This document shows positions 1 through 64,000 of a DNA stretch of 64,000 bases, piece after piece. The translations under genes and the position numbers were made by a program. This DNA is from an uncultured Thermoleophilia bacterium. GTDB lineage: Bacteria > Actinomycetota > Thermoleophilia > Gaiellales > Gaiellaceae. The DNA lies in contig CAWGPJ010000002.1 of NCBI GenBank assembly GCA_963824455.1, forward strand, positions 144,664 through 208,663, written 5' to 3'. The first letter of the stretch is position 1, and every line of letters starts with the position of its first letter. The notes beneath the pieces were generated by a model that saw nothing but the letters and a program-made list of their open reading frames with translations, had not been told where the DNA came from and made no database searches.

Positions 1-285
1 GACGAGGGACGCTCCTGGGTGTGGCTGGAGGACGATGTCGTGCGCTTCAAGGCCGAGGCGTCGGCCTGGACGCCGCATGCGGTGCAGCTGCAGCAGGTCT
101 GGGTCGATCCCGAGGTGCGCGGCCGCGGCTACGGTTCCCGCGGCTTGGCCGATCTGATCCGCCTTCTGCTCCGGACGACGCCCGTCGTGACGCTGTTCTC
201 GCGCGCCGAGAACGACGCTGCGATCGCGCTCTACGAGCGTGTCGGGATGCAGCGTGAGCTCGACTACCGGAGCGTCCTCTTCTGA
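1..285 (+). CDS. GNAT-family N-acetyltransferase, C-terminal fragment (5' end lies outside the window)
   Basis: The frame is open from base 1. The tail QQVWVDPEVRGRGYGSRGLADLI...ALYERVGM matches the acetyl-CoA-binding motif A (RxxGxG) of GNAT enzymes. Confidence 0.7.
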   Translation, partial: DEGRSWVWLEDDVVRFKAEASAWTPHAVQLQQVWVDPEVRGRGYGSRGLADLIRLLLRTTPVVTLFSRAENDAAIALYERVGMQRELDYRSVLF

Positions 286-418
286 CGACGGCGCTCCGCC
301 GCCTGCTGCTGCTCGGAGCTGCGCTCTGGGTCACACGCTGGGCAGCGCTCGAGGCGGCCTCGGCGCTCGAGCGCCGCCGACCGAGCCGCTGACGAGCGCG
401 CCGCCGAGGTGCAACACT

Positions 419-1399
419 GTGCGCTTGGAGCTCCTGCAGCGGATCGAGGCGCACATCCGGCGCCACGAGCTGATCGCGCCGGGCGGTGAGGTGCTGTGCC
501 TCGTGTCCGGCGGTGCGGACTCGACCTGCCTCTTCCACGCGCTCGGCGAGCTCGGCTACCGGACGTCGGCGCTGCACGTCGATCACGGCCTCCGCGGCGT
601 GGAGTCCGAGGCCGACGCTGCATGGTGCTCCGAGCAGTTCGGCGCGGAGGTCGTCCCGGGTGCGGCCGACCGCCCGACCGAAGCGGCGCTGCGCGACGTG
701 CGCTACTCCGTGAGGGCCGGTGCGCTGCGCGCGACGGGCCACACGCTCACCGACCAGGTGGAGACGATCCTCTACCGCCTCGTGTCGAGCGGGACGGCGA
801 AGGGCATCGAGGTCCGCCGCTCCGACGGAGTCGTGCGCCCGCTGCTCTGTGTGTGGCGCGAGGAGACGGAAGGTTACTGCCGCGACCGCGGCCTCGCGTG
901 GCGCGAGGACTCGTCGAACGCTGCGACGGTGCGCGGGACGATTCGCCGCGAGGTGATGCCGGTCCTCGAGCGCATCCATCCCGCTGCGCGGGAGAACCTC
1001 CTGCGCGCGCTCGACGGGCGGCGCACGCTCCCGCCGGCGCTTGCGGAGCTGCTCGACGCGCCGATCGGGTCGCGGCGCGTCGACCTCGGCGGCGGCGTGC
1101 AGGCCGTGCGCGAGCACGATCGGCTGTGGCTCGAGCGCGGCCCGGTCGCGCTGTCCGGCGCGGTGACGTGGGGCGGATGGCGGATCGAGTCGCGGCGTCC
1201 GGGGCTGCGTGTGCGCGGCTGGCGTCCGGGCGACCGTCTCGCGGGCCGCAGGAAGAAGATCCAGGACGTATTCGTCGACGCGAAGGTTCCGCGTTCCGAC
1301 CGCGAGGGGTGGCCGCTCGTCGTACACGGTGAGGAGGTCGTGTGCGTGCCGGGCATCGTGGAGGCCGAGGGAGTGACGGTGAGCCGTGTCGATGGTTGA
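419..1399 (+). CDS. tilS: tRNA(Ile)-lysidine synthase
   Basis: PP-loop LVSGGADSTCL and HVDHGLRG motifs, with the classic position upstream of hpt-ftsH. The track ORF starts at 239, but the in-frame GTG at 419 (VRLELLQRIEAHI) gives a normal N-terminus. The exact start is uncertain. Confidence 0.85.
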   Translation: MRLELLQRIEAHIRRHELIAPGGEVLCLVSGGADSTCLFHALGELGYRTSALHVDHGLRGVESEADAAWCSEQFGAEVVPGAADRPTEAALRDVRYSVRAGALRATGHTLTDQVETILYRLVSSGTAKGIEVRRSDGVVRPLLCVWREETEGYCRDRGLAWREDSSNAATVRGTIRREVMPVLERIHPAARENLLRALDGRRTLPPALAELLDAPIGSRRVDLGGGVQAVREHDRLWLERGPVALSGAVTWGGWRIESRRPGLRVRGWRPGDRLAGRRKKIQDVFVDAKVPRSDREGWPLVVHGEEVVCVPGIVEAEGVTVSRVDG

Positions 1400-1946
1400 G
1401 GTCGAGGCCGGCGTCGGCGAGGTGCTGATCGGCGAGGACGAGCTGCAGGCACGCATCCGCGCGCTCGGCGCCGAGATCTCCGCCGACTACCGGGGTCGCG
1501 AGCTTCTGCTCGTGGGCGTGCTCAAGGGCGCGGTGTTCTTCATGGCCGACCTGATGCGGTCGCTCTCGGTGGCCTGCGAGATCGACTTCATGGCGATCTC
1601 GAGCTACGGGGCGGCGACCGACTCGTCGGGCGTCGTCCGGATCCTCAAGGACCTCGACATCAACATCGAGGGGCGGCACGTCCTCGTGGTCGAGGACATC
1701 ATCGACTCCGGCCTGACGCTCTCCTACCTGCTGCGCAACCTCGAGTCACGGGAGCCGGCGAGCCTCGAGATCTGCGCGCTCCTGACGAAGCCGGAGCGGC
1801 GGGAGGTCGACGTCCCGGTGCGCTACATCGGCTTCGAGATCCCGAACCGGTTCGTGATCGGCTACGGGCTCGATTTCGCCGAGCGGTACCGGAACCTCCC
1901 GTATGTGGGCGTGCTGCGGGACGACCTGATGCCGGAAGGGGTCTGA
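1386..1946 (+). CDS. hpt: hypoxanthine phosphoribosyltransferase
   Basis: LLLVGVLKGAVFFMADL and the PRPP loop VLVVEDIIDSGLTLSYL. An alternative ATG at 1392 also overlaps the tilS stop. Confidence 0.93.
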   Translation: MSMVEVEAGVGEVLIGEDELQARIRALGAEISADYRGRELLLVGVLKGAVFFMADLMRSLSVACEIDFMAISSYGAATDSSGVVRILKDLDINIEGRHVLVVEDIIDSGLTLSYLLRNLESREPASLEICALLTKPERREVDVPVRYIGFEIPNRFVIGYGLDFAERYRNLPYVGVLRDDLMPEGV

Positions 1947-2016
1947 CCCGGTTGGGTCAGGAGGGGTTCCGGGGGCGCACCGGGAACATGCAACCGGCTA
2001 CCCTTTGTGAGGACCC

Positions 2017-3960
2017 GTGAACCGTTTTCTCCGTAGCGCGTTTTTCCCGCTGATCGTGATCGTCGTGCTGGTGTGGCTGGCAAGCCAGACCCTGATCCAC
2101 ACGGGCGGGACGACGGAGAAGAAGACGACCTCGCAGGCGCTCACCGACGTCAAGAACGGGCAGGTCGACTCGGCCGTCTTCAATCCGAGCAAGCGGTCGA
2201 TCTCGCTCAAGTACGACAACGGGAAGAGCGCGACCGTCCACTACGCGTCCGACCAGGCGCAGATCCAGTTCCAGGAGGCGCTGCAGAGCAAGGGCGTCAC
2301 CTGGGACTCGAAGGGGACCGGCGGGTTCTCGTGGACGGCGCTGATCGGCAGCTTCCTGCCGTTCCTGCTCCTGATCGGGTTCTGGATCTTCCTGATGAAC
2401 CAGGTGCAGGGCGGCGGGTCGAAGGTGATGAGCTTCGGCAAGTCGCGCGCGAAGCGCATGGCGCCCGATTCGCCGAAGATCGGCTTCAAGGACGTCGCCG
2501 GCGTCGACGAGGCGGTGGAGGAGCTCCAGGAGATCAAGGAGTTCCTCGAGAACCCGAAGAAGTTCCAGGCGCTCGGCGCGTCGATCCCCAAGGGCGTGCT
2601 TCTGTACGGGCCTCCCGGCACCGGTAAGACGCTTCTCGCGCGTGCGGTCGCCGGCGAGGCAGGCGTGCCGTTCTTCTCGATCTCCGGCTCCGACTTCGTC
2701 GAGATGTTCGTCGGGGTCGGCGCCTCGCGCGTGCGCGACCTGTTCGAGCAGGCGAAGCAGGCATCGCCGTGCATCGTGTTCATGGACGAGATCGACGCGG
2801 TCGGCCGCCACCGCGGTGCCGGCCTCGGCGGCGGCCACGACGAGCGCGAGCAGACCCTCAACCAGCTGCTCGTCGAGATGGACGGCTTCGAGATGAAGGA
2901 CAACATCATCCTGATCGCCGCCACGAACCGTCCCGACATCCTCGATCCGGCACTGCTCCGTCCGGGCCGTTTCGACCGGCAGATCGTCGTCGACCGGCCC
3001 GACCGCAACGGCCGTCGCAAGATCCTCGAGGTGCACTCGAAGGGCAAGCCGCTGGCGTCGGTGATCGACCTCGACTCGCTCGCGGCCGGCACCCCCGGTT
3101 TCACGGGTGCCGACCTGCGCAACCTGGTCAACGAGGCCGCGCTGCTCGCGGCGCGCCGCGGCAAGAAGGTGATCGAGCAGGAGGAGCTCGAGGAGGGGAT
3201 CATGCGCGTGATCGCCGGGCCGGAGAAGAAGGCCCGCCTGCTCTCCGAGAAGGAGCAGCGGATCACCGCCTACCACGAGATGGGCCATGCGCTGGTCGGG
3301 CACTTCCTCGAGAACACCGACCCGGTGCACAAGATCACGATCGTGTCGCGCGGGCAGGCACTCGGGTTGACGATCTCGCTGCCGACCGAGGATCGCTACC
3401 TGACGACGCGCAAGGCGCTGCTCGAGCAGATCGCGATGACGATGGGCGGGCGCGCCGCCGAGGAGCTTGTCTTCAACGAGGTGACCACCGGCGCTGCGAA
3501 CGACATCGAGAAGGTGACTGCGACGGCGAAGCAGATGGTGATGCGCTTCGGCATGAGCGAGAAGCTCGGCCCGCGCGTCCTCGGCCGCAACCACGACATG
3601 CCGTTCCTCGGACGGGAGATGGGCGCCGAGCCCGACTACTCCGAAGAGGTCGCCCGCGAGATCGACGACGAGATCCGGCGGATCATCGAAGAGGGACACG
3701 ACCTCGCGAACAGGGTGCTCCGCGAGCACATCGACGACCTGCACCGGATTTCGCAGATCCTCATCGAGCGGGAGACGATCGACCGCGATCAGTTCCAGCG
3801 GCTCCTCGCCGGCGAGTCCGAGGACGCGGTCTTCCCGCCGGAGCCGGCGCCGGCCGCAGAGCCGCCGGGCGAGCCCGAGCGGCGGCCGCAGCCGAAGCCG
3901 CGGCCGTTCCCGCTGCCGGGCGGTGCGGCCATGCAGCCGCCTGAACCCGAGGCGAGCTAG
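2017..3960 (+). CDS. ftsH: ATP-dependent zinc metalloprotease FtsH
   Basis: N-terminal TM segment, Walker A GPPGTGKT, Walker [12 protein letters not shown] region, and zinc site HEMGHA. Length 647 aa. Confidence 0.97.
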
Positions 3961-4300
3961 GCTCGGCTCGGGTTCGCGTGGGTGCCCGCGTGCGGGCGGC
4001 CACCGATGTGCTCTGCCCGAGGCGAGCTAGGCTGGGCTCGGGTTCGCGTGGGTGCCCGCGTGCGGGCGGCCACCGATGTGCTCTGCCCGAGGCGAGCTAG
4101 GCTGGGCTCGGGTTCGTGTGGGTGCCCGCGTGCGGGCGGCCACCGATGTGCTCTGCCCGAGGCGAGCTAGGCTGGGCTCGGGTTCGTGTGGGTGCCCGCG
4201 TGCGGGCGGCCACCGATGTGCTCTGCCCGAGGCGAGCTAGGCTGGGCTCGGGTTCGCGTGGGTGCCCGCGTGCGGGCAGCCACCGATGTGCTTTGCCCTG
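3946..4300. repeat. 70-bp tandem direct repeat, 5 copies, beginning inside the last codons of ftsH
   Basis: The unit GGCGAGCTAGGCTGGGCTCGGGTTCGCGTGGGTGCCCGCGTGCGGGCGGCCACCGATGTGCTCTGCCCGA starts at 3951, 4021, 4091, 4161 and 4231, with 0-3 substitutions per copy and no spacers. Confidence 0.95.
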
Positions 4301-4341
4301 GCACCAGGAAGCCTCCGCCGGCCACGGGCGTTGAGGCTTTA

Positions 4342-5277
4342 GTGGGACGTGGGCGGCACTCCGCGGCGCTGCAGCTGCTCCTGGTCGCCGCGCTCTTCGG
4401 CGGGACGTGGCCCGCCGGGAAGGTGGCGGTCGACCACGTGCCCCCGCTCACCGTTGCGACGGCGAGGTTCGTGCTCGCGAGCATCCTCCTCGTCGCGATC
4501 GTCCGTCTGCGCGGCCGCCCGCTTCCCTTCCCCGCCCGCAGCGACCTGCCGCTCGTGCTCGCCCTCGGCCTGACGGGGATCGCGGCCTACCAGGCGTTCT
4601 TCCTGATCGGCCTCGTCCGGACGCCCGCGAGCGACGGCGCCATCCTCGTCCCCGGGCTGATCCCCGTGTTCACGACGCTGCTCGCGTGGCGCATCTACGG
4701 CCAGCGCCCGACCCGGCGGGTCGCGCTCGGGTTCGGGATCGCGATCGTCGGCCTCGTGGTCGTCGTCGATCCCGCCGGCGCGGTCAGCTCGAGCCGGCTC
4801 CTCGGCGACCTGATCCTCGTCGGCGCCGCCGTGTGCTGGGCGGTCTACACGATCCTGGGCCGCTCGGCGCTCGCGCGCTTCGACGCCCTGCTCGCCACCA
4901 CCTACGCCTCGATCGTCGGCGCGCTGATGCTCGCTCCGTTCTCGGTCACCGGCTGGGGGACGCTGGCCCACGCCGGCCGGGCCGCGTGGCTGTCGATCCT
5001 CTACCTCGCCCCGCTCGGGACGGTGCTCGCGTTCGTCCTCTACTACGGCGGCGTGCGCAGGCTCGGGGCGTCCCGGGCCGCCGCGTTCACGCTCCTCGTC
5101 CCCGTCTTCGGCGTGTCGTCGGCGATCCTCGTGCTCGGAGAGTCGCTGCGCGCCGGGCTCGCCGTCGGCGGCGCGATCGTGCTGGCCGGGCTCTGGCTGA
5201 TCCAGCGGCCTGCACGTCAGGCGCCGGCGGCCGCCGCGCCGAGCCCCGCCTCCCACGAGGCCCACAGCCGCGCGTAG
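4342..5277 (+). CDS. EamA/DMT-family transporter
   Basis: About 10 hydrophobic segments and two EamA-like halves (FGGTWPAGKVAV..., LAPLGTVLAFVLYYGGVRRLGASRAAAFTLLVP). The track ORF starts at 4186 inside the repeat array; the in-frame GTG at 4342 is a more plausible start. The start is uncertain. Confidence 0.8.
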   Translation: MGRGRHSAALQLLLVAALFGGTWPAGKVAVDHVPPLTVATARFVLASILLVAIVRLRGRPLPFPARSDLPLVLALGLTGIAAYQAFFLIGLVRTPASDGAILVPGLIPVFTTLLAWRIYGQRPTRRVALGFGIAIVGLVVVVDPAGAVSSSRLLGDLILVGAAVCWAVYTILGRSALARFDALLATTYASIVGALMLAPFSVTGWGTLAHAGRAAWLSILYLAPLGTVLAFVLYYGGVRRLGASRAAAFTLLVPVFGVSSAILVLGESLRAGLAVGGAIVLAGLWLIQRPARQAPAAAAPSPASHEAHSRA

Positions 5278-6950
5278 CGCTCGCCCCGGCGGACGAGCTC
5301 GTTGTGCGACGCCACCTCGACGAGGCGGCCGCCCTCGAGCACGGCGACGCGGTCGGCGCGCTGCGCGGTCGAGAGCCGGTGCGCGATCGTGATCATCGTC
5401 CGGCCCTGCGCCACCGCTGCGAGCGCCCGCTCCACGGCCGCCTCCGTTCGCGGGTCGAGAGCCGAGGTCGCCTCGTCGAGGACGATCACCGCCGGGTCGG
5501 CCAGCGCGACTCGCGCGATCGAGACGAGCTGCCGCTCGCCCGCGGACAGGCGCACGCCGCGCGAGCGCACGTCGGTGTCGAGGCCGCCGGGAAGTCGCGC
5601 GAACCGCTCGAGCGCCTCGATCGCCTCGAGCGCCGCGCGCACCTCGTGGTCGGCGGCGCCGGGCCGGCCGAGCCGAACGTTGTCGGCGATCGAGCCCGAG
5701 AAGAGGTGCCCCTCCTGCGGGACGAAGACGATGCGCCGCCGCAGCTCGTCGTGCCCGACGTCGCGCAGGTCGACGTCCCCGTAGGTCACGACGCCCTCCC
5801 GCGGGTCGTAGAAGCGCACGAGCAGCTTCGCCAATGTCGACTTGCCGGCGCCCGTCGGCCCGACCAGCGCCAGGTGCTCGCCCGCCTCGACCGACAGCGA
5901 GATGTCGGCGGCCGCCGGAGCTCCGCCGTCGTAGGCGAACGTGACCCCGGTCGCGCGCAGGGCGCCCGAGACGGGGAGCGCCGCCGTGCCGCCCTCGACC
6001 GTGACCGGCTCGGCGAGCAGGCCGGCGATCTTCTGCAGCGCCGCCCGCCCCGACTGGAACTCGGTGTACCAGTCGCCGAGCCTTGCGATCGGGTCGAAGA
6101 GCGAGATCAGGTACAGGGCGAACGCGACGATCGTCCCGACCGTGACCCGGCCGTGCCGCTCCAGGTACCCACCGACGACGAGCACCGAGGCCAGAGCGAG
6201 CGACTGCGCAAACGCGATCATCGGGAAGAAGCCGATGTTGACGAGCGAGATCCGGCGCCAGGCGGCGATCTGCGCGCGCGACCGGACCCGGTAGGAGGCG
6301 TAGCGGTCGGTCTCGCGGCGGTACGACTGCAGGACGCGTACGCCGGTCAGTCCTTCCTGGAGCGACGACATCGTCTCCGCGACCCGGTCGCGCAGCGCGA
6401 GAAACGCCGGTCTCGAGTTCCTCCCGTAGCGAAGCGACGACCAGACGAGCAGCGGCACCGGCACGAGCATGACCAGCGACAGGAGCGGTGACAGCGTGAC
6501 GAGGACGACGAGCGTGACGACGAACAGGAGCACCGAGCCCACGACCTCGACCAGCACCATCCGTGTGAACGTCGTCAGCGTCTGCACGTCGTTCGTCAGG
6601 CGCGAGACCAGCACGCCGGCGCGGGTCTCCTCGAAGAACGGCATCGAGAGGGCCTGCAGCTTGTCGAAGGCCGCCACGCGCAGGTCGCCGAGGAACCGCT
6701 CGCCGGCGCGTGCGCTGCAGAGCACGATCACGCGCTCGAGCACCGGCCGAACGAGGACGAGGACGAGGAAGATCCCCGCGGCGACGTTGACGGCGCGGGC
6801 GTTCCCCTTCGAGATGCCCTGATCGATCGCGTACTTCGTGAGCAGCGGCGCTGCGAGCGAGATCGCGGTCGCACCGATCATCGCCACCCCGGCGAGGGCG
6901 ATCGTCCGGCGGTACGGCCGCAGGATCGGCGCGATCTGCTCGCGGATCAC
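5217..6950 (-). CDS. ABC exporter, fused permease/ATPase subunit (second of a heterodimeric pair)
   Basis: This is the C-terminal part of the 1159-aa track ORF. It has 6 TM helices, then Walker A GPTGAGKST, signature LSAGERQ and Walker B VIVLDEATSALD. The GTG start at 6950 overlaps the upstream stop (GTGA). Confidence 0.9.
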   Translation of the reverse strand: MIREQIAPILRPYRRTIALAGVAMIGATAISLAAPLLTKYAIDQGISKGNARAVNVAAGIFLVLVLVRPVLERVIVLCSARAGERFLGDLRVAAFDKLQALSMPFFEETRAGVLVSRLTNDVQTLTTFTRMVLVEVVGSVLLFVVTLVVLVTLSPLLSLVMLVPVPLLVWSSLRYGRNSRPAFLALRDRVAETMSSLQEGLTGVRVLQSYRRETDRYASYRVRSRAQIAAWRRISLVNIGFFPMIAFAQSLALASVLVVGGYLERHGRVTVGTIVAFALYLISLFDPIARLGDWYTEFQSGRAALQKIAGLLAEPVTVEGGTAALPVSGALRATGVTFAYDGGAPAAADISLSVEAGEHLALVGPTGAGKSTLAKLLVRFYDPREGVVTYGDVDLRDVGHDELRRRIVFVPQEGHLFSGSIADNVRLGRPGAADHEVRAALEAIEALERFARLPGGLDTDVRSRGVRLSAGERQLVSIARVALADPAVIVLDEATSALDPRTEAAVERALAAVAQGRTMITIAHRLSTAQRADRVAVLEGGRLVEVASHNELVRRGERYARLWASWEAGLGAAAAGA

Positions 6951-8671
6951 GCCACCCTCGACGCCGGAACGGCCAGCAGCGACCGATACCTCGGCGAGCG
7001 GGCGAGCAGCTCCTCGTGCGTCCCCTGCTCGGTGACGCGCCCGGCCTCGACCAGCGCGACGCGGTCGGCCAGCGCGATCGTCGCCGGCCGGTGGGCGATC
7101 ACGAGCGTCGTTCGCCCGCGCATCACCTCGGCGAGCGCGGCCCGGATCTCGTGCTCCTTCGTCGCGTCGACGGCCGAGGTCGCGTCGTCGAGGATCAGGA
7201 CCTTCGGGTCGGCGAGGATCGCCCGCGCGATCGCGATCCGCTGGCGCTGCCCGCCGGAGAGCGAGAAGCCGCGCTCGCCGAGCATCGTCTCGTACCCCTC
7301 GGGCAGCCGCTCGACGAACTCGTCGGCTCCCGCGAGCCTGGTCGCGCGCTCGATCTCGTCGTCGTCCGCCTCGGGCGCTGCGAGGCCGACGTTCTCGCGG
7401 ACGGTGTCGCCGAAGAGGAACGCGTCCTCGAACACGATGCCGACGCGTTGACGGAGCTCGTCGAGCAGCAGGTCGCGGAGGTCGACGTCGCCGATCGTCA
7501 CCCGGCCGGCACGCGGGTCGTAGAACCGCGCAAGCAGCGCCGCCGCCGTCGACTTCCCCGAGCCCGTGGCGCCGACCAGCGCGAGCGACGTCCCGGCGGG
7601 GATCTCGAGGTCGAACCCGTCGAGAACCGGACGCTCGTCGTCGTAGGAGAACTGCACATCGTCGAAGCGGATCGCCGCGCTCTCCGGAAACGCGCGTGGG
7701 TGCGGCGCCTCGACGACGACCGGCTCGGCGCGCAGCACGTCCGTGACCCGCAGCGCTGCGGCGACCGCGCGCTGGAGCGTCCCGAGCCGCTGCCCGATCG
7801 TCCGCAGCGGGTTCACGAGCAGGGCGAGGTAGAAGCCGAACGCCGCGAACGTGCCGATCGTGATGTCGCCGTCGAGCGCCTGGTGGCCGCCGTACCAGAG
7901 CACGACCAGCATCCCGATCAGCGGGAGCGCCTCGAGGGCGGGCAGGAAGACCGCGTCGACCCCTGCGACGTCGAGCGCGGTGCGTACGACCTCGTCCGAG
8001 CGGTCGCGGAACCGTGCGGACACCGCAGCCTCGGCGCCGAGGCCCTTGACGACGCGGACGCCGGCGATCGACTCCTCGACCAGCGACGTCGCCTCGGCGA
8101 GACGCTCCTGATTCACCTTGGTGCGTTCGGCGTAGCGCTCGGAGTAGCGGCCGAACCCGATGCTGAGCAGCGGCAGCGGCAGCAGCACGGCGAGCGCGAG
8201 GCGCCAGTCGAGCACGAACAGGACGACCGACGTGCCGACGATCGTGAACACGTAGCCGATCGTGTGCCCGATCGAGTCGAACGCCCGGGCCACCAGCTCC
8301 GCGTCGTTCGAAGCCCTGGAGATCAGCTCGCCGGCGCCGACCCGGTCGTGGTAGTGGGCGTCCAGCTCGAGCGCGCGGCGGAAGATCGCGTCGCGGACCT
8401 GGGCGTCCGCGCGGGCCCGGTTCCGGATCGCGAACACGTGCCGGAGCGCTCCGGACGACGCCTCGATCGCGCCGAGCACCACGAGCCCGGCGCACGACCA
8501 GAGGAGCGCGCTGGTGCTCCCGCCGACGACGCCGGCGTCGACGGCGTACTTGATCAGGAGCGGCGCCGCGATCGCGGCGCCCTGCCAGGCGAGCCCGGAG
8601 GCGACCGCGCCGACGATCGACCAGCGCAGCCTCTTCGCGATCACCCCGAGGTAGCGCCAACCACTGTCCAC
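6947..8671 (-). CDS. ABC exporter, fused permease/ATPase subunit (first of pair)
   Basis: TM domain followed by GATGSGKST, LSGGQRQR and LILDDATSAVD. Length 574 aa. Confidence 0.92.
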   Translation of the reverse strand: MDSGWRYLGVIAKRLRWSIVGAVASGLAWQGAAIAAPLLIKYAVDAGVVGGSTSALLWSCAGLVVLGAIEASSGALRHVFAIRNRARADAQVRDAIFRRALELDAHYHDRVGAGELISRASNDAELVARAFDSIGHTIGYVFTIVGTSVVLFVLDWRLALAVLLPLPLLSIGFGRYSERYAERTKVNQERLAEATSLVEESIAGVRVVKGLGAEAAVSARFRDRSDEVVRTALDVAGVDAVFLPALEALPLIGMLVVLWYGGHQALDGDITIGTFAAFGFYLALLVNPLRTIGQRLGTLQRAVAAALRVTDVLRAEPVVVEAPHPRAFPESAAIRFDDVQFSYDDERPVLDGFDLEIPAGTSLALVGATGSGKSTAAALLARFYDPRAGRVTIGDVDLRDLLLDELRQRVGIVFEDAFLFGDTVRENVGLAAPEADDDEIERATRLAGADEFVERLPEGYETMLGERGFSLSGGQRQRIAIARAILADPKVLILDDATSAVDATKEHEIRAALAEVMRGRTTLVIAHRPATIALADRVALVEAGRVTEQGTHEELLARSPRYRSLLAVPASRVA

Positions 8672-8825
8672 CCGCGAAAGTATCCGGAGGTGTCAACCAG
8701 GCCGGCGATCGAGGAGCGGTTCCCGCGGCCGTCCGTGATGGGCGTGATCAACGTCACCCCCGACTCGTTCTCCGACGGAGGCGTCCATCTGCGCCTCGAG
8801 GCCGCGGTCACGCTCGGCCTGGGGA

Positions 8826-9512
8826 ATGCTCGAGGCAGGCGCGGCGATCGTCGACGTCGGAGGGGAGTCGACGAGGCCCGGGTCGCGAGGCGTCACGGCC
8901 GAGGAGGAGCTCGAGCGGATCGAGCCGGTGCTCGCCGACCTCGCCGGCGCGCCCGTCTCGGTCGACACGTCGAAGGCCGTCGTCGCGCGCCGCGCGCTCG
9001 AGCTGGGCGTCGAGCTCGTCAACGACGTGACCGCGCTTCGCGCCGACCCCGAGCTCGCCGGCGTCGTGGCCGATGCGGGCTGCTACGTCTGCCTGATGCA
9101 CATGCAGGGGGAGCCGCGCACGATGCAGGAGAACCCCGTCTACGACGACGTCGTGTCCGACGTCAAGCGGTTCCTCACGGAGCGGCTCGAGTTCGCGGTT
9201 CGCGCCGGCGTCCGCGAGCAGCTCGTCTGCCTCGATCCCGGGATCGGTTTCGGCAAGACGGTCGAGCACAACATGGAGCTCCTGCGGCGGCTCGACGAGC
9301 TCGCGGCGATCGGACGGCCGGTTCTGGTCGGTGTCTCGCGCAAGAGCTCGCTGGGGCGGCTCCTCGGTGACCCCGAGGCGCGGACCGGCACGACGGCGGC
9401 GTCTGTCGGTGCGGCCGTGGCCGCATACGGGCGCGGTGCGACGATCCTGCGGGCCCACGACGTGCGCGAGCACGTCGAGGCGCTGACGGTCGCGAGCGCC
9501 GTCGACGGATGA
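8826..9512 (+). CDS. folP: dihydropteroate synthase; the N-terminal 29 codons lie in another frame at 8738-8824 (apparent 1-nt frameshift)
   Basis: GAAIVDVGGESTRPGS, DTSKAVVARRAL, GIGFGKT and the folP-folB-folK order. The NVTPDSFSDGG motif is encoded upstream in the -1 frame. Confidence 0.88.
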   Translation: MLEAGAAIVDVGGESTRPGSRGVTAEEELERIEPVLADLAGAPVSVDTSKAVVARRALELGVELVNDVTALRADPELAGVVADAGCYVCLMHMQGEPRTMQENPVYDDVVSDVKRFLTERLEFAVRAGVREQLVCLDPGIGFGKTVEHNMELLRRLDELAAIGRPVLVGVSRKSSLGRLLGDPEARTGTTAASVGAAVAAYGRGATILRAHDVREHVEALTVASAVDG

Positions 9513-9847
9513 TCGTCGAGCTGAGAGGGCTCGAGGTCCGCGGCCGTCACGGGGTCTACGAGGCGGAGCAGCGCCGTGGCCAGCCGTTCTGGTTCGACGT
9601 CCGGCTCGAGGTCGGCGACCGCGGGGCCGCGGACGACCTCGGCGGGGCGGTCGACTACACCGAGGTCGCCGCGGCGATCCACGAGGTGAGCGGCGGGCGC
9701 CGCTTCGACCTGCTCGAGGCGCTCGCCTCCGCGGTCGCCGACGAGCTGCAGCGCCGGTTCGTCCCGGAGCACGTGACGGTGAGGGTGCGGAAACGGCCCG
9801 AGGGCCTCGGTGCCGAGTGGGCGGCAGTGACGGTGAGCCGCCGGTGA
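9509..9847 (+). CDS. folB: dihydroneopterin aldolase
   Basis: The 112-aa translation IVELRGLEVRGRHGVYEAEQRRGQPFWFDVRLEV is a typical FolB N-terminus. ATGA overlap with folP. Confidence 0.88.
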   Translation: MIVELRGLEVRGRHGVYEAEQRRGQPFWFDVRLEVGDRGAADDLGGAVDYTEVAAAIHEVSGGRRFDLLEALASAVADELQRRFVPEHVTVRVRKRPEGLGAEWAAVTVSRR

Positions 9848-10293
9848 CCGTCGCCTACGTCGGCCTGGGGGCGAACCTCGGCGATCGCGAGCGGCGGATC
9901 CGCGACGCGGCGTCCCTGATCGGCGCCCGCCGGCTCTCGACGGTGATCGAGACCGAGCCGTGGGGGCTCCCCGACCAGCCGGGCTTCCTGAACGCGGCGG
10001 CCGAGGTGGAGACCGGCCTGCCGGCGCGCGCGTTCCTCGACCGTCTCCTGGCCGTCGAGCGGCGCCTGGGCCGTCTGCGCACCGGCCTGCGCTGGGGGCC
10101 GCGCACGATCGACCTCGACCTGCTGCTCTTCGGGAGCGAGGTCGTCGACGAGCCGGGGCTCACCGTGCCGCACCCGTACCTGCTCGAGCGCGCCTTCGCC
10201 CTCGAGCCGCTCTGCGAGCTCGCTCCCGCCCTCGAAATCCCCGGAAACGGCACGGTCTCGGAGGCGCTCGCAGAGTTACAATCCGGGTCGTGA
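9817..10293 (+). CDS. folK: 2-amino-4-hydroxy-6-hydroxymethyldihydropteridine diphosphokinase
   Basis: VAYVGLGANLGDR, PRTIDLDLLLFG, VPHPYLLERAFALEPL. A likely start is the GTG at 9844, which forms a GTGA overlap with the folB stop. Confidence 0.9.
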   Translation: MGGSDGEPPVTVAYVGLGANLGDRERRIRDAASLIGARRLSTVIETEPWGLPDQPGFLNAAAEVETGLPARAFLDRLLAVERRLGRLRTGLRWGPRTIDLDLLLFGSEVVDEPGLTVPHPYLLERAFALEPLCELAPALEIPGNGTVSEALAELQSGS

Positions 10294-10655
10294 GTCACCT
10301 CGACGAGCTCGACGAATTCGAAGCCGAGGCCGAGCTCCGGCTCAAGAAGGAGTACGGCGCGGTCTTCGGGCTGTTCCGCTACTGCGTCCTCACCCAGGAC
10401 GCCACATACCTCTGCAACAAGCTCGATCTCCAGTACGTGCCGCAGCCGAGCTACCCGTTCTTTCACGTGCGCATGGAGGACGTCTGGGTGTGGGACAAGA
10501 ACCGCCCGACCCGGATGATCCCGCGGGCCGAGGTCTACACCTCGAGCGACGTGACGATCGAGGAGCTGCGCGGCGAGGGCGACGAGCCGGTCCTCACCGC
10601 CGAGGCGCTCGCCAAGCGCATCGGTGAAGGCCGCAGCGAGATCGAAGACCTGTAA
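10290..10655 (+). CDS. DUF2469-like conserved actinobacterial protein
   Basis: ELRLKKEYGAVFGLFRYCV...FFHVRMEDVWVWDKNRPTR...DVTIEEL follows my recollection of the DUF2469 (Rv2901c-type) pattern. GTGA overlap with the folK stop. Confidence 0.7.
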   Translation: MSHLDELDEFEAEAELRLKKEYGAVFGLFRYCVLTQDATYLCNKLDLQYVPQPSYPFFHVRMEDVWVWDKNRPTRMIPRAEVYTSSDVTIEELRGEGDEPVLTAEALAKRIGEGRSEIEDL

Positions 10656-10709
10656 GCGCGCTTCTCATCCGCCTGGCCCCGGCCTTGCCCGACCCGTAGC
10701 GTTCGGCAG

Positions 10710-11621
10710 ATGGCCGGCGGGCTGACGAGACGGAGCGCGCTGCTCTTCGGGGCGATGTGCGTGATCTGGGGGATCCCGTACCTGCTGATCCGCGTCGCCG
10801 TGCGCGACCTGAGCCCGTCGATGCTCGTGCTCTCCCGCACGGCCCTCGCGGCGCTCTTGCTTCTGCCGCTCGCGGCCGCGCGCGGCGAGCTGCGCCCGAT
10901 CCTGCGCTGCTGGCCGGCACTGCTCGCGTTCGCCGCAATCGAGATCGCCGTCCCGTGGGTGCTGCTCGCGGCGGCGGAGCAGCGCGTCTCGAGCTCGCTG
11001 ACCGGGCTGCTGATCGCCGCGGTCCCGCTGGTCGGCGCCGTGATCGCCTGGAGGACCGGCGGGCGCGAACGGCTCGGCGGCGCGAGCGCCGTCGGCCTGC
11101 TGCTCGGGCTCGTCGGCGTCGCCGCGATCGTCGGCCTGGACGTGCACGGCGTCAGCCCGGTCGCCCTCCTGGAGATCGCGGCGGTCGCGGTCTGCTACGC
11201 CGTCGGCCCCGTCGTGCTCCAGCGCGGGCTCGCCCATCTGCCCGCGCTCGGGGTGATCGCCCTCGCACTCGCGGTCACGGCCCTCGCCTACGTCCCGGCC
11301 GCCGTGCTCGCCGCTCCCGGCCGCTGGCCGCGCACGAGCGTCGACCTGTCGGTGGTCGCGCTCGCGGTCGTCTGCACCGCGGTCGCGTTCGTGCTCTTCT
11401 TCGCGCTGATCGCCGAGATCGGCCCTGTGCGTGCGACCGTGATCACGTACGTGAACCCGGCCGTGGCTGCGGTGGTCGGCGTCGCCGTCCTGGGCGAGCG
11501 CTTCACGCTCGGCATGGGCGTCGGCTTCGCGCTCGTGCTCGCCGGCTCCGTGCTCGCGACACGGCCGCCGCGCCCGGCGCAGATCACCGAGCCCGAGGGG
11601 ATCGAAGCGGTCGCCTCCTGA
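10710..11621 (+). CDS. EamA/DMT-family transporter
   Basis: Ten predicted TM segments and LFGAMCVIWGIPYLLIRVAV, a typical EamA start. Confidence 0.85.
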   Translation: MAGGLTRRSALLFGAMCVIWGIPYLLIRVAVRDLSPSMLVLSRTALAALLLLPLAAARGELRPILRCWPALLAFAAIEIAVPWVLLAAAEQRVSSSLTGLLIAAVPLVGAVIAWRTGGRERLGGASAVGLLLGLVGVAAIVGLDVHGVSPVALLEIAAVAVCYAVGPVVLQRGLAHLPALGVIALALAVTALAYVPAAVLAAPGRWPRTSVDLSVVALAVVCTAVAFVLFFALIAEIGPVRATVITYVNPAVAAVVGVAVLGERFTLGMGVGFALVLAGSVLATRPPRPAQITEPEGIEAVAS

Positions 11622-11640
11622 CGGCGTACGATCCGTCGCC

Positions 11641-12396
11641 ATGCTGCTCGCGATCGACGTCGGGAACACCCAGACGGTGTTCGGGCTGTTCGACGGCGAG
11701 CGCCTGAGCGAGCAGTTCCGCGTCGCGACCGACCGCGCGCACACGGGCGACGAGCTCGCCGTGATGCTGCGGGCGTTCGTCGAGCTCGAGTCGCTCGAGG
11801 GCATCGTCCTGTCGGCCACCGTGCCGGCGCTGGTTCGCGAGTACGAGGCGTTCGCCGAGCGGTGGGCCGGGGTCGACCTGCTCGTCCTCGGGCCCGGCGT
11901 CTCGACCGGCGTGCCGATCCGCTACGACGACCCGCGCGAGGTCGGGCCGGACCGGATCGCGAACTCGGTCGCCGCCCGCGAGCGCTACGGCGCGCCCGTG
12001 ATCGTCGTCGACTTCGGCACGTCGACCAACTTCGACATCGTCTCGGCCGCCGGCGAGTACGTCGGCGGCGTGATCGCGCCGGGGGTCGAGATCTCGATGG
12101 AGGCGCTCTTCGCCCGTGCGGCCCGGCTCGTCCGCGTCCCGCTCGAGGCGCCCGAGCACGTGATCGGCAAGACGACGACGCAGGGCCTACAGTCGGGGAT
12201 GGTGTACGGCTTCGCCGGCCAGGTCGACGCGATCGTCGACCGCGTTCGCGGGGAGCTCGGCGCGCCCGGCGCGCCCGTCGTCGCGACCGGCGGCCTGGCC
12301 GACCTGATCGCCCCGCACTCGCGGACGATCACCGCGGTCGACCCGGAGCTCACGCTCCAGGGCCTCCGTCTCGTCTGGGCGCGCAACCGGCCGTAG
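11641..12396 (+). CDS. coaX: type III pantothenate kinase
   Basis: MLLAIDVGNTQTVFGLF, VVDFGTSTNFD and GGLADLI, the motifs of the ASKHA-fold CoaX. Confidence 0.93.
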   Translation: MLLAIDVGNTQTVFGLFDGERLSEQFRVATDRAHTGDELAVMLRAFVELESLEGIVLSATVPALVREYEAFAERWAGVDLLVLGPGVSTGVPIRYDDPREVGPDRIANSVAARERYGAPVIVVDFGTSTNFDIVSAAGEYVGGVIAPGVEISMEALFARAARLVRVPLEAPEHVIGKTTTQGLQSGMVYGFAGQVDAIVDRVRGELGAPGAPVVATGGLADLIAPHSRTITAVDPELTLQGLRLVWARNRP

Positions 12397-12412
12397 AACG
12401 GGTGCCTGGCCC

Positions 12413-13421
12413 CTAGATGGTTGATCGGTTAATCGGCGTAGGTGGCCAGTTGGCGGCTTGGCAGTCCGAGGCGTTGGTTGAGGTTGATCGCGGCGCAGAG
12501 GGCGAGGATGCGGGCGGTGACTCGGGTGAGCAGCCCGTCGGGGGTGCGGCCGCCGTGGTGTTCGAGCAGCAGTTGGTCTTTGAGACTGTGGACGATCGAT
12601 TCGATCCGTTGCCGGATCCAGCCGATCGGCGGGTTGGGTCGGTTGGGCTCGTCGGCCCGGTTCGGCCGCAAGAGCAGCGCTTGCAGCTCGCGGACGGCGG
12701 CTTCGAAGTCGGCGCCGGCGAAGCCCTTGTCGCAGACGATCGTTGTGCCTTGGATCGGGTTGGCCTCGAGCAGCGTGAGCGCGGCGTCGCGTTCGCCCGT
12801 GTTCGCTGCGACCAGGTCGAAGTCGACGATCGTGCCGTCGGGGGCACAGAGCAGCACGAGCTTGAAGCCCCAGTAGCGGCGCGAGTGGGCGGGGCAGTAG
12901 CCGAAGCCGGCCCAGGGGGCGAGTTGGCTGCGGCGGCTCGTCTCGATCGATTGGCCGCAGGGAAGCGGTGTGGTGTCGAGCAGCCGCAGGTCGTCGTCGG
13001 CGCCGAGCGTCTCGGCCGCGAGCGCCTTCCAAAGCAGCACCAGCTTCGGCGCCAGCTGCCGGCAGCGCTCGTTGTAGCGCGACTGCGATGGCAGGTAGGG
13101 AAACAGATGGCCAAGCCTACGACGCGCGCGGCGCAAGAAGAGCCGGTCGCTTGGAGACTGCAGCAGCATCTGGGCGACCATCAGCGCCAGCAGTTCGTTG
13201 TCGCTGATCAGTTCTGGCCTGCCGCGGCGGGGCGTCCGCTCGGCAGGAAACAATGCGCAGGCAGCGCAATACAGCGCGATCACGAGGGTGTCGAGGTCGG
13301 CGCGCACGTAGGCCTCCTGGTCGACGGAGCATTGACACCGCCGACCTTCGACACCCTCAATTCCGGTCCCTGCTATCCGGTCATCGCGGCCCCAGCCGTG
13401 AATTACCGATCAACCATCTAG
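12413..13421 (-). mobile_element. IS982-family-like insertion sequence (~1 kb), inserted in the loop of a palindromic terminator
   Basis: The terminal inverted repeats CTAGATGGTTGATCGGT (12413-12429) and ACCGATCAACCATCTAG (13405-13421) are 17/17 complementary. They enclose a single 292-aa DDE transposase gene, with CTAG at both ends. Confidence 0.85.
12429..13307 (-). CDS. IS982-family DDE transposase
   Basis: DLDTLVIALYCAACALF, ISDNELLALMVAQMLL, FPYLPSQSRYNERCRQL, LDTTPLPCG, YCPAHSRRYWGFKLVLL, CDKGFAG and ESIVHSLKDQL match my recollection of actinobacterial IS982-type transposases. Confidence 0.8.
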   Translation of the reverse strand: MRADLDTLVIALYCAACALFPAERTPRRGRPELISDNELLALMVAQMLLQSPSDRLFLRRARRRLGHLFPYLPSQSRYNERCRQLAPKLVLLWKALAAETLGADDDLRLLDTTPLPCGQSIETSRRSQLAPWAGFGYCPAHSRRYWGFKLVLLCAPDGTIVDFDLVAANTGERDAALTLLEANPIQGTTIVCDKGFAGADFEAAVRELQALLLRPNRADEPNRPNPPIGWIRQRIESIVHSLKDQLLLEHHGGRTPDGLLTRVTARILALCAAINLNQRLGLPSRQLATYAD

Positions 13422-13442
13422 GTGCCAGGCACCTGCTTACGC

Positions 13443-14504
13443 TCAACCTCCGCCGTAGACGGAGATCGGGAGCGAGTCGAGGAGGATCTCGTCGGCGGGG
13501 TCGGGGAGGTCGCGGAGCAGCCGCTCGAGCGCGAGCCGCGCGCCGGGCGCGGCCGCGAACAGGCGGCTCTCCACCTCCGCGAGCGACGGCAGCATCACCA
13601 GCTCCTGCTTGAACTGGCGCGGGAACCGCCCGTGGCCCAGGTACCAGCCGTAGAACTTCTTCAGGAAGCCGAACGCGCGCTGCTCGCCCAGCTCGCGAAC
13701 CGTCTCGCGCATGAACAGGACGAGCTCGGCGACGACGTCCTCGCGGGTCGGCTCCGCCCGGTCTCCCATGATCTCGCCCAGCACCCACGGATTCCCCTGC
13801 GCCGCCCGCCCGACCATCACCGCTGCCGCGCCGGTCGTGGCGAGCACGGCCTGCGCCCGTGCCCGCGAGGTGACGTCGCCCGAGGCGACCACCGGCACGT
13901 CGACGAGCGAGACGAGCTCCGCGGTCAGCGAGTGGTCGGCCGTTCCCGTGTACATCTGGCGGGCCGAGCGGGGGTGCAGCGTCAGCGAGGCTGCGCCGGC
14001 CGAGACCAGCCGTGCGCCGACCTCCAGGCACGTGCGCGACCCGTTCGCGACGCCGCGGCGCATCTTCACCGAGACCGGCAGGGAGACCGCGCCGGCGACC
14101 GCCTCGACGAGGCGGCAGGCGTGGTCGGGATCGTCGAGGAGCGAGGCGCCCGCCCCCGTCTTGGTCACCTTCTTCACGGGGCAGCCGAAGTTGACGTCGA
14201 CGAGATCGGCGCCCGCGGCCTCGACCATCCTCGCCGCCTCGGCCATGGCCGCCGGGTCGGAGCCGAAGATCTGGATCGCCAGCGGGTGCTCGTCCGCGCC
14301 GACCCGCAGGTATCCGAGCGTGCGCTCGTTGCGGTGCTGGATCCCGGCCACCGAGACCATCTCGGAGCAGACGAGACCCGCCCCGAACCGCCGTCCCTGC
14401 CGGCGAAACGCCTGCACGCTGACCCCTGCCATCGGCGCCAGCACGAGCCGCCCCGGGATCTCGACGGAGCCGATCCACCAGTGCTCCCGGAGGTCGATAT
14501 TCAC
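13443..14504 (-). CDS. dus: tRNA-dihydrouridine synthase
   Basis: LAPMAGVSVQAFR, DVNFGCPVKKVTKTGAGASLL, VKMRRG and LTLHPRSARQMYTG. The GTG start at 14504 is chosen inside the longer track ORF. Confidence 0.9.
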   Translation of the reverse strand: MNIDLREHWWIGSVEIPGRLVLAPMAGVSVQAFRRQGRRFGAGLVCSEMVSVAGIQHRNERTLGYLRVGADEHPLAIQIFGSDPAAMAEAARMVEAAGADLVDVNFGCPVKKVTKTGAGASLLDDPDHACRLVEAVAGAVSLPVSVKMRRGVANGSRTCLEVGARLVSAGAASLTLHPRSARQMYTGTADHSLTAELVSLVDVPVVASGDVTSRARAQAVLATTGAAAVMVGRAAQGNPWVLGEIMGDRAEPTREDVVAELVLFMRETVRELGEQRAFGFLKKFYGWYLGHGRFPRQFKQELVMLPSLAEVESRLFAAAPGARLALERLLRDLPDPADEILLDSLPISVYGGG

Positions 14505-14588
14505 GGTTCGTGAATGGTACCCGGGGCCATTTGCGCCCATCCCGGCCCCATCGCTACCATTCCCGCCCGTTTTCCGACGGGAGGCCAC

Positions 14589-15062
14589 TTGAAGGAAGTC
14601 ATCCTGACGCCCGAGGGCTACGAGAAGCTGAAGGGCGAGATCGACTATCTGCGGGGCGAGCGCAGGCGCGAGGTCGCCGAGCGGATCCGCGTCGCCCGCG
14701 AGTTCGGCGACATCGCCGAGAACGCGGAGTACGACGATGCGAAGAACGAACAGGCGATGCTCGAGCACAAGATCGCCCAGCTCGAGGAGCGCCTGCTCTC
14801 GGCGCGCGTGATCACGAAGAAGGAGATCTCGAAGGACGCAGTCTCGGTCGGCTCGAAGGTGCGCCTGCGCGACATGCAGGCGAACAAGACGTTCGAGTAC
14901 CACATCGTCGGCTCGACCGAGGCGAACCCCGCCGAGAACAAGCTCTCCAACGAGTCGCCGGTCGGGAAGGCGATCATCGGCCACAAGAAGGGCGATGTCG
15001 TCGAGGTCTCGGCGCCGCGCGGCGCGCTCAAGTTCAAGATCCTCGAGATCAAGGCCGCCTGA
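14589..15062 (+). CDS. greA: transcription elongation factor GreA
   Basis: LTPEGYEKLKGEIDYL...REFGDIAENAEYDDAKNEQ. The TTG at 14589 follows a GGGAGG Shine-Dalgarno 4 nt upstream and gives the normal ~157 aa. Confidence 0.9.
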   Translation: MKEVILTPEGYEKLKGEIDYLRGERRREVAERIRVAREFGDIAENAEYDDAKNEQAMLEHKIAQLEERLLSARVITKKEISKDAVSVGSKVRLRDMQANKTFEYHIVGSTEANPAENKLSNESPVGKAIIGHKKGDVVEVSAPRGALKFKILEIKAA

Positions 15063-15098
15063 GCCCCGCGGCCCGACCATCGTCTAGGGTCGCCGGTC

Positions 15099-15689
15099 GT
15101 GGAGATCGTGCGGCTCGGGCCGGAAGGCTTCGCCGAGGCGAGCGCGGTGCTCGCCCGCGCGTTCTTCGACGATCCGGCATGGGTGTGGCTGATTCCCGAG
15201 CCCGACAGGCGGCGGCGGCTGCTGCAGCCGCTCTTCCGGTCCGGCTTCGACGTCACCACCGCGGACGTCTGGGCGACGGCCGGGACGATCCGCGGCGCGG
15301 CGCGCTGGCTGCCGCCCGGCCGTCCGGCCGTCCGCGTCGCGGCGACGCTGCGCGCCCTGGTCTCGACGCCGCTCCGTCTCGGCCGCGTGACGGGGTCGTT
15401 CCTCGCCTACGGGCGGGCGGTCGAGGTGATGCGGGGCGAGGTGGCGGCCGGGCCGCACTGGTACCTCGCCGGCATCGGCGTCGACCCCGACGCCCAGCGC
15501 CAGGGCATCGGCGGTGCGCTGCTCGAGCCCGGGCTGGCCGGCGCCGCGCAGCAGCGGCTGCCGGCCGTCCTGCTGACGAACAACGAGGCGAACCTCTCCT
15601 TCTACCGCGGGCACGGCTTCGAGGTCGTGCGCGAGGGCGAGACGCCGCTGGGCGGGCCGCACGCCTGGGCTATGGTCAAGCGCCCATGA
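15099..15689 (+). CDS. GNAT-family N-acetyltransferase
   Basis: YLAGIGVDPDAQRQGIGGALL...NLSFYRGHGFEV (GNAT motifs A and B). Confidence 0.8.
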   Translation: MEIVRLGPEGFAEASAVLARAFFDDPAWVWLIPEPDRRRRLLQPLFRSGFDVTTADVWATAGTIRGAARWLPPGRPAVRVAATLRALVSTPLRLGRVTGSFLAYGRAVEVMRGEVAAGPHWYLAGIGVDPDAQRQGIGGALLEPGLAGAAQQRLPAVLLTNNEANLSFYRGHGFEVVREGETPLGGPHAWAMVKRP

Positions 15690-17068
15690 CGACGCAGTCG
15701 CCGAAGCGCTTTCCGGACCGCGACGAGGTGGCCGCCGTTCGCGCGGAGGCGGAGGGGCTCGCACCAGGAGACGAGGCGCCGGAGTCGCGTCGTCTCGCAG
15801 GCCGTGTGCTCGCCCGGCGCGACATGGGCAAGCTCGTCTTCCTCGATCTCGTCGACCGCTCGGGACGCATCCAGCTCATGTGCCCGGTCGCGCGCACCGG
15901 AGAGGTCGAGGTCCACCTCGGTGACGTCGTCGGCGCGGTGGGCCATCCGGCGAAGAGCCGCCGTGGCGAGGCGTCGCTGATCGTCGACGAGCTCGTCGTG
16001 CTCAGCGCGATCCGGGCGCCGCTGCCCGACACGTTCCACGGGCTGACGGACGTCGAGCAGCGCTACCGGCGCCGCTACCTCGACCTCTTGATGAACGAGG
16101 AGGTGAGGTCGGACTTCATCCTGCGCGCGCGTGTCGTGACGGCCGTTCGGCGCTTCCTCGACTCGGAGGGGTTCGTCGAGGTCGAGACGCCGGTGCTGCA
16201 GCCGCGCTACGGCGGCGGCTTCGCCGAGCCGTTCCTCACGCGCTCGAACACGCTCGACCAGGACCTCTACCTGCGGATCGCGACCGAGCTGTACCTGAAG
16301 CGGCTGATCGTCGGCGGGCTCGAGAAGGTCTACGAGCTCGGCAAGGACTTCCGCAACGAAGGCGTGAGCTACAAGCACAACCCGGAGTTCACGCAGCTCG
16401 AGTGGTACGAGGCCTTCGCCGACTACCGCGACACGATGAGCCGCATGGAGCGGCTCGTCGAGTTCGTCGCGCTCGAGACGCTCGGCACGACCAGGGTCAC
16501 GTTCAGGGGGCACGAAGTCGACCTGAAGGCGCCGTGGCGCCGGGTGAAGCTCGTCGAGGAGCTCGCCGAGGCGGGACTCTGGACGCGCGACTTCGACGAG
16601 CTGAAGGGGCGGCTCGCGGCCCGCGACGTCGAGGTCTCGAACGACCGTACCTGGGCACAGCTCGTCGACAAGGCGATCACGGCCTACGTCGAGCCGCGCC
16701 TGATCTCGCCGACGATCCTCTACGACTACCCGATCGAGCTCTCTCCGTTCGCCCGCGCGAGCGACGGCGATCCGGCGATCACGGAGCGGTTCGAGTTCTA
16801 CGTCGGCGGGATGGAGCTCGGGAACGCGTTCTCCGAGCTCAACGACGCCGAGGAGCAGGCCGAGCGGTTCGCCATGCAGGCCGAGGAGGGCGCGGGCGGG
16901 AACGTCGAGGCCGAGCAGGGCGATCCCGACTACGTCGAGGCGCTCTCGTACGGAATGCCACCAACCGGCGGGCTGGGTCTCGGGATCGACCGCCTCGTGA
17001 TGGTGCTGGCCGGCAAGGACTCGATCCGCGACGTGATCCTCTTTCCGGTCCAGCGCGAGCGCCACTAG
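15686..17068 (+). CDS. lysS: lysine--tRNA ligase (class II)
   Basis: OB-fold region GRVLARRDMGKLVFLDLVDRSGRIQL, then YELGKDFRNEG, and class II motif 3 GLGLGIDRLVM. The ATG at 15686 overlaps the GNAT stop (ATGA). Confidence 0.93.
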   Translation: MTTQSPKRFPDRDEVAAVRAEAEGLAPGDEAPESRRLAGRVLARRDMGKLVFLDLVDRSGRIQLMCPVARTGEVEVHLGDVVGAVGHPAKSRRGEASLIVDELVVLSAIRAPLPDTFHGLTDVEQRYRRRYLDLLMNEEVRSDFILRARVVTAVRRFLDSEGFVEVETPVLQPRYGGGFAEPFLTRSNTLDQDLYLRIATELYLKRLIVGGLEKVYELGKDFRNEGVSYKHNPEFTQLEWYEAFADYRDTMSRMERLVEFVALETLGTTRVTFRGHEVDLKAPWRRVKLVEELAEAGLWTRDFDELKGRLAARDVEVSNDRTWAQLVDKAITAYVEPRLISPTILYDYPIELSPFARASDGDPAITERFEFYVGGMELGNAFSELNDAEEQAERFAMQAEEGAGGNVEAEQGDPDYVEALSYGMPPTGGLGLGIDRLVMVLAGKDSIRDVILFPVQRERH

Positions 17069-17183
17069 CGCAAAATCCTGGCCTCGACCGCACACCCGGA
17101 GGGGCGAGTACGATGAGGCCCTCGGAAAGCCCAACGATCCGACGGCGCCGCCTGCGACACGGCGGCGAAAGAGAGGAATCTGA

Positions 17184-19691
<2,508 letters not shown>

Positions 19692-19700
19692 AAGCGACCG

Positions 19701-19734
19701 ACCGGTGCCGGGCACCCGGGGGCCCGGCACCGGT
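19701..19734. terminator. Bidirectional stem-loop between convergent clpC and the coiled-coil gene
   Basis: ACCGGTGCCGGGC (19701-19713) pairs perfectly with GCCCGGCACCGGT (19722-19734), giving a 13-bp stem and an 8-nt loop. Confidence 0.6.
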
Positions 19735-19819
19735 GTCCAGTAGACCCGTCCGCGAGTCATGCCCCGTTCCCGGCGACGATTCATCGGCCGGTAACCGACC
19801 GAACTTGGGGACGGGCGTA

Positions 19820-22800
19820 CTAGGCCGAGAGGCGCTCGAGGTAGGCGCACGGCCGGCCGTCGAACGGCAGCGGTGAGCGTCCGAGCCGCGACACGCGCAG
19901 CATCGCGTCCTCGAAGCCCTCGATCTCGACGATCTGGCCGAGGTACGGGGGCGGGCCCTCGACCTCGACGAGCCGGTAGGCGTCGCCGGCCGGGACGAAG
20001 GCGACGTAGGCGTCCGCCTCCTCGCCGGGCTCGCCGGCGGCGCCGGTACGCAGGTGCCAGTCGGCGTCGGTGATCGCCAGGCCGAGCCCGTCGATCGAGC
20101 GGCGCAGCGCGCGGCCGCTCTCGAAGTAGGCCTGCTCGGATGCAGTGAGCCGGCGGGCCAGCTCGGCGAGCCCGTCGCGGATCGCCTGGCCGGTCGCCTC
20201 GGCCGCGGCATCCTCCTGGCCCCGGCGCTCGATCAGGCTGCCGACCTCCTCCTCGAGGCGCGCGCGGAGCTCGTCGAGCTCGGCGCGGCCGGCACTCGAC
20301 CCCGCGACGTGCTCGATGCGATCGACGAGCTCCCCGCGCACCCGATCGAGCTCGGCGCGGCGCTCGGCCTCGTGGTGCTCCGACTGCTCGGCGACCGACG
20401 TCTCGAGCCGGGCGAGCCGGTCGGCGAGCGCCGCCGCCTCGCTGCGGCCCGTCTCGGACGCCTCCTCGAGCCGGCGCGAGTGCGATGCAAGCTCCTGGCA
20501 GACCGCGTCGAGCTCTGCGCCCTGCGCCTCTGCCGCGCCGGCCAGCGACGCCTCGACGGCGTCGAGCCGGCCGCCGAGCGACGAGCTCTCGCGGAGCGAC
20601 GCTTCGACGTCGTCGAGTCGCGCACGAAGCGCTGCCGTGTCCTGCAGCGCGGCTTCGATCCCGTCGAAGCGCTCGCGTACCGAGGCCTTGTCGCTGCGCC
20701 GCTTCTCTGCCGCCTCCTCGACCTTGCGCACCTGGGCCTCGAGCTCGCTGCGAATCGCGTCGAGTGCCGCGCCGTGAGCGGAGGCCGTCTCGGCCGTCGC
20801 GTTCGCGAGCTCGTCGACCCGGTGGAGCGGAGCGAGCTCTTCGAGGCGATGCGTGACCTGTTCGAGCCGCCTGTTGCCCCAGTCGACGCCGTGTGCGAGC
20901 TCGTCCACGCGGCTCGCGACGTTGTCGACCCGCTCGGCAGAGGCCGTGGCGGCGAGCTCGCCTTCGAGCCGGTCGAGGCGCTCGCGCAGACGTCCGGAGA
21001 GCGCGTCGAGCTCGTTGCGCAGCTCGTCGTCGGGAGAGGCGACCTCGTCGAGCCGGACGGCGAGCGCCGCCACGGCGTCGCGCCACTCGTCGTCCGAGCC
21101 TGCCGAGTCGATCTGGACGGCGAGCGCGGCGACCGCCTCGCGCCACTCCTCGCTCGGTGGGGGCAGCGCCTCGAAGCGGTCGCGCAGCTCGTCGAGCCCG
21201 CGGCGGACCTCGTCGAGGTGGTCGTGCGACGGGCGGTCCGCGAGAGCGCCCGACAGCTGCTCGAGACGAGCGAAGAGCTCCTCCGACGCGCCGGCGAGCG
21301 AATCGAGCCGCTCGTCCATGCGGCGCCCGGTGTCGTCGGCGGCGTCGAGGCGACCGGAGAGGCGTTCGACGGCCGAACGTGCCTCGCCGGTCCCGTGCGC
21401 GACCTCGTCGACACGCTCCCAGAGCGAGTCGACGGCCTGACGCCACTCGTCGGTCGGTACCGGCAGCGACTCGACCGCGCCACGCAGGGAGTCCAGGTCG
21501 TTGCGGAGCGCGTCCGCCTGCTCGCGGCCGGCTGCTCCCGCGATGCGCTCCGCGAGCTGCTCGAGACGGGCGGTGAAGCTGTCCGACACCTGCTCGACGC
21601 GCCGGCTCAGCATGTCCAGGTCGTCGGTCGGCGGGGGGAGGGCGTCGAGTGCGGCGCGGAGGTCGTCGAGCTCGCGGCGCAGGCGCTCGGCCTGCTCGCG
21701 CGGCGCGGCCTGGGCGAGCGCTTCGTGGACGTGCTGCAGGCGGTCGCCGAGGCGCTCGTCGAGCTCGTGGATGCGGCCGGACAGCTGATCGATGTCCCCG
21801 GCCGGCGACGGGAGCGCGTCGACCGCGTCCCGCAGTTCGTCGAGCTCGGCGCGGAGGGCGTCGGCCTGGCCGCGTCCGGCGGCGGCGGCCTCGGCGCTGT
21901 CGCTGACCTGCTGGAGCCGGGCCGAGAAGCCCTCGGCGAGCTGCTCGACGCGATGGGCGAGCGCCTGCACGTCGTCGGTCCGGGCAGGGAGGGCGTCGAG
22001 TGCGGCGCGGAGGTCGTCGAGCTCGCGGCGGAGACGCTCGGCCTGCTCGCGCGTGGCCGCTCCGGCCAGGTGGTCTGTGACGTGCTGGAGCCGTGCGTTC
22101 ACGTTCTCGTCGAGCTCGCTCAGGCGTCGCGTCAGCCCATCGATCTGCTCCGCGGTCGCCGGCAGCGCCTCGAGGGCGGTGCGCAGCTGGTCGAGCTCGT
22201 GGCGGAGCGCGTCGGCCTGGTCGCGTCCGGCAGCGGCGGCCTCGGCGCTGTCGCTGACCTGCTGGAGCCGGGCCGAGAAGCCGTCGGCGAGCTGCTCGAC
22301 GCGACGGGCGAGCGAGTCGAGCTGCGTGTCGAGCCCGCGCTCGGTGTCGTGCTCCTCGTCGAGCTGAGACGTGAGGCGCTCGAGGGCGGCCTGCGACTCG
22401 GTCGAGCCCGCCGCCAGCTCCTCGACGCGACCGCCCAGCTCGGCGACCGCCTCCCGCCACTCCTCGGAGGGCTGCGGGAGGGCGTCCAGCCGTGCTGCCA
22501 GCGCTGCGATCTCCGCGCGAAGCTCCGCGAGGGCGTCGTCCGCGGGCGGCGCGGCTGCGGCCGGGGGCGGCCCGGCATCGGCCGCGGGAGCGACCTCGTG
22601 GCGCACGGGCTGCGGGCTGCTCGGCCGCCACATCTCGACCGGCGACTGCGGTTCGGGCGACTGCGGTTCGGGCGGCTGCGGTTCGGGCGCCGGGGCCGGG
22701 CCACGCCCGGCGTCGCCGCCCGCAAGCGCGTCGGAGGCGACGCGCAGCCCCGGTAGCTCGGGCTCCGTGGTCTCGCGCCTGCTCGGATCGAAGCTCGAAG

Positions 22801-23278
22801 CCTGGTCCTCGAGCGCGTCCCAGAGGCGGAGCCGTGACAGCTTCCCCTGTGAGACGAGGATCTCGCCCAGCTTGCGCCCGCTCAGCTTCTGCTCCTCGAG
22901 GGCGTCCTCGAGCTGCCCGCTCGTGATGAAGCCCTTCTCGACGAAGATCTCGCCGATCGGGCGCTTCGACAGCTGGCCCGACTCGTTGCGACCCCACTCG
23001 TCGAGCATGCGGGCGAGCTCGCGCACGGCGGCATTCGCCTCACCGTCCCCGTCGGCCCCGTGCGTCAGGTTCTCGGCGCGCTGGGACATCAGCGCGCTCT
23101 CGAGGTCGGCGCGCGTCACGCCGAACTGGGACATCAGGATCTCGCCGAGCCGTGCGCCGGTCGTCTGCTGCTCCTCGAGGGCAAGCTCGAGCTGGGCCTC
23201 GGTGATCAGGCCCCGTTCGACGATGAGCGCCCCGATCAGGCGGGACGAGATGGGCGCAGACGCGTCCACACGACCCAT
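19820..23278 (-). CDS. large coiled-coil protein with two N-terminal MshEN/T2SSE_N-like modules (function unknown)
   Basis: A 1152-aa ORF with strong GC3 bias. Order: N-terminal (R/K)LGEIL..G....L...L..Q motif pairs, a PEPQS repeat linker, about 780 aa of Ala/Glu/Leu/Arg-rich repeats with a 117-aa periodicity, and a small C-terminal domain. Confidence 0.8.
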   Translation of the reverse strand: MGRVDASAPISSRLIGALIVERGLITEAQLELALEEQQTTGARLGEILMSQFGVTRADLESALMSQRAENLTHGADGDGEANAAVRELARMLDEWGRNESGQLSKRPIGEIFVEKGFITSGQLEDALEEQKLSGRKLGEILVSQGKLSRLRLWDALEDQASSFDPSRRETTEPELPGLRVASDALAGGDAGRGPAPAPEPQPPEPQSPEPQSPVEMWRPSSPQPVRHEVAPAADAGPPPAAAAPPADDALAELRAEIAALAARLDALPQPSEEWREAVAELGGRVEELAAGSTESQAALERLTSQLDEEHDTERGLDTQLDSLARRVEQLADGFSARLQQVSDSAEAAAAGRDQADALRHELDQLRTALEALPATAEQIDGLTRRLSELDENVNARLQHVTDHLAGAATREQAERLRRELDDLRAALDALPARTDDVQALAHRVEQLAEGFSARLQQVSDSAEAAAAGRGQADALRAELDELRDAVDALPSPAGDIDQLSGRIHELDERLGDRLQHVHEALAQAAPREQAERLRRELDDLRAALDALPPPTDDLDMLSRRVEQVSDSFTARLEQLAERIAGAAGREQADALRNDLDSLRGAVESLPVPTDEWRQAVDSLWERVDEVAHGTGEARSAVERLSGRLDAADDTGRRMDERLDSLAGASEELFARLEQLSGALADRPSHDHLDEVRRGLDELRDRFEALPPPSEEWREAVAALAVQIDSAGSDDEWRDAVAALAVRLDEVASPDDELRNELDALSGRLRERLDRLEGELAATASAERVDNVASRVDELAHGVDWGNRRLEQVTHRLEELAPLHRVDELANATAETASAHGAALDAIRSELEAQVRKVEEAAEKRRSDKASVRERFDGIEAALQDTAALRARLDDVEASLRESSSLGGRLDAVEASLAGAAEAQGAELDAVCQELASHSRRLEEASETGRSEAAALADRLARLETSVAEQSEHHEAERRAELDRVRGELVDRIEHVAGSSAGRAELDELRARLEEEVGSLIERRGQEDAAAEATGQAIRDGLAELARRLTASEQAYFESGRALRRSIDGLGLAITDADWHLRTGAAGEPGEEADAYVAFVPAGDAYRLVEVEGPPPYLGQIVEIEGFEDAMLRVSRLGRSPLPFDGRPCAYLERLSA

Positions 23279-23299
23279 ATCGGCAATCCCTCGTCCGAG

Positions 23300-24502
23300 C
23301 TATAGGTCCGGAAGCTGCCAGGTCTCGGCACGGATCAGCGGCACGACCGCGCCGCTGCGCGTGACGGCGTCGACCGACACCCCGGCCCCGCCGATCATGA
23401 AGTCGGTATGGACCGAAGAGACGTTCACGCCTTCGATTCGGCCGCCCTCGACCGCCTCGGCGTAGGCGTCGCCGTAGGCGATGTGACAGGTCGCGTTCTC
23501 GTCGAACAGGGTGTCGAAGAACGTGGTTTCCGTCCGGCCGACGCGTGACGTCCCGTCGACGAGCGCGACCTCGCCGAGGGCGGCGGCATGCTCGTCGGTC
23601 GCCAGCTGGCCGCGGATCACGTCCGCGCCCTCGTCCGCGGCGACCTCGACGATCCGTCCACCGGCGAAGCGCACGCGGAGCCCCTTGACGATCGTGCCGT
23701 AGATCGACAGCGGCATCGTGGCGGCCACGACACCCTCCGTTCGGCGCGCATCGGGCGTCGTGTAGACCTCCTCGGTCGGCATGTTCGCGACGAAGGTGAC
23801 GCCGTCGACGGTCTCGGACTCGACGCCCATCCAGCGCGACTGCGGCAGCAGCCCGACGGTCAGGTCCGTGCCGGGGCCCGTGAAGTGCAGCGCATCGATC
23901 TCGAGCGCCTCGAGCGCGGCCGCCCGGCGCCCGAGCATGTCGATGTGCGAGCGCCAGGCCGCGGCAGGATCGGGCTCGTCGAGCCGCACGCAGTGCTCGA
24001 CGAGGGCCCAGAGGCGGTCGACGTCGGGCTCGCCGAAGATCTGCCTCGCCCAGCCGGCGTTCGGGACCCCGACGACGGTCCAGTTGGTCAGCTGCTCGGT
24101 CGTCTGACGCGAGGCCTCCTTCGCGAGCTCGATCATCCGTGCCTTGCCCACGCGCTCGCCGGGGAGGTCCGCGAGCAGGCCGGGCTCGGCGTCTCCCGTC
24201 AGGGCGACGACGGCCGCGTGCTCGTCCCCGAACATGCGCTCCCGTGTCAGGAGCCACGGCGGCGTCCAGGACAGCACCTCGTCGGCTGCACCGGACTCGA
24301 TCAGTGCGCGGCGGATGTGCGGATCGACGTAGCGGACGTCGACGTAGCGTGCCCCAGCGCGATACGCGGCCCGGGCGACGGTGCGCGCGAAGGCGGCGTG
24401 CTCGAGCCCGGCGACGACGTCCACCAGCTGCCCCTGCTGCACGTTCGCGCCGATTCCGACGACGAGCTCGGCGTAGCGCTCCTCCGGCGACCGCGACGTC
24501 AT
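23300..24502 (-). CDS. M29-family aminopeptidase (AmpS/aminopeptidase T type), paralog 1
   Basis: ERYAELVVGIGANVQQGQ, NWTVVGVPNAGWA, ANMPTEEVYTTP, LFDENATCHIAYG and VHTDFMIGG. The ATG at 24502 overlaps the paralog-2 stop (ATGA). Confidence 0.88.
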   Translation of the reverse strand: MTSRSPEERYAELVVGIGANVQQGQLVDVVAGLEHAAFARTVARAAYRAGARYVDVRYVDPHIRRALIESGAADEVLSWTPPWLLTRERMFGDEHAAVVALTGDAEPGLLADLPGERVGKARMIELAKEASRQTTEQLTNWTVVGVPNAGWARQIFGEPDVDRLWALVEHCVRLDEPDPAAAWRSHIDMLGRRAAALEALEIDALHFTGPGTDLTVGLLPQSRWMGVESETVDGVTFVANMPTEEVYTTPDARRTEGVVAATMPLSIYGTIVKGLRVRFAGGRIVEVAADEGADVIRGQLATDEHAAALGEVALVDGTSRVGRTETTFFDTLFDENATCHIAYGDAYAEAVEGGRIEGVNVSSVHTDFMIGGAGVSVDAVTRSGAVVPLIRAETWQLPDL

Positions 24503-25698
24503 CCCGGCAGCTGCCAGACGTCGTCGCGAAGCAGGGGCACCACGCGGCCGTCGCGGGTCACACCGTCGACGTCGACGTCGGGCCCGCCGATCATGAAGTC
24601 GGTGTGGATGTTCGACACGTTGATGCCGTCGTCCGGTTCGGTGCCCTCGTGGCCGACGCCGATCGCGGCGCCGTAGGCGATGTGACAGGTCGCGTTCTCG
24701 TCGTAGAGCGTGTCGAAGTACACGAGCCCGGTCTGCCCGACTCGGGACGTGCCGTCGACGAGCGCCACCTCGCCGAGGCGCGCCGCGTTGTCGTCGACCT
24801 GGATCTCGGCCCGGACGATGTCGGCTCCACGCGTCGCCTGCACGTCGACGATCCTGCCGCCGTCGAAGGTCACCTGGAGATCCTCGATCACGTCGCCGGC
24901 GCGTGCGAGCGGCCTGGTCGACCTGACGACGCCCTCGGTGCGGCACGCGTCGGGCGTCGCGAACACCTCCTCGGTCGGCATGTTCGCCACGTAGGCGTGG
25001 CCGTCGGCCGTCCGGAAGAGCGCGGAGGCGAAGCGCGAGCGCTCGTGCACCCCGATGACGAGGTCGGTGCCCGGGCCGCGGTAGGCGAGCCGGTCGAGCC
25101 CGAGCGCGTTCAGCGAGCGCGCCCGGCGGTCGAGCCGGTCCATGTGCCTCCGCCAGGCCTCGACCGGGTCGTCCTCGTCGAGACGCGTGCAGAACGCGAC
25201 CGCCTCCCACAACCGCTCGACATCGGGCTCGCCGAACACCTGCTGCGCCCAGCCTGCGTTCGGGAAGGCGACACCGGTCCAGTTGAACGCGTTCCGCGTC
25301 ACGAGGCCAACGTGCGTCTTCCGCAGTTCGATCGGCTGCGCGCGGCCGACGCGCGCGCCGTCGAGATCGGCGAGAAGGCGGGGCTCGGGATCGCCGGTCG
25401 TCGCGATCAGCGCGTTGCCGGCCATCGCCTCGGCCCGCTCGATCTGCCACCGCGGCGAGTGCTCGAGCGTCTCGTCCGGCCCGAGCTCGATCATCGCCCG
25501 CCGAACATGCGGGTCGGCGTAGTGAACGTCGACGTAGCGCGCTCCCGCGCCGTAGGCCTGGCGTGCGAGCGCCCGGGCGAGCGGCGCATGCTCGACCTGC
25601 GTCCCGATGAAGACGGTCTGGCCGGCCGAGACGTTCGCACCCACCCGCACCGCCACCGAGGCATAGCGCTCGAGGCGGCTTACGTCTTCAGTTGCCAG
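24499..25698 (-). CDS. M29-family aminopeptidase, paralog 2 (start codon uncertain, possibly CTG)
   Basis: It carries the same motif set (LERYASVAVRVGANV, ANMPTEEVFATP, LYDENATCHIAYG, IHTDFMIGG). No ATG, GTG or TTG lies upstream of the conserved LERYA segment; CTG is at 25698 and the next GTG is at 25656. Confidence 0.8.
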   Translation of the reverse strand: MATEDVSRLERYASVAVRVGANVSAGQTVFIGTQVEHAPLARALARQAYGAGARYVDVHYADPHVRRAMIELGPDETLEHSPRWQIERAEAMAGNALIATTGDPEPRLLADLDGARVGRAQPIELRKTHVGLVTRNAFNWTGVAFPNAGWAQQVFGEPDVERLWEAVAFCTRLDEDDPVEAWRRHMDRLDRRARSLNALGLDRLAYRGPGTDLVIGVHERSRFASALFRTADGHAYVANMPTEEVFATPDACRTEGVVRSTRPLARAGDVIEDLQVTFDGGRIVDVQATRGADIVRAEIQVDDNAARLGEVALVDGTSRVGQTGLVYFDTLYDENATCHIAYGAAIGVGHEGTEPDDGINVSNIHTDFMIGGPDVDVDGVTRDGRVVPLLRDDVWQLPG

Positions 25699-26897
25699 TC
25701 GTCCTCCCGCAGGATCGGGACCGTCCTCCCGTCTCGCGTCACGCCGTCGACGTCGACGTCGGGCCCGCCGATCATGAAGTCGGTGTGGATGTTCGACACG
25801 TTGGCCCCCCGGGCCCGCAGCTCGTCCGGCTCGAGGCCCTCGAGCGTCTCCTCGCCGAAGACCACTGCGGTGCCGTAGGCGATGTGGCAGGTGGCGTTCT
25901 CGTCGAACAGCGTGTTGAAGAACGTCAGTCCGGTACGGCCGACGCGCGAGGTCCCGTCGACGAGCGCGACCTCCCCGAGCCGGTTCGCGTACTCGTCGAT
26001 CGCCATCTGGCTGCGCACGGCCTCGACGCTCGCGCTCGCCCGCACGTCGACCGCCTCGCCCTTCTCGAAGGTCATCTCGAGGTCGCGGACGATCGCTCCG
26101 CCCAGGCTCAGGGGCCTTGTCGACCGGACCGACCCCTCCGTCCGCCGCCAGTCGGGCGCGACGAACACCTCCTCGGTCGGCATGTTCGGCACGTGGTCGA
26201 CGCCGGTCGCCGTGGTCGCTCCGCCGCCGGCCCACCTGATGCCCGGCAGGAGGCCGATCGTGAGATCGGTGCCCGGCCCGCGGAAGTGCAGGCGGTCGAG
26301 GTCGAGCGCGTCGAGCTGCCGTGCCCGGCTGCGGAGCTTCGCGCTGTGCGCCCGCCAGGCGGCGACCGGATCGGCCTCGTCGAGACGCACGGTGTCCGCG
26401 ATCACCTCCCAGAGCCGCTCGACGTCGGGCTCGCCGAGCACCTGCGTCGCCCAGCCGGCGTTGGGGAAGGCGGCGATCGTCCAGCTGACCGTTCGGGCGG
26501 TCTGCGCCCCGTGCAGCGTCTCGAGGTAGGCGCGCGGGACCGCGCGGCCGATGCGGGCCGGATCGAGGTCGCTCATCAGGTCCGGTTCCGGATCGCCGGC
26601 GATCATCACCAGCGCTGCGTAGTCGCCCATCGCCCTCGCCTGCACGACCCGCCACTCCGGCGTGTCGACGAGGACCTCGTCGTCAGCGTGCTGGATCATC
26701 GCGCGCCGCACGTGCTGGTCGCCGTAGGTCACGTCGACGTAGCGCGCTCCGGCCTCGTACCCCGAGCGCGCGATCGCCCGAGCGAGCTCAGCGTGCTCCA
26801 CGAGCCCGACGACGAAGAGCGTCTGCCCCGGCTGTACGTTCGCGCCGACGTGGACGATCAGCTCGGCGTACCGCTCGAGGCGATCCATCGCGACCAC
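25680..26897 (-). CDS. M29-family aminopeptidase, paralog 3
   Basis: MDRLERYAELIVHVGANVQPGQ, PNMPTEEVFVAP, LFDENATCHIAYG, IHTDFMIGGPDVDVDG. Confidence 0.88.
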   Translation of the reverse strand: MVAMDRLERYAELIVHVGANVQPGQTLFVVGLVEHAELARAIARSGYEAGARYVDVTYGDQHVRRAMIQHADDEVLVDTPEWRVVQARAMGDYAALVMIAGDPEPDLMSDLDPARIGRAVPRAYLETLHGAQTARTVSWTIAAFPNAGWATQVLGEPDVERLWEVIADTVRLDEADPVAAWRAHSAKLRSRARQLDALDLDRLHFRGPGTDLTIGLLPGIRWAGGGATTATGVDHVPNMPTEEVFVAPDWRRTEGSVRSTRPLSLGGAIVRDLEMTFEKGEAVDVRASASVEAVRSQMAIDEYANRLGEVALVDGTSRVGRTGLTFFNTLFDENATCHIAYGTAVVFGEETLEGLEPDELRARGANVSNIHTDFMIGGPDVDVDGVTRDGRTVPILREDDWQLKT

Positions 26898-26913
26898 AAT
26901 AGAGAATCCGCTA

Positions 26914-27498
26914 TCACGTGTCGAGCGGGACGTCGTCCCAGGTCGACCCTAACCCGCAGAGCCAGTTGAGGGCGTGATGGCGCTCGGCCGCGATCGCGTG
27001 GGCCTCCGCGTGCTGCTCCGGCGACAGGTGGCGGTAGACCTTGCCGTAGGCGGGGAAGTCTCCGCGCAGCGGTGCGGGGAGCAGGTCCTGCTCGAAGCCG
27101 CGCATCGCGGTCGCCGCGATCAGCTGGTCGAACGTCGCGTAGCGCGGCGGCAGCTCGACCTCTCCGCGGGTCTGCAACGTCGCGGTCCGCGCACGCCAGT
27201 GCCAGAGGCGCGCCGACTGCCGCTCGAGATCGACGTCCTGCGGCTCGCGCAGGCGGGCGCCCTCGAGCCCCTTGCCGGTCACCGCGGCGGTCTCGAACGG
27301 GCGGTCGTACGGTGGCAGCTCGAGCAGCTCGAGCGCCCAGAGGAGCGTCCCGAGCGCCTCGCCGCGCCAGACCGCGGCCGCCGCGGCCGGGTCGGTCGAC
27401 CCGTCCGCGACGTGCTGGAGGCCGGCCCGGACCTCGCCCTGGAGCGTGCGGCAGCGCTCGACCACCTCGTTCTGCGGGCGGAGCTTCGGCCGCGGCAC
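26914..27498 (-). CDS. conserved hypothetical protein (possibly DUF4272-like)
   Basis: This is the C-terminal 194 codons of a longer track ORF and has good GC3 bias. The tail AERHHALNWLCGLGSTWDDVPLDT resembles my memory of DUF4272. The GTG start at 27498 is a guess. Confidence 0.5.
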   Translation of the reverse strand: MPRPKLRPQNEVVERCRTLQGEVRAGLQHVADGSTDPAAAAAVWRGEALGTLLWALELLELPPYDRPFETAAVTGKGLEGARLREPQDVDLERQSARLWHWRARTATLQTRGEVELPPRYATFDQLIAATAMRGFEQDLLPAPLRGDFPAYGKVYRHLSPEQHAEAHAIAAERHHALNWLCGLGSTWDDVPLDT

Positions 27499-27609
27499 GC
27501 CCGTGAATGTACTTGCCTTTCCGGCGACGCCCCTTCGGTTCGCGCCCGGGGACAGATCGTTCCGAAAGCGGCACAGCTGCCGTCGGGCGGCGCCGCTACC
27601 GTCACTGCC

Positions 27610-28962
27610 GTGGCGAAGGCGGCGGCCGTCCAGCACGCGTGCACCGAGTGCGGCACGGCTTCGACCCGCTGGCTCGGGCGCTGCCCGGGCTGCGGCGAGT
27701 TCGGCACGATGGTGGCCGAGGCGCTCCCTGCACGGGGACAGCGGGGGCGTGCCCACGCCTCCGAGCCCGCTCGGCGGCCGCCGCTCCGCCTCGTCGACGT
27801 CGTGGTCGAGGAGAGCGAGCGGCTCTCGACGGGCGTGCCCGAGCTCGACCGCGTGCTGGGCGGCGGGCTCGTTCCGGCCTCGCTCGTCCTGGTCGGCGGT
27901 GAGCCGGGCGTCGGGAAGTCGACGCTGCTCCTGAGCGCCCTCGGCGCGATGTCGGCCGGACGGCGGCGCGCGCTGCTCGTCACGGGCGAGGAGTCGGTCG
28001 CCCAGGTCAAGCTGCGTGCCGCGCGGCTCGGCGGCTGCGATGCGGTCGAGATCCTGGCCGAGACCGAGCTCGAGCACGTCTGCGACACGCTCGAGCGCGA
28101 GCGGCCGGCGGTGTGCGTCGTCGACTCGGTGCAGACGCTTTGGTCGCAGGAGGTCGGCTCGGCGCCCGGGTCGGTCTCGCAGGTGCGCGAGGCGGCGGCG
28201 CGCCTGCTGCGCGTGGCCAAGGAGAGCGGCGTCGCCGTGTTCCTCGTCGGCCACGTGACGAAGGACGGGGCGGTGGCCGGGCCGCGTGTGCTCGAGCACC
28301 TCGTCGACTGCGTCCTGCAGTTCGAGGGCGACCGCTACCGCGCCCACCGCGTGCTGCGCGCGGTGAAGAACCGCTTCGGCTCGACGAACGAGATCGGCGT
28401 CTTCGAGATGACCGGCTCGGGCCTCGTCGGCGTGCCCGAGCCGTCCGAGGTGTTCGGCCGCTCGGAGGGCGGGGAGGTGGGCGCCGCGGTCACCTGCACG
28501 CTCGAGGGGACGCGGCCGCTGCTCCTCGAGGTGCAGGCGCTCGTCGCGCCGAGCGATCTCGCGCTGCCGAGGCGCGTCGGCACCGGTGTCGACCCGAAGC
28601 GCCTGGCGATGATCGTCGCGGTGCTCGCCAGGCACGCCGGCCTGCCGCTCGGCGGCGCGGACGTCTTCGTCAACGTGGCCGGAGGGGTCCGGATCGAGGA
28701 GCCGGGCGGCGACCTCGGGATCGCGCTCGCGATCGCCTCGGCCGCGAAGGGGTCGCCCGTGCGCGAGGGTGTGGCGGCGTTCGGCGAGATCGGGCTCACC
28801 GGGCGCCTGCGGGCCGCCACGCAGGCCGACCGCCGAGCGGCGGAGTGTCGCAAGTTCGGGCTCGGTTCGGTGCTCGCCCCGGCCGGGACGGCGGGAGCGG
28901 TGCTCGAGGCCGACACCCTGCGCCGCGCGCTCGCCGCCGCGCTGGGCGAGAACCCCTCGTGA
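27610..28962 (+). CDS. radA: DNA repair protein RadA
   Basis: N-terminal zinc ribbon CTECG...RCPGCGEFG, Walker A GGEPGVGKSTLL, KNRFGSTNE, and a Lon-like C-terminal domain. GTG start at 27610. Confidence 0.93.
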   Translation: MAKAAAVQHACTECGTASTRWLGRCPGCGEFGTMVAEALPARGQRGRAHASEPARRPPLRLVDVVVEESERLSTGVPELDRVLGGGLVPASLVLVGGEPGVGKSTLLLSALGAMSAGRRRALLVTGEESVAQVKLRAARLGGCDAVEILAETELEHVCDTLERERPAVCVVDSVQTLWSQEVGSAPGSVSQVREAAARLLRVAKESGVAVFLVGHVTKDGAVAGPRVLEHLVDCVLQFEGDRYRAHRVLRAVKNRFGSTNEIGVFEMTGSGLVGVPEPSEVFGRSEGGEVGAAVTCTLEGTRPLLLEVQALVAPSDLALPRRVGTGVDPKRLAMIVAVLARHAGLPLGGADVFVNVAGGVRIEEPGGDLGIALAIASAAKGSPVREGVAAFGEIGLTGRLRAATQADRRAAECRKFGLGSVLAPAGTAGAVLEADTLRRALAAALGENPS

Positions 28963-29093
28963 GCAGGGATTTTCCGACAAAACCCCTGCAAACATGGCGG
29001 TTTTCGGGCGGACGTGCTACCCTGTCGTTCCCCGCCGGTGGAGCCGTCAAGGCCACCGGCACTTTCGCGACTACAGACGGAAGAGGAGCGAGT

Positions 29094-29675
29094 TTGTACA
29101 AGGTCGGCGACAAGGTGGTGTATCCCCACCACGGTGCAGGCACGGTCGTGAAGCGCGAGAAGAAGGAGATTCTCGGCGAGAAACGCGAATACCTCACCAT
29201 CAAGATCCTTCACAACGACATGACCGTGAACGTCCCGGCCGACAACGCAGAGCGCGTCGGGCTTCGCAAGGTGATCGACGAAGAGGCGGTCAAGAAGGTC
29301 GTCAAGTACCTGACCTCGGGCGGCACCGAGATGCCGAAGAACTGGAACCGCCGCTTCAAGCACAACCGCGACAAGATGAAGACCGGCGACATCTACGAGC
29401 TCGCCGAGGTCGTGCGCAACCTGGCGCTGCGCGACGGCGAGAAAGGCCTCTCGACCGGCGAGAAGCAGATGTACGTCAAGGCGAAGAAGATCCTCGCGTC
29501 CGAGCTGATGTACGCGAAGAACATGACCGAGGACGAGGCTCTCGAGTGGCTCGAGGAGACCTTGACCGAGGGCGCGAAGCCGAAGGTGGCCGCGCGGCCC
29601 GCCGTTGCGGCGAAGGCCGCCACGAAGCCGGCTTCGAAGAAGACGCCGGCGAAGAAGACTCCCGCCGCCGCGTAG
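29094..29675 (+). CDS. carD: CarD-family RNA polymerase-binding transcription regulator
   Basis: YKVGDKVVYPHHGAGTV...REYLTIKIL...NWNRRFK, followed by a Lys/Ala-rich tail. TTG start at 29094 after GGAAGAGGAG. Confidence 0.88.
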   Translation: MYKVGDKVVYPHHGAGTVVKREKKEILGEKREYLTIKILHNDMTVNVPADNAERVGLRKVIDEEAVKKVVKYLTSGGTEMPKNWNRRFKHNRDKMKTGDIYELAEVVRNLALRDGEKGLSTGEKQMYVKAKKILASELMYAKNMTEDEALEWLEETLTEGAKPKVAARPAVAAKAATKPASKKTPAKKTPAAA

Positions 29676-29683
29676 GACGACCG

Positions 29684-30358
29684 ATGAGCGTCTGGGCCGT
29701 TCTCGTCGCCGCGGGGCGGGGAGAACGGCTCGGGAGCGACCGGCCGAAGGCGTTCGTCAGGCTGGGCGGGCTGCCGCTGCTTGCCGAGCCGCTTCGGCGG
29801 CTCGACGGCTGCGACGCCGTCGACGCGGTCGTGGTCGTCGTCCCCGCGGGCTGGGAGGAGCCCGCGATCCTGCTCGCGGAGGAGCTCGGCGCCGGAAAGG
29901 TCTCCGCGTGCGTCACCGGGGGCGATACCCGCGCCGAGTCGGTGCAGGCCGGAGTCCGCGAGGTGCCGGCCGACGCGACCGCGATCCTCGTCCACGACGC
30001 GGCGCGCCCGCTGCTCCCCGAGGGGATCGTGGCGCGGGTGCTCGAGCCGCTCGGCGCGGGCTACGACGGTGCGCTGCCGGCGCTCGCCGTCACCGACACG
30101 GTGAAGCGGGCGAGCGGCGGTGTCGTCACCGAGACGCTCGAGCGCAGCGAGCTCGTCTCGGTGCAGACGCCGCAGGCGTTCGCCGCGGCCGCGCTCCGGG
30201 CCGCGCTCGACGCTGCAAGCTCCGGTGCGCTCGACGCTCCCGACTGCGCGTCACTGGTCGAGGCGAACGGCGGGCGCATCCGGGTCGTCGAGGGCGACGA
30301 GCGGCTGCTGAAGGTGACGACGCCTGCCGACCTCGAGCGGGTGGAGTCGTGGCTGTAG
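29684..30358 (+). CDS. ispD: 2-C-methyl-D-erythritol 4-phosphate cytidylyltransferase
   Basis: VLVAAGRGERLG..PKAFV, VHDAARPL, VQTPQAF. Confidence 0.92.
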   Translation: MSVWAVLVAAGRGERLGSDRPKAFVRLGGLPLLAEPLRRLDGCDAVDAVVVVVPAGWEEPAILLAEELGAGKVSACVTGGDTRAESVQAGVREVPADATAILVHDAARPLLPEGIVARVLEPLGAGYDGALPALAVTDTVKRASGGVVTETLERSELVSVQTPQAFAAAALRAALDAASSGALDAPDCASLVEANGGRIRVVEGDERLLKVTTPADLERVESWL

Positions 30359-30930
30359 CGGCGGTGGTGTTCGACGTCGGCGAGACACTCGTCGACGAGA
30401 CGGCGAACTGGGAGCGCGTCGCGGACGACTGCGGAGTGCCGCGCTTCACGCTGATGGCGCTGGTGGGCGCGTCGATCGCCCGCGGGGACTCGCATCGCCG
30501 GGCGCTCGAGCTGCTCGGGATCAGTCCGCCGCGGAGCGCCTTCTTCCACGATCAGTGGTACCCGGATGCGGTGGCGTGCCTCGCAGGGCTGCGCGAGCGT
30601 GGCCTCGTCGTCGGCGCGGCGGGCAACATGGCGATCGAGCACGAGGAGCTGCTCCGGCCGCACGTCGCCTTCGTCGCCTCCTCGGAGCGGCTGGGCGTCG
30701 AGAAGCCCGCCCCCGGCTTCTTCGACCGCGTCGCCGAGCTCGCGGGGGTCGAGCGTGCGAGGATCGCGTACGTGGGCGACCGTGTCGACAACGACATCCT
30801 GCCGGCGCTCGCGGCGGGCATGGTCGCCGTGCACATCCGCCGCGGCCCCTGGGGGTTCCTGCAGGAGCCGCCGCCGGGGGCGATCCGCATCGCGTCGCTC
30901 GCCGAGCTCCCGGCGGTGCTCCCGCCGTGA
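30349..30930 (+). CDS. HAD-superfamily hydrolase
   Basis: Motif I VVFDVGETLVD and motif IV YVGDRVDNDI. The GTG at 30349 overlaps the ispD 3' end. Confidence 0.78.
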   Translation: MAVAAVVFDVGETLVDETANWERVADDCGVPRFTLMALVGASIARGDSHRRALELLGISPPRSAFFHDQWYPDAVACLAGLRERGLVVGAAGNMAIEHEELLRPHVAFVASSERLGVEKPAPGFFDRVAELAGVERARIAYVGDRVDNDILPALAAGMVAVHIRRGPWGFLQEPPPGAIRIASLAELPAVLPP

Positions 30931-31073
30931 GCCGTAGGCTCGACGGAGGCTCACCGAGAGCGGAGGCGTCGGCTTGCCGACGCTGGAGCGGATCTGAACA
31001 TGAGCCGTAGGCTCGCCGGAGGCTCACCGAGAGCGGAGGCGTCGGCTTTGCCGACGCTGGAGCGGATATGAGC
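30928..31073. repeat. 73-bp tandem duplication (2 copies) spanning the HAD stop codon to the ispF start codon
   Basis: TGAGCCGTAGGCTCG(A/C)CGGAGGCTCACCGAGAGCGGAGGCGTCGGCTT(T)GCCGACGCTGGAGCGGAT... occurs at 30928 and again at 31001. Confidence 0.9.
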
Positions 31074-31541
31074 GTGCGGGTCGGTGTCGGGGTCGACGCC
31101 CACGCGCTCGCGGACGGCGTGCCGCTGGTGCTCGGCGGCGTGGAGCTCGACCATCCGCGCGGGCTTGCGGGCCACTCCGACGGCGACGTGCTCGCGCATG
31201 CGCTCGTCGACGCGGTTCTCGGCGCTGCGGGGCTCGGCGACATCGGCTCGCTGTTCCCGTCGGGCGACGAGCGCTACCGCGGCGTCTCCTCGCTCGACCT
31301 GCTCGCCGAGGCCTACGCGCAGGTGCGCGCGGCCGGCTGGACGCTCGTCAACGCCGACTGCGTGCTGATCGGCGAAGCGCCGCGGATCGCGCCGCACCGA
31401 GCCGAGATGCGCCGCCGGCTGTCCTCGGCGCTCGGCGGCGGCGAGGTCAACGTCCGTGCGACGACGACCGACGGCCTCGGGTTCACCGGGCGGGGCGAAG
31501 GGCTCGCGGCGCACGCCGTGGCGCTGCTCGCGCGCGCGTAG
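31068..31541 (+). CDS. ispF: 2-C-methyl-D-erythritol 2,4-cyclodiphosphate synthase
   Basis: VGVGVDAHAL, GLAGHSDGDVLAHALVDA, GDIGSLFP. Confidence 0.95.
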   Translation: MSVRVGVGVDAHALADGVPLVLGGVELDHPRGLAGHSDGDVLAHALVDAVLGAAGLGDIGSLFPSGDERYRGVSSLDLLAEAYAQVRAAGWTLVNADCVLIGEAPRIAPHRAEMRRRLSSALGGGEVNVRATTTDGLGFTGRGEGLAAHAVALLARA

Positions 31542-31544
31542 ATC

Positions 31545-32252
31545 TCAGCCGGGGAGAGTCGCGAGCCCGTCGTCGAGCACGACGAGGCCGTCCCGGGCGA
31601 GCGACGCGACGGCCTCGTGGTCGCCCGGCTGGTCGCCGGCTGCGATCGCCCGCAGTGCGACGGCGCGGCGCTGGCGGAAGGAGCCCTCGAAGCGGCCCTG
31701 CCTGCGCAGCGGCTCGTAGCGCGAGCCGCGCGCCGGGCACAGCTCTGCGAGCGGGCACACCCCGCACCTCGGAATGCGGGCGAGGCACACGGTCGCACCG
31801 AGATCGAACAGCGCCTGCGCGCAGGCTGCGTCGAAATCCTCGCCCGTCCGTGCCTGGACGCGGCGAACGTTCGTGTCGACCGGCAGGACGTCGCGCCCGA
31901 ACGCGAAGTTGTCGAGCGCCGCAGCCGTGTACGGGCCGACGCCGGGGAGCTTCGTCAGGTCGTCCGGCCAGCCGTGGACGGAGACGTGGACGGCCGCCCG
32001 GCGCAGCATGACCGCGCGCCGGTTGTAGCCGAGCCCCTGCCACTCGACGATCGCCTCGGCCGGCGAGGCGGCGGCGAGCGCCCCGGCCGTCGGCCACCGC
32101 TCGAGCCAGCGCAGGTAGCGCGGGATCACGCGCTCGACCTGCGTCTGCTGCAGCATCACCTCGCTGACGAGGATCGCGTACGGGTCGCTCGTCTCGCGCC
32201 AGGGTAGCTGCCGTCCGTTGCGGCGGTACCAGGCGAGCAGCGGCGCTTTCAC
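31545..32252 (-). CDS. A/G-specific adenine glycosylase (MutY family; catalytic HhH-GPD/FeS domain only)
   Basis: LLAWYRRNGRQLPWRETSDPYAILVSEVMLQQTQV, WQGLGYNRRA, LPGVGPYTA, and the cluster C-x6-C-x2-C-x5-C (CLARIPRCGVCPLAELC). Only 235 aa from the GTG at 32252. Confidence 0.8.
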   Translation of the reverse strand: MKAPLLAWYRRNGRQLPWRETSDPYAILVSEVMLQQTQVERVIPRYLRWLERWPTAGALAAASPAEAIVEWQGLGYNRRAVMLRRAAVHVSVHGWPDDLTKLPGVGPYTAAALDNFAFGRDVLPVDTNVRRVQARTGEDFDAACAQALFDLGATVCLARIPRCGVCPLAELCPARGSRYEPLRRQGRFEGSFRQRRAVALRAIAAGDQPGDHEAVASLARDGLVVLDDGLATLPG

Positions 32253-32257
32253 GCGCT

Positions 32258-32827
32258 CTACAGCTCCGCGCCGTGCCAGCGGAGGTCGCGGCCGCCGACC
32301 TCGATCGGCTGCATCGGAGTCGCGTCGCCGACCTCGTGGGCCGGTGCCCACACGCCCCACGAGCGCCGGTAGTACATGAGCGGCGCCAGGCCGTGCCCGA
32401 GTGTGCTGCCCGCCTCGACGCGGCCGATCAGGACGACGTGGTCGCCGATCTCGAGCTCCTGCTCGGTTCGCACCTCCGCCCAGGCGAGGATGTCCTGCTC
32501 GAGCAGGGGCAGCCCGCTCTCGGTGCACCGCCAGGCGACGCGCGCGAACTTGTCCTCCGCCTTCGAGGCGAACAGGAGACAGAGGTCGCTGCGTCCCGCC
32601 CGCATGAAGTTGACGGCGAAGTGACCCTGCGCGCGAACGACCGGAAGCGTCCGTGAGGCGAGGTCGAGGCAGACGAGCAGCGTGGGCGGGTCCGACGAGA
32701 CGCTCGACAGCGCCGTCGTCGTCAGCCCGTACGGCACGCCGCCCCCGTCGGTCGTGGTCACGATCGCCACGCCGGACGGGTACGAGGCCATGATGTCGAA
32801 GAACGCCTGGCGGTCCATCGACCGCAC
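32258..32827 (-). CDS. flavin reductase (NAD(P)H:flavin oxidoreductase, RutF/HpaC-like)
   Basis: FFDIMASYPSGVAIVTT...GLTTTALSSVSSDPPTLLVCL, the signature of the flavin reductase-like domain. Confidence 0.85.
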   Translation of the reverse strand: MRSMDRQAFFDIMASYPSGVAIVTTTDGGGVPYGLTTTALSSVSSDPPTLLVCLDLASRTLPVVRAQGHFAVNFMRAGRSDLCLLFASKAEDKFARVAWRCTESGLPLLEQDILAWAEVRTEQELEIGDHVVLIGRVEAGSTLGHGLAPLMYYRRSWGVWAPAHEVGDATPMQPIEVGGRDLRWHGAEL

Positions 32828-32829
32828 TC

Positions 32830-33912
32830 TTACGCAGCGGCGCCGGCCGCCTCGCGCTCACCGGCGAAGTGCGGGATCACCGTGTGGGCGAAGAGCTCCT
32901 GGTTCTTGATCGCCATCCAGTGCGGTGCGCCGCCCGCGTTGACGGTGATCCCGATCTCGGCCACGCCCTCGCAGACGCGCCTGGTCGCCTCGATGCGCTC
33001 GATCACCTGCTCGGGCGTGCCGACCCACACGTAGTCGTCCTCGATCAGCTTGTCGTACGGGATCTCGGTCAGCGACTCCATGATCCCCGCAGCGTAGAAT
33101 CCGTAGCCCGCCTTGGTGAGCGCGTCCGTCGGCGGCTTCGGCCACTCGGTGAGCGGCGAGGCGTTCCCCTCGATGAAGCCCTTGATCCAGCTCTCGGCCT
33201 CGCGGTGCGCCGTGTCCTCGTCCTCGTCCAGGTGGCACGCGTGGATCCAGACGATGTCGGGCTCGGTGCCGTGCTCGGCACACGAGGCGCGGTAGATGTC
33301 CATCTGCTTCTCCAGCGCGACGTACGGCAGGAGCGGCGGCACGGCGACTCCCCAGCCACGCTCGGCCGCGAGCGTGTACGTGCGGTCCGAGGTCCCGCCC
33401 AGGTAGACGCGGTACTTGCGGTCGACGAACGGGACGACGTGCGAGTCCGGGACGTGGAAGTACGTTCCCTCGTGCGAGAAGCGCTCGTTCTCGAGCGCCT
33501 TCAGCAGCAGGTCGACGGCCTCCTCGTACCGCGGCCGTGCGTGCTCGTCGAGCGGCTCGCCGGCGGGCAGCGGGATCCAGCCGTGCCCGCGGCCCACGCC
33601 CCACTCGTAGCGGCCGCCCGTGAGGATGTCGGTCGCATGGATCACACCTGCCAGGATGGTCGGATTGTGGTACGGCAGCGCGTGCAGCATCGTGCGAAAG
33701 CGGATGTTCCGCGTGCGCTGCGCCGCGGCCGCGAACAGCGCGGTCGGGTTCGTCGAGACCGAGAACTTCGGGAAGAAGTAGTGCTCGATGACCGCATACG
33801 TGTCGTAGCCGAGCCGGTCGGCGTTCACGATCTGCTCGAGCACCTCGGCGTAGAGCTGCTCGGCGGTCTTGCCCGGATGCAGCTGGAGCTCGGAATAGAG
33901 GCTGAACCGCAT
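32830..33912 (-). CDS. LLM-class (luciferase-like) flavin-dependent monooxygenase
   Basis: ADRLGYDTYAVIEHYF, and a TIM-barrel LLM pattern across 360 aa. It is adjacent to the flavin reductase, giving a two-component arrangement. Confidence 0.85.
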   Translation of the reverse strand: MRFSLYSELQLHPGKTAEQLYAEVLEQIVNADRLGYDTYAVIEHYFFPKFSVSTNPTALFAAAAQRTRNIRFRTMLHALPYHNPTILAGVIHATDILTGGRYEWGVGRGHGWIPLPAGEPLDEHARPRYEEAVDLLLKALENERFSHEGTYFHVPDSHVVPFVDRKYRVYLGGTSDRTYTLAAERGWGVAVPPLLPYVALEKQMDIYRASCAEHGTEPDIVWIHACHLDEDEDTAHREAESWIKGFIEGNASPLTEWPKPPTDALTKAGYGFYAAGIMESLTEIPYDKLIEDDYVWVGTPEQVIERIEATRRVCEGVAEIGITVNAGGAPHWMAIKNQELFAHTVIPHFAGEREAAGAAA

Positions 33913-34066
33913 CGTCCCGTCCTTTCTCGGAGAGTCGCCGGACGAACGAAATCAAATATCAAACGGTCTCGCGCGCGGTCAGGCTGCGAGTGAGGCGTGC
34001 AGCGTCTCGAGGCGCTGCCGCGTGCGCTCGTCGGCGGGGGTGTACGCGACGATGCGCGTTCACCGG

Positions 34067-35074
34067 TCAGTCGGGTCCGGCCTGTAGCCCGGTTCGTGTC
34101 GCGTCCCGGCTTCCCGACCTCCACGTCACCACGCCCACGCCGAAGAGGACGACCTCGACGACGGTGATCGCGAGCCGGTTGAGGAGCGTCACCCCGAGCG
34201 CCGGGCCGGGAGTCGTGATCGCGAGCAGCAGCCCGTACATCGACGCCTCGCGTGCGCCGAGCCCCGACGGCACGAAGATCGCGAGCACCGAGACGATCGC
34301 CCCGACCGCCGACACCCCGCCCAGGAATGGAACCGTCGAGAGGCCGGGATTGGTGCCGAGCGAGAGGAAGAGGAAGTAGACGGCGAACCCACCGATCACC
34401 CAGGTCGCGCAGTAGAAGAGCAGGAGGGTCAGCATCAGCGGAAACGGCAACGGATCGAGGGCGCCGGCCCCGAACGGCCGCAGCAGGCGGTCTCCGATCG
34501 GCCTGAAGATGCGCGGATGGAGGAGTGACGCGCAGAGCAGCGCGAAGAGGACGAGCGGCAGCAGCGGTGCGTCGACGCCGCGCACCCACGCGAGGCTGAC
34601 GACGAACACGATCACGCCGGAGATCGCCGAGAGCGCCGCCTCGACGAGGATCGACGCCAGCACGGTCGGCGTCTCCGTCACCCCGGCGGACTTGCGCAGC
34701 GCGACCGTCCGTGCGGCCGGCTGCCAGAGCCCGCCGGGCAGGTACTTGGCGAGCATCGACACCATCTCGGCCTGAAGCGCCGGACGGTACGGCGCGTCGA
34801 TGCCCCACGCGCCGAGCATCCTGATCCAGCCCAGGATGAAGACGAGGTAGTAGACCGCGACCACCCCGAATGCGATCGCGACGTAGCCGAGGCGTGCGTC
34901 CTCGAGCAGCGGGGCCGCCTTCGACCACTCCTTGCGCACCGCCCAGACGCAGAACGCGACCGTCGCGACGACGATCACGAGCTGCAGGGCGAGGGACAGG
35001 CGCTTGTGCGCCCTCAGGTACGCGAGCCCGCCGCGCACGTGTGCGACCAGCCAGAGGTATGCCCCTGCTGCCAT
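34067..35074 (-). CDS. lysylphosphatidylglycerol-synthase-TM-like (UPF0104/flippase-like) membrane protein
   Basis: About 8 TM helices, plus MLAKYLPGGLWQPAAR and FVPSGLGAREA, typical of the LPG_synthase_TM family. Confidence 0.75.
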   Translation of the reverse strand: MAAGAYLWLVAHVRGGLAYLRAHKRLSLALQLVIVVATVAFCVWAVRKEWSKAAPLLEDARLGYVAIAFGVVAVYYLVFILGWIRMLGAWGIDAPYRPALQAEMVSMLAKYLPGGLWQPAARTVALRKSAGVTETPTVLASILVEAALSAISGVIVFVVSLAWVRGVDAPLLPLVLFALLCASLLHPRIFRPIGDRLLRPFGAGALDPLPFPLMLTLLLFYCATWVIGGFAVYFLFLSLGTNPGLSTVPFLGGVSAVGAIVSVLAIFVPSGLGAREASMYGLLLAITTPGPALGVTLLNRLAITVVEVVLFGVGVVTWRSGSRDATRTGLQAGPD

Positions 35075-35099
35075 GGGCAGGAGTCTGCCCGTCAGGCGG

Positions 35100-35318
35100 T
35101 CAGTCGGAGAGGCGGAGCCCGAGCCAGAGGCCCGCTACGCCGCCGACGGCGGCGAACAGGAGGCCCTGGAGCCCGAGCCCGTTGTTGCCCCAGAGCGCCG
35201 GGACGAAGCCTCCGACGAACGTCCCGAACACGGCGCAGAGCATGACGACGGAACGGCCCATTGCCTCATCGTCGGCTTCTCCTCTCCGTCGCTCGACCCT
35301 CGCCCGCGCCGGCTCCAT
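35100..35318 (-). CDS. small two-TM membrane protein (likely starts at the internal ATG at 35261, giving 53 aa)
   Basis: MGRSVVMLCAVFGTFVGGFVPALWG...LLFAAVGGVAGLWLGL forms two Gly-rich hydrophobic helices. It lies 4 nt after the ferredoxin stop. Confidence 0.4.
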   Translation of the reverse strand: MEPARARVERRRGEADDEAMGRSVVMLCAVFGTFVGGFVPALWGNNGLGLQGLLFAAVGGVAGLWLGLRLSD

Positions 35319-35505
35319 GGAGGCTTAACGCAAGCAGCGGGCACGCCTCGACGGCCCTCGCCGCGTGGCGCTCGAGCGACGGCGGGATCGGCGTCTCGTC
35401 GATCATCGCGTAGCCCCACTCGTCCAGGGTGATGCGCTCCGGGAAGAGCTCGGCGCACAGGCCGCGCCCGTCGCAGGCGATCGGGTCGATCCGCAGCTTC
35501 TTCAC
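35266..35505 (-). CDS. small ferredoxin-like protein
   Basis: KLRIDPIACDGRGLCAELFPE...AVEACPLLAL has the Cys pattern of single-cluster ferredoxins. The GTG at 35505 overlaps the NuoF-like stop (GTGA). Confidence 0.65.
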   Translation of the reverse strand: MKKLRIDPIACDGRGLCAELFPERITLDEWGYAMIDETPIPPSLERHAARAVEACPLLALSLHGAGAGEGRATERRSRR

Positions 35506-36707
35506 CGGCGGCCGCCGGGCACGGCGAGCACGCGCCCGTCCCTGCGGCCGCAGCTTCCCCGCTTCGCATGGAGCGCCAGGTCCTCGCCGAAAACGTCGAG
35601 AGCGCTCGAGAGAAAGCCGACCGCGCCGTCCGGGTGGCGGCATGCGCCGCGCCGGCGCACCTGCGCGGCGAGCTCCTCGAGCCGGGCGCCCCGTGAAGCG
35701 CTGCGCGACTCCGCCATCACGTTTGCGATCGCGCGCAGGCCGTGCACGCACGGGCCGCACTGGCCGGCGCTCTGGTCGGCCAGATACGACAGCACGCGTA
35801 CGCACTCCGCCAGGGCGCAGACGTCGGCCGGGAGCACGACGATCGCGCCCGCACCGAGGACGTCGGGTGTGAGCTCCAGGGCGGGCACGTCGCCCGGAGC
35901 GATCCACCGGCCGAACAGCCCGCCGACGAGAACCCCCTGCACGGGGCCCGTCGGATTGCCCGCCCGCTCGATCACCTCGGCGAGGCGCGCGCCGAGCTCG
36001 ATCTCGTACACGCCAGGCCGTGCGACCGAGCCGCCGAGGGTGACCATCGCCGTGCCGGGCGCATCGGGCCGGCCGGCGCCTCGAAACCAGCCCGGCCCGA
36101 AGCGCGCGATCAGGGCGACGTGCGCGAGCGTCTCGGCGTTCGAGACCAGCGTGGGCGCTCCGTCGATCCCCTGTTCGAACGGGAAGGGCGGTTTCAGCGA
36201 CGGCTTGGCGTCCCGGCTCGACAGTGCGTTGACGAGCGCCGTCTCCTCGCCGGCGACGAAGCGGTCGGGGACCGTGGCCGTGCGCAGCCTCGTCTTCCCG
36301 TCGCGGCCGCGGCGCTGTGCGATCGCCTCCTCGACGATCGCGCGCTCGCGCGTCGCGGCGTGCGAGAGGGCGACGACCGCGTCGCGGGCGCCGAGCGCCT
36401 GGCTCGCCGCGACCATCCCGTCGAGGACGAGGTGCGGCGCGACCCGGAGGAGCGCCCGGTCCTTGCCGCTCACGGGCTCGCCCTCGACGGCGTTCGCGAC
36501 GACGACGGGCTGCCCTCCCGCATCGGCGACTGCGCCGAGCTTGGTCGCCGTCGGAAAGGCGGCGCCGCCGCGTCCGCGCAAACCCGCGCGCTCGACGCCC
36601 ACGATCAGGTCGTCGGTCGCGCCGAGCGGCCCGAAGAGCGCGACGTGGTTGTCGAGTGAGGGGGGAAGGCCGCCCGACACGCCGGCCAGCAGCCGCGTCG
36701 AGCTCAC
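35502..36707 (-). CDS. NuoF-like protein (complex I 51-kDa family; SLBB and 4Fe-4S binding region)
   Basis: GLRGRGGAAFPTATK, VANAVEGEPVSGKDR, FVAGEETALVNAL, and SAGQCGPCVHG, the NuoF-type Fe-S motif. Confidence 0.82.
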   Translation of the reverse strand: MSSTRLLAGVSGGLPPSLDNHVALFGPLGATDDLIVGVERAGLRGRGGAAFPTATKLGAVADAGGQPVVVANAVEGEPVSGKDRALLRVAPHLVLDGMVAASQALGARDAVVALSHAATRERAIVEEAIAQRRGRDGKTRLRTATVPDRFVAGEETALVNALSSRDAKPSLKPPFPFEQGIDGAPTLVSNAETLAHVALIARFGPGWFRGAGRPDAPGTAMVTLGGSVARPGVYEIELGARLAEVIERAGNPTGPVQGVLVGGLFGRWIAPGDVPALELTPDVLGAGAIVVLPADVCALAECVRVLSYLADQSAGQCGPCVHGLRAIANVMAESRSASRGARLEELAAQVRRRGACRHPDGAVGFLSSALDVFGEDLALHAKRGSCGRRDGRVLAVPGGRR

Positions 36708-37789
36708 TCCTGTTCCGTCCCGCTCGGCACGGTTGCGGTCAGGCTGCCGCGCACTGCGCCGGTGCTGCTGTCGATCGAGACGACGAGCGTCAGCCGCAGG
36801 TGGTCGCCGGCGCCGTCGACGACGTCCGCGGCGAGCGCGTTGCCGTTGAGGCCGGTCACGTGCCCCTCGTAGAGGGCGCCGGTGGTCGCCGGGACGAACG
36901 AGACGCCGCTGGCCGTCAGCGAGACGCCGCCTCCCGACGGCTCTCCGCGGAGGTCGATCCGCAGTGCGCCGCGTGGTGTACCTCGCAGGCGCAGCTCGAG
37001 GCGGACGGTGACGAGCCCGCTCGCGTCAGCGTGCTGCGAGACGGTTCCCCTCACGCTCGAGGTGAACGAGCGCGGCGGCTGCGCCGTCGTGAGCACGGTC
37101 GACCGGGCGGCCGTTCCTCCGAGCAGCGACGACGGCGTCCCCGCGCGGTGCGCCCAGCCGGACGCGAGCGGGCCGCTGCGGTACCAGCCGAGCACGAGAA
37201 CCGGCACGATGACCGCGGCGGCGAAGCCCGCGGTCCGAGTCGGGCCGGGCCCCGCTGCCAGGCCGAGCCGGGCGACGACGGCGAGGACGACGACGGCGAG
37301 CGAGCCGACGGCGACCGCGGCGAGCCACGACGTGCGCGGATCGCTGCCGGTGCCGAGCGCGTGCACCAGGGCGATCGGCCAGCACGCGTAGGCGAGCCAG
37401 TGGACCGAGCGCCAAATGCGCACGCCGATGCGCGCGCGGAGCAGGCTCGTCACCACGATCGCGAGCAGGAGGTCGAACGCGACGGCGCCGAGGCCGAGCC
37501 ACAGCGGGCGGTATGCGGAGGCGAACGGCACGACGGCGTCCGTGAGGCGAATCGGCGCGTAGCCGTCGGCGACCGTCGTCACCACGTGAACGGCGACGAA
37601 CGCGATCGCGAGCAGCGTGAGGTTCCGGTGCATCCCGGCGACGGCGAAGCGCGGCCAGCGCCGGAGCTTCACGCCGAGGGTGGTCGTGACGCCGAGCAGG
37701 ACCGACGCCGTCAGGAGGAGCAACGCGACGACGCCTGTGCCCCGCGTCAGGTACCACAGCTCCTTGGCGTTGCCCGCCGCGGCGATCAT
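36704..37789 (-). CDS. ferric-reductase-like transmembrane protein with a C-terminal extracytoplasmic domain
   Basis: Six TM helices with conserved His pairs (GMHRNLTLLAIAFVAVHV; WRSVHWLAYACWPIALVHAL), as in the MsrQ/FRD family, then a beta-rich tail of about 130 aa. ATGA and GTGA overlaps on both sides. Confidence 0.75.
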   Translation of the reverse strand: MIAAAGNAKELWYLTRGTGVVALLLLTASVLLGVTTTLGVKLRRWPRFAVAGMHRNLTLLAIAFVAVHVVTTVADGYAPIRLTDAVVPFASAYRPLWLGLGAVAFDLLLAIVVTSLLRARIGVRIWRSVHWLAYACWPIALVHALGTGSDPRTSWLAAVAVGSLAVVVLAVVARLGLAAGPGPTRTAGFAAAVIVPVLVLGWYRSGPLASGWAHRAGTPSSLLGGTAARSTVLTTAQPPRSFTSSVRGTVSQHADASGLVTVRLELRLRGTPRGALRIDLRGEPSGGGVSLTASGVSFVPATTGALYEGHVTGLNGNALAADVVDGAGDHLRLTLVVSIDSSTGAVRGSLTATVPSGTEQE

Positions 37790-38724
37790 GCCGCCTCCGC
37801 GGCGCGCGGCCAGTCCCCGACGTAGCGAACCGCCCCGTCGCTCGTGACGAGGCGCGCGTGCACCCGCCGGTCGTCGAGCCACTCGATCGCGCCGTCGCCG
37901 CAGACGATCGCTGCGGTGGCGGCGACGTTCGCCGCCAGGCAGGACGCCGCCGCGACGCTCACCGTCCGCCACGGTGTGTCCGCGGGCCGGCCGGTACGCG
38001 GGTCGATCAGGTGATGCGCCTCGCCGCCCGCCGTCGGCCAGCGGCGCACCGCCGTCCCCGACGTGGCGAGCCCGCCGGCCACGATCGCGACGAGCGGGCC
38101 CGCGACGTCGTGTGGGGCGGCATGGTCGTCCGCGATCCGGACGCACCAGCCGCCCCGTGGCGGAGTGCCGGCGACGGCGACGTCACCACCGAGCGAGACG
38201 AGCACGCCGGAACCGAGAACGGCGGCCAGCTCGCGGGCCGCGTCGTCGGCCTCCTTGGCTTTCGCGGTCGCGCCGAGGTCGAGCTCGACGCCGCGGGGGA
38301 TCGCGAGCGTCCCCCGGTCGTCGTCGACGACCACCTCGCGCCATCGCGATCCGGTGGGCCTGCCGGGGCGCAGCGCCCAGCTCTCGCGCTCGCGCACGAG
38401 CGTGAAGGTGCGGTCGTACCCCGCGTCGCGGAGCGCCCGGCCGACGGTCGGGTCGACGAGCCCGCCGCTCCCGGCCGCCGCGGCGAGCGCGTCCGCGACC
38501 GCCGCGCGCAACTCCGGCGACGCGGGGCGCGCACGACCTGCGTGTGCGTTCGCCCGGGAGAGCTCCGAGTCGCCGCGGAAGCGGCTGCAGAGCCGGTCGA
38601 GCCGGTCCAGGCGCTCTGCGAGCATGCGCCGTGCGTCCGGCAACGCCTCGGCCCGCGTGACTGCGACCGTGGCTGTCGTGCCGATCGCCGTGAAGGTCGC
38701 CGCGTCGACGTCGCTCCGGCTCAC
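37786..38724 (-). CDS. apbE: FAD:protein FMN transferase (ApbE family)
   Basis: SRFRGDSELSRAN, VDPTVG, LDLGATAKA, GGLATSGT, HHLIDPRTGRP. No signal peptide is seen from the GTG at 38724. Confidence 0.85.
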   Translation of the reverse strand: MSRSDVDAATFTAIGTTATVAVTRAEALPDARRMLAERLDRLDRLCSRFRGDSELSRANAHAGRARPASPELRAAVADALAAAAGSGGLVDPTVGRALRDAGYDRTFTLVRERESWALRPGRPTGSRWREVVVDDDRGTLAIPRGVELDLGATAKAKEADDAARELAAVLGSGVLVSLGGDVAVAGTPPRGGWCVRIADDHAAPHDVAGPLVAIVAGGLATSGTAVRRWPTAGGEAHHLIDPRTGRPADTPWRTVSVAAASCLAANVAATAAIVCGDGAIEWLDDRRVHARLVTSDGAVRYVGDWPRAAEAA

Positions 38725-39050
38725 GACCCTCCGGAGACGGCGACCGGCGGGGCGGCCGGCGGGGCGGCCGCCGGGGGCGGGGCTGCCGGCTGCGGCGCGG
38801 CGGCGGCGGCCTGGGAGACGGCGACGAGTGGTGGCGCGGGGGCGACGACCCGCGTCCGCCTGCGTTGAGTCGTGCGCGCAGGGGTCTTCGCCGCGTGATG
38901 GGTGTGCGTCGACGCCGATGCGAGCGCGGCGAACGTCCCGCCGAGCGCGACGCAGCCTGCGGCGACGAGCACCGTCGACCTGCGCACGCGGGCGACGGCG
39001 GCATCGCGAGCGGCGATCGCCACGCGGAGCTGGGCGGATCCCTGCGACAT
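38721..39050 (-). CDS. small N-terminally anchored Pro/Ala-rich protein
   Basis: A single TM segment (VLVAAGCVALGGTFAALASA) is followed by AAPQPAAPPPAAAPPAAPP. Its stop overlaps the apbE GTG (GTGA), which supports translation. Confidence 0.5.
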   Translation of the reverse strand: MSQGSAQLRVAIAARDAAVARVRRSTVLVAAGCVALGGTFAALASASTHTHHAAKTPARTTQRRRTRVVAPAPPLVAVSQAAAAAPQPAAPPPAAAPPAAPPVAVSGGS

Positions 39051-39101
39051 GCCGGGATGGTTGCCGAGGGGGATGAGATCCGCGTGAGCAGGTGTTTGTC
39101 G

Positions 39102-40457
39102 TCAGGAGGCCGGGATCGAGATGCAGACGTCGGCCCCGCCGCCCGGCGCCTCCGCGACGCGCGCGGTCCCGCCGTGTGCGCGCGCGATCAGGTCGACGAT
39201 CGCGAGCCCGAGCCCGGCGCCGCCTCGTTCGCGTGCATCGTCGGGCCGGCTGAAGCGGTCGAACGCGCGCTCGGCGAAGCCCTCCGGGAGACCCGGACCG
39301 CCGTCCGTGACGTGAAGCTCGACGACGCCGTTCCTCCTCGAAGCGCTCAGCTCGATCTCCCCGCTCGCATGCGCGAACGCGTTGTCGACGAGGTTGCCGA
39401 GCGCCTGTTCGAGGCGCACGGGGTCCGCCTCGAACACCACGTCTCCCCCGGCCGTCACGGTGAGCGGCCGTTCGAGCTCGGCTGCGCGAACCGCGAACCG
39501 ATCTCGGACCCGGTCGAGCAGCTCGCGTCCGTTCAGCTCCTCGCGGCGGATCGGGAGCCGTCCCTCGTCGACGCGAGCGATCAGGAGCAGGTCCTCGGCG
39601 AGGCGCGAGAGCCGCTCTGTCTCCTCCGCGGCCGATCTGATCGCCGCCGCGTACTCCTCCCGGCTGCGCGGACGGCGCAGAGCGAGCTCGAGCTCGGCGC
39701 GAAGCAGGGCGAGCGGCGTCCGGAGCTCGTGGCTCGCGTCGGCGACGAACCGCCGCTCGTGCTCGAACGCCGCCTCGAGCCGGTCCAGCATGTCGTTGAG
39801 CGTGATCGCGAGCGCGTGGATCTCGTCCCGGGCCGGCGGGACGGGCAGGCGCTTCCCCGGGCTGTGTGCGGTCACGGACGCGGCGCGGCGCCGCATCGCC
39901 TCGACCGGGCGGAGCGCGGCGGCGGCGAGCCCGTAGCCGGCCAGGATCGCCAGGAGCAGCGCGGCGGGCGCGGCAAAGAGGAACTCCCGGCCGAGGCGGT
40001 CGAGTGTCTCCTCGCGTGCCCCGAGCGACCTGCCGATCATCAGGACGGCAGGGCCGCCCTGGACGTGGATGGGCACCGCCAGCACGCGCCACTCCCCGCG
40101 CAGGCCGGCGAGGTCGGTCGTCGTCCGAACCTTGCGTCCCGCAACGGCGGCCCGGCGAAGAGACGGCGGCACGATCGGCCGCATCCCGTCCGGGGACGAC
40201 CGCACCACGGCGCCGCTCGCGAGCTGCACCTGGGCGACGGTCGGGCCGTCGCTCACATCAGGGTCGAGCAGCTCGTGGTGGCCCTCGATCGCGTGCGACG
40301 TCGCCTCCGACAGTTGTGCCCTGAGGTTCTGGTCGACGCTCGTGAGCAACGCGCTGCCGACCCGCAGGTACAGGACGAAGCCCATCGCGGCGAGCACGGC
40401 CGCCATCACCAGTGCGAACGGGAGGATGAGCCGGATCCGGATCGGCAGCCGGCTCAC
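39102..40457 (-). CDS. sensor histidine kinase (HAMP-HisKA-HATPase_c)
   Basis: Two TM helices, H-box [14 protein letters not shown]-box LGNLVDNAFAH, and G-box [10 protein letters not shown]. The GTG at 40457 overlaps the response regulator stop. Confidence 0.9.
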   Translation of the reverse strand: MSRLPIRIRLILPFALVMAAVLAAMGFVLYLRVGSALLTSVDQNLRAQLSEATSHAIEGHHELLDPDVSDGPTVAQVQLASGAVVRSSPDGMRPIVPPSLRRAAVAGRKVRTTTDLAGLRGEWRVLAVPIHVQGGPAVLMIGRSLGAREETLDRLGREFLFAAPAALLLAILAGYGLAAAALRPVEAMRRRAASVTAHSPGKRLPVPPARDEIHALAITLNDMLDRLEAAFEHERRFVADASHELRTPLALLRAELELALRRPRSREEYAAAIRSAAEETERLSRLAEDLLLIARVDEGRLPIRREELNGRELLDRVRDRFAVRAAELERPLTVTAGGDVVFEADPVRLEQALGNLVDNAFAHASGEIELSASRRNGVVELHVTDGGPGLPEGFAERAFDRFSRPDDARERGGAGLGLAIVDLIARAHGGTARVAEAPGGGADVCISIPAS

Positions 40458-41140
40458 GAGGGCACTCCGCCGTCCTCGCGCAGCCGGTACCCGACACCCC
40501 GGACGGTCTCGATCGAGGACAGGCCGAAGGGACGGTCGACCTTCTCGCGGAGGTAGCGGATGTACACGTCGACGATGTTCGAGCGGCTCTCGAACGCCAT
40601 GTCCCACGCGCCGTCGAGGAGCTGCAGTCGCGTGAGCACCTGGCCGGGGCGGCGCATGAACAGCTCGAGGATCGCGAACTCGCGTGCGGTGAGGGTGAGC
40701 TCGCTCGTTCCCCGCCACGCGCGCCGCCCCGCCGGGTCGAGCCGGAGGTCGCCGACCTCGATCACGGTCGGGCGCTCGACGGGGCCGCGTCGCACGATCG
40801 CGCGGATCCGGGCGAGCAGCTCGTCGAACGAGAACGGCTTGGTGAGGTAGTCGTCCGCGCCGGCGTCGAGCCCGCCGACGCGGTCGGTGATCGCGTCGCG
40901 GGCCGTGAGCATCAGCACCGGCGTCCAGACCTGGTTCGCGCGCAGGCGGCGCAGGATCTCGAAGCCGTCGATGCCGGGGAGCATCACGTCGAGCACGATC
41001 GCGTCGTACGGCGCCGCCTGCGCCATCCACAGCGCCTCGTTGCCCTCCGCCGCGACGTCGGCCGCGTGCCCCTCCTCCCGGAGGGCGCGGGCGACCAGCG
41101 CCGACAGCTTCGGCTCGTCGTCGATGACCAGCACGCGCAC
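40454..41140 (-). CDS. OmpR-family response regulator
   Basis: MRVLVIDDE, DAIVLDVMLPGIDG and ADDYLTKPF, plus a winged-helix C-terminus (IETVRGVGYRL). Confidence 0.93.
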   Translation of the reverse strand: MRVLVIDDEPKLSALVARALREEGHAADVAAEGNEALWMAQAAPYDAIVLDVMLPGIDGFEILRRLRANQVWTPVLMLTARDAITDRVGGLDAGADDYLTKPFSFDELLARIRAIVRRGPVERPTVIEVGDLRLDPAGRRAWRGTSELTLTAREFAILELFMRRPGQVLTRLQLLDGAWDMAFESRSNIVDVYIRYLREKVDRPFGLSSIETVRGVGYRLREDGGVPS

Positions 41141-41222
41141 GCGGGCATTGTTCCCTGCGTGCGCCTCGGTTCGTCGGCACGTCTCACGCCGTTCTCATCG
41201 GGCTTTGTGGGACTTAGGGCCC

Positions 41223-41804
41223 GTGTCGGCGGAAGGAAATGCACGCTTGACGGCGGCGACGGCGGCCATCCTGCTCGTCCTGCTCGCAGCCGAGGGCGCG
41301 ACGATCCCGTTCGTGGGCCGGTTGACGACCCTCCACATCTTCATCGGCGTGCTGCTCGTCCCGGTCGTCCTGCTCAAGGCCGTGAGCTCGGCCTGGCGCT
41401 TCGGCTCGTACTACCTCGGGCGCGACGAGTACGTGCGTCGCGGCCCACCGCCGCCGTTGCTCCGGCTGCTCGTCGCACCGCTCGTGGTCGTCTCGACGGT
41501 CGTCCTCTTCGGGACGGGGATCCTGCTGATCGTGCTCAGTCCGGAGCGGGGAGCCGTGCTCGGGCTGCACAAGGCGTCGTTCCTCGTCTGGTTCGCGGCG
41601 ATGACCGCGCACGTGCTCGCCCACTTCCTGCGCGTGCCGGGCCTCGTACGCGAGGACCTGCGCCCGGGCCAGCGCGGGGCGGCGCTCCGGCAGCTCGTCG
41701 TCGCTGGCGCGGTCGTCGCGGGCCTCGTCGCCGCGGTCGTGCTGCTGCCCGAGGCCCACGCCTGGAGCCAGTGGGTGACGGCGCATCCTCGCCACGACGG
41801 CTGA
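41223..41804 (+). CDS. His-rich four-TM membrane protein (possible b-type cytochrome), divergent from the two-component system
   Basis: Four hydrophobic helices carry TLHIFIGV and GLHKASFLVWFAAMTAHVLAHF. The GTG at 41223 is chosen within the longer track ORF. Confidence 0.5.
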   Translation: MSAEGNARLTAATAAILLVLLAAEGATIPFVGRLTTLHIFIGVLLVPVVLLKAVSSAWRFGSYYLGRDEYVRRGPPPPLLRLLVAPLVVVSTVVLFGTGILLIVLSPERGAVLGLHKASFLVWFAAMTAHVLAHFLRVPGLVREDLRPGQRGAALRQLVVAGAVVAGLVAAVVLLPEAHAWSQWVTAHPRHDG

Positions 41805-41840
41805 GGTCTCGGCCCGCCGGCGCCGTTACGCTCCGGGAGC

Positions 41841-42848
41841 ATGACGCGTGTCCGTTTCGCGCCGAGCCCGACCGGCACCCTGCACGTCGGCAACGCGCTC
41901 AGCGCCGTCGCGAACCGCGACTTCGGCGACTGGATGCTCCTGCGCATCGACGACACCGATCCGGCGCGCAACGTGGGCGGCGGCGAGCAGGCGATTCTCG
42001 ACGATCTCGGCTGGCTCGGGGTCTCGTGGGACGAGGGGCCGGTCAGGCAGAGCGAGCGCGCCGGCCGGTACCTCGAGGCGGCGCGGGCCGCCGGGGTCGA
42101 CCAGCGGTTCGACGGCGTGATGCTGTGGCGCGACGACGGGTCGCCGACGTTCCACCTCGCGAGCGTCGTCGACGACCACGACTTCGGGATCACGCACGTG
42201 ATCCGGGGCTCCGACCATCGCGCGAACGAGGAGCTGCATGCCGCGCTGCACCGCGCGCTCGGGTTCGAGCCGCCCGAGGTGATCCATCACGGCCTGGTCG
42301 TCGGCGCCGACGGGAAGAAGCTCGCGAAGCGCTCCGCCGGAGCAACTGTCGCGTCGCTGCGCGATGCCGGCTATCCGGCCGAGGCGGTGCGCGCGTACCT
42401 CGAGGGGCTCGGGCTGCCGCGCCACGACGTGCACCTCGACCTCGACCGCATCCGCTCGCTGTCGGTCGACGTGCTCGACGGCCTGCAGGACGAGGAGCTC
42501 GCGTCGAGAGTGGGCATACCGGTCGAGGCGGTTCCGCTCGTCCGCGGCGCGCACGACCTGGTCGAGGCGCGGGCACTCGCCGCGAGCGTGCTCGATGCGC
42601 CGCGGGGAGGCCTGCCGGAGGCGCGCAGCCCCGAGACGCTGGAGCGGTTCGTCGAGCTCCGCGCGCCGCTCCCGGACGCGCTCGACAAGGACGCGGCGAG
42701 GCTTCTGCTGCGCGAGCTGAAGGCGGTCGGCGGCGACCTGCGCGGGCTGCGCGAGGCCCTCACCGGCCGCGATCGCGGCCCCGAGCTGTGGGCGGTGCTG
42801 CGTGCGCTGCCGCGCGACGAGGCGATCCGCCGCGCCCGTCTAACCTAG
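41841..42848 (+). CDS. short glutamate--tRNA ligase family protein (335 aa)
   Basis: HIGH motif SPTGTLHVGNA, LRIDDTDPAR, TFHLASVVDD, ITHVIRGSDH, and KMSKS-like KKLAKRS. It lacks the connective-peptide insertion and most of the anticodon-binding domain. Confidence 0.8.
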   Translation: MTRVRFAPSPTGTLHVGNALSAVANRDFGDWMLLRIDDTDPARNVGGGEQAILDDLGWLGVSWDEGPVRQSERAGRYLEAARAAGVDQRFDGVMLWRDDGSPTFHLASVVDDHDFGITHVIRGSDHRANEELHAALHRALGFEPPEVIHHGLVVGADGKKLAKRSAGATVASLRDAGYPAEAVRAYLEGLGLPRHDVHLDLDRIRSLSVDVLDGLQDEELASRVGIPVEAVPLVRGAHDLVEARALAASVLDAPRGGLPEARSPETLERFVELRAPLPDALDKDAARLLLRELKAVGGDLRGLREALTGRDRGPELWAVLRALPRDEAIRRARLT

Positions 42849-42852
42849 GGGC

Positions 42853-44142
42853 TTGCGTCTCTACGACACGCTGTCGCGCTCGCTGGTCGAGCTGCCGCCG
42901 CCGCCCGGGCCGATCCGGATGTACTTCTGCGGGCCGACCGTGTACGCACGCGCGCACGTCGGGAACGCGCGGCCGTTCATCGTCGGCATGTGGTTTCGCT
43001 CCTGGCTGCGCGAGACCGGCTACGACGCGACGCTGGTGCACAACATCACCGACGTCAACGACAAGATCTACGACGCGGCGCCCGGCAAGAGCGCGGCGCT
43101 CGCGGCACAGGCGACGGAGTGGTATCTCGAGGACACGGGCGACCTCGGCCTCGGGCAGCCGGACTACCTGCCGAAGGCGACCGAGAACATCCCGCAGATC
43201 GTCGAGTTCATCGAGCAGCTCGTCGCGACGGGTCACGCCTACGCGGTCGGCGGTGACGTCTACTTCCGCGTCTCGAGTTTCCCCGAGTACGGCCGGCTCT
43301 CGGGCCAGCGGCCCGACCAGGTCGAGGAGCAGGAGCCGAACCCGCTCAAGGAGGACGGGCGCGACTTCGCGCTCTGGAAGGCGAACAAGCCCGAGACGGA
43401 GGACACGTGGTGGGACTCGCCCTGGGGGCGCGGCCGGCCGGGATGGCACATCGAGTGCTCGGCGATGGCCGAGGAGATCCTCGGCCCGTCGTTCGAGATC
43501 CACGGCGGCGGGCTCGACCTGGTCTTCCCGCACCACGAGAACGAGGTCGCGCAGTCGCGTGCGCTCGGCCATCCCTTCGCCTCGATCTGGACGCACAACG
43601 GCATGCTCCGCTTCACCGGCGAGAAGATGGCGAAGTCGCTCGGCAACGTCACGACGCTGCGCGACGCGCTCGACCGGTGGGGCCGGGAGACGCTGCTCGT
43701 CTTCTTCCTGTCGGGGCACTGGCGCAAGCCGATCGACTTCTCCGACGAGACGATGGCGCAGGCGGCGGCGCGCGCCGAGACGCTGCGCAACGCGTTCACG
43801 CAGGAGCCGTCCCCGGATGGCGCGTCCGGCGACTGGAGTGCGTTCGCGGATGCGCTCGAGGACGACTTCGACACACCGCGCGCGCTCTCGGTGCTGCACG
43901 GCTTCGCCTCGGCTCGCCGGCTCGACCTCCTCCGCAGGGGGATCGGCGTGCTCGGGCTCGGCTCGCTCGGCGAGCGCGAGGCCGTCCCGCCCGAGGTGCT
44001 CGAGCTCGCCCGGCGCCGCGAGGAGGCCCGCTCGGCGCGGGACTTCTCCACCGCCGACCGCCTGCGCGACGAGCTCGCCGGCTCCGGGTGGGAGATGCGT
44101 GACGAGCCGGGGGGCGGGTTCACGATCGTGCGCCGCCGGTGA
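42853..44142 (+). CDS. cysS: cysteine--tRNA ligase
   Basis: YFCGPTVYARAHVGNAR, GWHIECSAM, HHENE, KMAKSLGN. TTG start. Confidence 0.93.
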   Translation: MRLYDTLSRSLVELPPPPGPIRMYFCGPTVYARAHVGNARPFIVGMWFRSWLRETGYDATLVHNITDVNDKIYDAAPGKSAALAAQATEWYLEDTGDLGLGQPDYLPKATENIPQIVEFIEQLVATGHAYAVGGDVYFRVSSFPEYGRLSGQRPDQVEEQEPNPLKEDGRDFALWKANKPETEDTWWDSPWGRGRPGWHIECSAMAEEILGPSFEIHGGGLDLVFPHHENEVAQSRALGHPFASIWTHNGMLRFTGEKMAKSLGNVTTLRDALDRWGRETLLVFFLSGHWRKPIDFSDETMAQAAARAETLRNAFTQEPSPDGASGDWSAFADALEDDFDTPRALSVLHGFASARRLDLLRRGIGVLGLGSLGEREAVPPEVLELARRREEARSARDFSTADRLRDELAGSGWEMRDEPGGGFTIVRRR

Positions 44143-44840
44143 CCCCGGACCTCGTCTACGGACGGCGGAGCGTCCGCGAGGCGCTGCGCGGGAACCGCGA
44201 GGTGATCGAGGTCTGGGCGACCGAGCGGGCGCTCTCCGCCGAGCCGTGGCTCGCCGAGGCGAGGCCGAAGGAGCGGCTCGACCGCGAGCTGTCGGAGCGG
44301 GCCGGCACGCGCGACCACCAGGGCGTCCTGGCGCTCGTCGAGCCGTTTCGCTATGCGGACGCCTACGAGCTCGCGCGCGCCGGTCGCCCGCTGCTGGCGG
44401 TGCTCGACCGCGTCACCGACCCGCACAACCTGGGCGCCGTCTGCCGGAGCGCAGACGGTGCGGGCGCGACCGGGGTCGTCGTCCCCGCGCACGGGTCGGC
44501 GGTCGTCACTCCTGCGGTGGCACGTGCCTCTGCAGGCGCGGTCGAGCACCTGCCGGTCGCGGTGGTGACGAACCTGGCCCGCTACCTCGGCGAGGTGAAG
44601 AGCGGCGACCTCTGGGTCTACGGCGCGGTGGGCGACGACGCGGCGACGCCGATGTGGGACGTCGATCTCTCGGGCGGCCTGGCGCTCGTGCTCGGGGCGG
44701 AGGGCAAGGGGCTGCGGCCGCTCGTGAGACGGACGTGCGACGCTCTGGTCGCGATCCCGCTCGCGGGGCAGGTGGAGTCGCTGAACGTGAGCGTCGCGGC
44801 GGCGGTGCTCCTCTACGAGGCCAGGCGCCAGCGTGGCTGA
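44139..44840 (+). CDS. rlmB: 23S rRNA (guanosine-2'-O)-methyltransferase, RlmB/TrmH family
   Basis: VLDRVTDPHNLGAVCRSA, VLGAEGKGL, ESLNVSVAAAVLLYE. Confidence 0.9.
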   Translation: MTPDLVYGRRSVREALRGNREVIEVWATERALSAEPWLAEARPKERLDRELSERAGTRDHQGVLALVEPFRYADAYELARAGRPLLAVLDRVTDPHNLGAVCRSADGAGATGVVVPAHGSAVVTPAVARASAGAVEHLPVAVVTNLARYLGEVKSGDLWVYGAVGDDAATPMWDVDLSGGLALVLGAEGKGLRPLVRRTCDALVAIPLAGQVESLNVSVAAAVLLYEARRQRG

Positions 44841-45264
44841 CGCCACGCTTTACCTCTTCGACGGCCACAACCTCCTGCACGCCGGGCCGTTCTCGGCCCC
44901 GCGCGAGCTCGCCGACGCGCTCGCCTCGTTCGTCGCCGAGCGGGGTGCCCGCGGGGTCCTCGTCTTCGACGGGTCCGGGGACGACGCGAGCTACGGCCCG
45001 CTCGAGATCCGCTTCGCCGCGCCTGCCGACACGGCGCTCGAGCGGCTGGCGGTCGAGCACCGGAGGCGGGCCGAGGTCGTGCTCGTCACGAGCGACGCCA
45101 CGGTCGCCGCCGCGGCCGGGATCGACGTCAAGCACGTCTCGTCCCGGACGTTCTTCCGCGAGCTCCGGCCGGCCGGCGGCCCGCCGGAGCCGCCGGGAGG
45201 CCTCGCCGGGAAGCTGGACGACGAGACGAGGGCCCGGCTGGAACGGCTCCGCCGCGGCGAGTAA
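44833..45264 (+). CDS. NYN/PIN-like YacP-family protein
   Basis: LYLFDGHNLLH...VLVFDG...VVLVTSD, with the position after rlmB as in Bacillus yacP (rae1). Confidence 0.75.
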   Translation: MADATLYLFDGHNLLHAGPFSAPRELADALASFVAERGARGVLVFDGSGDDASYGPLEIRFAAPADTALERLAVEHRRRAEVVLVTSDATVAAAAGIDVKHVSSRTFFRELRPAGGPPEPPGGLAGKLDDETRARLERLRRGE

Positions 45265-45287
45265 AGCGGGTCCACTGCAAATGGGGC

Positions 45288-45316
45288 TTGTGCTCCTTGC
45301 GGGTCCCTGCTAGATT
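45288..45316 (+). promoter_or_regulatory. candidate housekeeping-type promoter upstream of the sigH-like gene
   Basis: TTGTGC (45288-45293), a 17-nt spacer, then TAGATT (45311-45316), about 84 nt before the GTG at 45400. This is a pattern match only. Confidence 0.25.
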
Positions 45317-45399
45317 CACCTCAAGTTCAGGGTGAGACTTCGGGCAGGCTGGGTCGAAGGCTCACGTCAAAAAGCCGTCGAAATCCGGGGGTAAGCGCC

Positions 45400-46065
45400 G
45401 TGGCCGTCCGCACCGGAACCGCTCCGAAGACACCACAGAAGGCTCAACGAGAGCTTGAGGATCTGCAGCTCGTGCTCAAGGCCGCCAACGGCAGCTCGGC
45501 GGCGATGGACCAGCTGATCCGCCGCTACACGTCCTTCGTCCGGCTGAAGGCGAGCTCGTACTTCCTCGCCGGAGGCGATTCCGACGACCTGGTTCAGGAG
45601 GGGCTCGTCGGCCTCTACAAGGCGGTGCGCGACTTCCGGCCGGACAAGGAGACGTCGTTCCGCTCGTTCGCCGAGCTCTGCGTGACCCGGCAGATCATCA
45701 CCGCGATCAAGACCGCCACGCGCCTCAAGCACGCGCCGCTCAACACGTACGTCTCCTTCAGCCACACCCCGGCCGGGCAGGAGTCGGAGAGCGAGTGCTC
45801 GCTCGGCGACGCGCTCCCGGCGTCGCACGTGCACGAGCCGGCCGTGAAGGTGGTGTCGACCGAGGAGCTCCAGGCGCTCGTCGGCTGCCTGTCGTCGTCG
45901 CTGTCGCCGCTCGAGGCCGACGCGCTCCGGCTCTACCTCGAGGGCTCGTCCTACGACCAGATGGCCGAGGAGCTCGGCTGCGACACGAAGACGATCGACA
46001 ACGCCCTGCAGCGCGTGAAGCGGAAGATCATCACGCACCAGCAGGCGCGGCAGGTACTGGCGTAA
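45400..46065 (+). CDS. sigH: Spo0H (SigH)-type RNA polymerase sigma factor
   Basis: VQEGLVGLYKAVRDFRPDKETSFRSFAELCVTRQIITAIKTATRLKHAPLNTYVS and KTIDNALQRVKRKI are nearly identical to the B. subtilis SigH segments (...FAELCITRQIITAIKTATRQKHIPLNSY..., KSIDNALQRVKRKL). Confidence 0.85.
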   Translation: MAVRTGTAPKTPQKAQRELEDLQLVLKAANGSSAAMDQLIRRYTSFVRLKASSYFLAGGDSDDLVQEGLVGLYKAVRDFRPDKETSFRSFAELCVTRQIITAIKTATRLKHAPLNTYVSFSHTPAGQESESECSLGDALPASHVHEPAVKVVSTEELQALVGCLSSSLSPLEADALRLYLEGSSYDQMAEELGCDTKTIDNALQRVKRKIITHQQARQVLA

Positions 46066-46069
46066 ACGC

Positions 46070-46540
46070 TCAGTAGACGTCGACGCGCGCTATCTCGTAG
46101 CCCGCCGCCCAGCGGATTCCCTGCCGCCGCCCGTTGCGGGGAGAGTCGATTCGCAGCGCCAGCGCCGATTTCGCGCGAACCTCGTCGATCGGGACGAGGT
46201 AGACGCTGCCGAGCTCCGGGCAGAAGACGGCGAACTCGTCGACCTCCCCTTCGTAGGTTCGCCTGACGACCCTCGGATCCCGATGGTGGCCATACGTGCT
46301 GCACGGAGCGAAGACCACGCTCCCGTTGCGGAGGCGCCCGGTCTTGCACTGGACGCGCGAGAGCTTCCCGCCCCTCTCGATGACGAGGTCGGTCCGCGTG
46401 TTCTCGCCGAACGGGAGATACGTCGCCCAGCCCTGCTCCTGTAGGGCGAGGATGATCGCGAGCGTGGAGCGGTCGCCGACGTCCTTCGGGTGTCGCACCG
46501 TCCGATCATGCCGGAGGCGTCGGACGATTCGTCGTCTCAT
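46070..46540 (-). CDS. stand-alone PD-(D/E)XK endonuclease (group I intron-associated / PDDEXK_5-like)
   Basis: DRSTLAIILALQEQGWATYLPFGENTRTDLVIERGGKLSRVQCKTG...VDEFAVFCPELGSVYLVP follows the D...(D/E)xK core pattern of that family. GC is visibly lower than in the neighbouring genes. Confidence 0.65.
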   Translation of the reverse strand: MRRRIVRRLRHDRTVRHPKDVGDRSTLAIILALQEQGWATYLPFGENTRTDLVIERGGKLSRVQCKTGRLRNGSVVFAPCSTYGHHRDPRVVRRTYEGEVDEFAVFCPELGSVYLVPIDEVRAKSALALRIDSPRNGRRQGIRWAAGYEIARVDVY

Positions 46541-46576
46541 CTGACAACACCGAACAGCCTAGTATGAGGCAGCCAG

Positions 46577-46649
46577 GCCGGAGTAGCTCAGCTGGTAGAG
46601 CATTCCCCTTGTAAGGGAAGGGCCGAGGGTTCGAGTCCCTCCTCCGGCT
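46577..46649 (+). tRNA. tRNA-Thr (anticodon TGT)
   Basis: Hand-folded cloverleaf. Acceptor stem GCCGGAG/CTCCGGC, D arm GCTC-AGCTGGTA-GAGC, anticodon arm TTCCC-CTTGTAA-GGGAA, T arm GAGGG-TTCGAGT-CCCTC, discriminator T. CCA is not encoded. Confidence 0.92.
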
Positions 46650-46858
46650 CTCTCTCCTCCTTGCAAGAACTGCGCTCGTCAACGCGGACCGCTACCCGGC
46701 CTGCATCCCGAACGGAGACGGCTGTCCCCCCGGCATCCGCCTGCTGGCACGGTGGATCGCGGCGCACGTGCTCCCTAGCGTGGAGACCCAGAACGCCGGA
46801 ACGGGGGTCGATCAAGGACCCACCCTCGGCAGGCAAGACGACAGAGGAGGAAGTCTGG

Positions 46859-47467
46859 ATGATCAAGGCCATCTTCCACAGACGCAGGATCGCCGTGTTG
46901 CTCACGGTGCTCGGCGCCGTGGGCGCCATTGCCGCATTCACGACCGCGACGGCATCGGCCCACGGCCACACGTACGGCCGCACGATCGAAGGCAACTTCT
47001 GTCTGAAGCAGCATCTGTTCTGCATGAGCGCCGGACTCGACGGGCAGACGCCGGCCGAGGGCTACGGCGTCGACGGCAATGCAGGCGCGTGCGTGCCGCC
47101 TGCACAGGCCACCACCGACCCTCCGGCCGGGCCCCAGTACTGTGTTCCGAGCGAAACCGGCTTTCTCAGGCTCAGGCCGGGGACGTACTGGATCGCCGTC
47201 AACGACGACCAGAACAACCACAACTTCTCCCTGAGAAGCTGTCCACGGTCGATGTTGCCTTGCACGGCTTCGAACCCGGACGAGACCTCGGAGCAGCCGA
47301 TCACGGACATCGCCTCGGTCTACACGGCTCCTGTGACGATCAAGGTCAATCTGAAGCCCGGCTGGTACAGGCTCTTCTGCGACTCCGACATGCCCGTCGT
47401 CCACGAGAAGGCGGGGATGTACGTCGACCTCGAAGTCGTCGGTGTCCTCGGGCTGCTGGGCGGCTGA
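46859..47467 (+). CDS. secreted cupredoxin-like (type-1 copper) protein
   Basis: Strong Shine-Dalgarno GAGGAGGAAG and a signal peptide (HRRRIAVLLTVLGAVGAIAAFTTATASA). Candidate copper ligands are NHNF and FCDSDMPVVHEKAGM (His / Cys-x7-His-x4-Met). GC is lower than in the flanks. Confidence 0.6.
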   Translation: MIKAIFHRRRIAVLLTVLGAVGAIAAFTTATASAHGHTYGRTIEGNFCLKQHLFCMSAGLDGQTPAEGYGVDGNAGACVPPAQATTDPPAGPQYCVPSETGFLRLRPGTYWIAVNDDQNNHNFSLRSCPRSMLPCTASNPDETSEQPITDIASVYTAPVTIKVNLKPGWYRLFCDSDMPVVHEKAGMYVDLEVVGVLGLLGG

Positions 47468-47480
47468 TCGCGATTCGGTC

Positions 47481-47528
47481 GACGCGGCGCTCGAGCAAGA
47501 TCTGCGTCTCGCTCGAGCGCCGCGCGTC
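47481..47528. terminator. stem-loop between convergent cupredoxin and PLP-enzyme genes
   Basis: GACGCGGCGCTCGAGC (47481-47496) pairs with GCTCGAGCGC-CG-CGCGTC (47511-47528), giving a 16-bp stem with a 2-nt bulge and a 14-nt loop. Confidence 0.5.
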
Positions 47529-47543
47529 CGGCCGGTCCCGCAG

Positions 47544-48504
47544 CTAGGCGTTCGCGAGGGCCTGCTCGAGGTCGGCCCAGAGCACGTCGACGTCCTCGAG
47601 GCCGACCGACAGGCGGAGGAGGCCGACCGGGATGCGGTCGCCCTCCCAGCGGTGCCGGCTCTCCATCGACGAGCGGACGCCGCCGAGGCTCGTCTGGTTC
47701 GCGATCACCCGGGTCGCCGTCTCGACGGGGATCGGGTCGCCGGCGACGTCGAACGAGATCAGCCCGCCGAAGCCCGGGTAGCGGACGAGCTCGACCGCCG
47801 GATGCCGCTCGAGGCGCGCCGCCAGCTCACGCGCGGTGGCGGTGTGCCGGTGCATGCGCAGCTCGAGCGTCTGCAGGCCGCGGAGCAGCGAGGCCGCGGA
47901 GTCCGGCGAGGCGCTGAGCCCACAGCGCGTCCGGACCTCGCGGAACCGTGCGGCCAGCCCTTCGTCCCGCGTCACCAGGGCGCCGAGCAGCGCGTCGTGG
48001 TGCCCCGTCAGGAACTTGGTCGCCGAGTGGAGTGCGACGTCGGCGCCCTCGTCGAGCGAGCGCAGGTAGACAGGCGTCGACGCCGTCGCGTCGCAGACCT
48101 TCACGCCGCGGTGGGCACGCACCGCGGCCCAGTCGGGGACCGAGAGCAGCGGGTTCGCCGGCGATTCGACCCACACGATGTCGGCGTTCCCGGGGGGCTC
48201 TCCGGTCTGATCGAACTCCGCGACCTCGAGACCCCAGCGGGCGAACTCCGAGAACGCGCACCGACGTGCCGAAGTACGCACCCTGCGCGATCGCGAGCCT
48301 CGTGCCCGGCTGCGCGAGGGCGAGCACGCAGGCGGTGACGGCGGCGGTCCCGGACCCGAACAGGACGGCCTCGCCTCCCTCGAGCGCGCCGAGCGCCGCC
48401 TCCGCTGCGGCGCCCGTCGGGTGCCCGTAGCGCTGGTAGACGAACTCCCGCGGCCGGCCCCGCTCGTCGTAGGGCCAGACGGTGGAGTGGTCGATCGGCT
48501 GCAC
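47544..48504 (-). pseudogene. Cys/Met-metabolism PLP enzyme (cystathionine gamma-synthase/lyase family) with an apparent 1-nt frameshift near 48255-48262
   Basis: The N-terminal part (YQRYGHPTGAAAEAALGALEGGEAVLFGSGTAAV...GAYFGTSV) lies in track ORF 47827..48504. The C-terminal part (FSEFARWGLEV...HSATKFLTGHHDAL...SLGGVRS) lies in another frame. The total length is 3n+1. Confidence 0.7.
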
Positions 48505-48514
48505 GCGCCCGACT

Positions 48515-49696
48515 CTACGTCAGCTCCGAGACGCGCTCGACGAGGCGGTCGAGCTCCTCGTCGGTGTTGAAGTAGTGCACCGAGGCGCGGACGAGCTCCT
48601 CGATCCCGCGCGCATCGAGGTCGAGCCGCGCCGCCGAGGCGTCGGTCACCGACACGTTCATCCGGTGGGCTGCGAGCGCCGCACGGACGTCGTCCGCCCG
48701 GCGTCCGCGCACGGAGAACGTCACGATCGCGCCGAGCGTCTCTCCCCGGTCGGCGACGGTGACGCCGGGCAGGTCGCAGAGCGCCGCGCGAAGGCGGGCG
48801 GCCAGCATCCGGACGCGCTCCCAGGTCGCGTCGATCCCGACCGTCGCTGCGTACTGGGCTGCGACCCCGAGCCCGACCTTGCCCGCCACGTACGTCTCCC
48901 AGTTCTCGAAGCGGCGTGCGTCGTCCCTGATCGCGTAGCTCCCGTCCCGCTGCCACTCCGCCGCGTGCATGTCGAGGAACGGCGGCTCGAGGTCCGCGAT
49001 CAGATCGCGCCGGACGTAGAGGAACCCGGTGCCGCGTGGCCCGCGCAGGAACTTGCGCCCGGTCGCGGAGAGCATGTCGCAGCCGATCTCGCGCACGTCG
49101 ACCGGCAGCTGGCCGACGGACTGGCAGGCGTCGAGCAGGAACGGGACGCCTGCGGCCCGCGTCACCTTCCCGACGGCGGCCGCCGGGTTGACGAGACCGC
49201 TCTGGGTCGGGACGTGCACCAGCGACACGAGCTTCACGCGATCGTCGATCATCCGCTCGAGCGCCGCCGGATCGAACTGTCCGTGCTCGTCGTCGGGAAC
49301 GACCTCGACGACTGCCCCGGTGCGCTCGGCCACCTGGCGCAGCGCGATCCAGTTCGACGCGTACTCGGCCCGTCCGGTGAGGACGCGGTCGCCGGGCGCG
49401 AGCCGGAACGCGTAGAACGCCATGTCCCACGCGCGCGTCGCGTTCTCGATCACCGCGATCTCGTCACGGCGGGCTCCGATCAGGCTCGCGAGCGCGTCGT
49501 AACAGTGCTCGAGCCGGTCGATGCGCTCCGCGGCGGCCTCGTAGCCGCCGATCTCGGCTTCCCGGCGCAGGTGGTCGACGACGGCGTCGAGCACGGCTGC
49601 GGGCGGCAGCGACGAGCCGGCGTTGTTGAGGTGCGTGACCGTCGCGCAGCCCGGCGTCTCGGCACGCAGGCGGCCGATGTCGAGCGGCGCCGACAC
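48515..49696 (-). CDS. class V aminotransferase-fold PLP enzyme (cysteine desulfurase/SufS-like)
   Basis: HLNNAGSSLPP, SLVHVPTQSGLVNP, LLDACQSVGQLPVDV, SATGRKFLRGPRGTGFLY. Confidence 0.85.
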   Translation of the reverse strand: MSAPLDIGRLRAETPGCATVTHLNNAGSSLPPAAVLDAVVDHLRREAEIGGYEAAAERIDRLEHCYDALASLIGARRDEIAVIENATRAWDMAFYAFRLAPGDRVLTGRAEYASNWIALRQVAERTGAVVEVVPDDEHGQFDPAALERMIDDRVKLVSLVHVPTQSGLVNPAAAVGKVTRAAGVPFLLDACQSVGQLPVDVREIGCDMLSATGRKFLRGPRGTGFLYVRRDLIADLEPPFLDMHAAEWQRDGSYAIRDDARRFENWETYVAGKVGLGVAAQYAATVGIDATWERVRMLAARLRAALCDLPGVTVADRGETLGAIVTFSVRGRRADDVRAALAAHRMNVSVTDASAARLDLDARGIEELVRASVHYFNTDEELDRLVERVSELT

Positions 49697-49735
49697 GCCG
49701 CGACTCTAGATGCTCGCTGCGCATAGGCTCCGCCC

Positions 49736-51316
49736 ATGGCGGAGCCGACGAACCCCGGTGTGCATTCCACGACGCGGGAGAAGCTGGCGTGGATGCGCGA
49801 GCTGCGCGACGAGGCGTTGCACGCTGGCGGGGAGCGGTCGGTGGAGCGTCAGCGCGAGGCGGGGAAGCTGTTGGCGCGGGAGCGTGCGATCCGCCTGCTG
49901 GACGAGGGGTCGTTCGTGGAGCTCGACCGGTACGTGCGGCACCGCGAGGCGAACTTCGGGATGCTGGAGCGGCGGCCCTACGGTGACGCGGTGGTGACCG
50001 GGTACGGGACGATCTTCGGCCGCCGCGTGTTCGTGTTCAGCCAGGACTTCACGATCTTCGGCGGATCGTTGTCGGAGGTGTTCGCGGAGAAGATCTGCAA
50101 GGTGATGGACCTCGCGGCGAATTACGGCTGCCCGGTGATCGGGATCAACGACTCGGGCGGCGCACGGATCCAGGAGGGCGTCGTGTCGCTGGCGGGTTAC
50201 GCGGAGATCTTCTGGCGCAACGTGCAGGCATCGGGGGTGATCCCGCAGATCTCGCTGGTCATGGGGCCGTGCGCCGGCGGGGCGGTCTACTCGCCGGCGA
50301 TGACGGACTTCGTGCTGATGGTCGAGGGGAGCTCGTACATGTTCATCACCGGGCCCGACGTGGTGAAGACGGTGACCGGGGAAGAGGTGACGTTCGAGGA
50401 GCTGGGCGGCGCGGCGGCGCATGCGTCGAAGTCGGGGGTCGCGCATCTGACGGCCGCGAGCGAGGAGGCTGCGCTCGAGGACGCGCGCTACCTGCTCAGC
50501 TTCCTGCCGCAGTCGAACGCGCATCCGACGCCTTTCGATCCGCCGTCCGACCCGGTCGATCGCGAGGCGCCGGAGCTGGACGAGCTGATCCCCGACGAGC
50601 CGACGAAGCCGTACGACATGAAGGACGTGATCGCCGCGGTGGTCGACGACGCCGAGTTCCTCGAGCTGCAGCCGCAGTACGCGCAGAACATCGTCTGCGG
50701 GTTCGCCCGGCTCGGCGGCTACAGCGTCGGGGTCGTCGGCAACCAGCCGAAGCAGCTGGCGGGCGTGCTCGACATCGGCTCGTCGGAGAAGGCGGCCCGG
50801 TTCGTGCGGACCTGCGACGCGTTCAACATCCCGCTGGTCACGTTCGTCGACGTGCCGGGATTCCTGCCGGGGACGGCGCAGGAGTGGGGCGGGATCATCC
50901 GCCACGGCGCGAAGCTCCTCTACGCCTACTGCGAGGCGACGGTACCGAAGCTGACCGTGATCACGCGCAAGGCCTACGGCGGCGCGTACGACGTGATGAG
51001 CTCGAAGCACGTCCGGGCCGACTTCAACTTCGCGTGGCCGACCGCGGAGGTGGCCGTCATGGGCCCCGACGGCGCCGTCAACATCATCTTCCGCACCGAG
51101 CTCGCTGCCGCCGACGACCCAGACCGGCGGCGCACCGAGCTGATCGCCGAGTACCGCGAGCGGTTCGCCAACCCGTACACGGCGGCGGAACGCGGCTACG
51201 TCGACGACGTGATCGAGCCCCGGCGCACCCGTCCCGTCCTGATCGACGCGCTGAAGACCGCGCTCACCAAGCGCGAGCGCCGCCCGCCGCGCAAGCACGG
51301 CAACATCCCGCTGTAG
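49736..51316 (+). CDS. pccB: acyl-CoA (propionyl-CoA) carboxylase, carboxyltransferase beta subunit
   Basis: [18 protein letters not shown]-type N-terminus, [38 protein letters not shown]. Confidence 0.93.
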
Positions 51317-51326
51317 ACGGCGGGCT

Positions 51327-53117
51327 CTACGAGGATGCGCCGACGAGCGCCTCGGGCTGCGCGGTCGCGAGAAACGCATCCACGACCTCGGGATCGAACT
51401 GCGTGCCTGAGCAACGCTCGAGCTCGCGGATCGCGTCGTCCCGCAGCAGGGCGGGCCGATAGGGGCGCGTCGACGTCATCGCGTCGAATGCGTCGGCGAC
51501 GAAGACGATGCGGGAGCCGAGCGGGATCGCCTCGCCGATCAGGCCCTCGGGGTAGCCCCTGCCGTCCCAGCGTTCGCTCTGGTGGAGGATCCAGTCGGCG
51601 ATCGGCTCGACGCCCAGGCTCGCGAGCATCCGGTAGCCGATCTGGGGGTGGCGCTGCAGCAGGCGGCGCTCCTCGCGGCTGAGCGGGCCGCGCTTGCGCA
51701 GGAGCTCCTCGGGGATCGCCAGCTTGCCGAGGTCGTGGAGACTGCCCGCGAGCCGTGTCAGCTCGACCTGGTCCTCGGGCAGGCCGAGCTGCTCGGCGAT
51801 CCGCCCAGCGAACAGCGCCACACGGTCGGAGTGGTTGCCCGAGTCGGCGTGGCGGGCGTCGACGACGCGTGCCAGTGACGCGGCGGCGCGGATCCGCGCG
51901 GCCTGGTCGCTCACGCCGCCGAGCGCAGCGAGGTTCGCCACGTCCCGCGCCGGTCGCACCTGGTTCTTGCCCTGCTCCTTGGCCCAGTAGAGCGCGCCGT
52001 CCGCCAAGCGGATCAGCGCGTCCCGGTCGCGGCCGTGCTGCGGGAACGTCGCGACGCCGGCGCTCACCGTCAGCCCGCCGCCCGGGCTCACGTCGGCGGC
52101 GCCGAGTCGTGTGACGATCGACTGGGCCGTCGCCAGCGCGAGCGGCTCACCGACGGCCGGCAGGAGCAACGCGAACTCGTCACCGCCGAGGCGGAACGCC
52201 TCACCGTCCGAGCGGAGGCGCGCAGCGACCTTCGACAGCACCCCGTCTCCCGCCGGGTGACCGAACTGGTCGTTGATCGTCTTGAAGTCGTCGAGATCGA
52301 GCAGGCAGAGCGAGAGCGTCGTCGCCTGTTCGCGTGCGGCCGCGAGCGCCTGCTCGAAGCGCTCGTGGAAGTGCCGGTGGTTGCCGAGGCCGGTGAGCGG
52401 GTCGGTGAGCGACAGCCGAACCGCGCTCAGCGCCCGGTGGCTCGAACGCTGGTAGAGCGAGATCGCCGCGAGCGGCCCGGCGAGCGCAGCGAACAGGTAC
52501 GGCGTCCGCTGCCACAGCACGACGAGCATGAGCGCCGTCGACGCCATCAGGGCGAAGGGGAGGATCGTCCAGTGCACGTTCGAGCGGATCAGCCGCGCGT
52601 ACCCGAGCTCCGAGCCCGACGCCGACATCGCGGCGGTGACGAGCAGGAGGTTGACGGCGTACAGCACGGTCGCTGTGAGCGTGACCTCGAGCAGGACCGG
52701 TGCCGCGCCCGTACCGTGCACGAAGGCCAGCATCGAGCCGGCCAGCGTCCCCGCGATCCCGAACACGCCCGCGTTGTAGGTGGTGCGGATCAGCGGCTTG
52801 TGATCGAGCAGCGCGGTCACCGTCGGCGCCGTCGCGTAGACGAACGTCGCCGCGGCCCAGCCGAACAGCACGAGCGCCGCGACGGCGAACACGAACCCGA
52901 GCGAGACCCCATTCGCGTCGGCGCCCTCGACCGGCACCGGGAAGCGCTCGGCGAGCATCGACGCTGCCAGGAAGGCCGTGACGCCGACGAGCGTCGTGGC
53001 CGACGGTTCGCTGTGCACGAACCACGCCGTGGCCACCAGGTAGAGCCCGATCCCGACCACCGAGACGGGGATCACGACGGCGAGCAGCCTCGCAGGGGTG
53101 CGGGCGGCCCGGGTCAT
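51327..53117 (-). CDS. membrane-anchored GGDEF diguanylate cyclase fused to an HD-GYP phosphodiesterase domain
   Basis: About 7-8 N-terminal TM helices, then DPLTGLGNHRHF...DLDDFKTINDQFGHPAGD...RLGGDEFALLL (GGDEF). The HD-GYP part is HDLGKLAIP...HQSERWDGRGYPEGL. Confidence 0.9.
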   Translation of the reverse strand: MTRAARTPARLLAVVIPVSVVGIGLYLVATAWFVHSEPSATTLVGVTAFLAASMLAERFPVPVEGADANGVSLGFVFAVAALVLFGWAAATFVYATAPTVTALLDHKPLIRTTYNAGVFGIAGTLAGSMLAFVHGTGAAPVLLEVTLTATVLYAVNLLLVTAAMSASGSELGYARLIRSNVHWTILPFALMASTALMLVVLWQRTPYLFAALAGPLAAISLYQRSSHRALSAVRLSLTDPLTGLGNHRHFHERFEQALAAAREQATTLSLCLLDLDDFKTINDQFGHPAGDGVLSKVAARLRSDGEAFRLGGDEFALLLPAVGEPLALATAQSIVTRLGAADVSPGGGLTVSAGVATFPQHGRDRDALIRLADGALYWAKEQGKNQVRPARDVANLAALGGVSDQAARIRAAASLARVVDARHADSGNHSDRVALFAGRIAEQLGLPEDQVELTRLAGSLHDLGKLAIPEELLRKRGPLSREERRLLQRHPQIGYRMLASLGVEPIADWILHQSERWDGRGYPEGLIGEAIPLGSRIVFVADAFDAMTSTRPYRPALLRDDAIRELERCSGTQFDPEVVDAFLATAQPEALVGASS

Positions 53118-53133
53118 GCGGAGTGGAGGCCGC

Positions 53134-53238
53134 TTACCAGGTGAAGTTGAGTGGGTCGCACGATGCGATGCCGAGGACCGCGGCGAGGACGATCAGCACG
53201 ATCACCACGACCACGAGCTTGGCGTTCCACTTGAGCAT
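53134..53238 (-). CDS. 34-aa micro-ORF with a lipoprotein-like signal (not in the ORF track)
   Basis: MLKWNAKLVVVVIVLIVLAAVLGIASCDPLNFTW has a basic n-region, a hydrophobic core and a lipobox-like IAS|C. A GGAAGGA Shine-Dalgarno lies about 8 nt upstream. The ORF ends 17 nt before the GGDEF/HD-GYP start. Confidence 0.4.
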   Translation of the reverse strand: MLKWNAKLVVVVIVLIVLAAVLGIASCDPLNFTW

Positions 53239-53355
53239 TGGCGGAGTCCTTCCTGGCAGTTGCCGCATCGCGATCGATTGTGGCCCTGAAGGCGCCGCGC
53301 GGACATCACCCGGACGGGGGAACGGTGGTCACACCGGGCTGAATCCCTCGAACGG

Positions 53356-53529
53356 GTGAGAGCGGTCGCGTACGCTCCCGGCGTGGAGCTGGAGCTCGAC
53401 CCCGCACAGCCCTCCGACGTCGCCCGCGCCGTCGGCGAGCTGCTCCGCGCCTCGGGCGACCCGGCCGATCCGTGGTGGCAGGCGGGCCTCGACGAGCTGC
53501 TCGAGCCGGCGGGGCCCGACGGCTTTTAG
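53356..53529 (+). CDS. possible 57-aa acidic small protein (not in the ORF track)
   Basis: GTG...TAG frame with almost all G/C at third codon positions (VRAVAYAPGVELELDPAQPSDVARAVGELL...). No recognisable motif. Confidence 0.3.
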   Translation: MRAVAYAPGVELELDPAQPSDVARAVGELLRASGDPADPWWQAGLDELLEPAGPDGF

Positions 53530-54071
53530 GACGCGGCGGCGCGCTCGCGGAAGAGGCGCGGTGCGGCGCGGGCGTAGTCGAGGCCGGACACCCACGTCAG
53601 CACGAGTGCGATCAGGAGCACCCACCACGACACGTCGGTGCTCCAGACGCCAGCGGCGGCGAGGCCGCCGACCGCGGCGGCAACCGCCTGGGCCCAGGTC
53701 TTCAGCTTGCCGAGGTCGCGCGCCGCGATCACGATCCCGCGCTCGACGGCAGCCTGCCGGAGCCCGGTGACCAGGAGCTCGCGCGCCACGATGGCGGCCA
53801 CCATCCACGCGGGGAAGACGTGCTGGCCGAGCAGCACGATCAGCGTCGAGAGCACGAGCAGCTTGTCCGCCACTGGGTCGAGCAGCGATCCGAACCGCGA
53901 GGTGCGCCCGGACCGGCGGGCGATCCGCCCGTCGAACCAGTCCGTGGCCATCGCGGCACAGAAGACGGCCGTCCCCCAGTAGTCGTGGCCGGTGAACGGG
54001 ATCGCGAACAGGGCGACGACGAGCGGCACGGCGAGCGCCCGCGCGATGGTCAGCTGGTCGGCGAAGCTCAT
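53526..54071 (-). CDS. pgsA: CDP-diacylglycerol--glycerol-3-phosphate 3-phosphatidyltransferase
   Basis: CDP-alcohol phosphatidyltransferase motif DWFDGRIARRSGRTSRFGSLLDPVADK. The ATG at 54071 is chosen within the longer track ORF. Confidence 0.88.
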   Translation of the reverse strand: MSFADQLTIARALAVPLVVALFAIPFTGHDYWGTAVFCAAMATDWFDGRIARRSGRTSRFGSLLDPVADKLLVLSTLIVLLGQHVFPAWMVAAIVARELLVTGLRQAAVERGIVIAARDLGKLKTWAQAVAAAVGGLAAAGVWSTDVSWWVLLIALVLTWVSGLDYARAAPRLFRERAAAS

Positions 54072-54076
54072 CCGCA

Positions 54077-55852
54077 GTGGAGAATACGGCCGTGTTCGCC
54101 AAGGTGTTGGTGGCCAACCGCGGTGAGATCGCCGTGCGGGTGTTCCGAACGCTGCGCGACATGGGGATCGCCTCGGTTGCGGTGTATTCCGACGTCGACC
54201 GGACGGCGCTCCACCCACGGTTCGCCGACGAGGCGTACGCGCTCGGCGGGCAGTCCTCGGCGGAGTCGTACCTGGTGGTCGAGAAGCTGCTTCGGGCCGC
54301 CCGGCGGTCCGGTGCCGAGGCCGTCCACCCCGGCTACGGGTTCCTGGCCGAGAACGCCGATTTCGCGCGTGCGGTGGAGGAGGCCGGCCTGACATGGATC
54401 GGCCCGCCCCCGGCCGCGATCGAGCTGATGGGGTCGAAGACGAGCGCCCGCAGCGCCATGGAGGCGGCCGGCGTCCCGATCGTCCCGGGCACGACCGAGC
54501 CGGTCGAGACCGCCGCCGACGTCGCCGCGCTCGGCGCGGCGCTCGGCTACCCGCTCTTGATCAAGGCGGCGGCCGGGGGCGGCGGAAAGGGGATGAAGGT
54601 CGTGCGCGGCCCCGACGAGGTCGAGGCGTCGCTCGAGTCGGCCCGGCGCGAGGGGCGCGCCTACTTCGCCGACGCCTCGGTCTACGTCGAGCGCTACCTC
54701 GAGGACCCCCGCCACGTCGAGGTGCAGGTGCTCGCGGACGGGCACGGCAACGTCGTGCACCTCGGCGAGCGCGACTGCACGATCCAGCGGCGGCACCAGA
54801 AGCTGATCGAGGAGACGCCGTCCCCCGCCGTCGGCGACGAGCTTCGGGCGCGAATCGGCGCGATCGCCGTCGAGGCCGCGCGCGCAGCGGGCTACCGCTC
54901 CGCCGGCACGATCGAGGGTCTGCTCGCGCCGGACGGCTCCTACTTCTTCATGGAGATGAACACGCGCATCCAGGTGGAGCACACGGTCACCGAGCTCGTC
55001 TCCGGCGTCGACCTCGTCCGGGCGCAGGTCGAGATCGCCGCCGGGCGGCCGCTGGCGTTCGCGCAGGAGGACGTTCGCCTGCGCGGGCACGCGATCGAGT
55101 GCCGGATCAACGCCGAGGATCCTGCACAGGGGTTCCTTCCCTCCCCGGGGCGGATCACGGCCTATCGCGAGCCGTCCGGGCCCGGCGTCCGTGTCGATTC
55201 CGGCGTGGAGGCCGGGTCGGAGGTGTCTCCGCTTTACGACCCGATGATCGCCAAGGTGATCGTCCTCGGCGAGACGCGCGACGATGCGATCGGGCGCATG
55301 CTCCGAGCGCTCGGCGAGCTCCGGATCGACGGGGTCGTGACCCTGGTCGGCTTCCACCGCGCGCTCCTCGCCCACCCCTGCTTTCGGGCGGGGGAGACGT
55401 GCGAGGGCATCGTCGAGTCGGAGGAGCTTGCGCAGCAGGCAGCGGAGTTGTCTCATACGACAACAAGCGTAGCTCGGGTGCCGGACGGAGCGTTGTCGGT
55501 ACTGGCGACGGAGGTCGAGATCGACGGCCGCCGTGTTCAGGTGAAGGTGCTCGCGCCGGAGCCGGGGTACCGGGCCCTCGCCAGGCGCAGACGCGAGCGA
55601 GGCGACGACGCGTCGGCGCTCGACGGCTCGGGAACGGTGCGGAGCCCGATGCAGGGCACCGTGATCGACGTGAAGGTCTCGGCGGGAGACACCGTCTCCG
55701 CGGGCAGCGTCGTCTGCATCGTCGAGGCGATGAAGATGGAGAACGAGGTGGTCGCCCACCGCGCCGGGACGGTGTCGGACGTCGCGGTGACGGTGGGGAT
55801 GCCCGTGACGATCGGCCAGGCGATCTGCGCGATCGGCGGCGAGACCCCGTAG
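54077..55852 (+). CDS. acyl-CoA carboxylase alpha subunit (biotin carboxylase + BCCP domain)
   Basis: KVLVANRGEIAVRV, GYPLLIKAAAGGGGKGM, EMNTRIQVEH, and the C-terminal biotinyl motif EAMKMENE. Confidence 0.95.
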   Translation: MENTAVFAKVLVANRGEIAVRVFRTLRDMGIASVAVYSDVDRTALHPRFADEAYALGGQSSAESYLVVEKLLRAARRSGAEAVHPGYGFLAENADFARAVEEAGLTWIGPPPAAIELMGSKTSARSAMEAAGVPIVPGTTEPVETAADVAALGAALGYPLLIKAAAGGGGKGMKVVRGPDEVEASLESARREGRAYFADASVYVERYLEDPRHVEVQVLADGHGNVVHLGERDCTIQRRHQKLIEETPSPAVGDELRARIGAIAVEAARAAGYRSAGTIEGLLAPDGSYFFMEMNTRIQVEHTVTELVSGVDLVRAQVEIAAGRPLAFAQEDVRLRGHAIECRINAEDPAQGFLPSPGRITAYREPSGPGVRVDSGVEAGSEVSPLYDPMIAKVIVLGETRDDAIGRMLRALGELRIDGVVTLVGFHRALLAHPCFRAGETCEGIVESEELAQQAAELSHTTTSVARVPDGALSVLATEVEIDGRRVQVKVLAPEPGYRALARRRRERGDDASALDGSGTVRSPMQGTVIDVKVSAGDTVSAGSVVCIVEAMKMENEVVAHRAGTVSDVAVTVGMPVTIGQAICAIGGETP

Positions 55853-55856
55853 CGCG

Positions 55857-56630
55857 CTACAGCGACCGCTGGTAGGCGCGAAACGTCGAGGTCGCCCACG
55901 CGGTGGTAACCGCCGTGAGGGCGAAGAGCAGCAGGAGATGCCACCAGACGGCCGCCCAGTCGGTGTGCGGGAGCACGACCTCGCGCGCGGCCCGCACGCC
56001 CCAGTCGACCGGGTTGAAGCTCGCCGCGCTCTGCATCCAGCCCGGCATCTGCGGCTTCGCGATCATCGTCGACGAAAGGAAGAGCAGCGGCAGGCCGATG
56101 AAGTTCGCGATCGCGATCATCGTCGCCTCGCGTCTGGTCAGGAGCGCGATCGCCTGCGAGATCCCTGCGAACGAGCTGTTCACGAGGATCGCCGCGAGGA
56201 TGATCGTCAGCCACCCGATCACCCCCGTGTGGATGCGCACGCCGAGCGCGAACGAGACGACGAGGATGATCACGGCCTGGATCGCCGCGGTGAGCGCCGA
56301 GCGCACGATCTGCGAGAGGACGATCGACAGGCGTGAGGCCGGGGTGGCGAGGAAGCGCTCGACGACCTTGTGGTCGAGGTCGTTGATCATCGACATGCCG
56401 GACCACGTCGCGCCGAAGAATGCGTTCATGACGACGATCGCCGGCGCCAGGAAGGTGATGTAGGAGCTCGTGCCGAAGCCGCCCAGCCGCGTCACGTTGC
56501 GGAACAGCTGGCCGTAGAGCAGGAGCCAGACCATCGGCTGCACGAGCAGGAGCACGATCCAGATCGGCTCGCGCATCAGGTTGCGCGCCTGTCGCACGGT
56601 CATGAACCACGTGTCGCGGAGCACGGTCAC
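55857..56630 (-). CDS. ABC-2 type transporter permease
   Basis: Six TM helices and the N-terminus RQARNLMREPIWIVLLLVQP, typical of ABC-2/DrrB-like permeases. The GTG at 56630 overlaps the ATPase stop (GTGA). Confidence 0.85.
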   Translation of the reverse strand: MTVLRDTWFMTVRQARNLMREPIWIVLLLVQPMVWLLLYGQLFRNVTRLGGFGTSSYITFLAPAIVVMNAFFGATWSGMSMINDLDHKVVERFLATPASRLSIVLSQIVRSALTAAIQAVIILVVSFALGVRIHTGVIGWLTIILAAILVNSSFAGISQAIALLTRREATMIAIANFIGLPLLFLSSTMIAKPQMPGWMQSAASFNPVDWGVRAAREVVLPHTDWAAVWWHLLLLFALTAVTTAWATSTFRAYQRSL

Positions 56631-57580
56631 CGGCCGCTGTCCTCCATGCTGAACTCGCGTCCCGTGTAGTGGAGGTAGACGTCGTCGAGCGTCGGTCGCG
56701 AGAGGGAGGCCGATGCGACGGGAATGCCGGCGCTCTCGAGCGCGGACAGGATCCCGGGCAGCTCGCGGGCGCCGTTGGAGACGCGCGAGACGATGATCCT
56801 GCCCTCGACGACCTGCTCGGGTCGCGCGCCGACGGAGGCGATCACGCGCTGTGCCTCCTCGACCGCGCCGTTCTCGAGCTCGACGTGGACGGCGTCGCCG
56901 CTCAGGCTGCGCTTCAGCTCGGCCGGGGTGCCCTCGATCACGACCTTGCCCCGGGACACGATCGAGAGGCGGTCGGCGAGCTGGTCGGCTTCCTCGAGGT
57001 AGTGCGTCGTGAGCAGGATCGTCAGCGACTCGGACTTCGCGAGCCGCGAGACCTCCGTCCACATGGCCACTCGAGCCTCGGGGTCGAGCCCGGTGGTCGG
57101 CTCGTCGAGGAAGAGCACGCGCGGGCGATGGACGAGACCGAGGGCGATGTCGAGCCGCCGGCGCATCCCGCCCGAGTACGTCTTGACGATGCGGTCGGCT
57201 GCGTCCGCGATGCCGACGAGCTCGAGCAGCCCGGCCACGCGCGCGTGGAGATCGTCGCCGCTCATGCCCTGCACGCGGCCCTGGAGCGTGAGGTTCTCGC
57301 GCCCGGTGCCGAACTGGTCGACGCCGGAGTCCTGCGGAACGTAGCCGATCGACCGCCGCACCGTATCGGCGTCACGGAGCACGTCGTGGCCGTTGACCGC
57401 GGCCGACCCCGAGTCGGGGTGGGTGAGGGTCACGAGTACGCGGACCGTGGTCGACTTGCCGGCGCCGTTCGGCCCGAGCAGCCCGAACACCTCTCCCTCG
57501 CGCACGCTGAACGAGACTCCGTCCAGCGCCTGCACCGTGCCGTAGCGCTTGCGGAGGTCCGTGACCGCGATCGCATCCAC
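56627..57580 (-). CDS. ABC transporter ATP-binding protein (DrrA-like)
   Basis: GLLGPNGAGKSTT, YSGGMRRRLDIA, VLFLDEPTTGLD. The start is either GTG 57580 or ATG 57640. Confidence 0.9.
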   Translation of the reverse strand: MDAIAVTDLRKRYGTVQALDGVSFSVREGEVFGLLGPNGAGKSTTVRVLVTLTHPDSGSAAVNGHDVLRDADTVRRSIGYVPQDSGVDQFGTGRENLTLQGRVQGMSGDDLHARVAGLLELVGIADAADRIVKTYSGGMRRRLDIALGLVHRPRVLFLDEPTTGLDPEARVAMWTEVSRLAKSESLTILLTTHYLEEADQLADRLSIVSRGKVVIEGTPAELKRSLSGDAVHVELENGAVEEAQRVIASVGARPEQVVEGRIIVSRVSNGARELPGILSALESAGIPVASASLSRPTLDDVYLHYTGREFSMEDSGR

Positions 57581-57638
57581 GGCTCTCGACAGTACCCGCG
57601 GTCGCCGTGCGTGCGCGGGTAGAGTGCCGCGCGGCCGC

Positions 57639-58784
57639 ATGGACCTCTACGAGTACCAGGGCAAGCTGCTCTTCAAGCGCTTCGGCATCCCTGTCTCCGA
57701 CGGGCGGCTCGCGACAACGGCGGACGAAGCACGGGCCTCGGCCGAAGAGATCGGCGGCCAGGTGGTCGTGAAGGCACAGGTGCTGACCGGTGGCCGCGGA
57801 AAGGCCGGCGGCGTGAAGCTGGCCGATGGGCCGGCAGACGCCGAGCGGAAAGCGAACGACATCCTCGGGCTCGACATCCGCGGCCACGTCGTCGAGAAGG
57901 TGTGGATCGAGCGCGCCTCGGAGATCGCGAAGGAGTACTACCTCTCCGTCACGTTCGACCGCGGCGCGAAGCGGCCGCTGTTGATGTTCACGACGCAGGG
58001 CGGCGTCGAGATCGAGGAGGTCGCGGCCAACGATCCGGACGCGCTCGTGCGGCTCCACATCGATCCGCTCGAGGGCTTCCAGCCGTGGGTCGCGCGCAGG
58101 CTCGTGTATGGGGCCGGCATCGAGGACCCCGGCGAGCAGAAGCAGATCGCCGCGATCGTCGAGCAGCTCTACCGCTGCTTCGTCGAGAGTGACGCGATGC
58201 TCTGCGAGATCAACCCGCTGATCGTCACGCCCGAGGGCGAGGTGAAGGCGCTCGACTCGAAGTTCACGGTCGACGACAGTGCGCTCTACCGCCATCCCGA
58301 CATCGCGGAGTGGCGCGACACGAGTGCCGCCGACCCGCTCGAGGCGTTCGCGCGCGAGAAGGGCGTGACGTACGTGAAGCTCGACGGCAGCGTCGGGATC
58401 CTGGGAAACGGCGCCGGGCTGTCGATGTCGACCGTCGACGTCGTCGTCACGGCAGGCGGGAAGCCTGCGAACTTCTGCGACCTCGGCGGCGGGGGCGACG
58501 CCGAGGGCGTCGTCGAAGCCCTCGAGGTGATCACGCGCGACCCTCAGGTCGAGTCGATCTTCTTCAACATCTTCGGCGGCATCACGCGCTGCGACGAGGT
58601 TGCGCGCGGCATCCTCGAGGCGCTTCGGCGGATCGACATCGCCGTCCCGATCGTGGTTCGCCTGGACGGGACGAACGCCGAGGAGGGCCTGGAGATCCTC
58701 GCCGATGCCGCCCCGCCGAACCTGCACGTGGCCCCGACGATGCTCGAGGCCGCGAGGCTCGCCGTGGAGCTCGCCGGGACATGA
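57639..58784 (+). CDS. sucC: succinate--CoA ligase (ADP-forming) beta subunit
   Basis: MDLYEYQGKLLFKRFGIPV, VVKAQVLTGGRGKAGGVK, NGAGLSMSTVD, NIFGGITRCDEVA. Confidence 0.95.
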   Translation: MDLYEYQGKLLFKRFGIPVSDGRLATTADEARASAEEIGGQVVVKAQVLTGGRGKAGGVKLADGPADAERKANDILGLDIRGHVVEKVWIERASEIAKEYYLSVTFDRGAKRPLLMFTTQGGVEIEEVAANDPDALVRLHIDPLEGFQPWVARRLVYGAGIEDPGEQKQIAAIVEQLYRCFVESDAMLCEINPLIVTPEGEVKALDSKFTVDDSALYRHPDIAEWRDTSAADPLEAFAREKGVTYVKLDGSVGILGNGAGLSMSTVDVVVTAGGKPANFCDLGGGGDAEGVVEALEVITRDPQVESIFFNIFGGITRCDEVARGILEALRRIDIAVPIVVRLDGTNAEEGLEILADAAPPNLHVAPTMLEAARLAVELAGT

Positions 58785-59431
58785 CCGACGCCTGGAGCGA
58801 GCGAGCTGAGGCGTACCGGACGAGTGCGATTCATTCCGCCGGCGAGGACCTGGATCTGACCGTCGACTGGTGCGGCCCGGGCCCGGGGGTGACCGTGCTC
58901 GACGTCGCGACCGGCGGGGGCCACGTGGCCCGCCGGCTCCGCGAGCTCGGCACGACGGTGGTCACGGTCGACCCGGCGCCGGGGATGCAGGCCGACTCGA
59001 CCGCGCCGGCCGAGTCGCTGCCGTTCGCGGACGGGAGCTTCGACGCCGTCGCCTGCCGGCTCGCCGCACACCACTTCGCCGACGTCCAGGCAGCCGTGAA
59101 GGAGATGGCGCGTGTCGCCGGAGGTCGCGTCGTGATCTGCGACAACACGTTCGTGAGCGTGCAGTCCGAGGAGGCCGACCGCCTGCGCGACCCGAGCCAC
59201 GTCCGCAACTACGCGGTGCCCGAGTGGCACTCGTTCTTCGAGCTCGCAGGGCTCGAAGTCACCGGCGAGCGCTTCATGGAGCGGCCGCTCGAGATTCAGC
59301 CGTGGCTCGACCGGGTCGGTTGCACCGGCGCCGACGCCGCGCGCGTGTGGGAGCTGCTCGGCGACCGGATCGCCGACGGGTGGATGATGCTGCCCACGCT
59401 GGTGATCCGCGGGGAGAGGGCGTCGGGCTGA
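58781..59431 (+). CDS. class I SAM-dependent methyltransferase inserted between sucC and sucD
   Basis: VLDVATGGGHVA (motif I) and LPFADGSFDAVACRLAAHHF. ATGA overlap with the sucC stop and TGATG overlap with the sucD start. Confidence 0.8.
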   Translation: MTDAWSERAEAYRTSAIHSAGEDLDLTVDWCGPGPGVTVLDVATGGGHVARRLRELGTTVVTVDPAPGMQADSTAPAESLPFADGSFDAVACRLAAHHFADVQAAVKEMARVAGGRVVICDNTFVSVQSEEADRLRDPSHVRNYAVPEWHSFFELAGLEVTGERFMERPLEIQPWLDRVGCTGADAARVWELLGDRIADGWMMLPTLVIRGERASG

Positions 59432-60306
59432 TGGCGATCGTCGTCGACACCGATACGCGCCTCGTCGTGCAGGGGCTGACCGGCTCCGAGGGTCGCTTCC
59501 ACGGTCTCCGGAACCGCGACTACGGGACGAACGTCGTCGCGGGCGTCACGCCGGGCAAGGGCGGCCAGGACGTGGAAGGGATCCCGGTCTTCGACACCGT
59601 CGCCGGCGCAGTCGGCGAGGCGGGCGCCAACACCGCGATGATCTTCGTGCCGGCGCGGTTCGCGCCCGACGCGATCTACGAGGCGGTCGATGCGGGCATC
59701 CAGACCGTGATCTGCATCACCGAGCACATCCCGGCGCACGAGATGCTCCGCGTCTACACCTACATCCGCCCGAAGGGCGTGACGCTGATCGGGCCGAACT
59801 GCCCCGGCGTGCTCTCGCCCGGCAAGGCCAACGTCGGGATCATCCCGGCGCAGGTGTTCCGCGCCGGAAACATCGGCCTCGTCTCGCGCTCGGGGACGCT
59901 CACCTACCAGATCGGCCACGAGGTCGCACAGCGCGGGCTCGGCAACTCGAGCATCGTCGGCATCGGCGGCGATCCGATCGTCGGCTCCGGCTTCGTCGAC
60001 ATCCTCGCCAAGTTCGAGGCTGATCCCGAGACCGAGTTCGTGGTGCTCGTCGGCGAGATCGGCGGCGACGAGGAGGAGAAGGCCGCGCGCTGGGCGTCCG
60101 AGCACATGTCGAAGCCCGTCTTCTCGTACATCGCCGGCTTCTCGGCCCCTCCCGGGAAGACGATGGGCCACGCGGGCGCGATCATCTCGGGCTCCTCCGG
60201 GACGGCGCAGGCGAAGAAGGACGCGCTCGAGGCGGTCGGGATCAAGGTCGGGACGACGCCGACCGAGGTCGCCGAGCTCGTCGTCGCCGCGGCCGCCGGC
60301 GCCTGA
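59431..60306 (+). CDS. sucD: succinate--CoA ligase alpha subunit
   Basis: VVQGLTGSEGRFH, GVTPGKGG, SRSGTLTYQ, and MGHAGAIISG (active-site His). Confidence 0.95.
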   Translation: MAIVVDTDTRLVVQGLTGSEGRFHGLRNRDYGTNVVAGVTPGKGGQDVEGIPVFDTVAGAVGEAGANTAMIFVPARFAPDAIYEAVDAGIQTVICITEHIPAHEMLRVYTYIRPKGVTLIGPNCPGVLSPGKANVGIIPAQVFRAGNIGLVSRSGTLTYQIGHEVAQRGLGNSSIVGIGGDPIVGSGFVDILAKFEADPETEFVVLVGEIGGDEEEKAARWASEHMSKPVFSYIAGFSAPPGKTMGHAGAIISGSSGTAQAKKDALEAVGIKVGTTPTEVAELVVAAAAGA

Positions 60307-60332
60307 GCACGGCGCCCGGCTAGATTCGGGCG

Positions 60333-60722
60333 ATGGGCGACTACACGATCGTGAACGTCATGGAGCTGGAGGAGGGCGTCAGCGCGCGCCGTCCTGGGAT
60401 CGAGGGGCGATTCGGGCGCTCCGCTCTCGGCGCCGAGCACATCGGCGTGAGCCACTTCCGCTACGCGCCGAACCTCCACTCGACCGGCGGTCACCGCCAC
60501 CGCGAGCAGGAGGAGATCTACGTCGTGCTCTCCGGGTCGGGGCGCATGCGCCTCGACGACGAGGTCGTCGAGCTCGGGCCGTGGGACGCGGTGCGCGTCG
60601 CCCCGAGCACCGTGAGGGCACTCGAGGCCGGGCCCGACGGGCTCGAGTACCTGGCGATCGGCAGCGACCGGCCCGAGGGCGGCGACGGCGAGCAGGTCGC
60701 CGACTTCTGGCCGGAGGGGTAG
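60333..60722 (+). CDS. cupin-domain protein
   Basis: GGHRHREQEEIYVVLSGSGRMRLDDEVVEL..DAVRV (cupin motifs 1 and 2). Confidence 0.75.
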   Translation: MGDYTIVNVMELEEGVSARRPGIEGRFGRSALGAEHIGVSHFRYAPNLHSTGGHRHREQEEIYVVLSGSGRMRLDDEVVELGPWDAVRVAPSTVRALEAGPDGLEYLAIGSDRPEGGDGEQVADFWPEG

Positions 60723-60740
60723 CGCGAAAGTCGACGGGCG

Positions 60741-60769
60741 GGTGCCTGGCACTCGTCGTGCCAGGCACC
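60741..60769. terminator. perfect 12-bp palindromic hairpin between the convergent cupin and SRPBCC genes
   Basis: GGTGCCTGGCAC-TCGTC-GTGCCAGGCACC. Near-identical arms flank the IS element at 12401-12412 and 13422-13433 (the left arm reads CC for AC at its inner end). Confidence 0.65.
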
Positions 60770-60786
60770 GTTCGTTCGTCGGATCG

Positions 60787-61230
60787 CTAGGCCAGCGGTT
60801 CGCCGGTCTCGAGCAGGGTCTTGAGGCCGCTCAGCACCAGCATCCACCCGCCGGCGACGCTCGCCGCCGTCTTCGGCGCACGCTCGAGCTGGTCGTGCAC
60901 CAGCGTCAGCTTCGTCAGGCCGCCCTCCTGCGGCTCGATCTCCCAGGTCACGCGGCTCGTCGCCTCGCTCGCCAGCTCGGGGTCGTAGGCCGATACCCAG
61001 CCGTGGACGAGCCTGCGCGGCGGGTCCCACTCGAGCACCTCGGAGTCGCCCCAGGACTCCGAGCCGTCCGGGCTCGCCGAGACGCGGCCTTCGGGTGTGA
61101 TCGTGATCCGCGAGCCGTAGAAGTACTTCGCGGTGAGCTCGGGGTCGACGATCGCTTCCCAGATCTGCTCCGGGGTCGCCTTGATGTAGAGCTGGTAGAC
61201 CTGCACGGTCGTCTGCGTGATGGTGCTCAT
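60787..61230 (-). CDS. SRPBCC/AHSA1-family protein
   Basis: YIKATPEQIWEAIVDPELTAKYFYG...VTWEIEP..GGLTKLTLVHD. The ATG at 61230 follows GGAGGAGG. Confidence 0.75.
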   Translation of the reverse strand: MSTITQTTVQVYQLYIKATPEQIWEAIVDPELTAKYFYGSRITITPEGRVSASPDGSESWGDSEVLEWDPPRRLVHGWVSAYDPELASEATSRVTWEIEPQEGGLTKLTLVHDQLERAPKTAASVAGGWMLVLSGLKTLLETGEPLA

Positions 61231-61320
61231 CTGCCTCCTCCAGGTGCGTTGAACCAACGATCCTCGTCCAGCGCCGAGAGGATACGTGACCTAACAGTCA
61301 CATGTCAAACTGCACGTCTG

Positions 61321-62601
61321 CTAAGCCGTCGGCAGGACGATCCGGAAGCGGGCGCCGGCCGGTGAGTTCTCGGCCGTGGCCCGTCCGCCGTGGGCCTCGG
61401 CCGCCTCGCGCACGATCGCGAGGCCGAGGCCGGCGCCCGGCTTCGAGCGCGCGGTTGCCGCCCGGTAGAAGCGGTCGAAGACGCGCGGCAGGTCCTCGTT
61501 CGCGATGCCGGGGCCGTGGTCGGTGACGACCACCTCGCCGCCGCGCACCGACACCTCGATCGGCGCGCCGGCCGGGCTGTACTTGACGGCGTTGTCGAGC
61601 AGGTTCGAGATCGCCCGGTCGAGCAGCACCGGATCGGCCCGCACGTGCGTGGGCGACAGCGCCGTCACGAACGTGACCTGCGGCGCCCGCGCCTGCGCGC
61701 GTTCGACGCTCGCCGCGACGAGGTCGTCGAGCTGGACGTCCTCGAGCCGGAGCTTGCGCTCCTCGCCGCGCGCCAGCTCGACCAGGTCGGCGACGAGGCT
61801 CGTCAGGGCGTCGAGCTCGACCGAGGACTCCGCAAGAGCATGCTCGGCCTCCTCGGGAGGCAGCTTGCCCTCGCGCAGCAGGTCGATGTTCGTGCGCACA
61901 GCGGTCAGGGGCGTGCGCAGCTCGTGCGAGGCGTCGGCGACCAGCCGGCGCTGTGCGCCGACGGAGCGCTCGAGTGCGGCGAGCATGTCGTTGAAGCGGG
62001 TGGCGAGGCGGCCGAGCTCGTCCTCGGATGTCACCTCGACGCGCTCGGTCAGGTCGCCGGTGGCGGCGACGTTCTCGGCCGCGGCCGTGAGTCGGCGCAC
62101 CGGCCGCAGGGCCGCCGTCGCGACGAAGGCGGCAAGCGCCGCCGCGAGCGCAATCCCGATCCCGCCGATCAGGAAGATCCAGAAGCGGATGCGGTGCAGT
62201 GCGTGGGTGGTCGGCGTGAGCGGGGCGATCGTGAGCACCGCTCCAACTCGCTGACCCGGATAGACGAGCTCGCGGACGGGAATGCCCTGCGTCTTGGTGT
62301 TGAAGTAGTAAGGGCTCCGGTCCTCACCGCCCGCCGCGACCCTCAGGGCCCGCGAGGTCACCGGGACGATCGGCGAGCCGTGGCGGTCGCCGTCCGGCCC
62401 GATCACCAGCGTGAGGTTGTTCCCGCCGCCGAACGGGCCCTGCACGCCGTTGCTGGCCTGGAAGTAGAGCGTCGAGTCCAGCTGGGAATAGAGCTCGTGC
62501 TTCGCGACCATCCACACCGCGACCGAGGCACCCGTCACCGCCAGGGCGATCGCCGTCGCCGTGAGCAGCATCAGCTTGGCGCGGAAGCTGAGCCGGCTCA
62601 T
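61321..62601 (-). CDS. sensor histidine kinase
   Basis: Two TM helices, a HAMP domain, H-box [14 protein letters not shown]-box [11 protein letters not shown], and G-box GAGLGLAIV. Confidence 0.9.
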
Positions 62602-63272
62602 AGCTCTTCGCGGAGCGCGTACCCGACGCCGCGCACGGTCTGGAGCAGGCGCGGCTCGCCGTTCTCCTCGAGCTTGCGGCGCAGGTAGCCGACGTAGACC
62701 CAGAGGGCGTTCGACGTCGCGCCGAAGTCGTAGCCCCAGACGCGTTCGTAGATCTGCGAGCGGGTGAGCACCTGCCGCGGGTTGCGGAGGAAGAGCTCGA
62801 GGAGGTTGAACTCGGTGCGCGTCAGCTGGAGCCGCCGGTCGCTCCGGAACGCCTCCCGTGTCGAGGGATCGAGCCGGACGTCGGCGAAGGTGAGCACGTC
62901 CTCACCGCCGCCCGTGCGGCGCAGGAGCGCACGCACGCGCGCGCGGAGCTCCTCGATCGCGAACGGCTTCACCAGGTAGTCGTCGGCGCCGGCGTCGAGC
63001 CCTTCGACGCGATCCTCGACGGCATCGCGGGCCGTGACGACGAGCACCGGCACCGAGTCGCCCCGGCGGCGCAGCGAGCGGCAGACCTCGAGCCCGCCGA
63101 TCTCGGGCATCAAGAGGTCGAGGACGATCGCGTCGGCGGCGGCCGCGGCGTGGCGCGCGAGCGCCTCGGAGCCGTCGGCGGCCTCGTCGACCTCGTAGTC
63201 CAGCCGCAGCGCGCGCGAGATCGCGGACCGGACGGCCGGGTCGTCGTCGACGACGAGAACGCGGGATGTCAT
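62598..63272 (-). CDS. OmpR-family response regulator
   Basis: [47 protein letters not shown] overlap with the kinase gene. Confidence 0.92.
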
Positions 63273-63357
63273 GTGGGAATTGTCACCGATGTCCCTAAGA
63301 GGGGACTCAGACCGATGGTGAGCAGTCGATCGGCCGCCGTCAGTAATCTGGAGCCCG

Positions 63358-64000
63358 ATGGGGATGATCTCGTTCGCACGCGGCGTTCCGGCGCCCGAGT
63401 GCCTGCCGGTCGAGCTGCTCGCCGACTGCGCCCGAGCGGTGATCGAGCGTGACGGCACCACCGTGCTCTCGTACGGGCCGTCGCCCGGCTACCGGCCGCT
63501 CGTCGAGTGGCTCGCGGAGCGGCACGAGGTCGACCCGGCGCGGATCTTCGTCACCAACGGGTCGCTCCAGGGGTTCGTCTTCCTCGCGCAGCGGCTCGCG
63601 CCTGGGCGGCGGGTGCTCGTCGAGCGCCCGACCTACGACCGGCCGCTGAAGATCCTGCGCGAGCTCGGCGCCGAGATCGTGCCGCTCGCCTGCGACGACG
63701 ACGGGCTCGATCCCGACGCGCTCGAGCAAGAGCTCGACGCCGGCGACGCGGCGTTCCTCTACCTGATCCCGACGTTCCAGAACCCGAGCGGCCGGACGCT
63801 TCCGCTCGAGCGCCGGCGCCGTGTGGTCTCACTCGCGCAGGCGCACGACCTGCTGGTGCTCGAGGACGACCCGTACGGCCTCGTGCGCTTCGACGGCGAG
63901 CCGCTGCCCTCGCTGTTCGAGCTGTCCGGCGGCACGACCGGGTACAGCTCGTCGTTCTCGAAGACGATCGCGCCGGGCCTCCGTGTCGGCTGGTTCGTCC
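63358..64000 (+). CDS. class I/II PLP-dependent aminotransferase (3' end outside the window)
   Basis: The frame is open from the ATG at 63358 to the window end. [46 protein letters not shown], and [14 protein letters not shown] (PLP-binding Lys). Confidence 0.85.

Follow-up and report, generated by a model that had tools for sequence, protein, structure and literature searches.

To our knowledge, only two receptor modules for c-di-GMP are truly widespread, MshEN_N being one of them, and the MshEN_N outputs that we know to have been characterised are enzymes, namely pilus and secretion ATPases and glycosyltransferases. Scy, FilP and DivIVA are coiled-coil cytoskeletal proteins of actinobacteria; we know of no nucleotide-sensor domain in any of the three. 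The Gaiellales are abundant soil bacteria, hardly any of which have been cultured, and we are aware of essentially nothing about their cell biology.

Isolated MshEN_N(1-62) binds c-di-GMP with an affinity of 0.35 µM, and proteins with two MshEN_N in tandem, (MshEN_N)2, are already known (PMC5013675). The entries of Supplementary Table 4 of that work include the MshEN_N-only architectures (MshEN_N)2 (cce_1044), (MshEN_N)2-CheX, (MshEN_N)2-REC-ACyc and MshEN_N-EpsG; E. coli NfrB appears there too, its MshEN domain entered as 'Glyco_trans_2_3 - MshEN' (PMC5013675). In PilF, GSPII-B (K167/L196) binds c-di-GMP with an affinity of 6 nM, which becomes 2 nM in the K167L variant; for GSPII-C (P335) the value is about 460 nM (PMC11731258). 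MshEN homologues that do not bind, XpsE and PilF GSPII-A, are also documented (PMC5013675, PMC11731258).

Results

A long acidic protein encoded behind three aminopeptidase genes

Coordinates are positions within the window, the whole 64,000-nt stretch that was analysed (contig CAWGPJ010000002.1; GC 72%).

19820..23278, minus strand: complete coding sequence of the gene under study, including the stop codon (ORF list and translation; GC3; homologues)
23287..23292, minus strand: GAGGGA, Shine-Dalgarno-like, 8 nt 5' of the ATG and within the 21-nt gap behind the last M29 gene (sequence reading)
23300..26897, minus strand: three tandem Peptidase_M29 genes, directly upstream of the gene (Pfam E 1e-115 to 6e-125)
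19701..19734, no strand assigned: GC-rich hairpin between the convergent stops of the gene and clpC (centroid −32 kcal/mol, z = −3.0)

The reading frame reported in the earlier note was found at the stated coordinates; it lies on the minus strand, which the note had left unspecified, and has an ATG start. Its GC3 is 0.91, and translation gives 1152 aa (125 kDa, pI 4.6). Sequence analysis of the 1152-aa protein found no TM segment. A search for the P-loop or Walker A pattern [AG]x4GK[ST] throughout the same 1152 residues was also negative, which bears out what the earlier note had said. The 21-nt gap behind three same-strand M29 aminopeptidase genes was likewise correct. A promoter scan found a single promoter-like site for the M29 and target stretch, at 26924-26896, and the M29 genes and the rod-protein gene possibly form one operon. 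At the other end, the modelled hairpin is a likely bidirectional terminator; a consensus terminator scan found nothing at the stops of the gene and clpC because the hairpin has no T-run. The window also encodes the GGDEF and HD-GYP protein noted before (51327-53192, minus strand). Lying 28 kb away, this gene is evidence of c-di-GMP enzymes in the organism and not of a link between the two genes.

The N-terminus carries two predicted MshEN_N-type modules

23081..23239, minus strand: MshEN_N-type module 1, residues 14-66, predicted c-di-GMP site 1 (NF053729, PilB 5zfr match, AF2, conservation)
22802..22960, minus strand: MshEN_N-type module 2, residues 107-159, predicted c-di-GMP site 2 (NF053729, 5HTL, Foldseek, conservation)

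The two peptides quoted in the earlier note are verbatim in the protein: LIGALIVERGLITEAQLELALEEQ-QTTGA-RLGEILMSQFGVTRADLESALMSQ is residues 14-66 and PIGEIFVEKGFITSGQLEDALEEQ-KLSGR-KLGEILVSQGKLSRLRLWDALEDQ is residues 107-159. Each module is 53 residues long, with two 24-residue motifs and a 5-residue spacer in an exact 24+5+24 layout. The NCBIfam model NF053729 ('c-di-GMP_motif, MshE-related') matched two stretches (E 1.4e-29, 101.6 bits, cut-off 38). The better stretch is module 2, aligned to model positions 1-53 of 53, and a fragment with module 1 alone still scored 57.7 bits (cut-off 38). In phmmer searches of the PDB, the protein matched c-di-GMP-bound MshE (5HTL, E 4.4e-8, on module 2), PilF (6f8l, E 3.2e-16) and GSPII-B entries, and PilB 5zfr aligned to residues 9-66, which cover module 1. 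The NfrB and EpsG models of NCBIfam also matched the same MshEN_N residues locally.

The predicted fold agreed with these searches. In AF2 models, each module consists of four helices (pLDDT 83-93; residues 8-72 in module 1). With the full-length model as query, the top nine Foldseek matches were all c-di-GMP-bound MshE or PilF GSPII-B (rmsd 1.0-2.6 Å, 37-45% identity, probability 1.00); 5HTL and 8PDK/8PFA were at the top for the modules, and module 2 superposed on 5HTL with an rmsd of 1.0 Å (42% identity, probability 1.00).

Pfam T2SSE_N (PF05157), which the earlier note had proposed as the check on the N-terminus, gave no match at E ≤ 1 in the protein, and no Pfam match to the T2SSE ATPase was obtained. 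The missing T2SSE_N match is explained by the absence of the MshEN_C α/β subdomain (T2SSE_N1); only helix or disorder follows each module in the AF2 model. Thus, the claim of two MshEN-type modules and no ATPase stands on profile matches, PDB matches and fold, whereas the word 'complete' does not, since only the four-helix MshEN_N subdomain is present as against about 145 aa in a complete MshEN. PATAN/DUF4388 (PF14332) scored 37 bits (cut-off 25) on a 170-aa fragment with only model positions 51-121 of 122 aligned, and this partial match is probably due to the PF14332 model containing the same helical module. Judged by profiles and models, the N-terminus is a pair of MshEN_N-type c-di-GMP-receptor modules, predicted to bind the ligand.

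Most ligand-contact positions are conserved

Each module has the MshE residue at 12 of the 14 ligand or turn positions; the exceptions are L14, P107 and K136, all at motif position 1, and F52-G53 in place of Gly. Position 1, where the consensus has Arg, is thus Leu in half-motif 1a, Pro in 2a and Lys in 2b. Half-motif 1b has Phe-Gly against the consensus Gly-hydrophobic, so that the glycine of the alpha3-alpha4 turn of module 1 has moved by one residue; this Phe-Gly is conserved in the family. The RLGxx... consensus cited in the earlier note is not followed at these positions. Even the relaxed MshEN_N pattern of Wang 2016, [RKPN]hGxxhhxx[GAS]hh..., is matched at every position by half-motif 2a only, and fails at position 1 of 1a, positions 10-11 of 1b and position 11 of 2b. 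However, Leu, Pro and Lys at position 1 are compatible with nM to sub-µM binding, because proven binders carry them (PMC11731258).

Across about 100 homologues, G3, L17, L21, Q24, L31, G32, L46, L50 and Q53 are 82-100% conserved, and in module 1 G3, L17, Q24, G32 and L50 reach 100%. Position 30 is R in 83% of family members in module 1, and R (74%) or K (26%) in module 2. Module 2 is the best-conserved part of the protein, with 17 invariant columns within G109-Q159. Neither module has any of the changes that are listed as abolishing binding in XpsE (PMC5013675). The prediction that each module holds one c-di-GMP is strongly supported by this conservation and by the modelled fold.

A variable rod connects the sensor to a predicted β-domain

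22544..22780, minus strand: Pro/Ala-rich disordered linker with PEPQS repeats, residues 167-245 (AF2, composition, tandem repeat)
20045..22540, minus strand: helical rod, residues 247-1078 (repeat HMM, AF2, hydrophobic period)
21461..22314, minus strand: internal tandem duplication (Tandem Repeats Finder; protein repeats at residues 332-623)
20054..20206, minus strand: last, conserved rod segment, residues 1025-1075 (alignments; AF2)
19823..20017, minus strand: predicted C-terminal β-domain, residues 1088-1152 (AF2; conservation; no known relatives)

The linker is 27% Pro and has no secondary structure in the model (pLDDT about 33). Its PEPQS repeat, as first noted, is present and is encoded by a 15-nt tandem repeat of 3.3 copies at 22641-22689. 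The A/L/E/R-rich rod that follows spans about 830 residues with a hydrophobic period of 3.45-3.6, and is modelled with moderate confidence (pLDDT 45-80) as about 22 short helices and then three long ones (821-897, 902-994, 998-1078). It is built from helix-break-helix repeats of about 58 residues, each broken by 'ALPxP'; strong copies start at 332, 390, 448, 507, 565 and 665 in an iterated HMM of the repeat unit. The internal duplication, with a period of 351 nt (117 aa, two repeat units) and 2.4 copies that are 78% identical, is recent. Thus, the Ala/Glu/Leu/Arg-rich helical region of the earlier note is real, but it differs from a simple Scy/FilP/DivIVA-type coiled coil in being Pro-punctuated before it ends in three long helices. 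Rod sequence is poorly conserved and its length varies between homologues. Within residues 1025-1075, R1034, G1036 and L1065 are invariant, and a fragment model gives a helix with pLDDT 95-98.

The small C-terminal domain that had been noted is modelled as about 60 residues with four to five strands (pLDDT about 90). P1111, S1135, P1136, P1138, D1140, R1142 and C1144 are invariant, most of them in the motif SPLPxDxRxC. Searches for relatives gave no PDB sequence match, no significant Foldseek match and no Pfam or NCBIfam family; as predicted from alignments and models, this is a previously undescribed domain. It was found in 1452 clusters, at the C-terminal position in all of them.

We collected 106 homologues, the closest 58% identical; both modules are kept in 97 of the 107 family members. 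The core of sensor and β-domain recurs across >1400 protein clusters (50% identity). Both termini are retained in complete members, whose lengths span about 210 to about 1650 aa, and invariant columns concentrate in the two modules and in the region at the C-terminus. When genomes were scanned with the β-domain signature motif, all 50 confirmed loci came from Gaiellales/Thermoleophilia MAGs, with one copy per MAG. Homologues are annotated either as 'hypothetical' or, automatically (JGI), as 'chromosome segregation ATPase', and a literature search found no paper on the family, in line with the earlier statement that no described family matches.

Discussion

With predicted c-di-GMP sites at one end and an undescribed domain at the other, the protein is probably not an enzyme but a scaffold under signal control. 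We favor a cytoplasmic, non-enzymatic c-di-GMP effector in which sensor, rod and docking domain form a second-messenger-gated scaffold or tether, and consider this reading reasonably probable; the scaffold or tether role is the most likely one judged from architecture alone. The binding mode would be that of V. cholerae MshE and T. thermophilus PilF GSPII-B, with c-di-GMP seated between the two halves of each 24+5+24 motif and contacted by conserved Leu triangles, two Gln and the Gly backbone. The Pro-rich linker would connect the sensor flexibly to the amphipathic rod of about 830 residues, which probably self-associates and serves as a spacer of freely evolving length, and the β-domain may dock the rod on a partner through its invariant SPLPxDxRxC loop. 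The c-di-GMP level would then shift the N-terminal end between conformations or partners, a switch that would control assembly, localisation or recruitment in a scaffold or tether specific to Gaiellales.

The modules could instead be degenerate GSPII/MshEN-like bundles that serve protein-protein interaction only, without c-di-GMP binding, so that the rod acts independently of the second messenger. Arg is replaced at position 1 of 1a (Leu) and 2a (Pro), the Gly of 1b is shifted, MshEN_C and a Pfam T2SSE_N match are both missing, and non-binding MshEN homologues exist (PMC5013675, PMC11731258). We nevertheless judge this unlikely. The position-1 substitutions are shared with proven high-affinity binders, and the residues mutated in non-binders (equivalents of G11, L29, R38, G40, L54, L58 and Q61) are intact. 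Most are 96-100% conserved in about 100 homologues; the R38 equivalent is R in 83% of sequences for module 1 and either R (74%) or K (26%) for module 2. If no ligand bound, conservation this strong at the contact positions of both modules would be difficult to account for. A quite different reading, which we regard as a long shot, makes the protein an adaptor or regulator of cytoplasmic proteolysis that links c-di-GMP to ClpC, Lon or an aminopeptidase, with the β-domain docked on protease or substrate. In the clade to which the window belongs, the arrangement of three M29 genes and the target is indeed conserved in 13 related loci, with a gap of 21-41 nt and the gene convergent with clpC. In the other clade (31 loci), the gene is typically found behind lon-hxlR in the same orientation, and a two-component pair sometimes intervenes. 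The neighbors thus include two different AAA+ protease genes, clpC in one clade and lon in the other. Yet the neighbors differ by clade, clpC is only convergent, and at least eight further loci have neither context. Both clpC-lysS and lon have housekeeping roles and sit in conserved regions, so their proximity may be incidental. The neighbor genes include no consistent functional partner, and no domain of the protein resembled a known adaptor in profile searches.

Finally, the long Ala/Leu/Glu/Arg-rich helical region, the JGI name of the homologues and low-scoring profile matches (SMC, Rad50, Filament, EzrA) might suggest a DivIVA/Scy/FilP cytoskeleton member or an SMC/Rad50-type chromosome-segregation ATPase, which we consider extremely improbable. 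TIGR02168 (SMC) scored 78 bits against 567 and Rad50 68 against 700, matching the rod only, and Filament PF00038 (23.4 bits against 40) and EzrA (23.5 against 39.6) also fell short; all of these matches are compositional. The protein has neither Walker A nor an ABC head, an ALPxP break about every 58 residues leaves no continuous coiled coil, and DivIVA is not among the Pfam matches listed (25 of 53 at E ≤ 1). Missing ATPase motifs and sub-threshold scores rule out membership in the SMC/Rad50 or DivIVA/Scy/FilP families.

If the scaffold reading is correct, this family, in which the sensor is joined to a rod of variable length and a small new domain, would widen the reach of c-di-GMP control to structural or scaffolding output. 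A bolder version, possible but tentative, is that this is the first MshEN effector with a purely structural output: a c-di-GMP-gated, self-assembling rod or tether, single-copy and so far only in Gaiellales, whose β-domain positions a partner and whose length is tuned by repeat gain and loss. In that version, c-di-GMP would directly control a cytoskeleton-like element in Actinomycetota. Fusions of MshEN_N with unknown domains have a precedent in principle, and we therefore see the protein as a lead rather than a surprise. It provides a concrete candidate c-di-GMP effector for Gaiellales and a defined new domain with seven invariant residues.

Like Scy, FilP and DivIVA, this is a very long, acidic, Ala/Glu/Leu/Arg-rich helical actinobacterial protein and plausibly a self-assembling scaffold; unlike them, it has Pro-broken repeats of about 58 residues, a nucleotide-sensor domain of the predicted MshEN_N type and no significant profile match to these families among the matches listed, and it was found only in Gaiellales/Thermoleophilia in our scan. 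With T. thermophilus PilF it shares tandem c-di-GMP modules in one polypeptide (37-41% identity, rmsd 1.0-2.0 Å). PilF modules, in contrast, include a C-terminal subdomain and control a pilus ATPase that is hexameric, where here a rod and a small β-domain follow; binding by PilF GSPII-B is reinforced by MshEN_C, which the rod protein lacks. V. cholerae MshE (5HTL; PMC5013675) has the same 24+5+24 pair and four-helix bundle (rmsd about 1 Å; 23 of 53 residues identical in each module), but MshE adds MshEN_C and a T2SSE ATPase, whereas two tandem MshEN_N with neither addition are found here. Of the Supplementary Table 4 architectures that we compared, none includes this β-domain or a long helical rod, and the output proposed here is non-enzymatic; as in those proteins, a portable 53-residue sensor, sometimes in tandem, is joined to unrelated outputs (PMC5013675).

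The target gene and its product

The gene at 19820-23278 (minus strand) is real and conserved, and its product contains two MshEN_N modules, as established by sequence, profile and fold. The ORF runs for 1152 codons from an ATG, has a GC3 of 0.91, like the remaining genes of the window (G+C about 72%), and is preceded by GAGGGA, 8 nt 5' of the ATG and within the 21-nt gap that follows the stop of the upstream M29 peptidase gene; plus-strand translation of the same interval gives stops throughout. Long open frames overlap the gene in other frames (19877-22756, plus, 960 codons, and 18957-22997, minus, 1346 codons; one of them has a GC3 of 0.86), and these are by-products of GC-rich, repetitive Ala/Glu/Leu/Arg coding sequence. 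At L056, the locus of a relative with a frameshift, antisense ORFs of this sort had been annotated and the real gene passed over by gene callers.

Features of the window (coordinates, strand, description)
2011-3960, plus: FtsH, housekeeping gene
17184-19691, plus: clpC, AAA+ protease gene convergent with the target
19701-19734: hairpin between the convergent stops of target and clpC
19820-23278, minus: target gene
21461-22314: 351-nt tandem repeat, 2.4 copies, 78% identity; one period equals two protein repeat units
22641-22689: 15-nt tandem repeat, 3.3 copies, 97% identity; encodes PEPQS
23300-26897, minus: tandem array of paralogous M29 (thermophilic aminopeptidase) genes, head-to-tail
26974-28962, plus: RadA, housekeeping gene
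31011-31541, plus: IspF (YgbB), housekeeping gene
51327-53192, minus: GGDEF and HD_5/HD-GYP gene

The two 24+5+24 peptides that an earlier note had read as c-di-GMP-binding motifs are present at residues 14-66 (module 1) and 107-159 (module 2), and its description of a Pro-rich PEPQS linker, an Ala/Leu/Glu/Arg-rich helical region, a C-terminus reading ...SRLGRSPLPFDGRPCAYLERLSA and a protein lacking a Walker A motif was borne out in each respect. NF053729, a 53-position NCBIfam model named 'cyclic di-GMP-binding domain-containing protein, MshE-related', matched the protein in two stretches with 101.6 bits (cut-off 38), and module 1 alone scored 57.7 bits. When residues 1-172 were searched by sequence against the PDB, they matched Thermus thermophilus PilF (3.2e-16, all PilF GSPII domains), c-di-GMP-bound Vibrio cholerae MshE (5HTL, 4.4e-8) and crystal structures of PilF GSPII-B. 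When the full-length protein was modelled with AlphaFold2 (46-sequence alignment), each module formed four helices with pLDDT 83-93, and the best nine Foldseek matches of this model in the PDB are all c-di-GMP-bound MshE or PilF GSPII-B (rmsd 1.0-2.6 Å over 56-60 columns, 37-45% identity, probability 1.00; E-values are inflated by the 1152-residue query).

The Pfam T2SSE_N match that the earlier note had proposed as a test did not appear at E<=1, because the MshEN_C subdomain is missing; since NCBIfam, the sequence comparison with the PDB and the comparison of folds all gave positive results, this failure does not refute the assignment. In the AlphaFold2 model each bundle is followed only by helix or disorder; given this and the lack of a T2SSE_N match, the modules are the MshEN_N subdomain alone, without MshEN_C. 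This absence should in principle be of little consequence for binding, because isolated MshEN_N(1-62) binds c-di-GMP (0.35 µM) and tandem (MshEN_N)2 architectures are on record (Wang et al., PMC5013675). In the window, the target is the only ORF that carries MshEN_N. Pfam DUF4388, the PATAN domain model, also scored above its cut-off on residues 14-95, with only its C-terminal half (model positions 51-121/122) aligned, and this suggests that the DUF4388 model embeds an MshEN_N-like helical module.

Conservation of the predicted binding sites

Both modules were aligned to MshE residues 9-61. Each is identical to MshE at 23 of 53 residues and keeps 12 of the 14 ligand-contact or helix-turn positions; the departures are as follows.

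Departures of the two modules from MshE
Module 1, half-motif a, position 1: L14 here, R9 in MshE
Module 1, half-motif b, turn: F52-G53 here, G47 in MshE
Module 2, half-motif a, position 1: P107 here, R9 in MshE
Module 2, half-motif b, position 1: K136 here, R38 in MshE

Changes at position 1 are evidently tolerated, since PilF GSPII-B, with K167 and L196 at this position, binds at 6 nM, its K167L variant at 2 nM and GSPII-C, with P335, at about 460 nM; the authors of the PilF study widened the consensus to (R/K/L)LG... (PMC11731258). Loss of binding in XpsE has been blamed on G11V, L29R, R38G, G40L, L54H, L58C and Q61V (PMC5013675), and the target modules contain no equivalent of any of these seven substitutions. 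Across the family, both modules are found in 97 of 107 proteins, and the key positions G3, L17, L21, Q24, G32, L46, L50 and Q53 are 96-100% conserved. Position 30 is Arg in 83% of module 1 and either Arg (74%) or Lys (26%) in module 2, while position 1 of module 1 is Leu in 94% of cases and that of module 2 is Pro in 98%. Also conserved are an Arg directly before each module and a family-specific Arg at position 43. When full-length proteins are aligned, the invariant columns are concentrated in both modules and at the C-terminal end. We regard this pattern as strong, if indirect, evidence for ligand binding at both sites, with c-di-GMP as the most likely ligand.

Linker and rod

The linker (residues 167-245) is 27% proline and is predicted to be disordered. 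The first part of the rod (residues 247-813) is a predicted run of 16-32-residue helices, in which an iterated one-unit profile located strong repeat copies starting at 332, 390, 448, 507, 565 and 665 (spacing 58-59 residues), with weaker copies on both sides; each unit consists of a helix, a Gly/Ala break, a second helix and 'ALPxP'. Because the 351-nt period is repeated at 78% identity, the array arose in part by recent duplication, and repeat gain and loss probably account for the differing rod lengths in the family. The second part comprises three long helices in the AlphaFold2 model (821-897, 902-994 and 998-1078). The hydrophobic period of the rod, 3.45-3.6 positions, fits amphipathic helices that would pack on one another or on other chains; rod pLDDT is 45-80 in the monomer model, which does not discriminate between the two. 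With a pI of 4.6 the protein is acidic, and it has neither a TM segment nor a P-loop.

Matches to SMC, Rad50, EzrA, Filament, apolipoprotein and similar models were confined to the rod and nearly all fell far below curated cut-offs. Baculo_PEP_C, NPV_P10, Occludin_ELL and DUF4388 exceeded their whole-protein cut-offs, and DUF1664 did so yet without a single significant stretch. The SMC, Rad50, EzrA, Filament, apolipoprotein, Baculo_PEP_C and DUF1664 matches were attributed to the composition of the rod and set aside.

The C-terminal β-domain

In a model of the C-terminal fragment (128 residues, 39-sequence alignment, mean pLDDT 90.6), a long helix leads into a β-domain of four to five strands. 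Its seven invariant residues (P1111, S1135, P1136, P1138, D1140, R1142 and C1144) make up a loop and the beginning of the last strand. The β-domain has no relative in the PDB by sequence and no family in NCBIfam or, with 39 members searched, in Pfam; Foldseek returned nothing significant for the fragment (best E 0.77, TM 0.3), although the preceding helix in the query may have weakened this search.

A profile of the β-domain only matched 1452 clusters (50% identity level) when the threshold was E<=1e-3, and 716 when it was E<=1e-10; the domain is C-terminal in every case. Among the matches listed, there are complete proteins with a much shorter rod, some of 364-849 aa with two modules and a β-domain, others of 212-495 aa with one module and a β-domain; one short-rod cluster bears the name Thermoleophilia bacterium. 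Since the short-rod proteins keep both ends, the conserved core is the sensor plus the β-domain, with spacer length evolving freely.

Short β-domain matches (58-125 aa) were weighed as possible stand-alone versions of the domain. Of three that were inspected, two, at loci L056 and L057, come from long-read MAG assemblies broken up by frameshifts and are probably gene fragments, and the very short matches on long contigs are probably for the most part of this kind. In several family-bearing long-read MAGs (MFD/ERZ250...), housekeeping genes such as lon, dinB and that for aldehyde dehydrogenase are broken into two or three ORFs (L003, 2717-4704; L056, 157-1839; L057, 2759-3470), which points to frameshift errors that inflate the number of 'short' family members in protein databases. 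P0291, a protein of 97 aa or slightly more encoded at 6001-6294 of locus L055 on a 2.25-Mb contig, consists of the β-domain alone (motif SPLPGDRRRC) and looks like a genuine stand-alone version. Its gene lies just after an OmpR/HisKA two-component pair (3826-5867) and 7 nt before the gene for a 652-aa secreted Peptidase_M23 (6301-8259).

Distribution and gene neighbourhood

One genome per GTDB species (185,579) was scanned for SPLP[LF]DxRPC, giving 50 confirmed loci, and every one of them is in a MAG whose label is Thermoleophilia, Gaiellales, Gaiellaceae, Gaiella sp. or 'uncultured Actinomycetes'; the pattern was derived from a 9-sequence subset and misses variants, so this taxonomic range is a lower bound. 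Each MAG has one locus, except for a single MAG with two near-identical contexts. Named homologues from protein searches are also from Gaiellaceae, Gaiella or Thermoleophilia, and the closest loci are in Thermoleophilia/Gaiellaceae MAGs (95-97% identity in the β-domain, 98-99% in ClpC). One Thermoleophilia MAG locus, L002, has radA and ispF neighbours and a 98%-identical ClpC in common with the window, and also carries carD and ispD; the shared features assign the window to Gaiellales.

Two arrangements were observed. In type A, the clade of the window (13 loci), radA, sometimes a small ORF, and two or three M29 genes precede the target, which is convergent with clpC, itself preceded by lysS. 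In type B, with 31 loci and proteins that are about 30% identical, the order is dinB, β-lactamase, lon, hxlR, sometimes a HisKA_3/GerE pair, and then the target, with lon through target all on the same strand; at a few type B loci the two-component pair alone falls within the fetched flank. The three ORFs upstream of the target are Peptidase_M29 genes, as the earlier note had it (E 1e-115 to 6e-125), and two or three tandem copies occur in 13/13 type A loci. The sole sigma-70-like site in the window lies upstream of the first M29 gene. The GC-rich hairpin downstream of the target (CACCGGUGCCGGGCC...GGUGCCCGGCACCGGU; about 15 bp, centroid -32 kcal/mol) has no T-run and is probably a bidirectional terminator, of a kind that a consensus scan cannot detect.

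An AAA+ protease gene adjoins the target in both clades (L001, L003, L004 and L017-L046), namely the convergent clpC or, usually, lon-hxlR upstream on the same strand. The two different proteases may simply mark housekeeping regions, and the adjacency could be a coincidence or a functional hint.

The GGDEF/HD-GYP enzyme that the earlier note had reported is present, with GGDEF at residues 262-411, an HD-GYP-type HD_5 at 440-603 and no domain assigned in the roughly 260 residues before GGDEF. Among the Pfam-scanned ORFs, which cover part of the window, no other encodes a c-di-GMP enzyme. A link between this gene and the target was not retained; the two are 28 kb apart, and no such gene is annotated in the gene tables of four related loci.

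Interpretation

We strongly infer that both modules bind c-di-GMP. Degenerate modules that do not bind would be an unlikely explanation; position 1 departs from MshE in both modules, the replacements there are ones with which PilF domains bind, and most of the other key positions are nearly invariant in the family. By its architecture, the protein would probably be a c-di-GMP-gated scaffold or tether, since the rod would self-associate and space the sensor from a docking domain. A role as a proteolysis adaptor is hinted at by the neighbouring protease genes and seems to us less likely still, given that the same neighbours may reflect nothing but housekeeping regions. Membership of the SMC/Rad50 or DivIVA/Scy/FilP groups is rejected on their defining features and is hardly credible.

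The architecture does not appear among the 'MshEN_N only' entries in the portion of the architecture table of PMC5013675 available to us. The papers retrieved on MshEN with coiled-coil and on c-di-GMP with Thermoleophilia contained nothing on this family, and none of the sources examined gave it an informative annotation. Gaiellales are an abundant, uncultured actinobacterial order, and the protein is a solid, testable lead on c-di-GMP signalling and cell organisation within it. It is not a conceptual surprise; the joining of MshEN_N to diverse or unknown domains is already established in more than 10,000 proteins with many architectures (PMC5013675).

Follow-up and report, generated by a model that had tools for sequence, protein, structure and literature searches.

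Introduction

On the minus strand of a 64-kb window (the whole stretch of DNA analysed here) from a Thermoleophilia bacterium of the Gaiellaceae, a soil actinobacterium, seven adjacent genes encode a two-component system, a membrane-anchored mini-protein, an ApbE-family flavin transferase, a ferric-reductase-like (FRD) membrane protein, a NuoF-like protein and a ferredoxin. The question raised by this locus is what these proteins do together, and in particular which of them could be the substrate of the ApbE. An earlier note on this DNA read the genes as an electron wire from cytoplasmic NAD(P)H to the extracytoplasmic side; this interpretation was supported in part. The reading that we favour, with moderate confidence, is an inducible, "split NOX-like" electron-export system typical of Thermoleophilia, in which the mini-protein would be flavinylated and the regulator would act through direct-repeat boxes.

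Gene organization and conservation

The features of the locus are as follows.

35266..35505, minus strand: single-cluster ferredoxin, 79 aa (Pfam Fer4_15, E 2.5e-12)
35502..36707, minus strand: stand-alone NuoF-like NAD(P)H/FMN/Fe-S protein, 401 aa (Pfam Complex1_51K, SLBB and NADH_4Fe-4S)
36731..37069, minus strand: C-terminal β-barrel of the FRD protein (residues ~241-353), eight-stranded, up-and-down, predicted to lie outside the membrane
37175..37789, minus strand: membrane part of the FRD protein (residues 1-205), six helices, candidate haem ligands H54/H68 and H130/H143
37786..38724, minus strand: ApbE-family FAD:protein FMN transferase, 312 aa (PF02424), no signal peptide
38721..39050, minus strand: 109-aa single-pass mini-protein, a conserved ORF without a family match in Pfam or NCBIfam
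38724..38750, minus strand: its C-terminal motif P-P-V-A-V-S-G-G-S, candidate ApbE flavinylation site at the last residue
39073..39088, minus strand: direct-repeat box CTCACGCGGATCTCAT in the 51-nt gap between the kinase and mini-protein genes, putative response-regulator site
39102..40457, minus strand: sensor histidine kinase, 451 aa (Pfam HAMP, HisKA and HATPase_c)
40454..41140, minus strand: OmpR-family response regulator, 228 aa (Pfam Response_reg and Trans_reg_C)
41183..41198, plus strand: direct-repeat box CTCACGCCGTTCTCAT, 24 nt upstream of the divergent ORF start
41223..41804, plus strand: divergent 193-aa membrane protein, five hydrophobic segments, no match in Pfam or NCBIfam

The seven-gene layout described previously was read directly from the DNA: the minus-strand ORFs are joined by five 4-nt overlaps, namely GTGA at 40454-40457, 38721-38724, 36704-36707 and 35502-35505 and ATGA at 37786-37789, and a 51-nt gap lies between the kinase stop (39102) and the ATG of the mini-protein gene (39050). 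When the Pfam annotation proposed in the earlier note was run, every assignment was borne out by matches exceeding the gathering score. On a contig of 82% identity, public gene calls made independently have identical boundaries (228, 451, 110, 312, 361, 402 and 79 aa). No gene for an acceptor or a terminal enzyme was found nearby on this contig, for which full gene calls are available; this is a point against the electron export that we favour.

Synteny was surveyed in 80 species-level Thermoleophilia genomes. The FRD gene is present in all 80 loci, the NuoF-like gene in 79, the ferredoxin gene in 78, the ApbE gene in 68 (it is missing from the cluster position in 12), the regulator and kinase genes in 65, and the divergent ORF in 41. 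The gene set is strongly conserved, and since the gene order is kept across the 80 genomes, as the neighbourhood check suggested by the earlier note asked, the arrangement is not due to chance. An intact mini-protein ORF with an SGGS-type ending was found in 73 of the 80 loci; the seven others were attributed to contig ends (L025, L054, L058 and L062, the last deduced from the contig end) or to assembly frameshifts (L069 and L078). In complete loci, effectively every FRD protein is accompanied by the mini-protein, which is also retained in 11 loci that lack ApbE and in about 10 that lack the two-component system, and whose family comprises 233 clusters at 50% identity among 1.84 billion representatives. 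Once treated as a minor item, this anchored peptide is a core component.

The FRD protein and its probable electron donors

The FRD protein matches Ferric_reduct (PF01794) with 38.2 bits against a gathering score of 28, over residues 18-139 only. One characteristic of its membrane part is the bis-haem signature H-x13-H/H-x12-H, formed by H54/H68 and H130/H143. These four His are invariant in alignments of 24 and 113 sequences and also in the 80 loci, which bears out the haem-ligand pairs expected by the earlier note. Another is that the AlphaFold2 model contains six helices, in agreement with the six-helix, four-His reading. The last is the fold: in Foldseek searches the membrane part matched STEAP2 (7tai, probability 1.00), STEAP1 and the transmembrane domain of NOX5 (5o0t, probability 0.99, TM-score 0.52 normalised by target). 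The sequence and the model suggest that the FRD membrane protein is probably a two-haem electron carrier.

The β-barrel has pLDDT values above 90 in the full FRD model and a mean of 88.4 in the tail-only model. It has no Pfam match. Among solved structures nothing came closer than allene oxide cyclase (TM 0.49), DUF3237 (9m2z, 0.48) and streptavidin (0.40). Conserved Cys, His or Met residues were sought in the barrel among the loci and none were found, which counts against electron export as we propose it. Because the positive charges cluster in loops 1, 3 and 5, the N-terminus and the tail are placed outside; this positive-inside pattern and the correspondence with the NOX helices indicate that the tail is probably extracytoplasmic, as had been supposed. 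The sequence IDSSTGAV, once singled out in this tail as a near-match to the flavinylation motif, is indeed present. It varies among close homologues (DTTTDVV, DSGTSAV and DSGTNAV), so it was regarded as a chance match and rejected as an ApbE site.

The closest solved relative of the NuoF-like protein is Thermus Nqo1 (E 1e-51), of which it retains the FMN/NADH motifs GRGGAAFPT and GEETAL. A true complex I NuoF was rejected because the score against the equivalog TIGR01959 is 207 bits, under the cut-off of 558.65, and because the N3 CxxCxxC motif is broken: it reads SAGQCGPC, in which the first Cys is replaced by Ala, and C317, C320 and C356 are retained. In the alignment of the loci, C297, C317, C320, C356, H358, H380 and C386 are conserved, C297 being an additional invariant Cys. 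In the ferredoxin, C11, C17 and C55 are invariant (78 loci). The wire proposed in the earlier note fits the invariant FRD histidines, the STEAP2/NOX5 fold, the retained Nqo1 motifs and the near-perfect synteny. Separately, the non-canonical Fe-S motif of the NuoF-like protein counts against our best explanation.

The mini-protein as candidate substrate of ApbE

The mini-protein is built of the block ARDAAxxRxRRxT, an Ala/Gly-rich transmembrane segment, ASTH with a basic stretch, APAPPLV, a Pro/Ala-rich linker of ~60 residues, and PPVAVSGGS-COOH. Across the clade its end reads P-V-V/A-V-S-G-G-S-COOH, with rare SGAT, TGAT and TGAS. Among the best 150 representatives, 136 end in [ST]G[GAT][ST], with SGGS in 122; the other endings are TGGS, SGGT, SGAT, SGAS, TGAS and SGTS. 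The codons of the fourth-from-last Ser vary (TCC, TCG, TCT, AGC and AGT) and all four codons occur at both Gly positions, which indicates selection on the protein. In these last four residues the mini-protein resembles a site of flavin attachment. A scan of all the cluster proteins for [ST]G[AGSVT][ST] revealed no further conserved occurrence; the doubt previously raised about a substrate site in the FRD tail was justified, and the mini-protein is the sole carrier of a conserved ApbE-like motif in the cluster. Its orientation is not secure, since both flanks of the transmembrane segment are positive (+3.4 and +2.7). An R-x-R is conserved; Tat export was rejected, as the strict R-x-[RK]-R before the weakly hydrophobic segment occurs in only 62 of 131 sequences, with RVRM, RVRL, RLKV and RLSR among the variants, and no twin-arginine is invariant.

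The ApbE matches PF02424 with 160.8 bits (gathering score 25.6), and among solved structures TM1553 of T. maritima is nearest (E 6e-20), the alignment beginning at residue 13. It carries HHLIDPRTG, in which H237 and H238 are invariant, and HH[ILVM][ILVMF]DPxxG is found in 46 of 56 orthologues. The missing signal peptide, already pointed out, is common to the window and the 56 orthologues: a hydrophobic N-terminal extension (signal peptide or lipoprotein anchor) was found in none of the 56 loci, the domain beginning at residue 13-15. A signal peptide or lipoprotein anchor is usual for ApbE proteins, but not universal. Cytosolic ApbEs exist (review PMC12052999). Since the ApbE lacks a signal peptide throughout the clade and the mini-protein tail and the barrel are predicted outside, a localisation paradox arises: ApbE and the substrate proposed for it would not share a compartment, unless the peptide is modified before export.

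This paradox is one of the points that favour an alternative which we consider possible but rather unlikely, namely, that the electron chain is the same but the mini-protein, instead of being flavinylated, serves the FRD protein as a subunit for structure or assembly. The transmembrane segment of the mini-protein would pack on the FRD protein, and its C-terminal β-strand PVVVSGGS would dock in or on the barrel; the V-V-V stretch may be typical of such a strand. The ApbE, cytoplasmic by sequence, would then serve a substrate encoded elsewhere or act as an FAD pyrophosphatase/FMN supplier for the NuoF-like protein. The ending is also SGGS rather than SGA[ST] in those 122 representatives: the Ala position of known substrates is Gly in 132 of the 136 mini-proteins, and the Asp position (-6) is Val or Ala. 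Moreover, the motif is kept in the 11 loci without an adjacent ApbE where the peptide is readable. These deviations can be weighed against published data. ApbE requires only a 7-residue motif, optimally at a protein terminus; omission of the Asp has a minor effect, and two tested substitutions, at the Gly and Ala positions, left ~50% flavinylation (review PMC12052999). In FMN_red proteins the flavinylation is on an unstructured C-terminal extension (PMC11334425), and genomes with an orphan ApbE imply further substrates (PMC8238504).

Against the structural role, a conserved ApbE motif is lacking in all the other cluster proteins, genes for FMN_bind, DUF2271 or DUF3570 are missing within ±10 kb on the 82%-identical contig, and the FMN-binding domain PF04205 is absent from all the cluster proteins and from the same ±10 kb. 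The rare variants SGAT, TGAT, TGAS and SGAS are canonical ApbE sites, and 58 of 65 distinct junctions between the mini-protein and ApbE genes are 4-nt overlaps (GTGA or ATGA). Because the cluster's one conserved ApbE-type site is on the mini-protein, whose gene adjoins a translationally coupled ApbE gene, we infer that ApbE most probably attaches FMN to the last Ser of the mini-protein.

The two-component system and the direct-repeat boxes

The regulator adjoins the cluster in 65 of the 80 loci. Its closest NCBIfam families are CztR/SilR/CopR (TIGR01387; 246 bits, under the cut-off of 279.2) and HprR. In the kinase, transmembrane segments 10-28 and 159-177 flank an outer loop of ~130 aa, and the score against the CztS/SilS/CopS subfamily TIGR01386 is 257 bits, under the cut-off of 292.55. 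Conserved Cys, His or Met residues were sought in this sensor loop among the loci, and none were found. The heavy-metal CusRS/CopRS/CztRS class was rejected on account of the missed cut-offs and this loop.

The same data bear on a second alternative, in which the FRD protein would be a genuine MsrQ, feeding a periplasmic-type methionine-sulfoxide reductase (MsrP) encoded elsewhere under HprSR-like oxidant-sensing control, as in E. coli hprRS-msrPQ. The homologues are named "MsrQ/YedZ" in databases, the regulator scores 210 bits against HprR, and in E. coli a CusRS-like system adjoins msrPQ. We nevertheless judge this very unlikely: the HprR score is far under the cut-off of 353, the sensor loop is devoid of conserved Met or Cys, MsrPQ has neither the extra helix and barrel nor the NuoF-like and ferredoxin partners, and MsrP/Oxidored_molyb was not found within ±10 kb of one fully called neighbourhood or in five other flanks.

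The sequence CTCAYN6CTCAY occurs only twice in the 64 kb, as CTCACGCGGATCTCAT and CTCACGCCGTTCTCAT, while 0.41 matches are expected. A relaxed box is present in 50 of 64 orthologous kinase–peptide gaps (background probability 0.008), and in 39 of 57 boxes the distance from the 3′ end to the mini-protein start codon is 22-25 nt. The hexamers at -12..-7 mostly have A at -11 and T at -7 (e.g., GACCAT and CAGGCT). Ahead of the regulator gene, too, 46 of 64 loci have a box, at a distance of at most 130 nt. The CTCACGCGGATCTCAT box is a putative regulator site that would overlap the -35 region of a leaderless peptide-ApbE-FRD-NuoF-Fd promoter. The conserved box in the gap, together with that upstream of the divergent gene, suggests regulator-driven and probably leaderless promoters. 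Its fixed distance to the mini-protein start makes a single seven-gene transcript unlikely, and hence also the "obligatory co-expression" of the seven genes once deduced from the overlaps. A role of the mini-protein outside the redox chain, as a feedback modulator that is induced by the regulator and acts on the kinase as MgrB does on PhoQ, is extremely improbable in our view: the protein is small, membrane-anchored, directly 3′ of the kinase gene and preceded by the putative box, but it is kept immediately upstream of ApbE or FRD in the about 10 loci without an adjacent two-component system (L028, L047, L050, L052, L056, L064, L066, L067, L072 and L079).

The divergent membrane protein was described as four-helix, but five hydrophobic segments were counted. 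It has invariant H38, H116 and H130, the latter two being 13 residues apart. For this protein, a possible b-type cytochrome in the earlier note, no family emerged: hhalign gave a probability of 0.3% for a relation to FRD, the PDB search reached E 0.97, and Pfam yielded nothing consistent. From the box, it is probable that this protein belongs to the same regulon as the cluster.

Proposed mechanism

In the electron export that we favour, the stand-alone NuoF-like flavoprotein would oxidise NAD(P)H in the cytoplasm via FMN and then an Fe-S cluster, and the one-cluster ferredoxin would deliver electrons one at a time to the inner haem b of the FRD protein. The electrons would cross the membrane within the FRD protein to the outer haem, on the face where this protein would carry the sixth helix and the eight-stranded β-barrel. 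The last Ser of the mini-protein, bearing FMN through ApbE, would be a tethered flavin, carrying electrons onward from the outer haem or the barrel to an acceptor. The regulator and kinase may switch on the peptide-ApbE-FRD-NuoF-Fd unit, and likewise the divergent membrane protein, via the CTCAY-N6-CTCAY repeat, which would lie at -35 of leaderless promoters.

Comparison with known systems

This kind of cluster is already catalogued, though uncharacterised, as the "MsrQ-like" ApbE clusters of Méheust et al. 2021 (eLife; PMC8238504), 31 of which have a NuoF-like gene and for which no experiments were reported; the combination is therefore not without precedent. The definition, a PF01794 gene in a cluster holding apbE or an FMN-binding gene, applies here, where the ApbE gene overlaps the FRD gene by 4 nt. 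The NuoF-like PF10589 protein as NAD(P)H entry and the actinobacterial lineage are also shared, and the published model agrees with ours: NAD(P)H in the cytosol gives electrons to haems in the membrane, and these pass them to a flavin outside it. However, those clusters typically hold an FMN-binding-domain gene, in place of which the 109-aa mini-protein with its C-terminal SGGS is found here. In addition, the present ApbE has no signal peptide, the FRD protein has an extra helix and the β-barrel, and the ferredoxin, the two-component system and the cis-box are absent from that cluster description.

With NOX/STEAP (5o0t and 7tai), the locus shares the two-haem core, its H-x13-H and H-x12-H spacing and the Foldseek fold, and the path from cytoplasmic nicotinamide nucleotide to the outer face is the one proposed here. 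In contrast to them, the FRD protein has no fused FAD/NADPH dehydrogenase domain, the separate NuoF-like flavoprotein and ferredoxin standing instead; it lacks the first NOX helix and adds a helix after the core, followed by the C-terminal outer β-barrel. The NuoF-like protein shares Complex1_51K, SLBB and NADH_4Fe-4S, the FMN loop GRGGAAFPT and GEETAL with complex I NuoF/Nqo1, whereas it stands alone with no NuoE or NuoG nearby, its first N3 CxxCxxC Cys is replaced and C297 is additional. E. coli MsrPQ/HprSR (YedYZ/YedVW) and MsrQ-Fre likewise have an FRD-family haem protein, a separate cytoplasmic reductase partner and an adjoining CusRS-type two-component system; here, however, no MsrP was found, the donor would be the NuoF-like protein with ferredoxin, not Fre or quinol, and the kinase and regulator are under every named family cut-off.

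In the extracellular electron transfer of Listeria (Ndh2, EetA/B, PplA and FmnB), also a monoderm, NADH is the electron source and the exported electrons reach a carrier that is tethered at the surface and flavinylated by ApbE, as proposed here. The membrane components differ. PplA has folded FMN-binding domains and FmnB is extracytosolic, whereas the carrier here would be a disordered peptide and ApbE is cytoplasmic by sequence. In the ApbE "flavin-tag" and FMN_red (PMC12052999, PMC11334425), a short unstructured terminal motif is enough, and a flavin on a flexible C-terminal tail can reach a binding site. The motif in those soluble proteins is [ST]GA[ST], with Asp in the tag, while the candidate here is SGGS at the extreme C-terminus of a membrane-anchored protein.

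Gene organization and conservation of the cluster

The seven minus-strand ORFs (response regulator, histidine kinase, mini-protein, ApbE, ferric-reductase-domain (FRD) membrane protein, NuoF-like protein and ferredoxin) lie exactly where the earlier note had placed them, in DNA with a G+C content of ~74%. The junctions, all read directly, are also as described there: GTGA at 40454-40457, 38721-38724, 36704-36707 and 35502-35505, ATGA at 37786-37789, and 51 nt between the kinase stop codon and the ATG of the mini-protein gene. Every named domain scored above its Pfam gathering score, and the third-party gene calls on an 82%-identical contig contain the same seven proteins. Among the matches listed, the closest public proteins come from metagenome-assembled genomes of Gaiellaceae and other Thermoleophilia, and the best 120 matches listed for the FRD and NuoF-like proteins all share at least 54% identity with the query.

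Relatives of the FRD protein were collected at one genome per species (195 returned), and the best 80 loci of these 195 were searched by tblastn with the window proteins. The same gene order and orientation were found across these 80 Thermoleophilia loci. The FRD protein was present in 80, the NuoF-like protein in 79, the ferredoxin in 78, ApbE in 68, the regulator and kinase in 65, and the divergent ORF (a 193-aa membrane protein, 41223-41804 (+)) in 41. These counts, in which the set is near-universal among Thermoleophilia genomes themselves retrieved via the FRD homologue, define FRD-NuoF-ferredoxin as the core; its neighbours ApbE and the two-component system, though frequent, are dispensable. 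In public metagenomes, more than 5000 clusters of FRD homologues were found.

Several further features were seen in and around these loci. In three more distant Solirubrobacteraceae loci (L069, L072 and L079), mini-protein-FRD-NuoF-ferredoxin occurs at ~3600-6400 with neither ApbE nor the two-component system, and adjoins genes that, judged from the N-terminal sequence, are cytochrome bd subunit II-like and universal-stress-protein-like. The records of three cluster-bearing loci (L033, L055 and L058) are labelled Limnocylindria, Jatrophihabitantaceae and Chloroflexi, which points to mis-binning or mislabelling of the assemblies or to horizontal transfer. In the window, an ORF of 53 aa (35100-35261 (-)), with two predicted hydrophobic segments, starts 4 nt past the ferredoxin stop codon. 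The gene calls of the 82%-identical contig include it too (53 aa), and only 7 of the 80 loci have a detectable copy. It has no match in Pfam or NCBIfam and may be a lineage-specific additional operon member. At 41841-42848 (+), directly 5' of cysS, a short class-I glutamyl-tRNA-synthetase-like gene encodes 335 aa comprising the catalytic domain only (tRNA-synt_1c in the orthologue), and it may be a GluQ-RS-type paralogue, not the housekeeping GluRS. For the divergent ORF, no kinship was found with FRD (hhalign probability 0.3%) or with a known cytochrome b (E 0.97 to Dcytb), and no Pfam family was consistent.

The FRD membrane protein and its proposed cytoplasmic donors

The haem-ligand His pairs proposed for the FRD protein, H54/H68 (13 residues between) and H130/H143 (12 between), are invariant in 113 homologues and are spaced as in the bis-haem signature of the ferric-reductase-domain superfamily. 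The AlphaFold2 model (mean pLDDT 80.5) consists of six helices followed by an all-β domain. Its helices were matched by Foldseek to STEAP2 (probability 1.00), STEAP1 and the NOX5 membrane domain (probability 0.99), and a profile search against the PDB by sequence gave no significant match. The His-bearing helices 2 and 4 are the counterparts of NOX helices 3 and 5, both of which are directed outward from the inside, and Lys/Arg residues cluster in loops 1, 3 and 5. From these loop charges and the helix correspondence, we infer that the N-terminus and the C-terminal domain are outside and that the NOX core has been extended by helix 6, in agreement with the extracytoplasmic tail of the earlier note.

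Modelled by itself, the tail forms an eight-stranded up-and-down β-barrel (pLDDT 88.4); among solved structures it comes closest to DUF3237, allene oxide cyclase and streptavidin, every TM-score being below 0.5. This fold, with a TM-score below 0.5 to any solved structure and no Pfam match even at E = 10, speaks against an FMN_bind or DUF2271 domain. No conserved Cys, His or Met was found in the tail.

The 401-aa NuoF-like protein is aligned with Thermus Nqo1 at E 1e-51 and retains GRGGAAFPT and GEETAL. Ala occupies the first Cys position of the N3 motif, and C297, C317, C320 and C356 are invariant. Since the protein scores far under the NuoF equivalog cut-off and neither NuoE nor NuoG is encoded nearby, it is regarded as NuoF-like and not as part of complex I. 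In the 79-aa ferredoxin, three Cys are invariant.

ApbE and its candidate substrate

ApbE carries HHLIDPRTG, its H237 and H238 are invariant, and it looks competent by sequence. The absence of a signal peptide is borne out in 56 loci, where there is no room for one and no hydrophobic segment; the start codon lies only 13-15 residues ahead of the first β-strand. FMN_bind, DUF2271 and DUF3570 proteins are not encoded within ±10 kb on the 82%-identical contig. The site considered in the earlier note, IDSSTGAV in the FRD tail, is not conserved in homologues. Likewise, SGVS at FRD residues 294-297 is held in only 37 of the 80 loci and is replaced elsewhere by SDVA, SSVG or SRVT. When a conserved [ST]G[AGSVT][ST] was sought in the cluster proteins, none was found outside the mini-protein.

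This mini-protein had been treated as a minor item; it is rather the most telling part of the cluster, being kept in 73 of the 80 loci with a conserved C-terminal motif. Its ORF lies immediately 5' of ApbE, or of FRD where ApbE is absent, and is kept in ~10 loci without an adjoining two-component system. Among the seven loci where it was not found, L025, L054 and L058 end at a contig edge, as L062 apparently does, and L069 and L078 are assembly-frameshifted. When 1.84 billion representative proteins were searched with a profile, 233 clusters were obtained, and among the best 150 of these, 136 end in [ST]G[GAT][ST], with SGGS in 122 and TGGS, SGGT, SGAT, SGAS, TGAS or SGTS in the remainder; the exceptions are truncated or frameshifted gene calls. 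The consensus is P-V-V/A-V-S-G-G-S-COOH, and a distant TGAS-ending member has the same gene context. Conservation extends further to ARDAAxxRxRRxT, a helix rich in Ala and Gly, ASTH with a basic stretch, and APAPPLV. A Tat route is unlikely, since not all members have the twin arginine.

The motif might be kept merely as a Shine-Dalgarno site for ApbE. This reading is contradicted by the codons: the fourth-from-last Ser is encoded by TCC, TCG, TCT, AGC and AGT, and all four Gly codons occur at both Gly positions; therefore, selection acts on the protein sequence. Moreover, the motif stays where the next gene is ~70 nt off (L003) or ApbE is absent.

Apparent mini-protein-ApbE fusions in the public collection (P0305, P0375, P0396 and P0299), at first sight Rosetta-stone evidence, contain Arg-rich out-of-frame stretches and were rejected as frameshifted gene calls; a like frameshift lies within the GC-rich Pro/Ala linker in L069 and L078. 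In L061, two ORFs carry the C-terminal motif, PVAATGGS* (6266) and PPVVSSGGS* (7092), with ~800 nt between them.

For ApbE in general, seven residues are enough and terminal tags work best; loss of the Asp has little effect, and both substitutions tried at the Gly/Ala positions leave about half of the flavinylation (PMC12052999). FMN_red proteins provide a documented case of flavinylation on an unstructured C-terminal extension (PMC11334425), and DUF2271 and DUF3570 were identified as substrates through gene association and a conserved motif (PMC8238504). Because of these precedents, and because the terminal motif is unique in the cluster, the mini-protein is a probable ApbE substrate. Compared with known substrates, its motif has Gly at their Ala position and no Asp, and SGGS is intact also in loci without an adjoining ApbE.

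With +3.4 on the N-terminal flank of the mini-protein helix and +2.7 on the C-terminal flank, the charges point only weakly to a tail that lies outside, an orientation that would part the tail from cytoplasmic ApbE. It is conceivable, as pure conjecture, that the disordered tail is modified before export. The mini-protein would then be a natural C-terminal flavin tag, a reading that we consider doubtful: a cytoplasmic ApbE, translationally coupled to the mini-protein, would attach FMN to the last Ser of the disordered Pro/Ala tail, which would then be threaded out, and the tether of ~60 residues beside FRD would let the flavin swing outside between the outer haem or the β-barrel and cell-wall acceptors. 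If true, ApbE would have a new class of substrate, one without a folded flavin-binding domain, and flavinylation before export would need no extracellular FAD.

Regulation and the direct-repeat box

OmpR/PhoB-type activators use direct repeats with an 11-bp period at -35. The direct repeat CTCAYN6CTCAY has just two matches in the 64-kb window, where 0.41 would be expected:

39073-39088 (-), box 1, within the 51-nt gap between the kinase and mini-protein genes
41183-41198 (+), box 2, 24 nt 5' of the divergent ORF

In a relaxed form, the box was found in 50 of 64 kinase-mini-protein gaps and in 46 of 64 regions 5' of the regulator gene, the background probability being 0.008 per region. In 39 of 57 boxes, 22-25 nt separate the 3' end from the mini-protein start codon, and in most of the hexamers at -12 to -7 of that gene (e.g., GACCAT, CAGGCT), position -11 is A and position -7 is T. 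A consensus scan for sigma-70 promoters and terminators is uninformative in DNA of such base composition. In the most economical reading, the regulator would drive predicted leaderless promoters of the mini-protein-ApbE-FRD-NuoF-ferredoxin genes and of the divergent ORF. Two transcription units and one regulon member would therefore replace a single obligatory transcript, and the conserved box in the gap tells against the obligatory co-expression of all seven genes that had been proposed.

The sequence GGAACAAT (41141-41160, and the same place in most loci) is strongly conserved ~8 nt 5' of the regulator start codon and also has A at -11 and T at -7, which suggests that the regulator gene, too, is read as a leaderless mRNA. 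The kinase and regulator score under every named family cut-off, and the kinase sensor loop has no conserved residues of metal or oxidant type. A second OmpR-type regulator/histidine kinase pair at 61354-63263 (-) is 51% and 33% identical to the cluster pair. The conserved box offers a handle for locating the regulon and the inducing signal.

Significance and comparison with known systems

Gaiellales and related lineages belong to the commonest groups of uncultured Actinobacteria in soil. The cluster would be a regulated path that spends NAD(P)H for electron delivery outside, in an aerobic monoderm, and such export would bear on metal or humic reduction, reactive-oxygen production or envelope repair. 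The earlier note stands as an observation and, in outline, as an interpretation, several details of which failed. The single testable element, potentially a surprising one, is the flavin-tag-like mini-protein with its localisation paradox: a signal-less ApbE next to a target predicted to be exported is a puzzle for the flavinylation field. Certain genomes have ApbE and no known substrate, and the mini-protein is a concrete, easily tested candidate for one such orphan ApbE (PMC8238504).

The earlier note knew of no function assigned to the combination. Its kind is already catalogued, though uncharacterised: MsrQ-like flavinylation clusters were defined as broadly actinobacterial by Méheust et al. 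(2021; PMC8238504), who found 31 with a NuoF-like protein and proposed NAD(P)H as the donor. In a 2024 follow-up of that work, MsrQ was modelled as a two-haem cytochrome. A full-text literature search found no further paper on the combination, and no experiment. Compared with the MsrQ-like clusters of 2021, the present one lacks an FMN-binding domain and has a signal-less ApbE, a mini-protein with terminal SGGS, an FRD protein with an added helix and a β-barrel, a ferredoxin, and a regulator of its own with an identifiable box. The cluster is a variant form within this catalogued kind, and its novelty is moderate.
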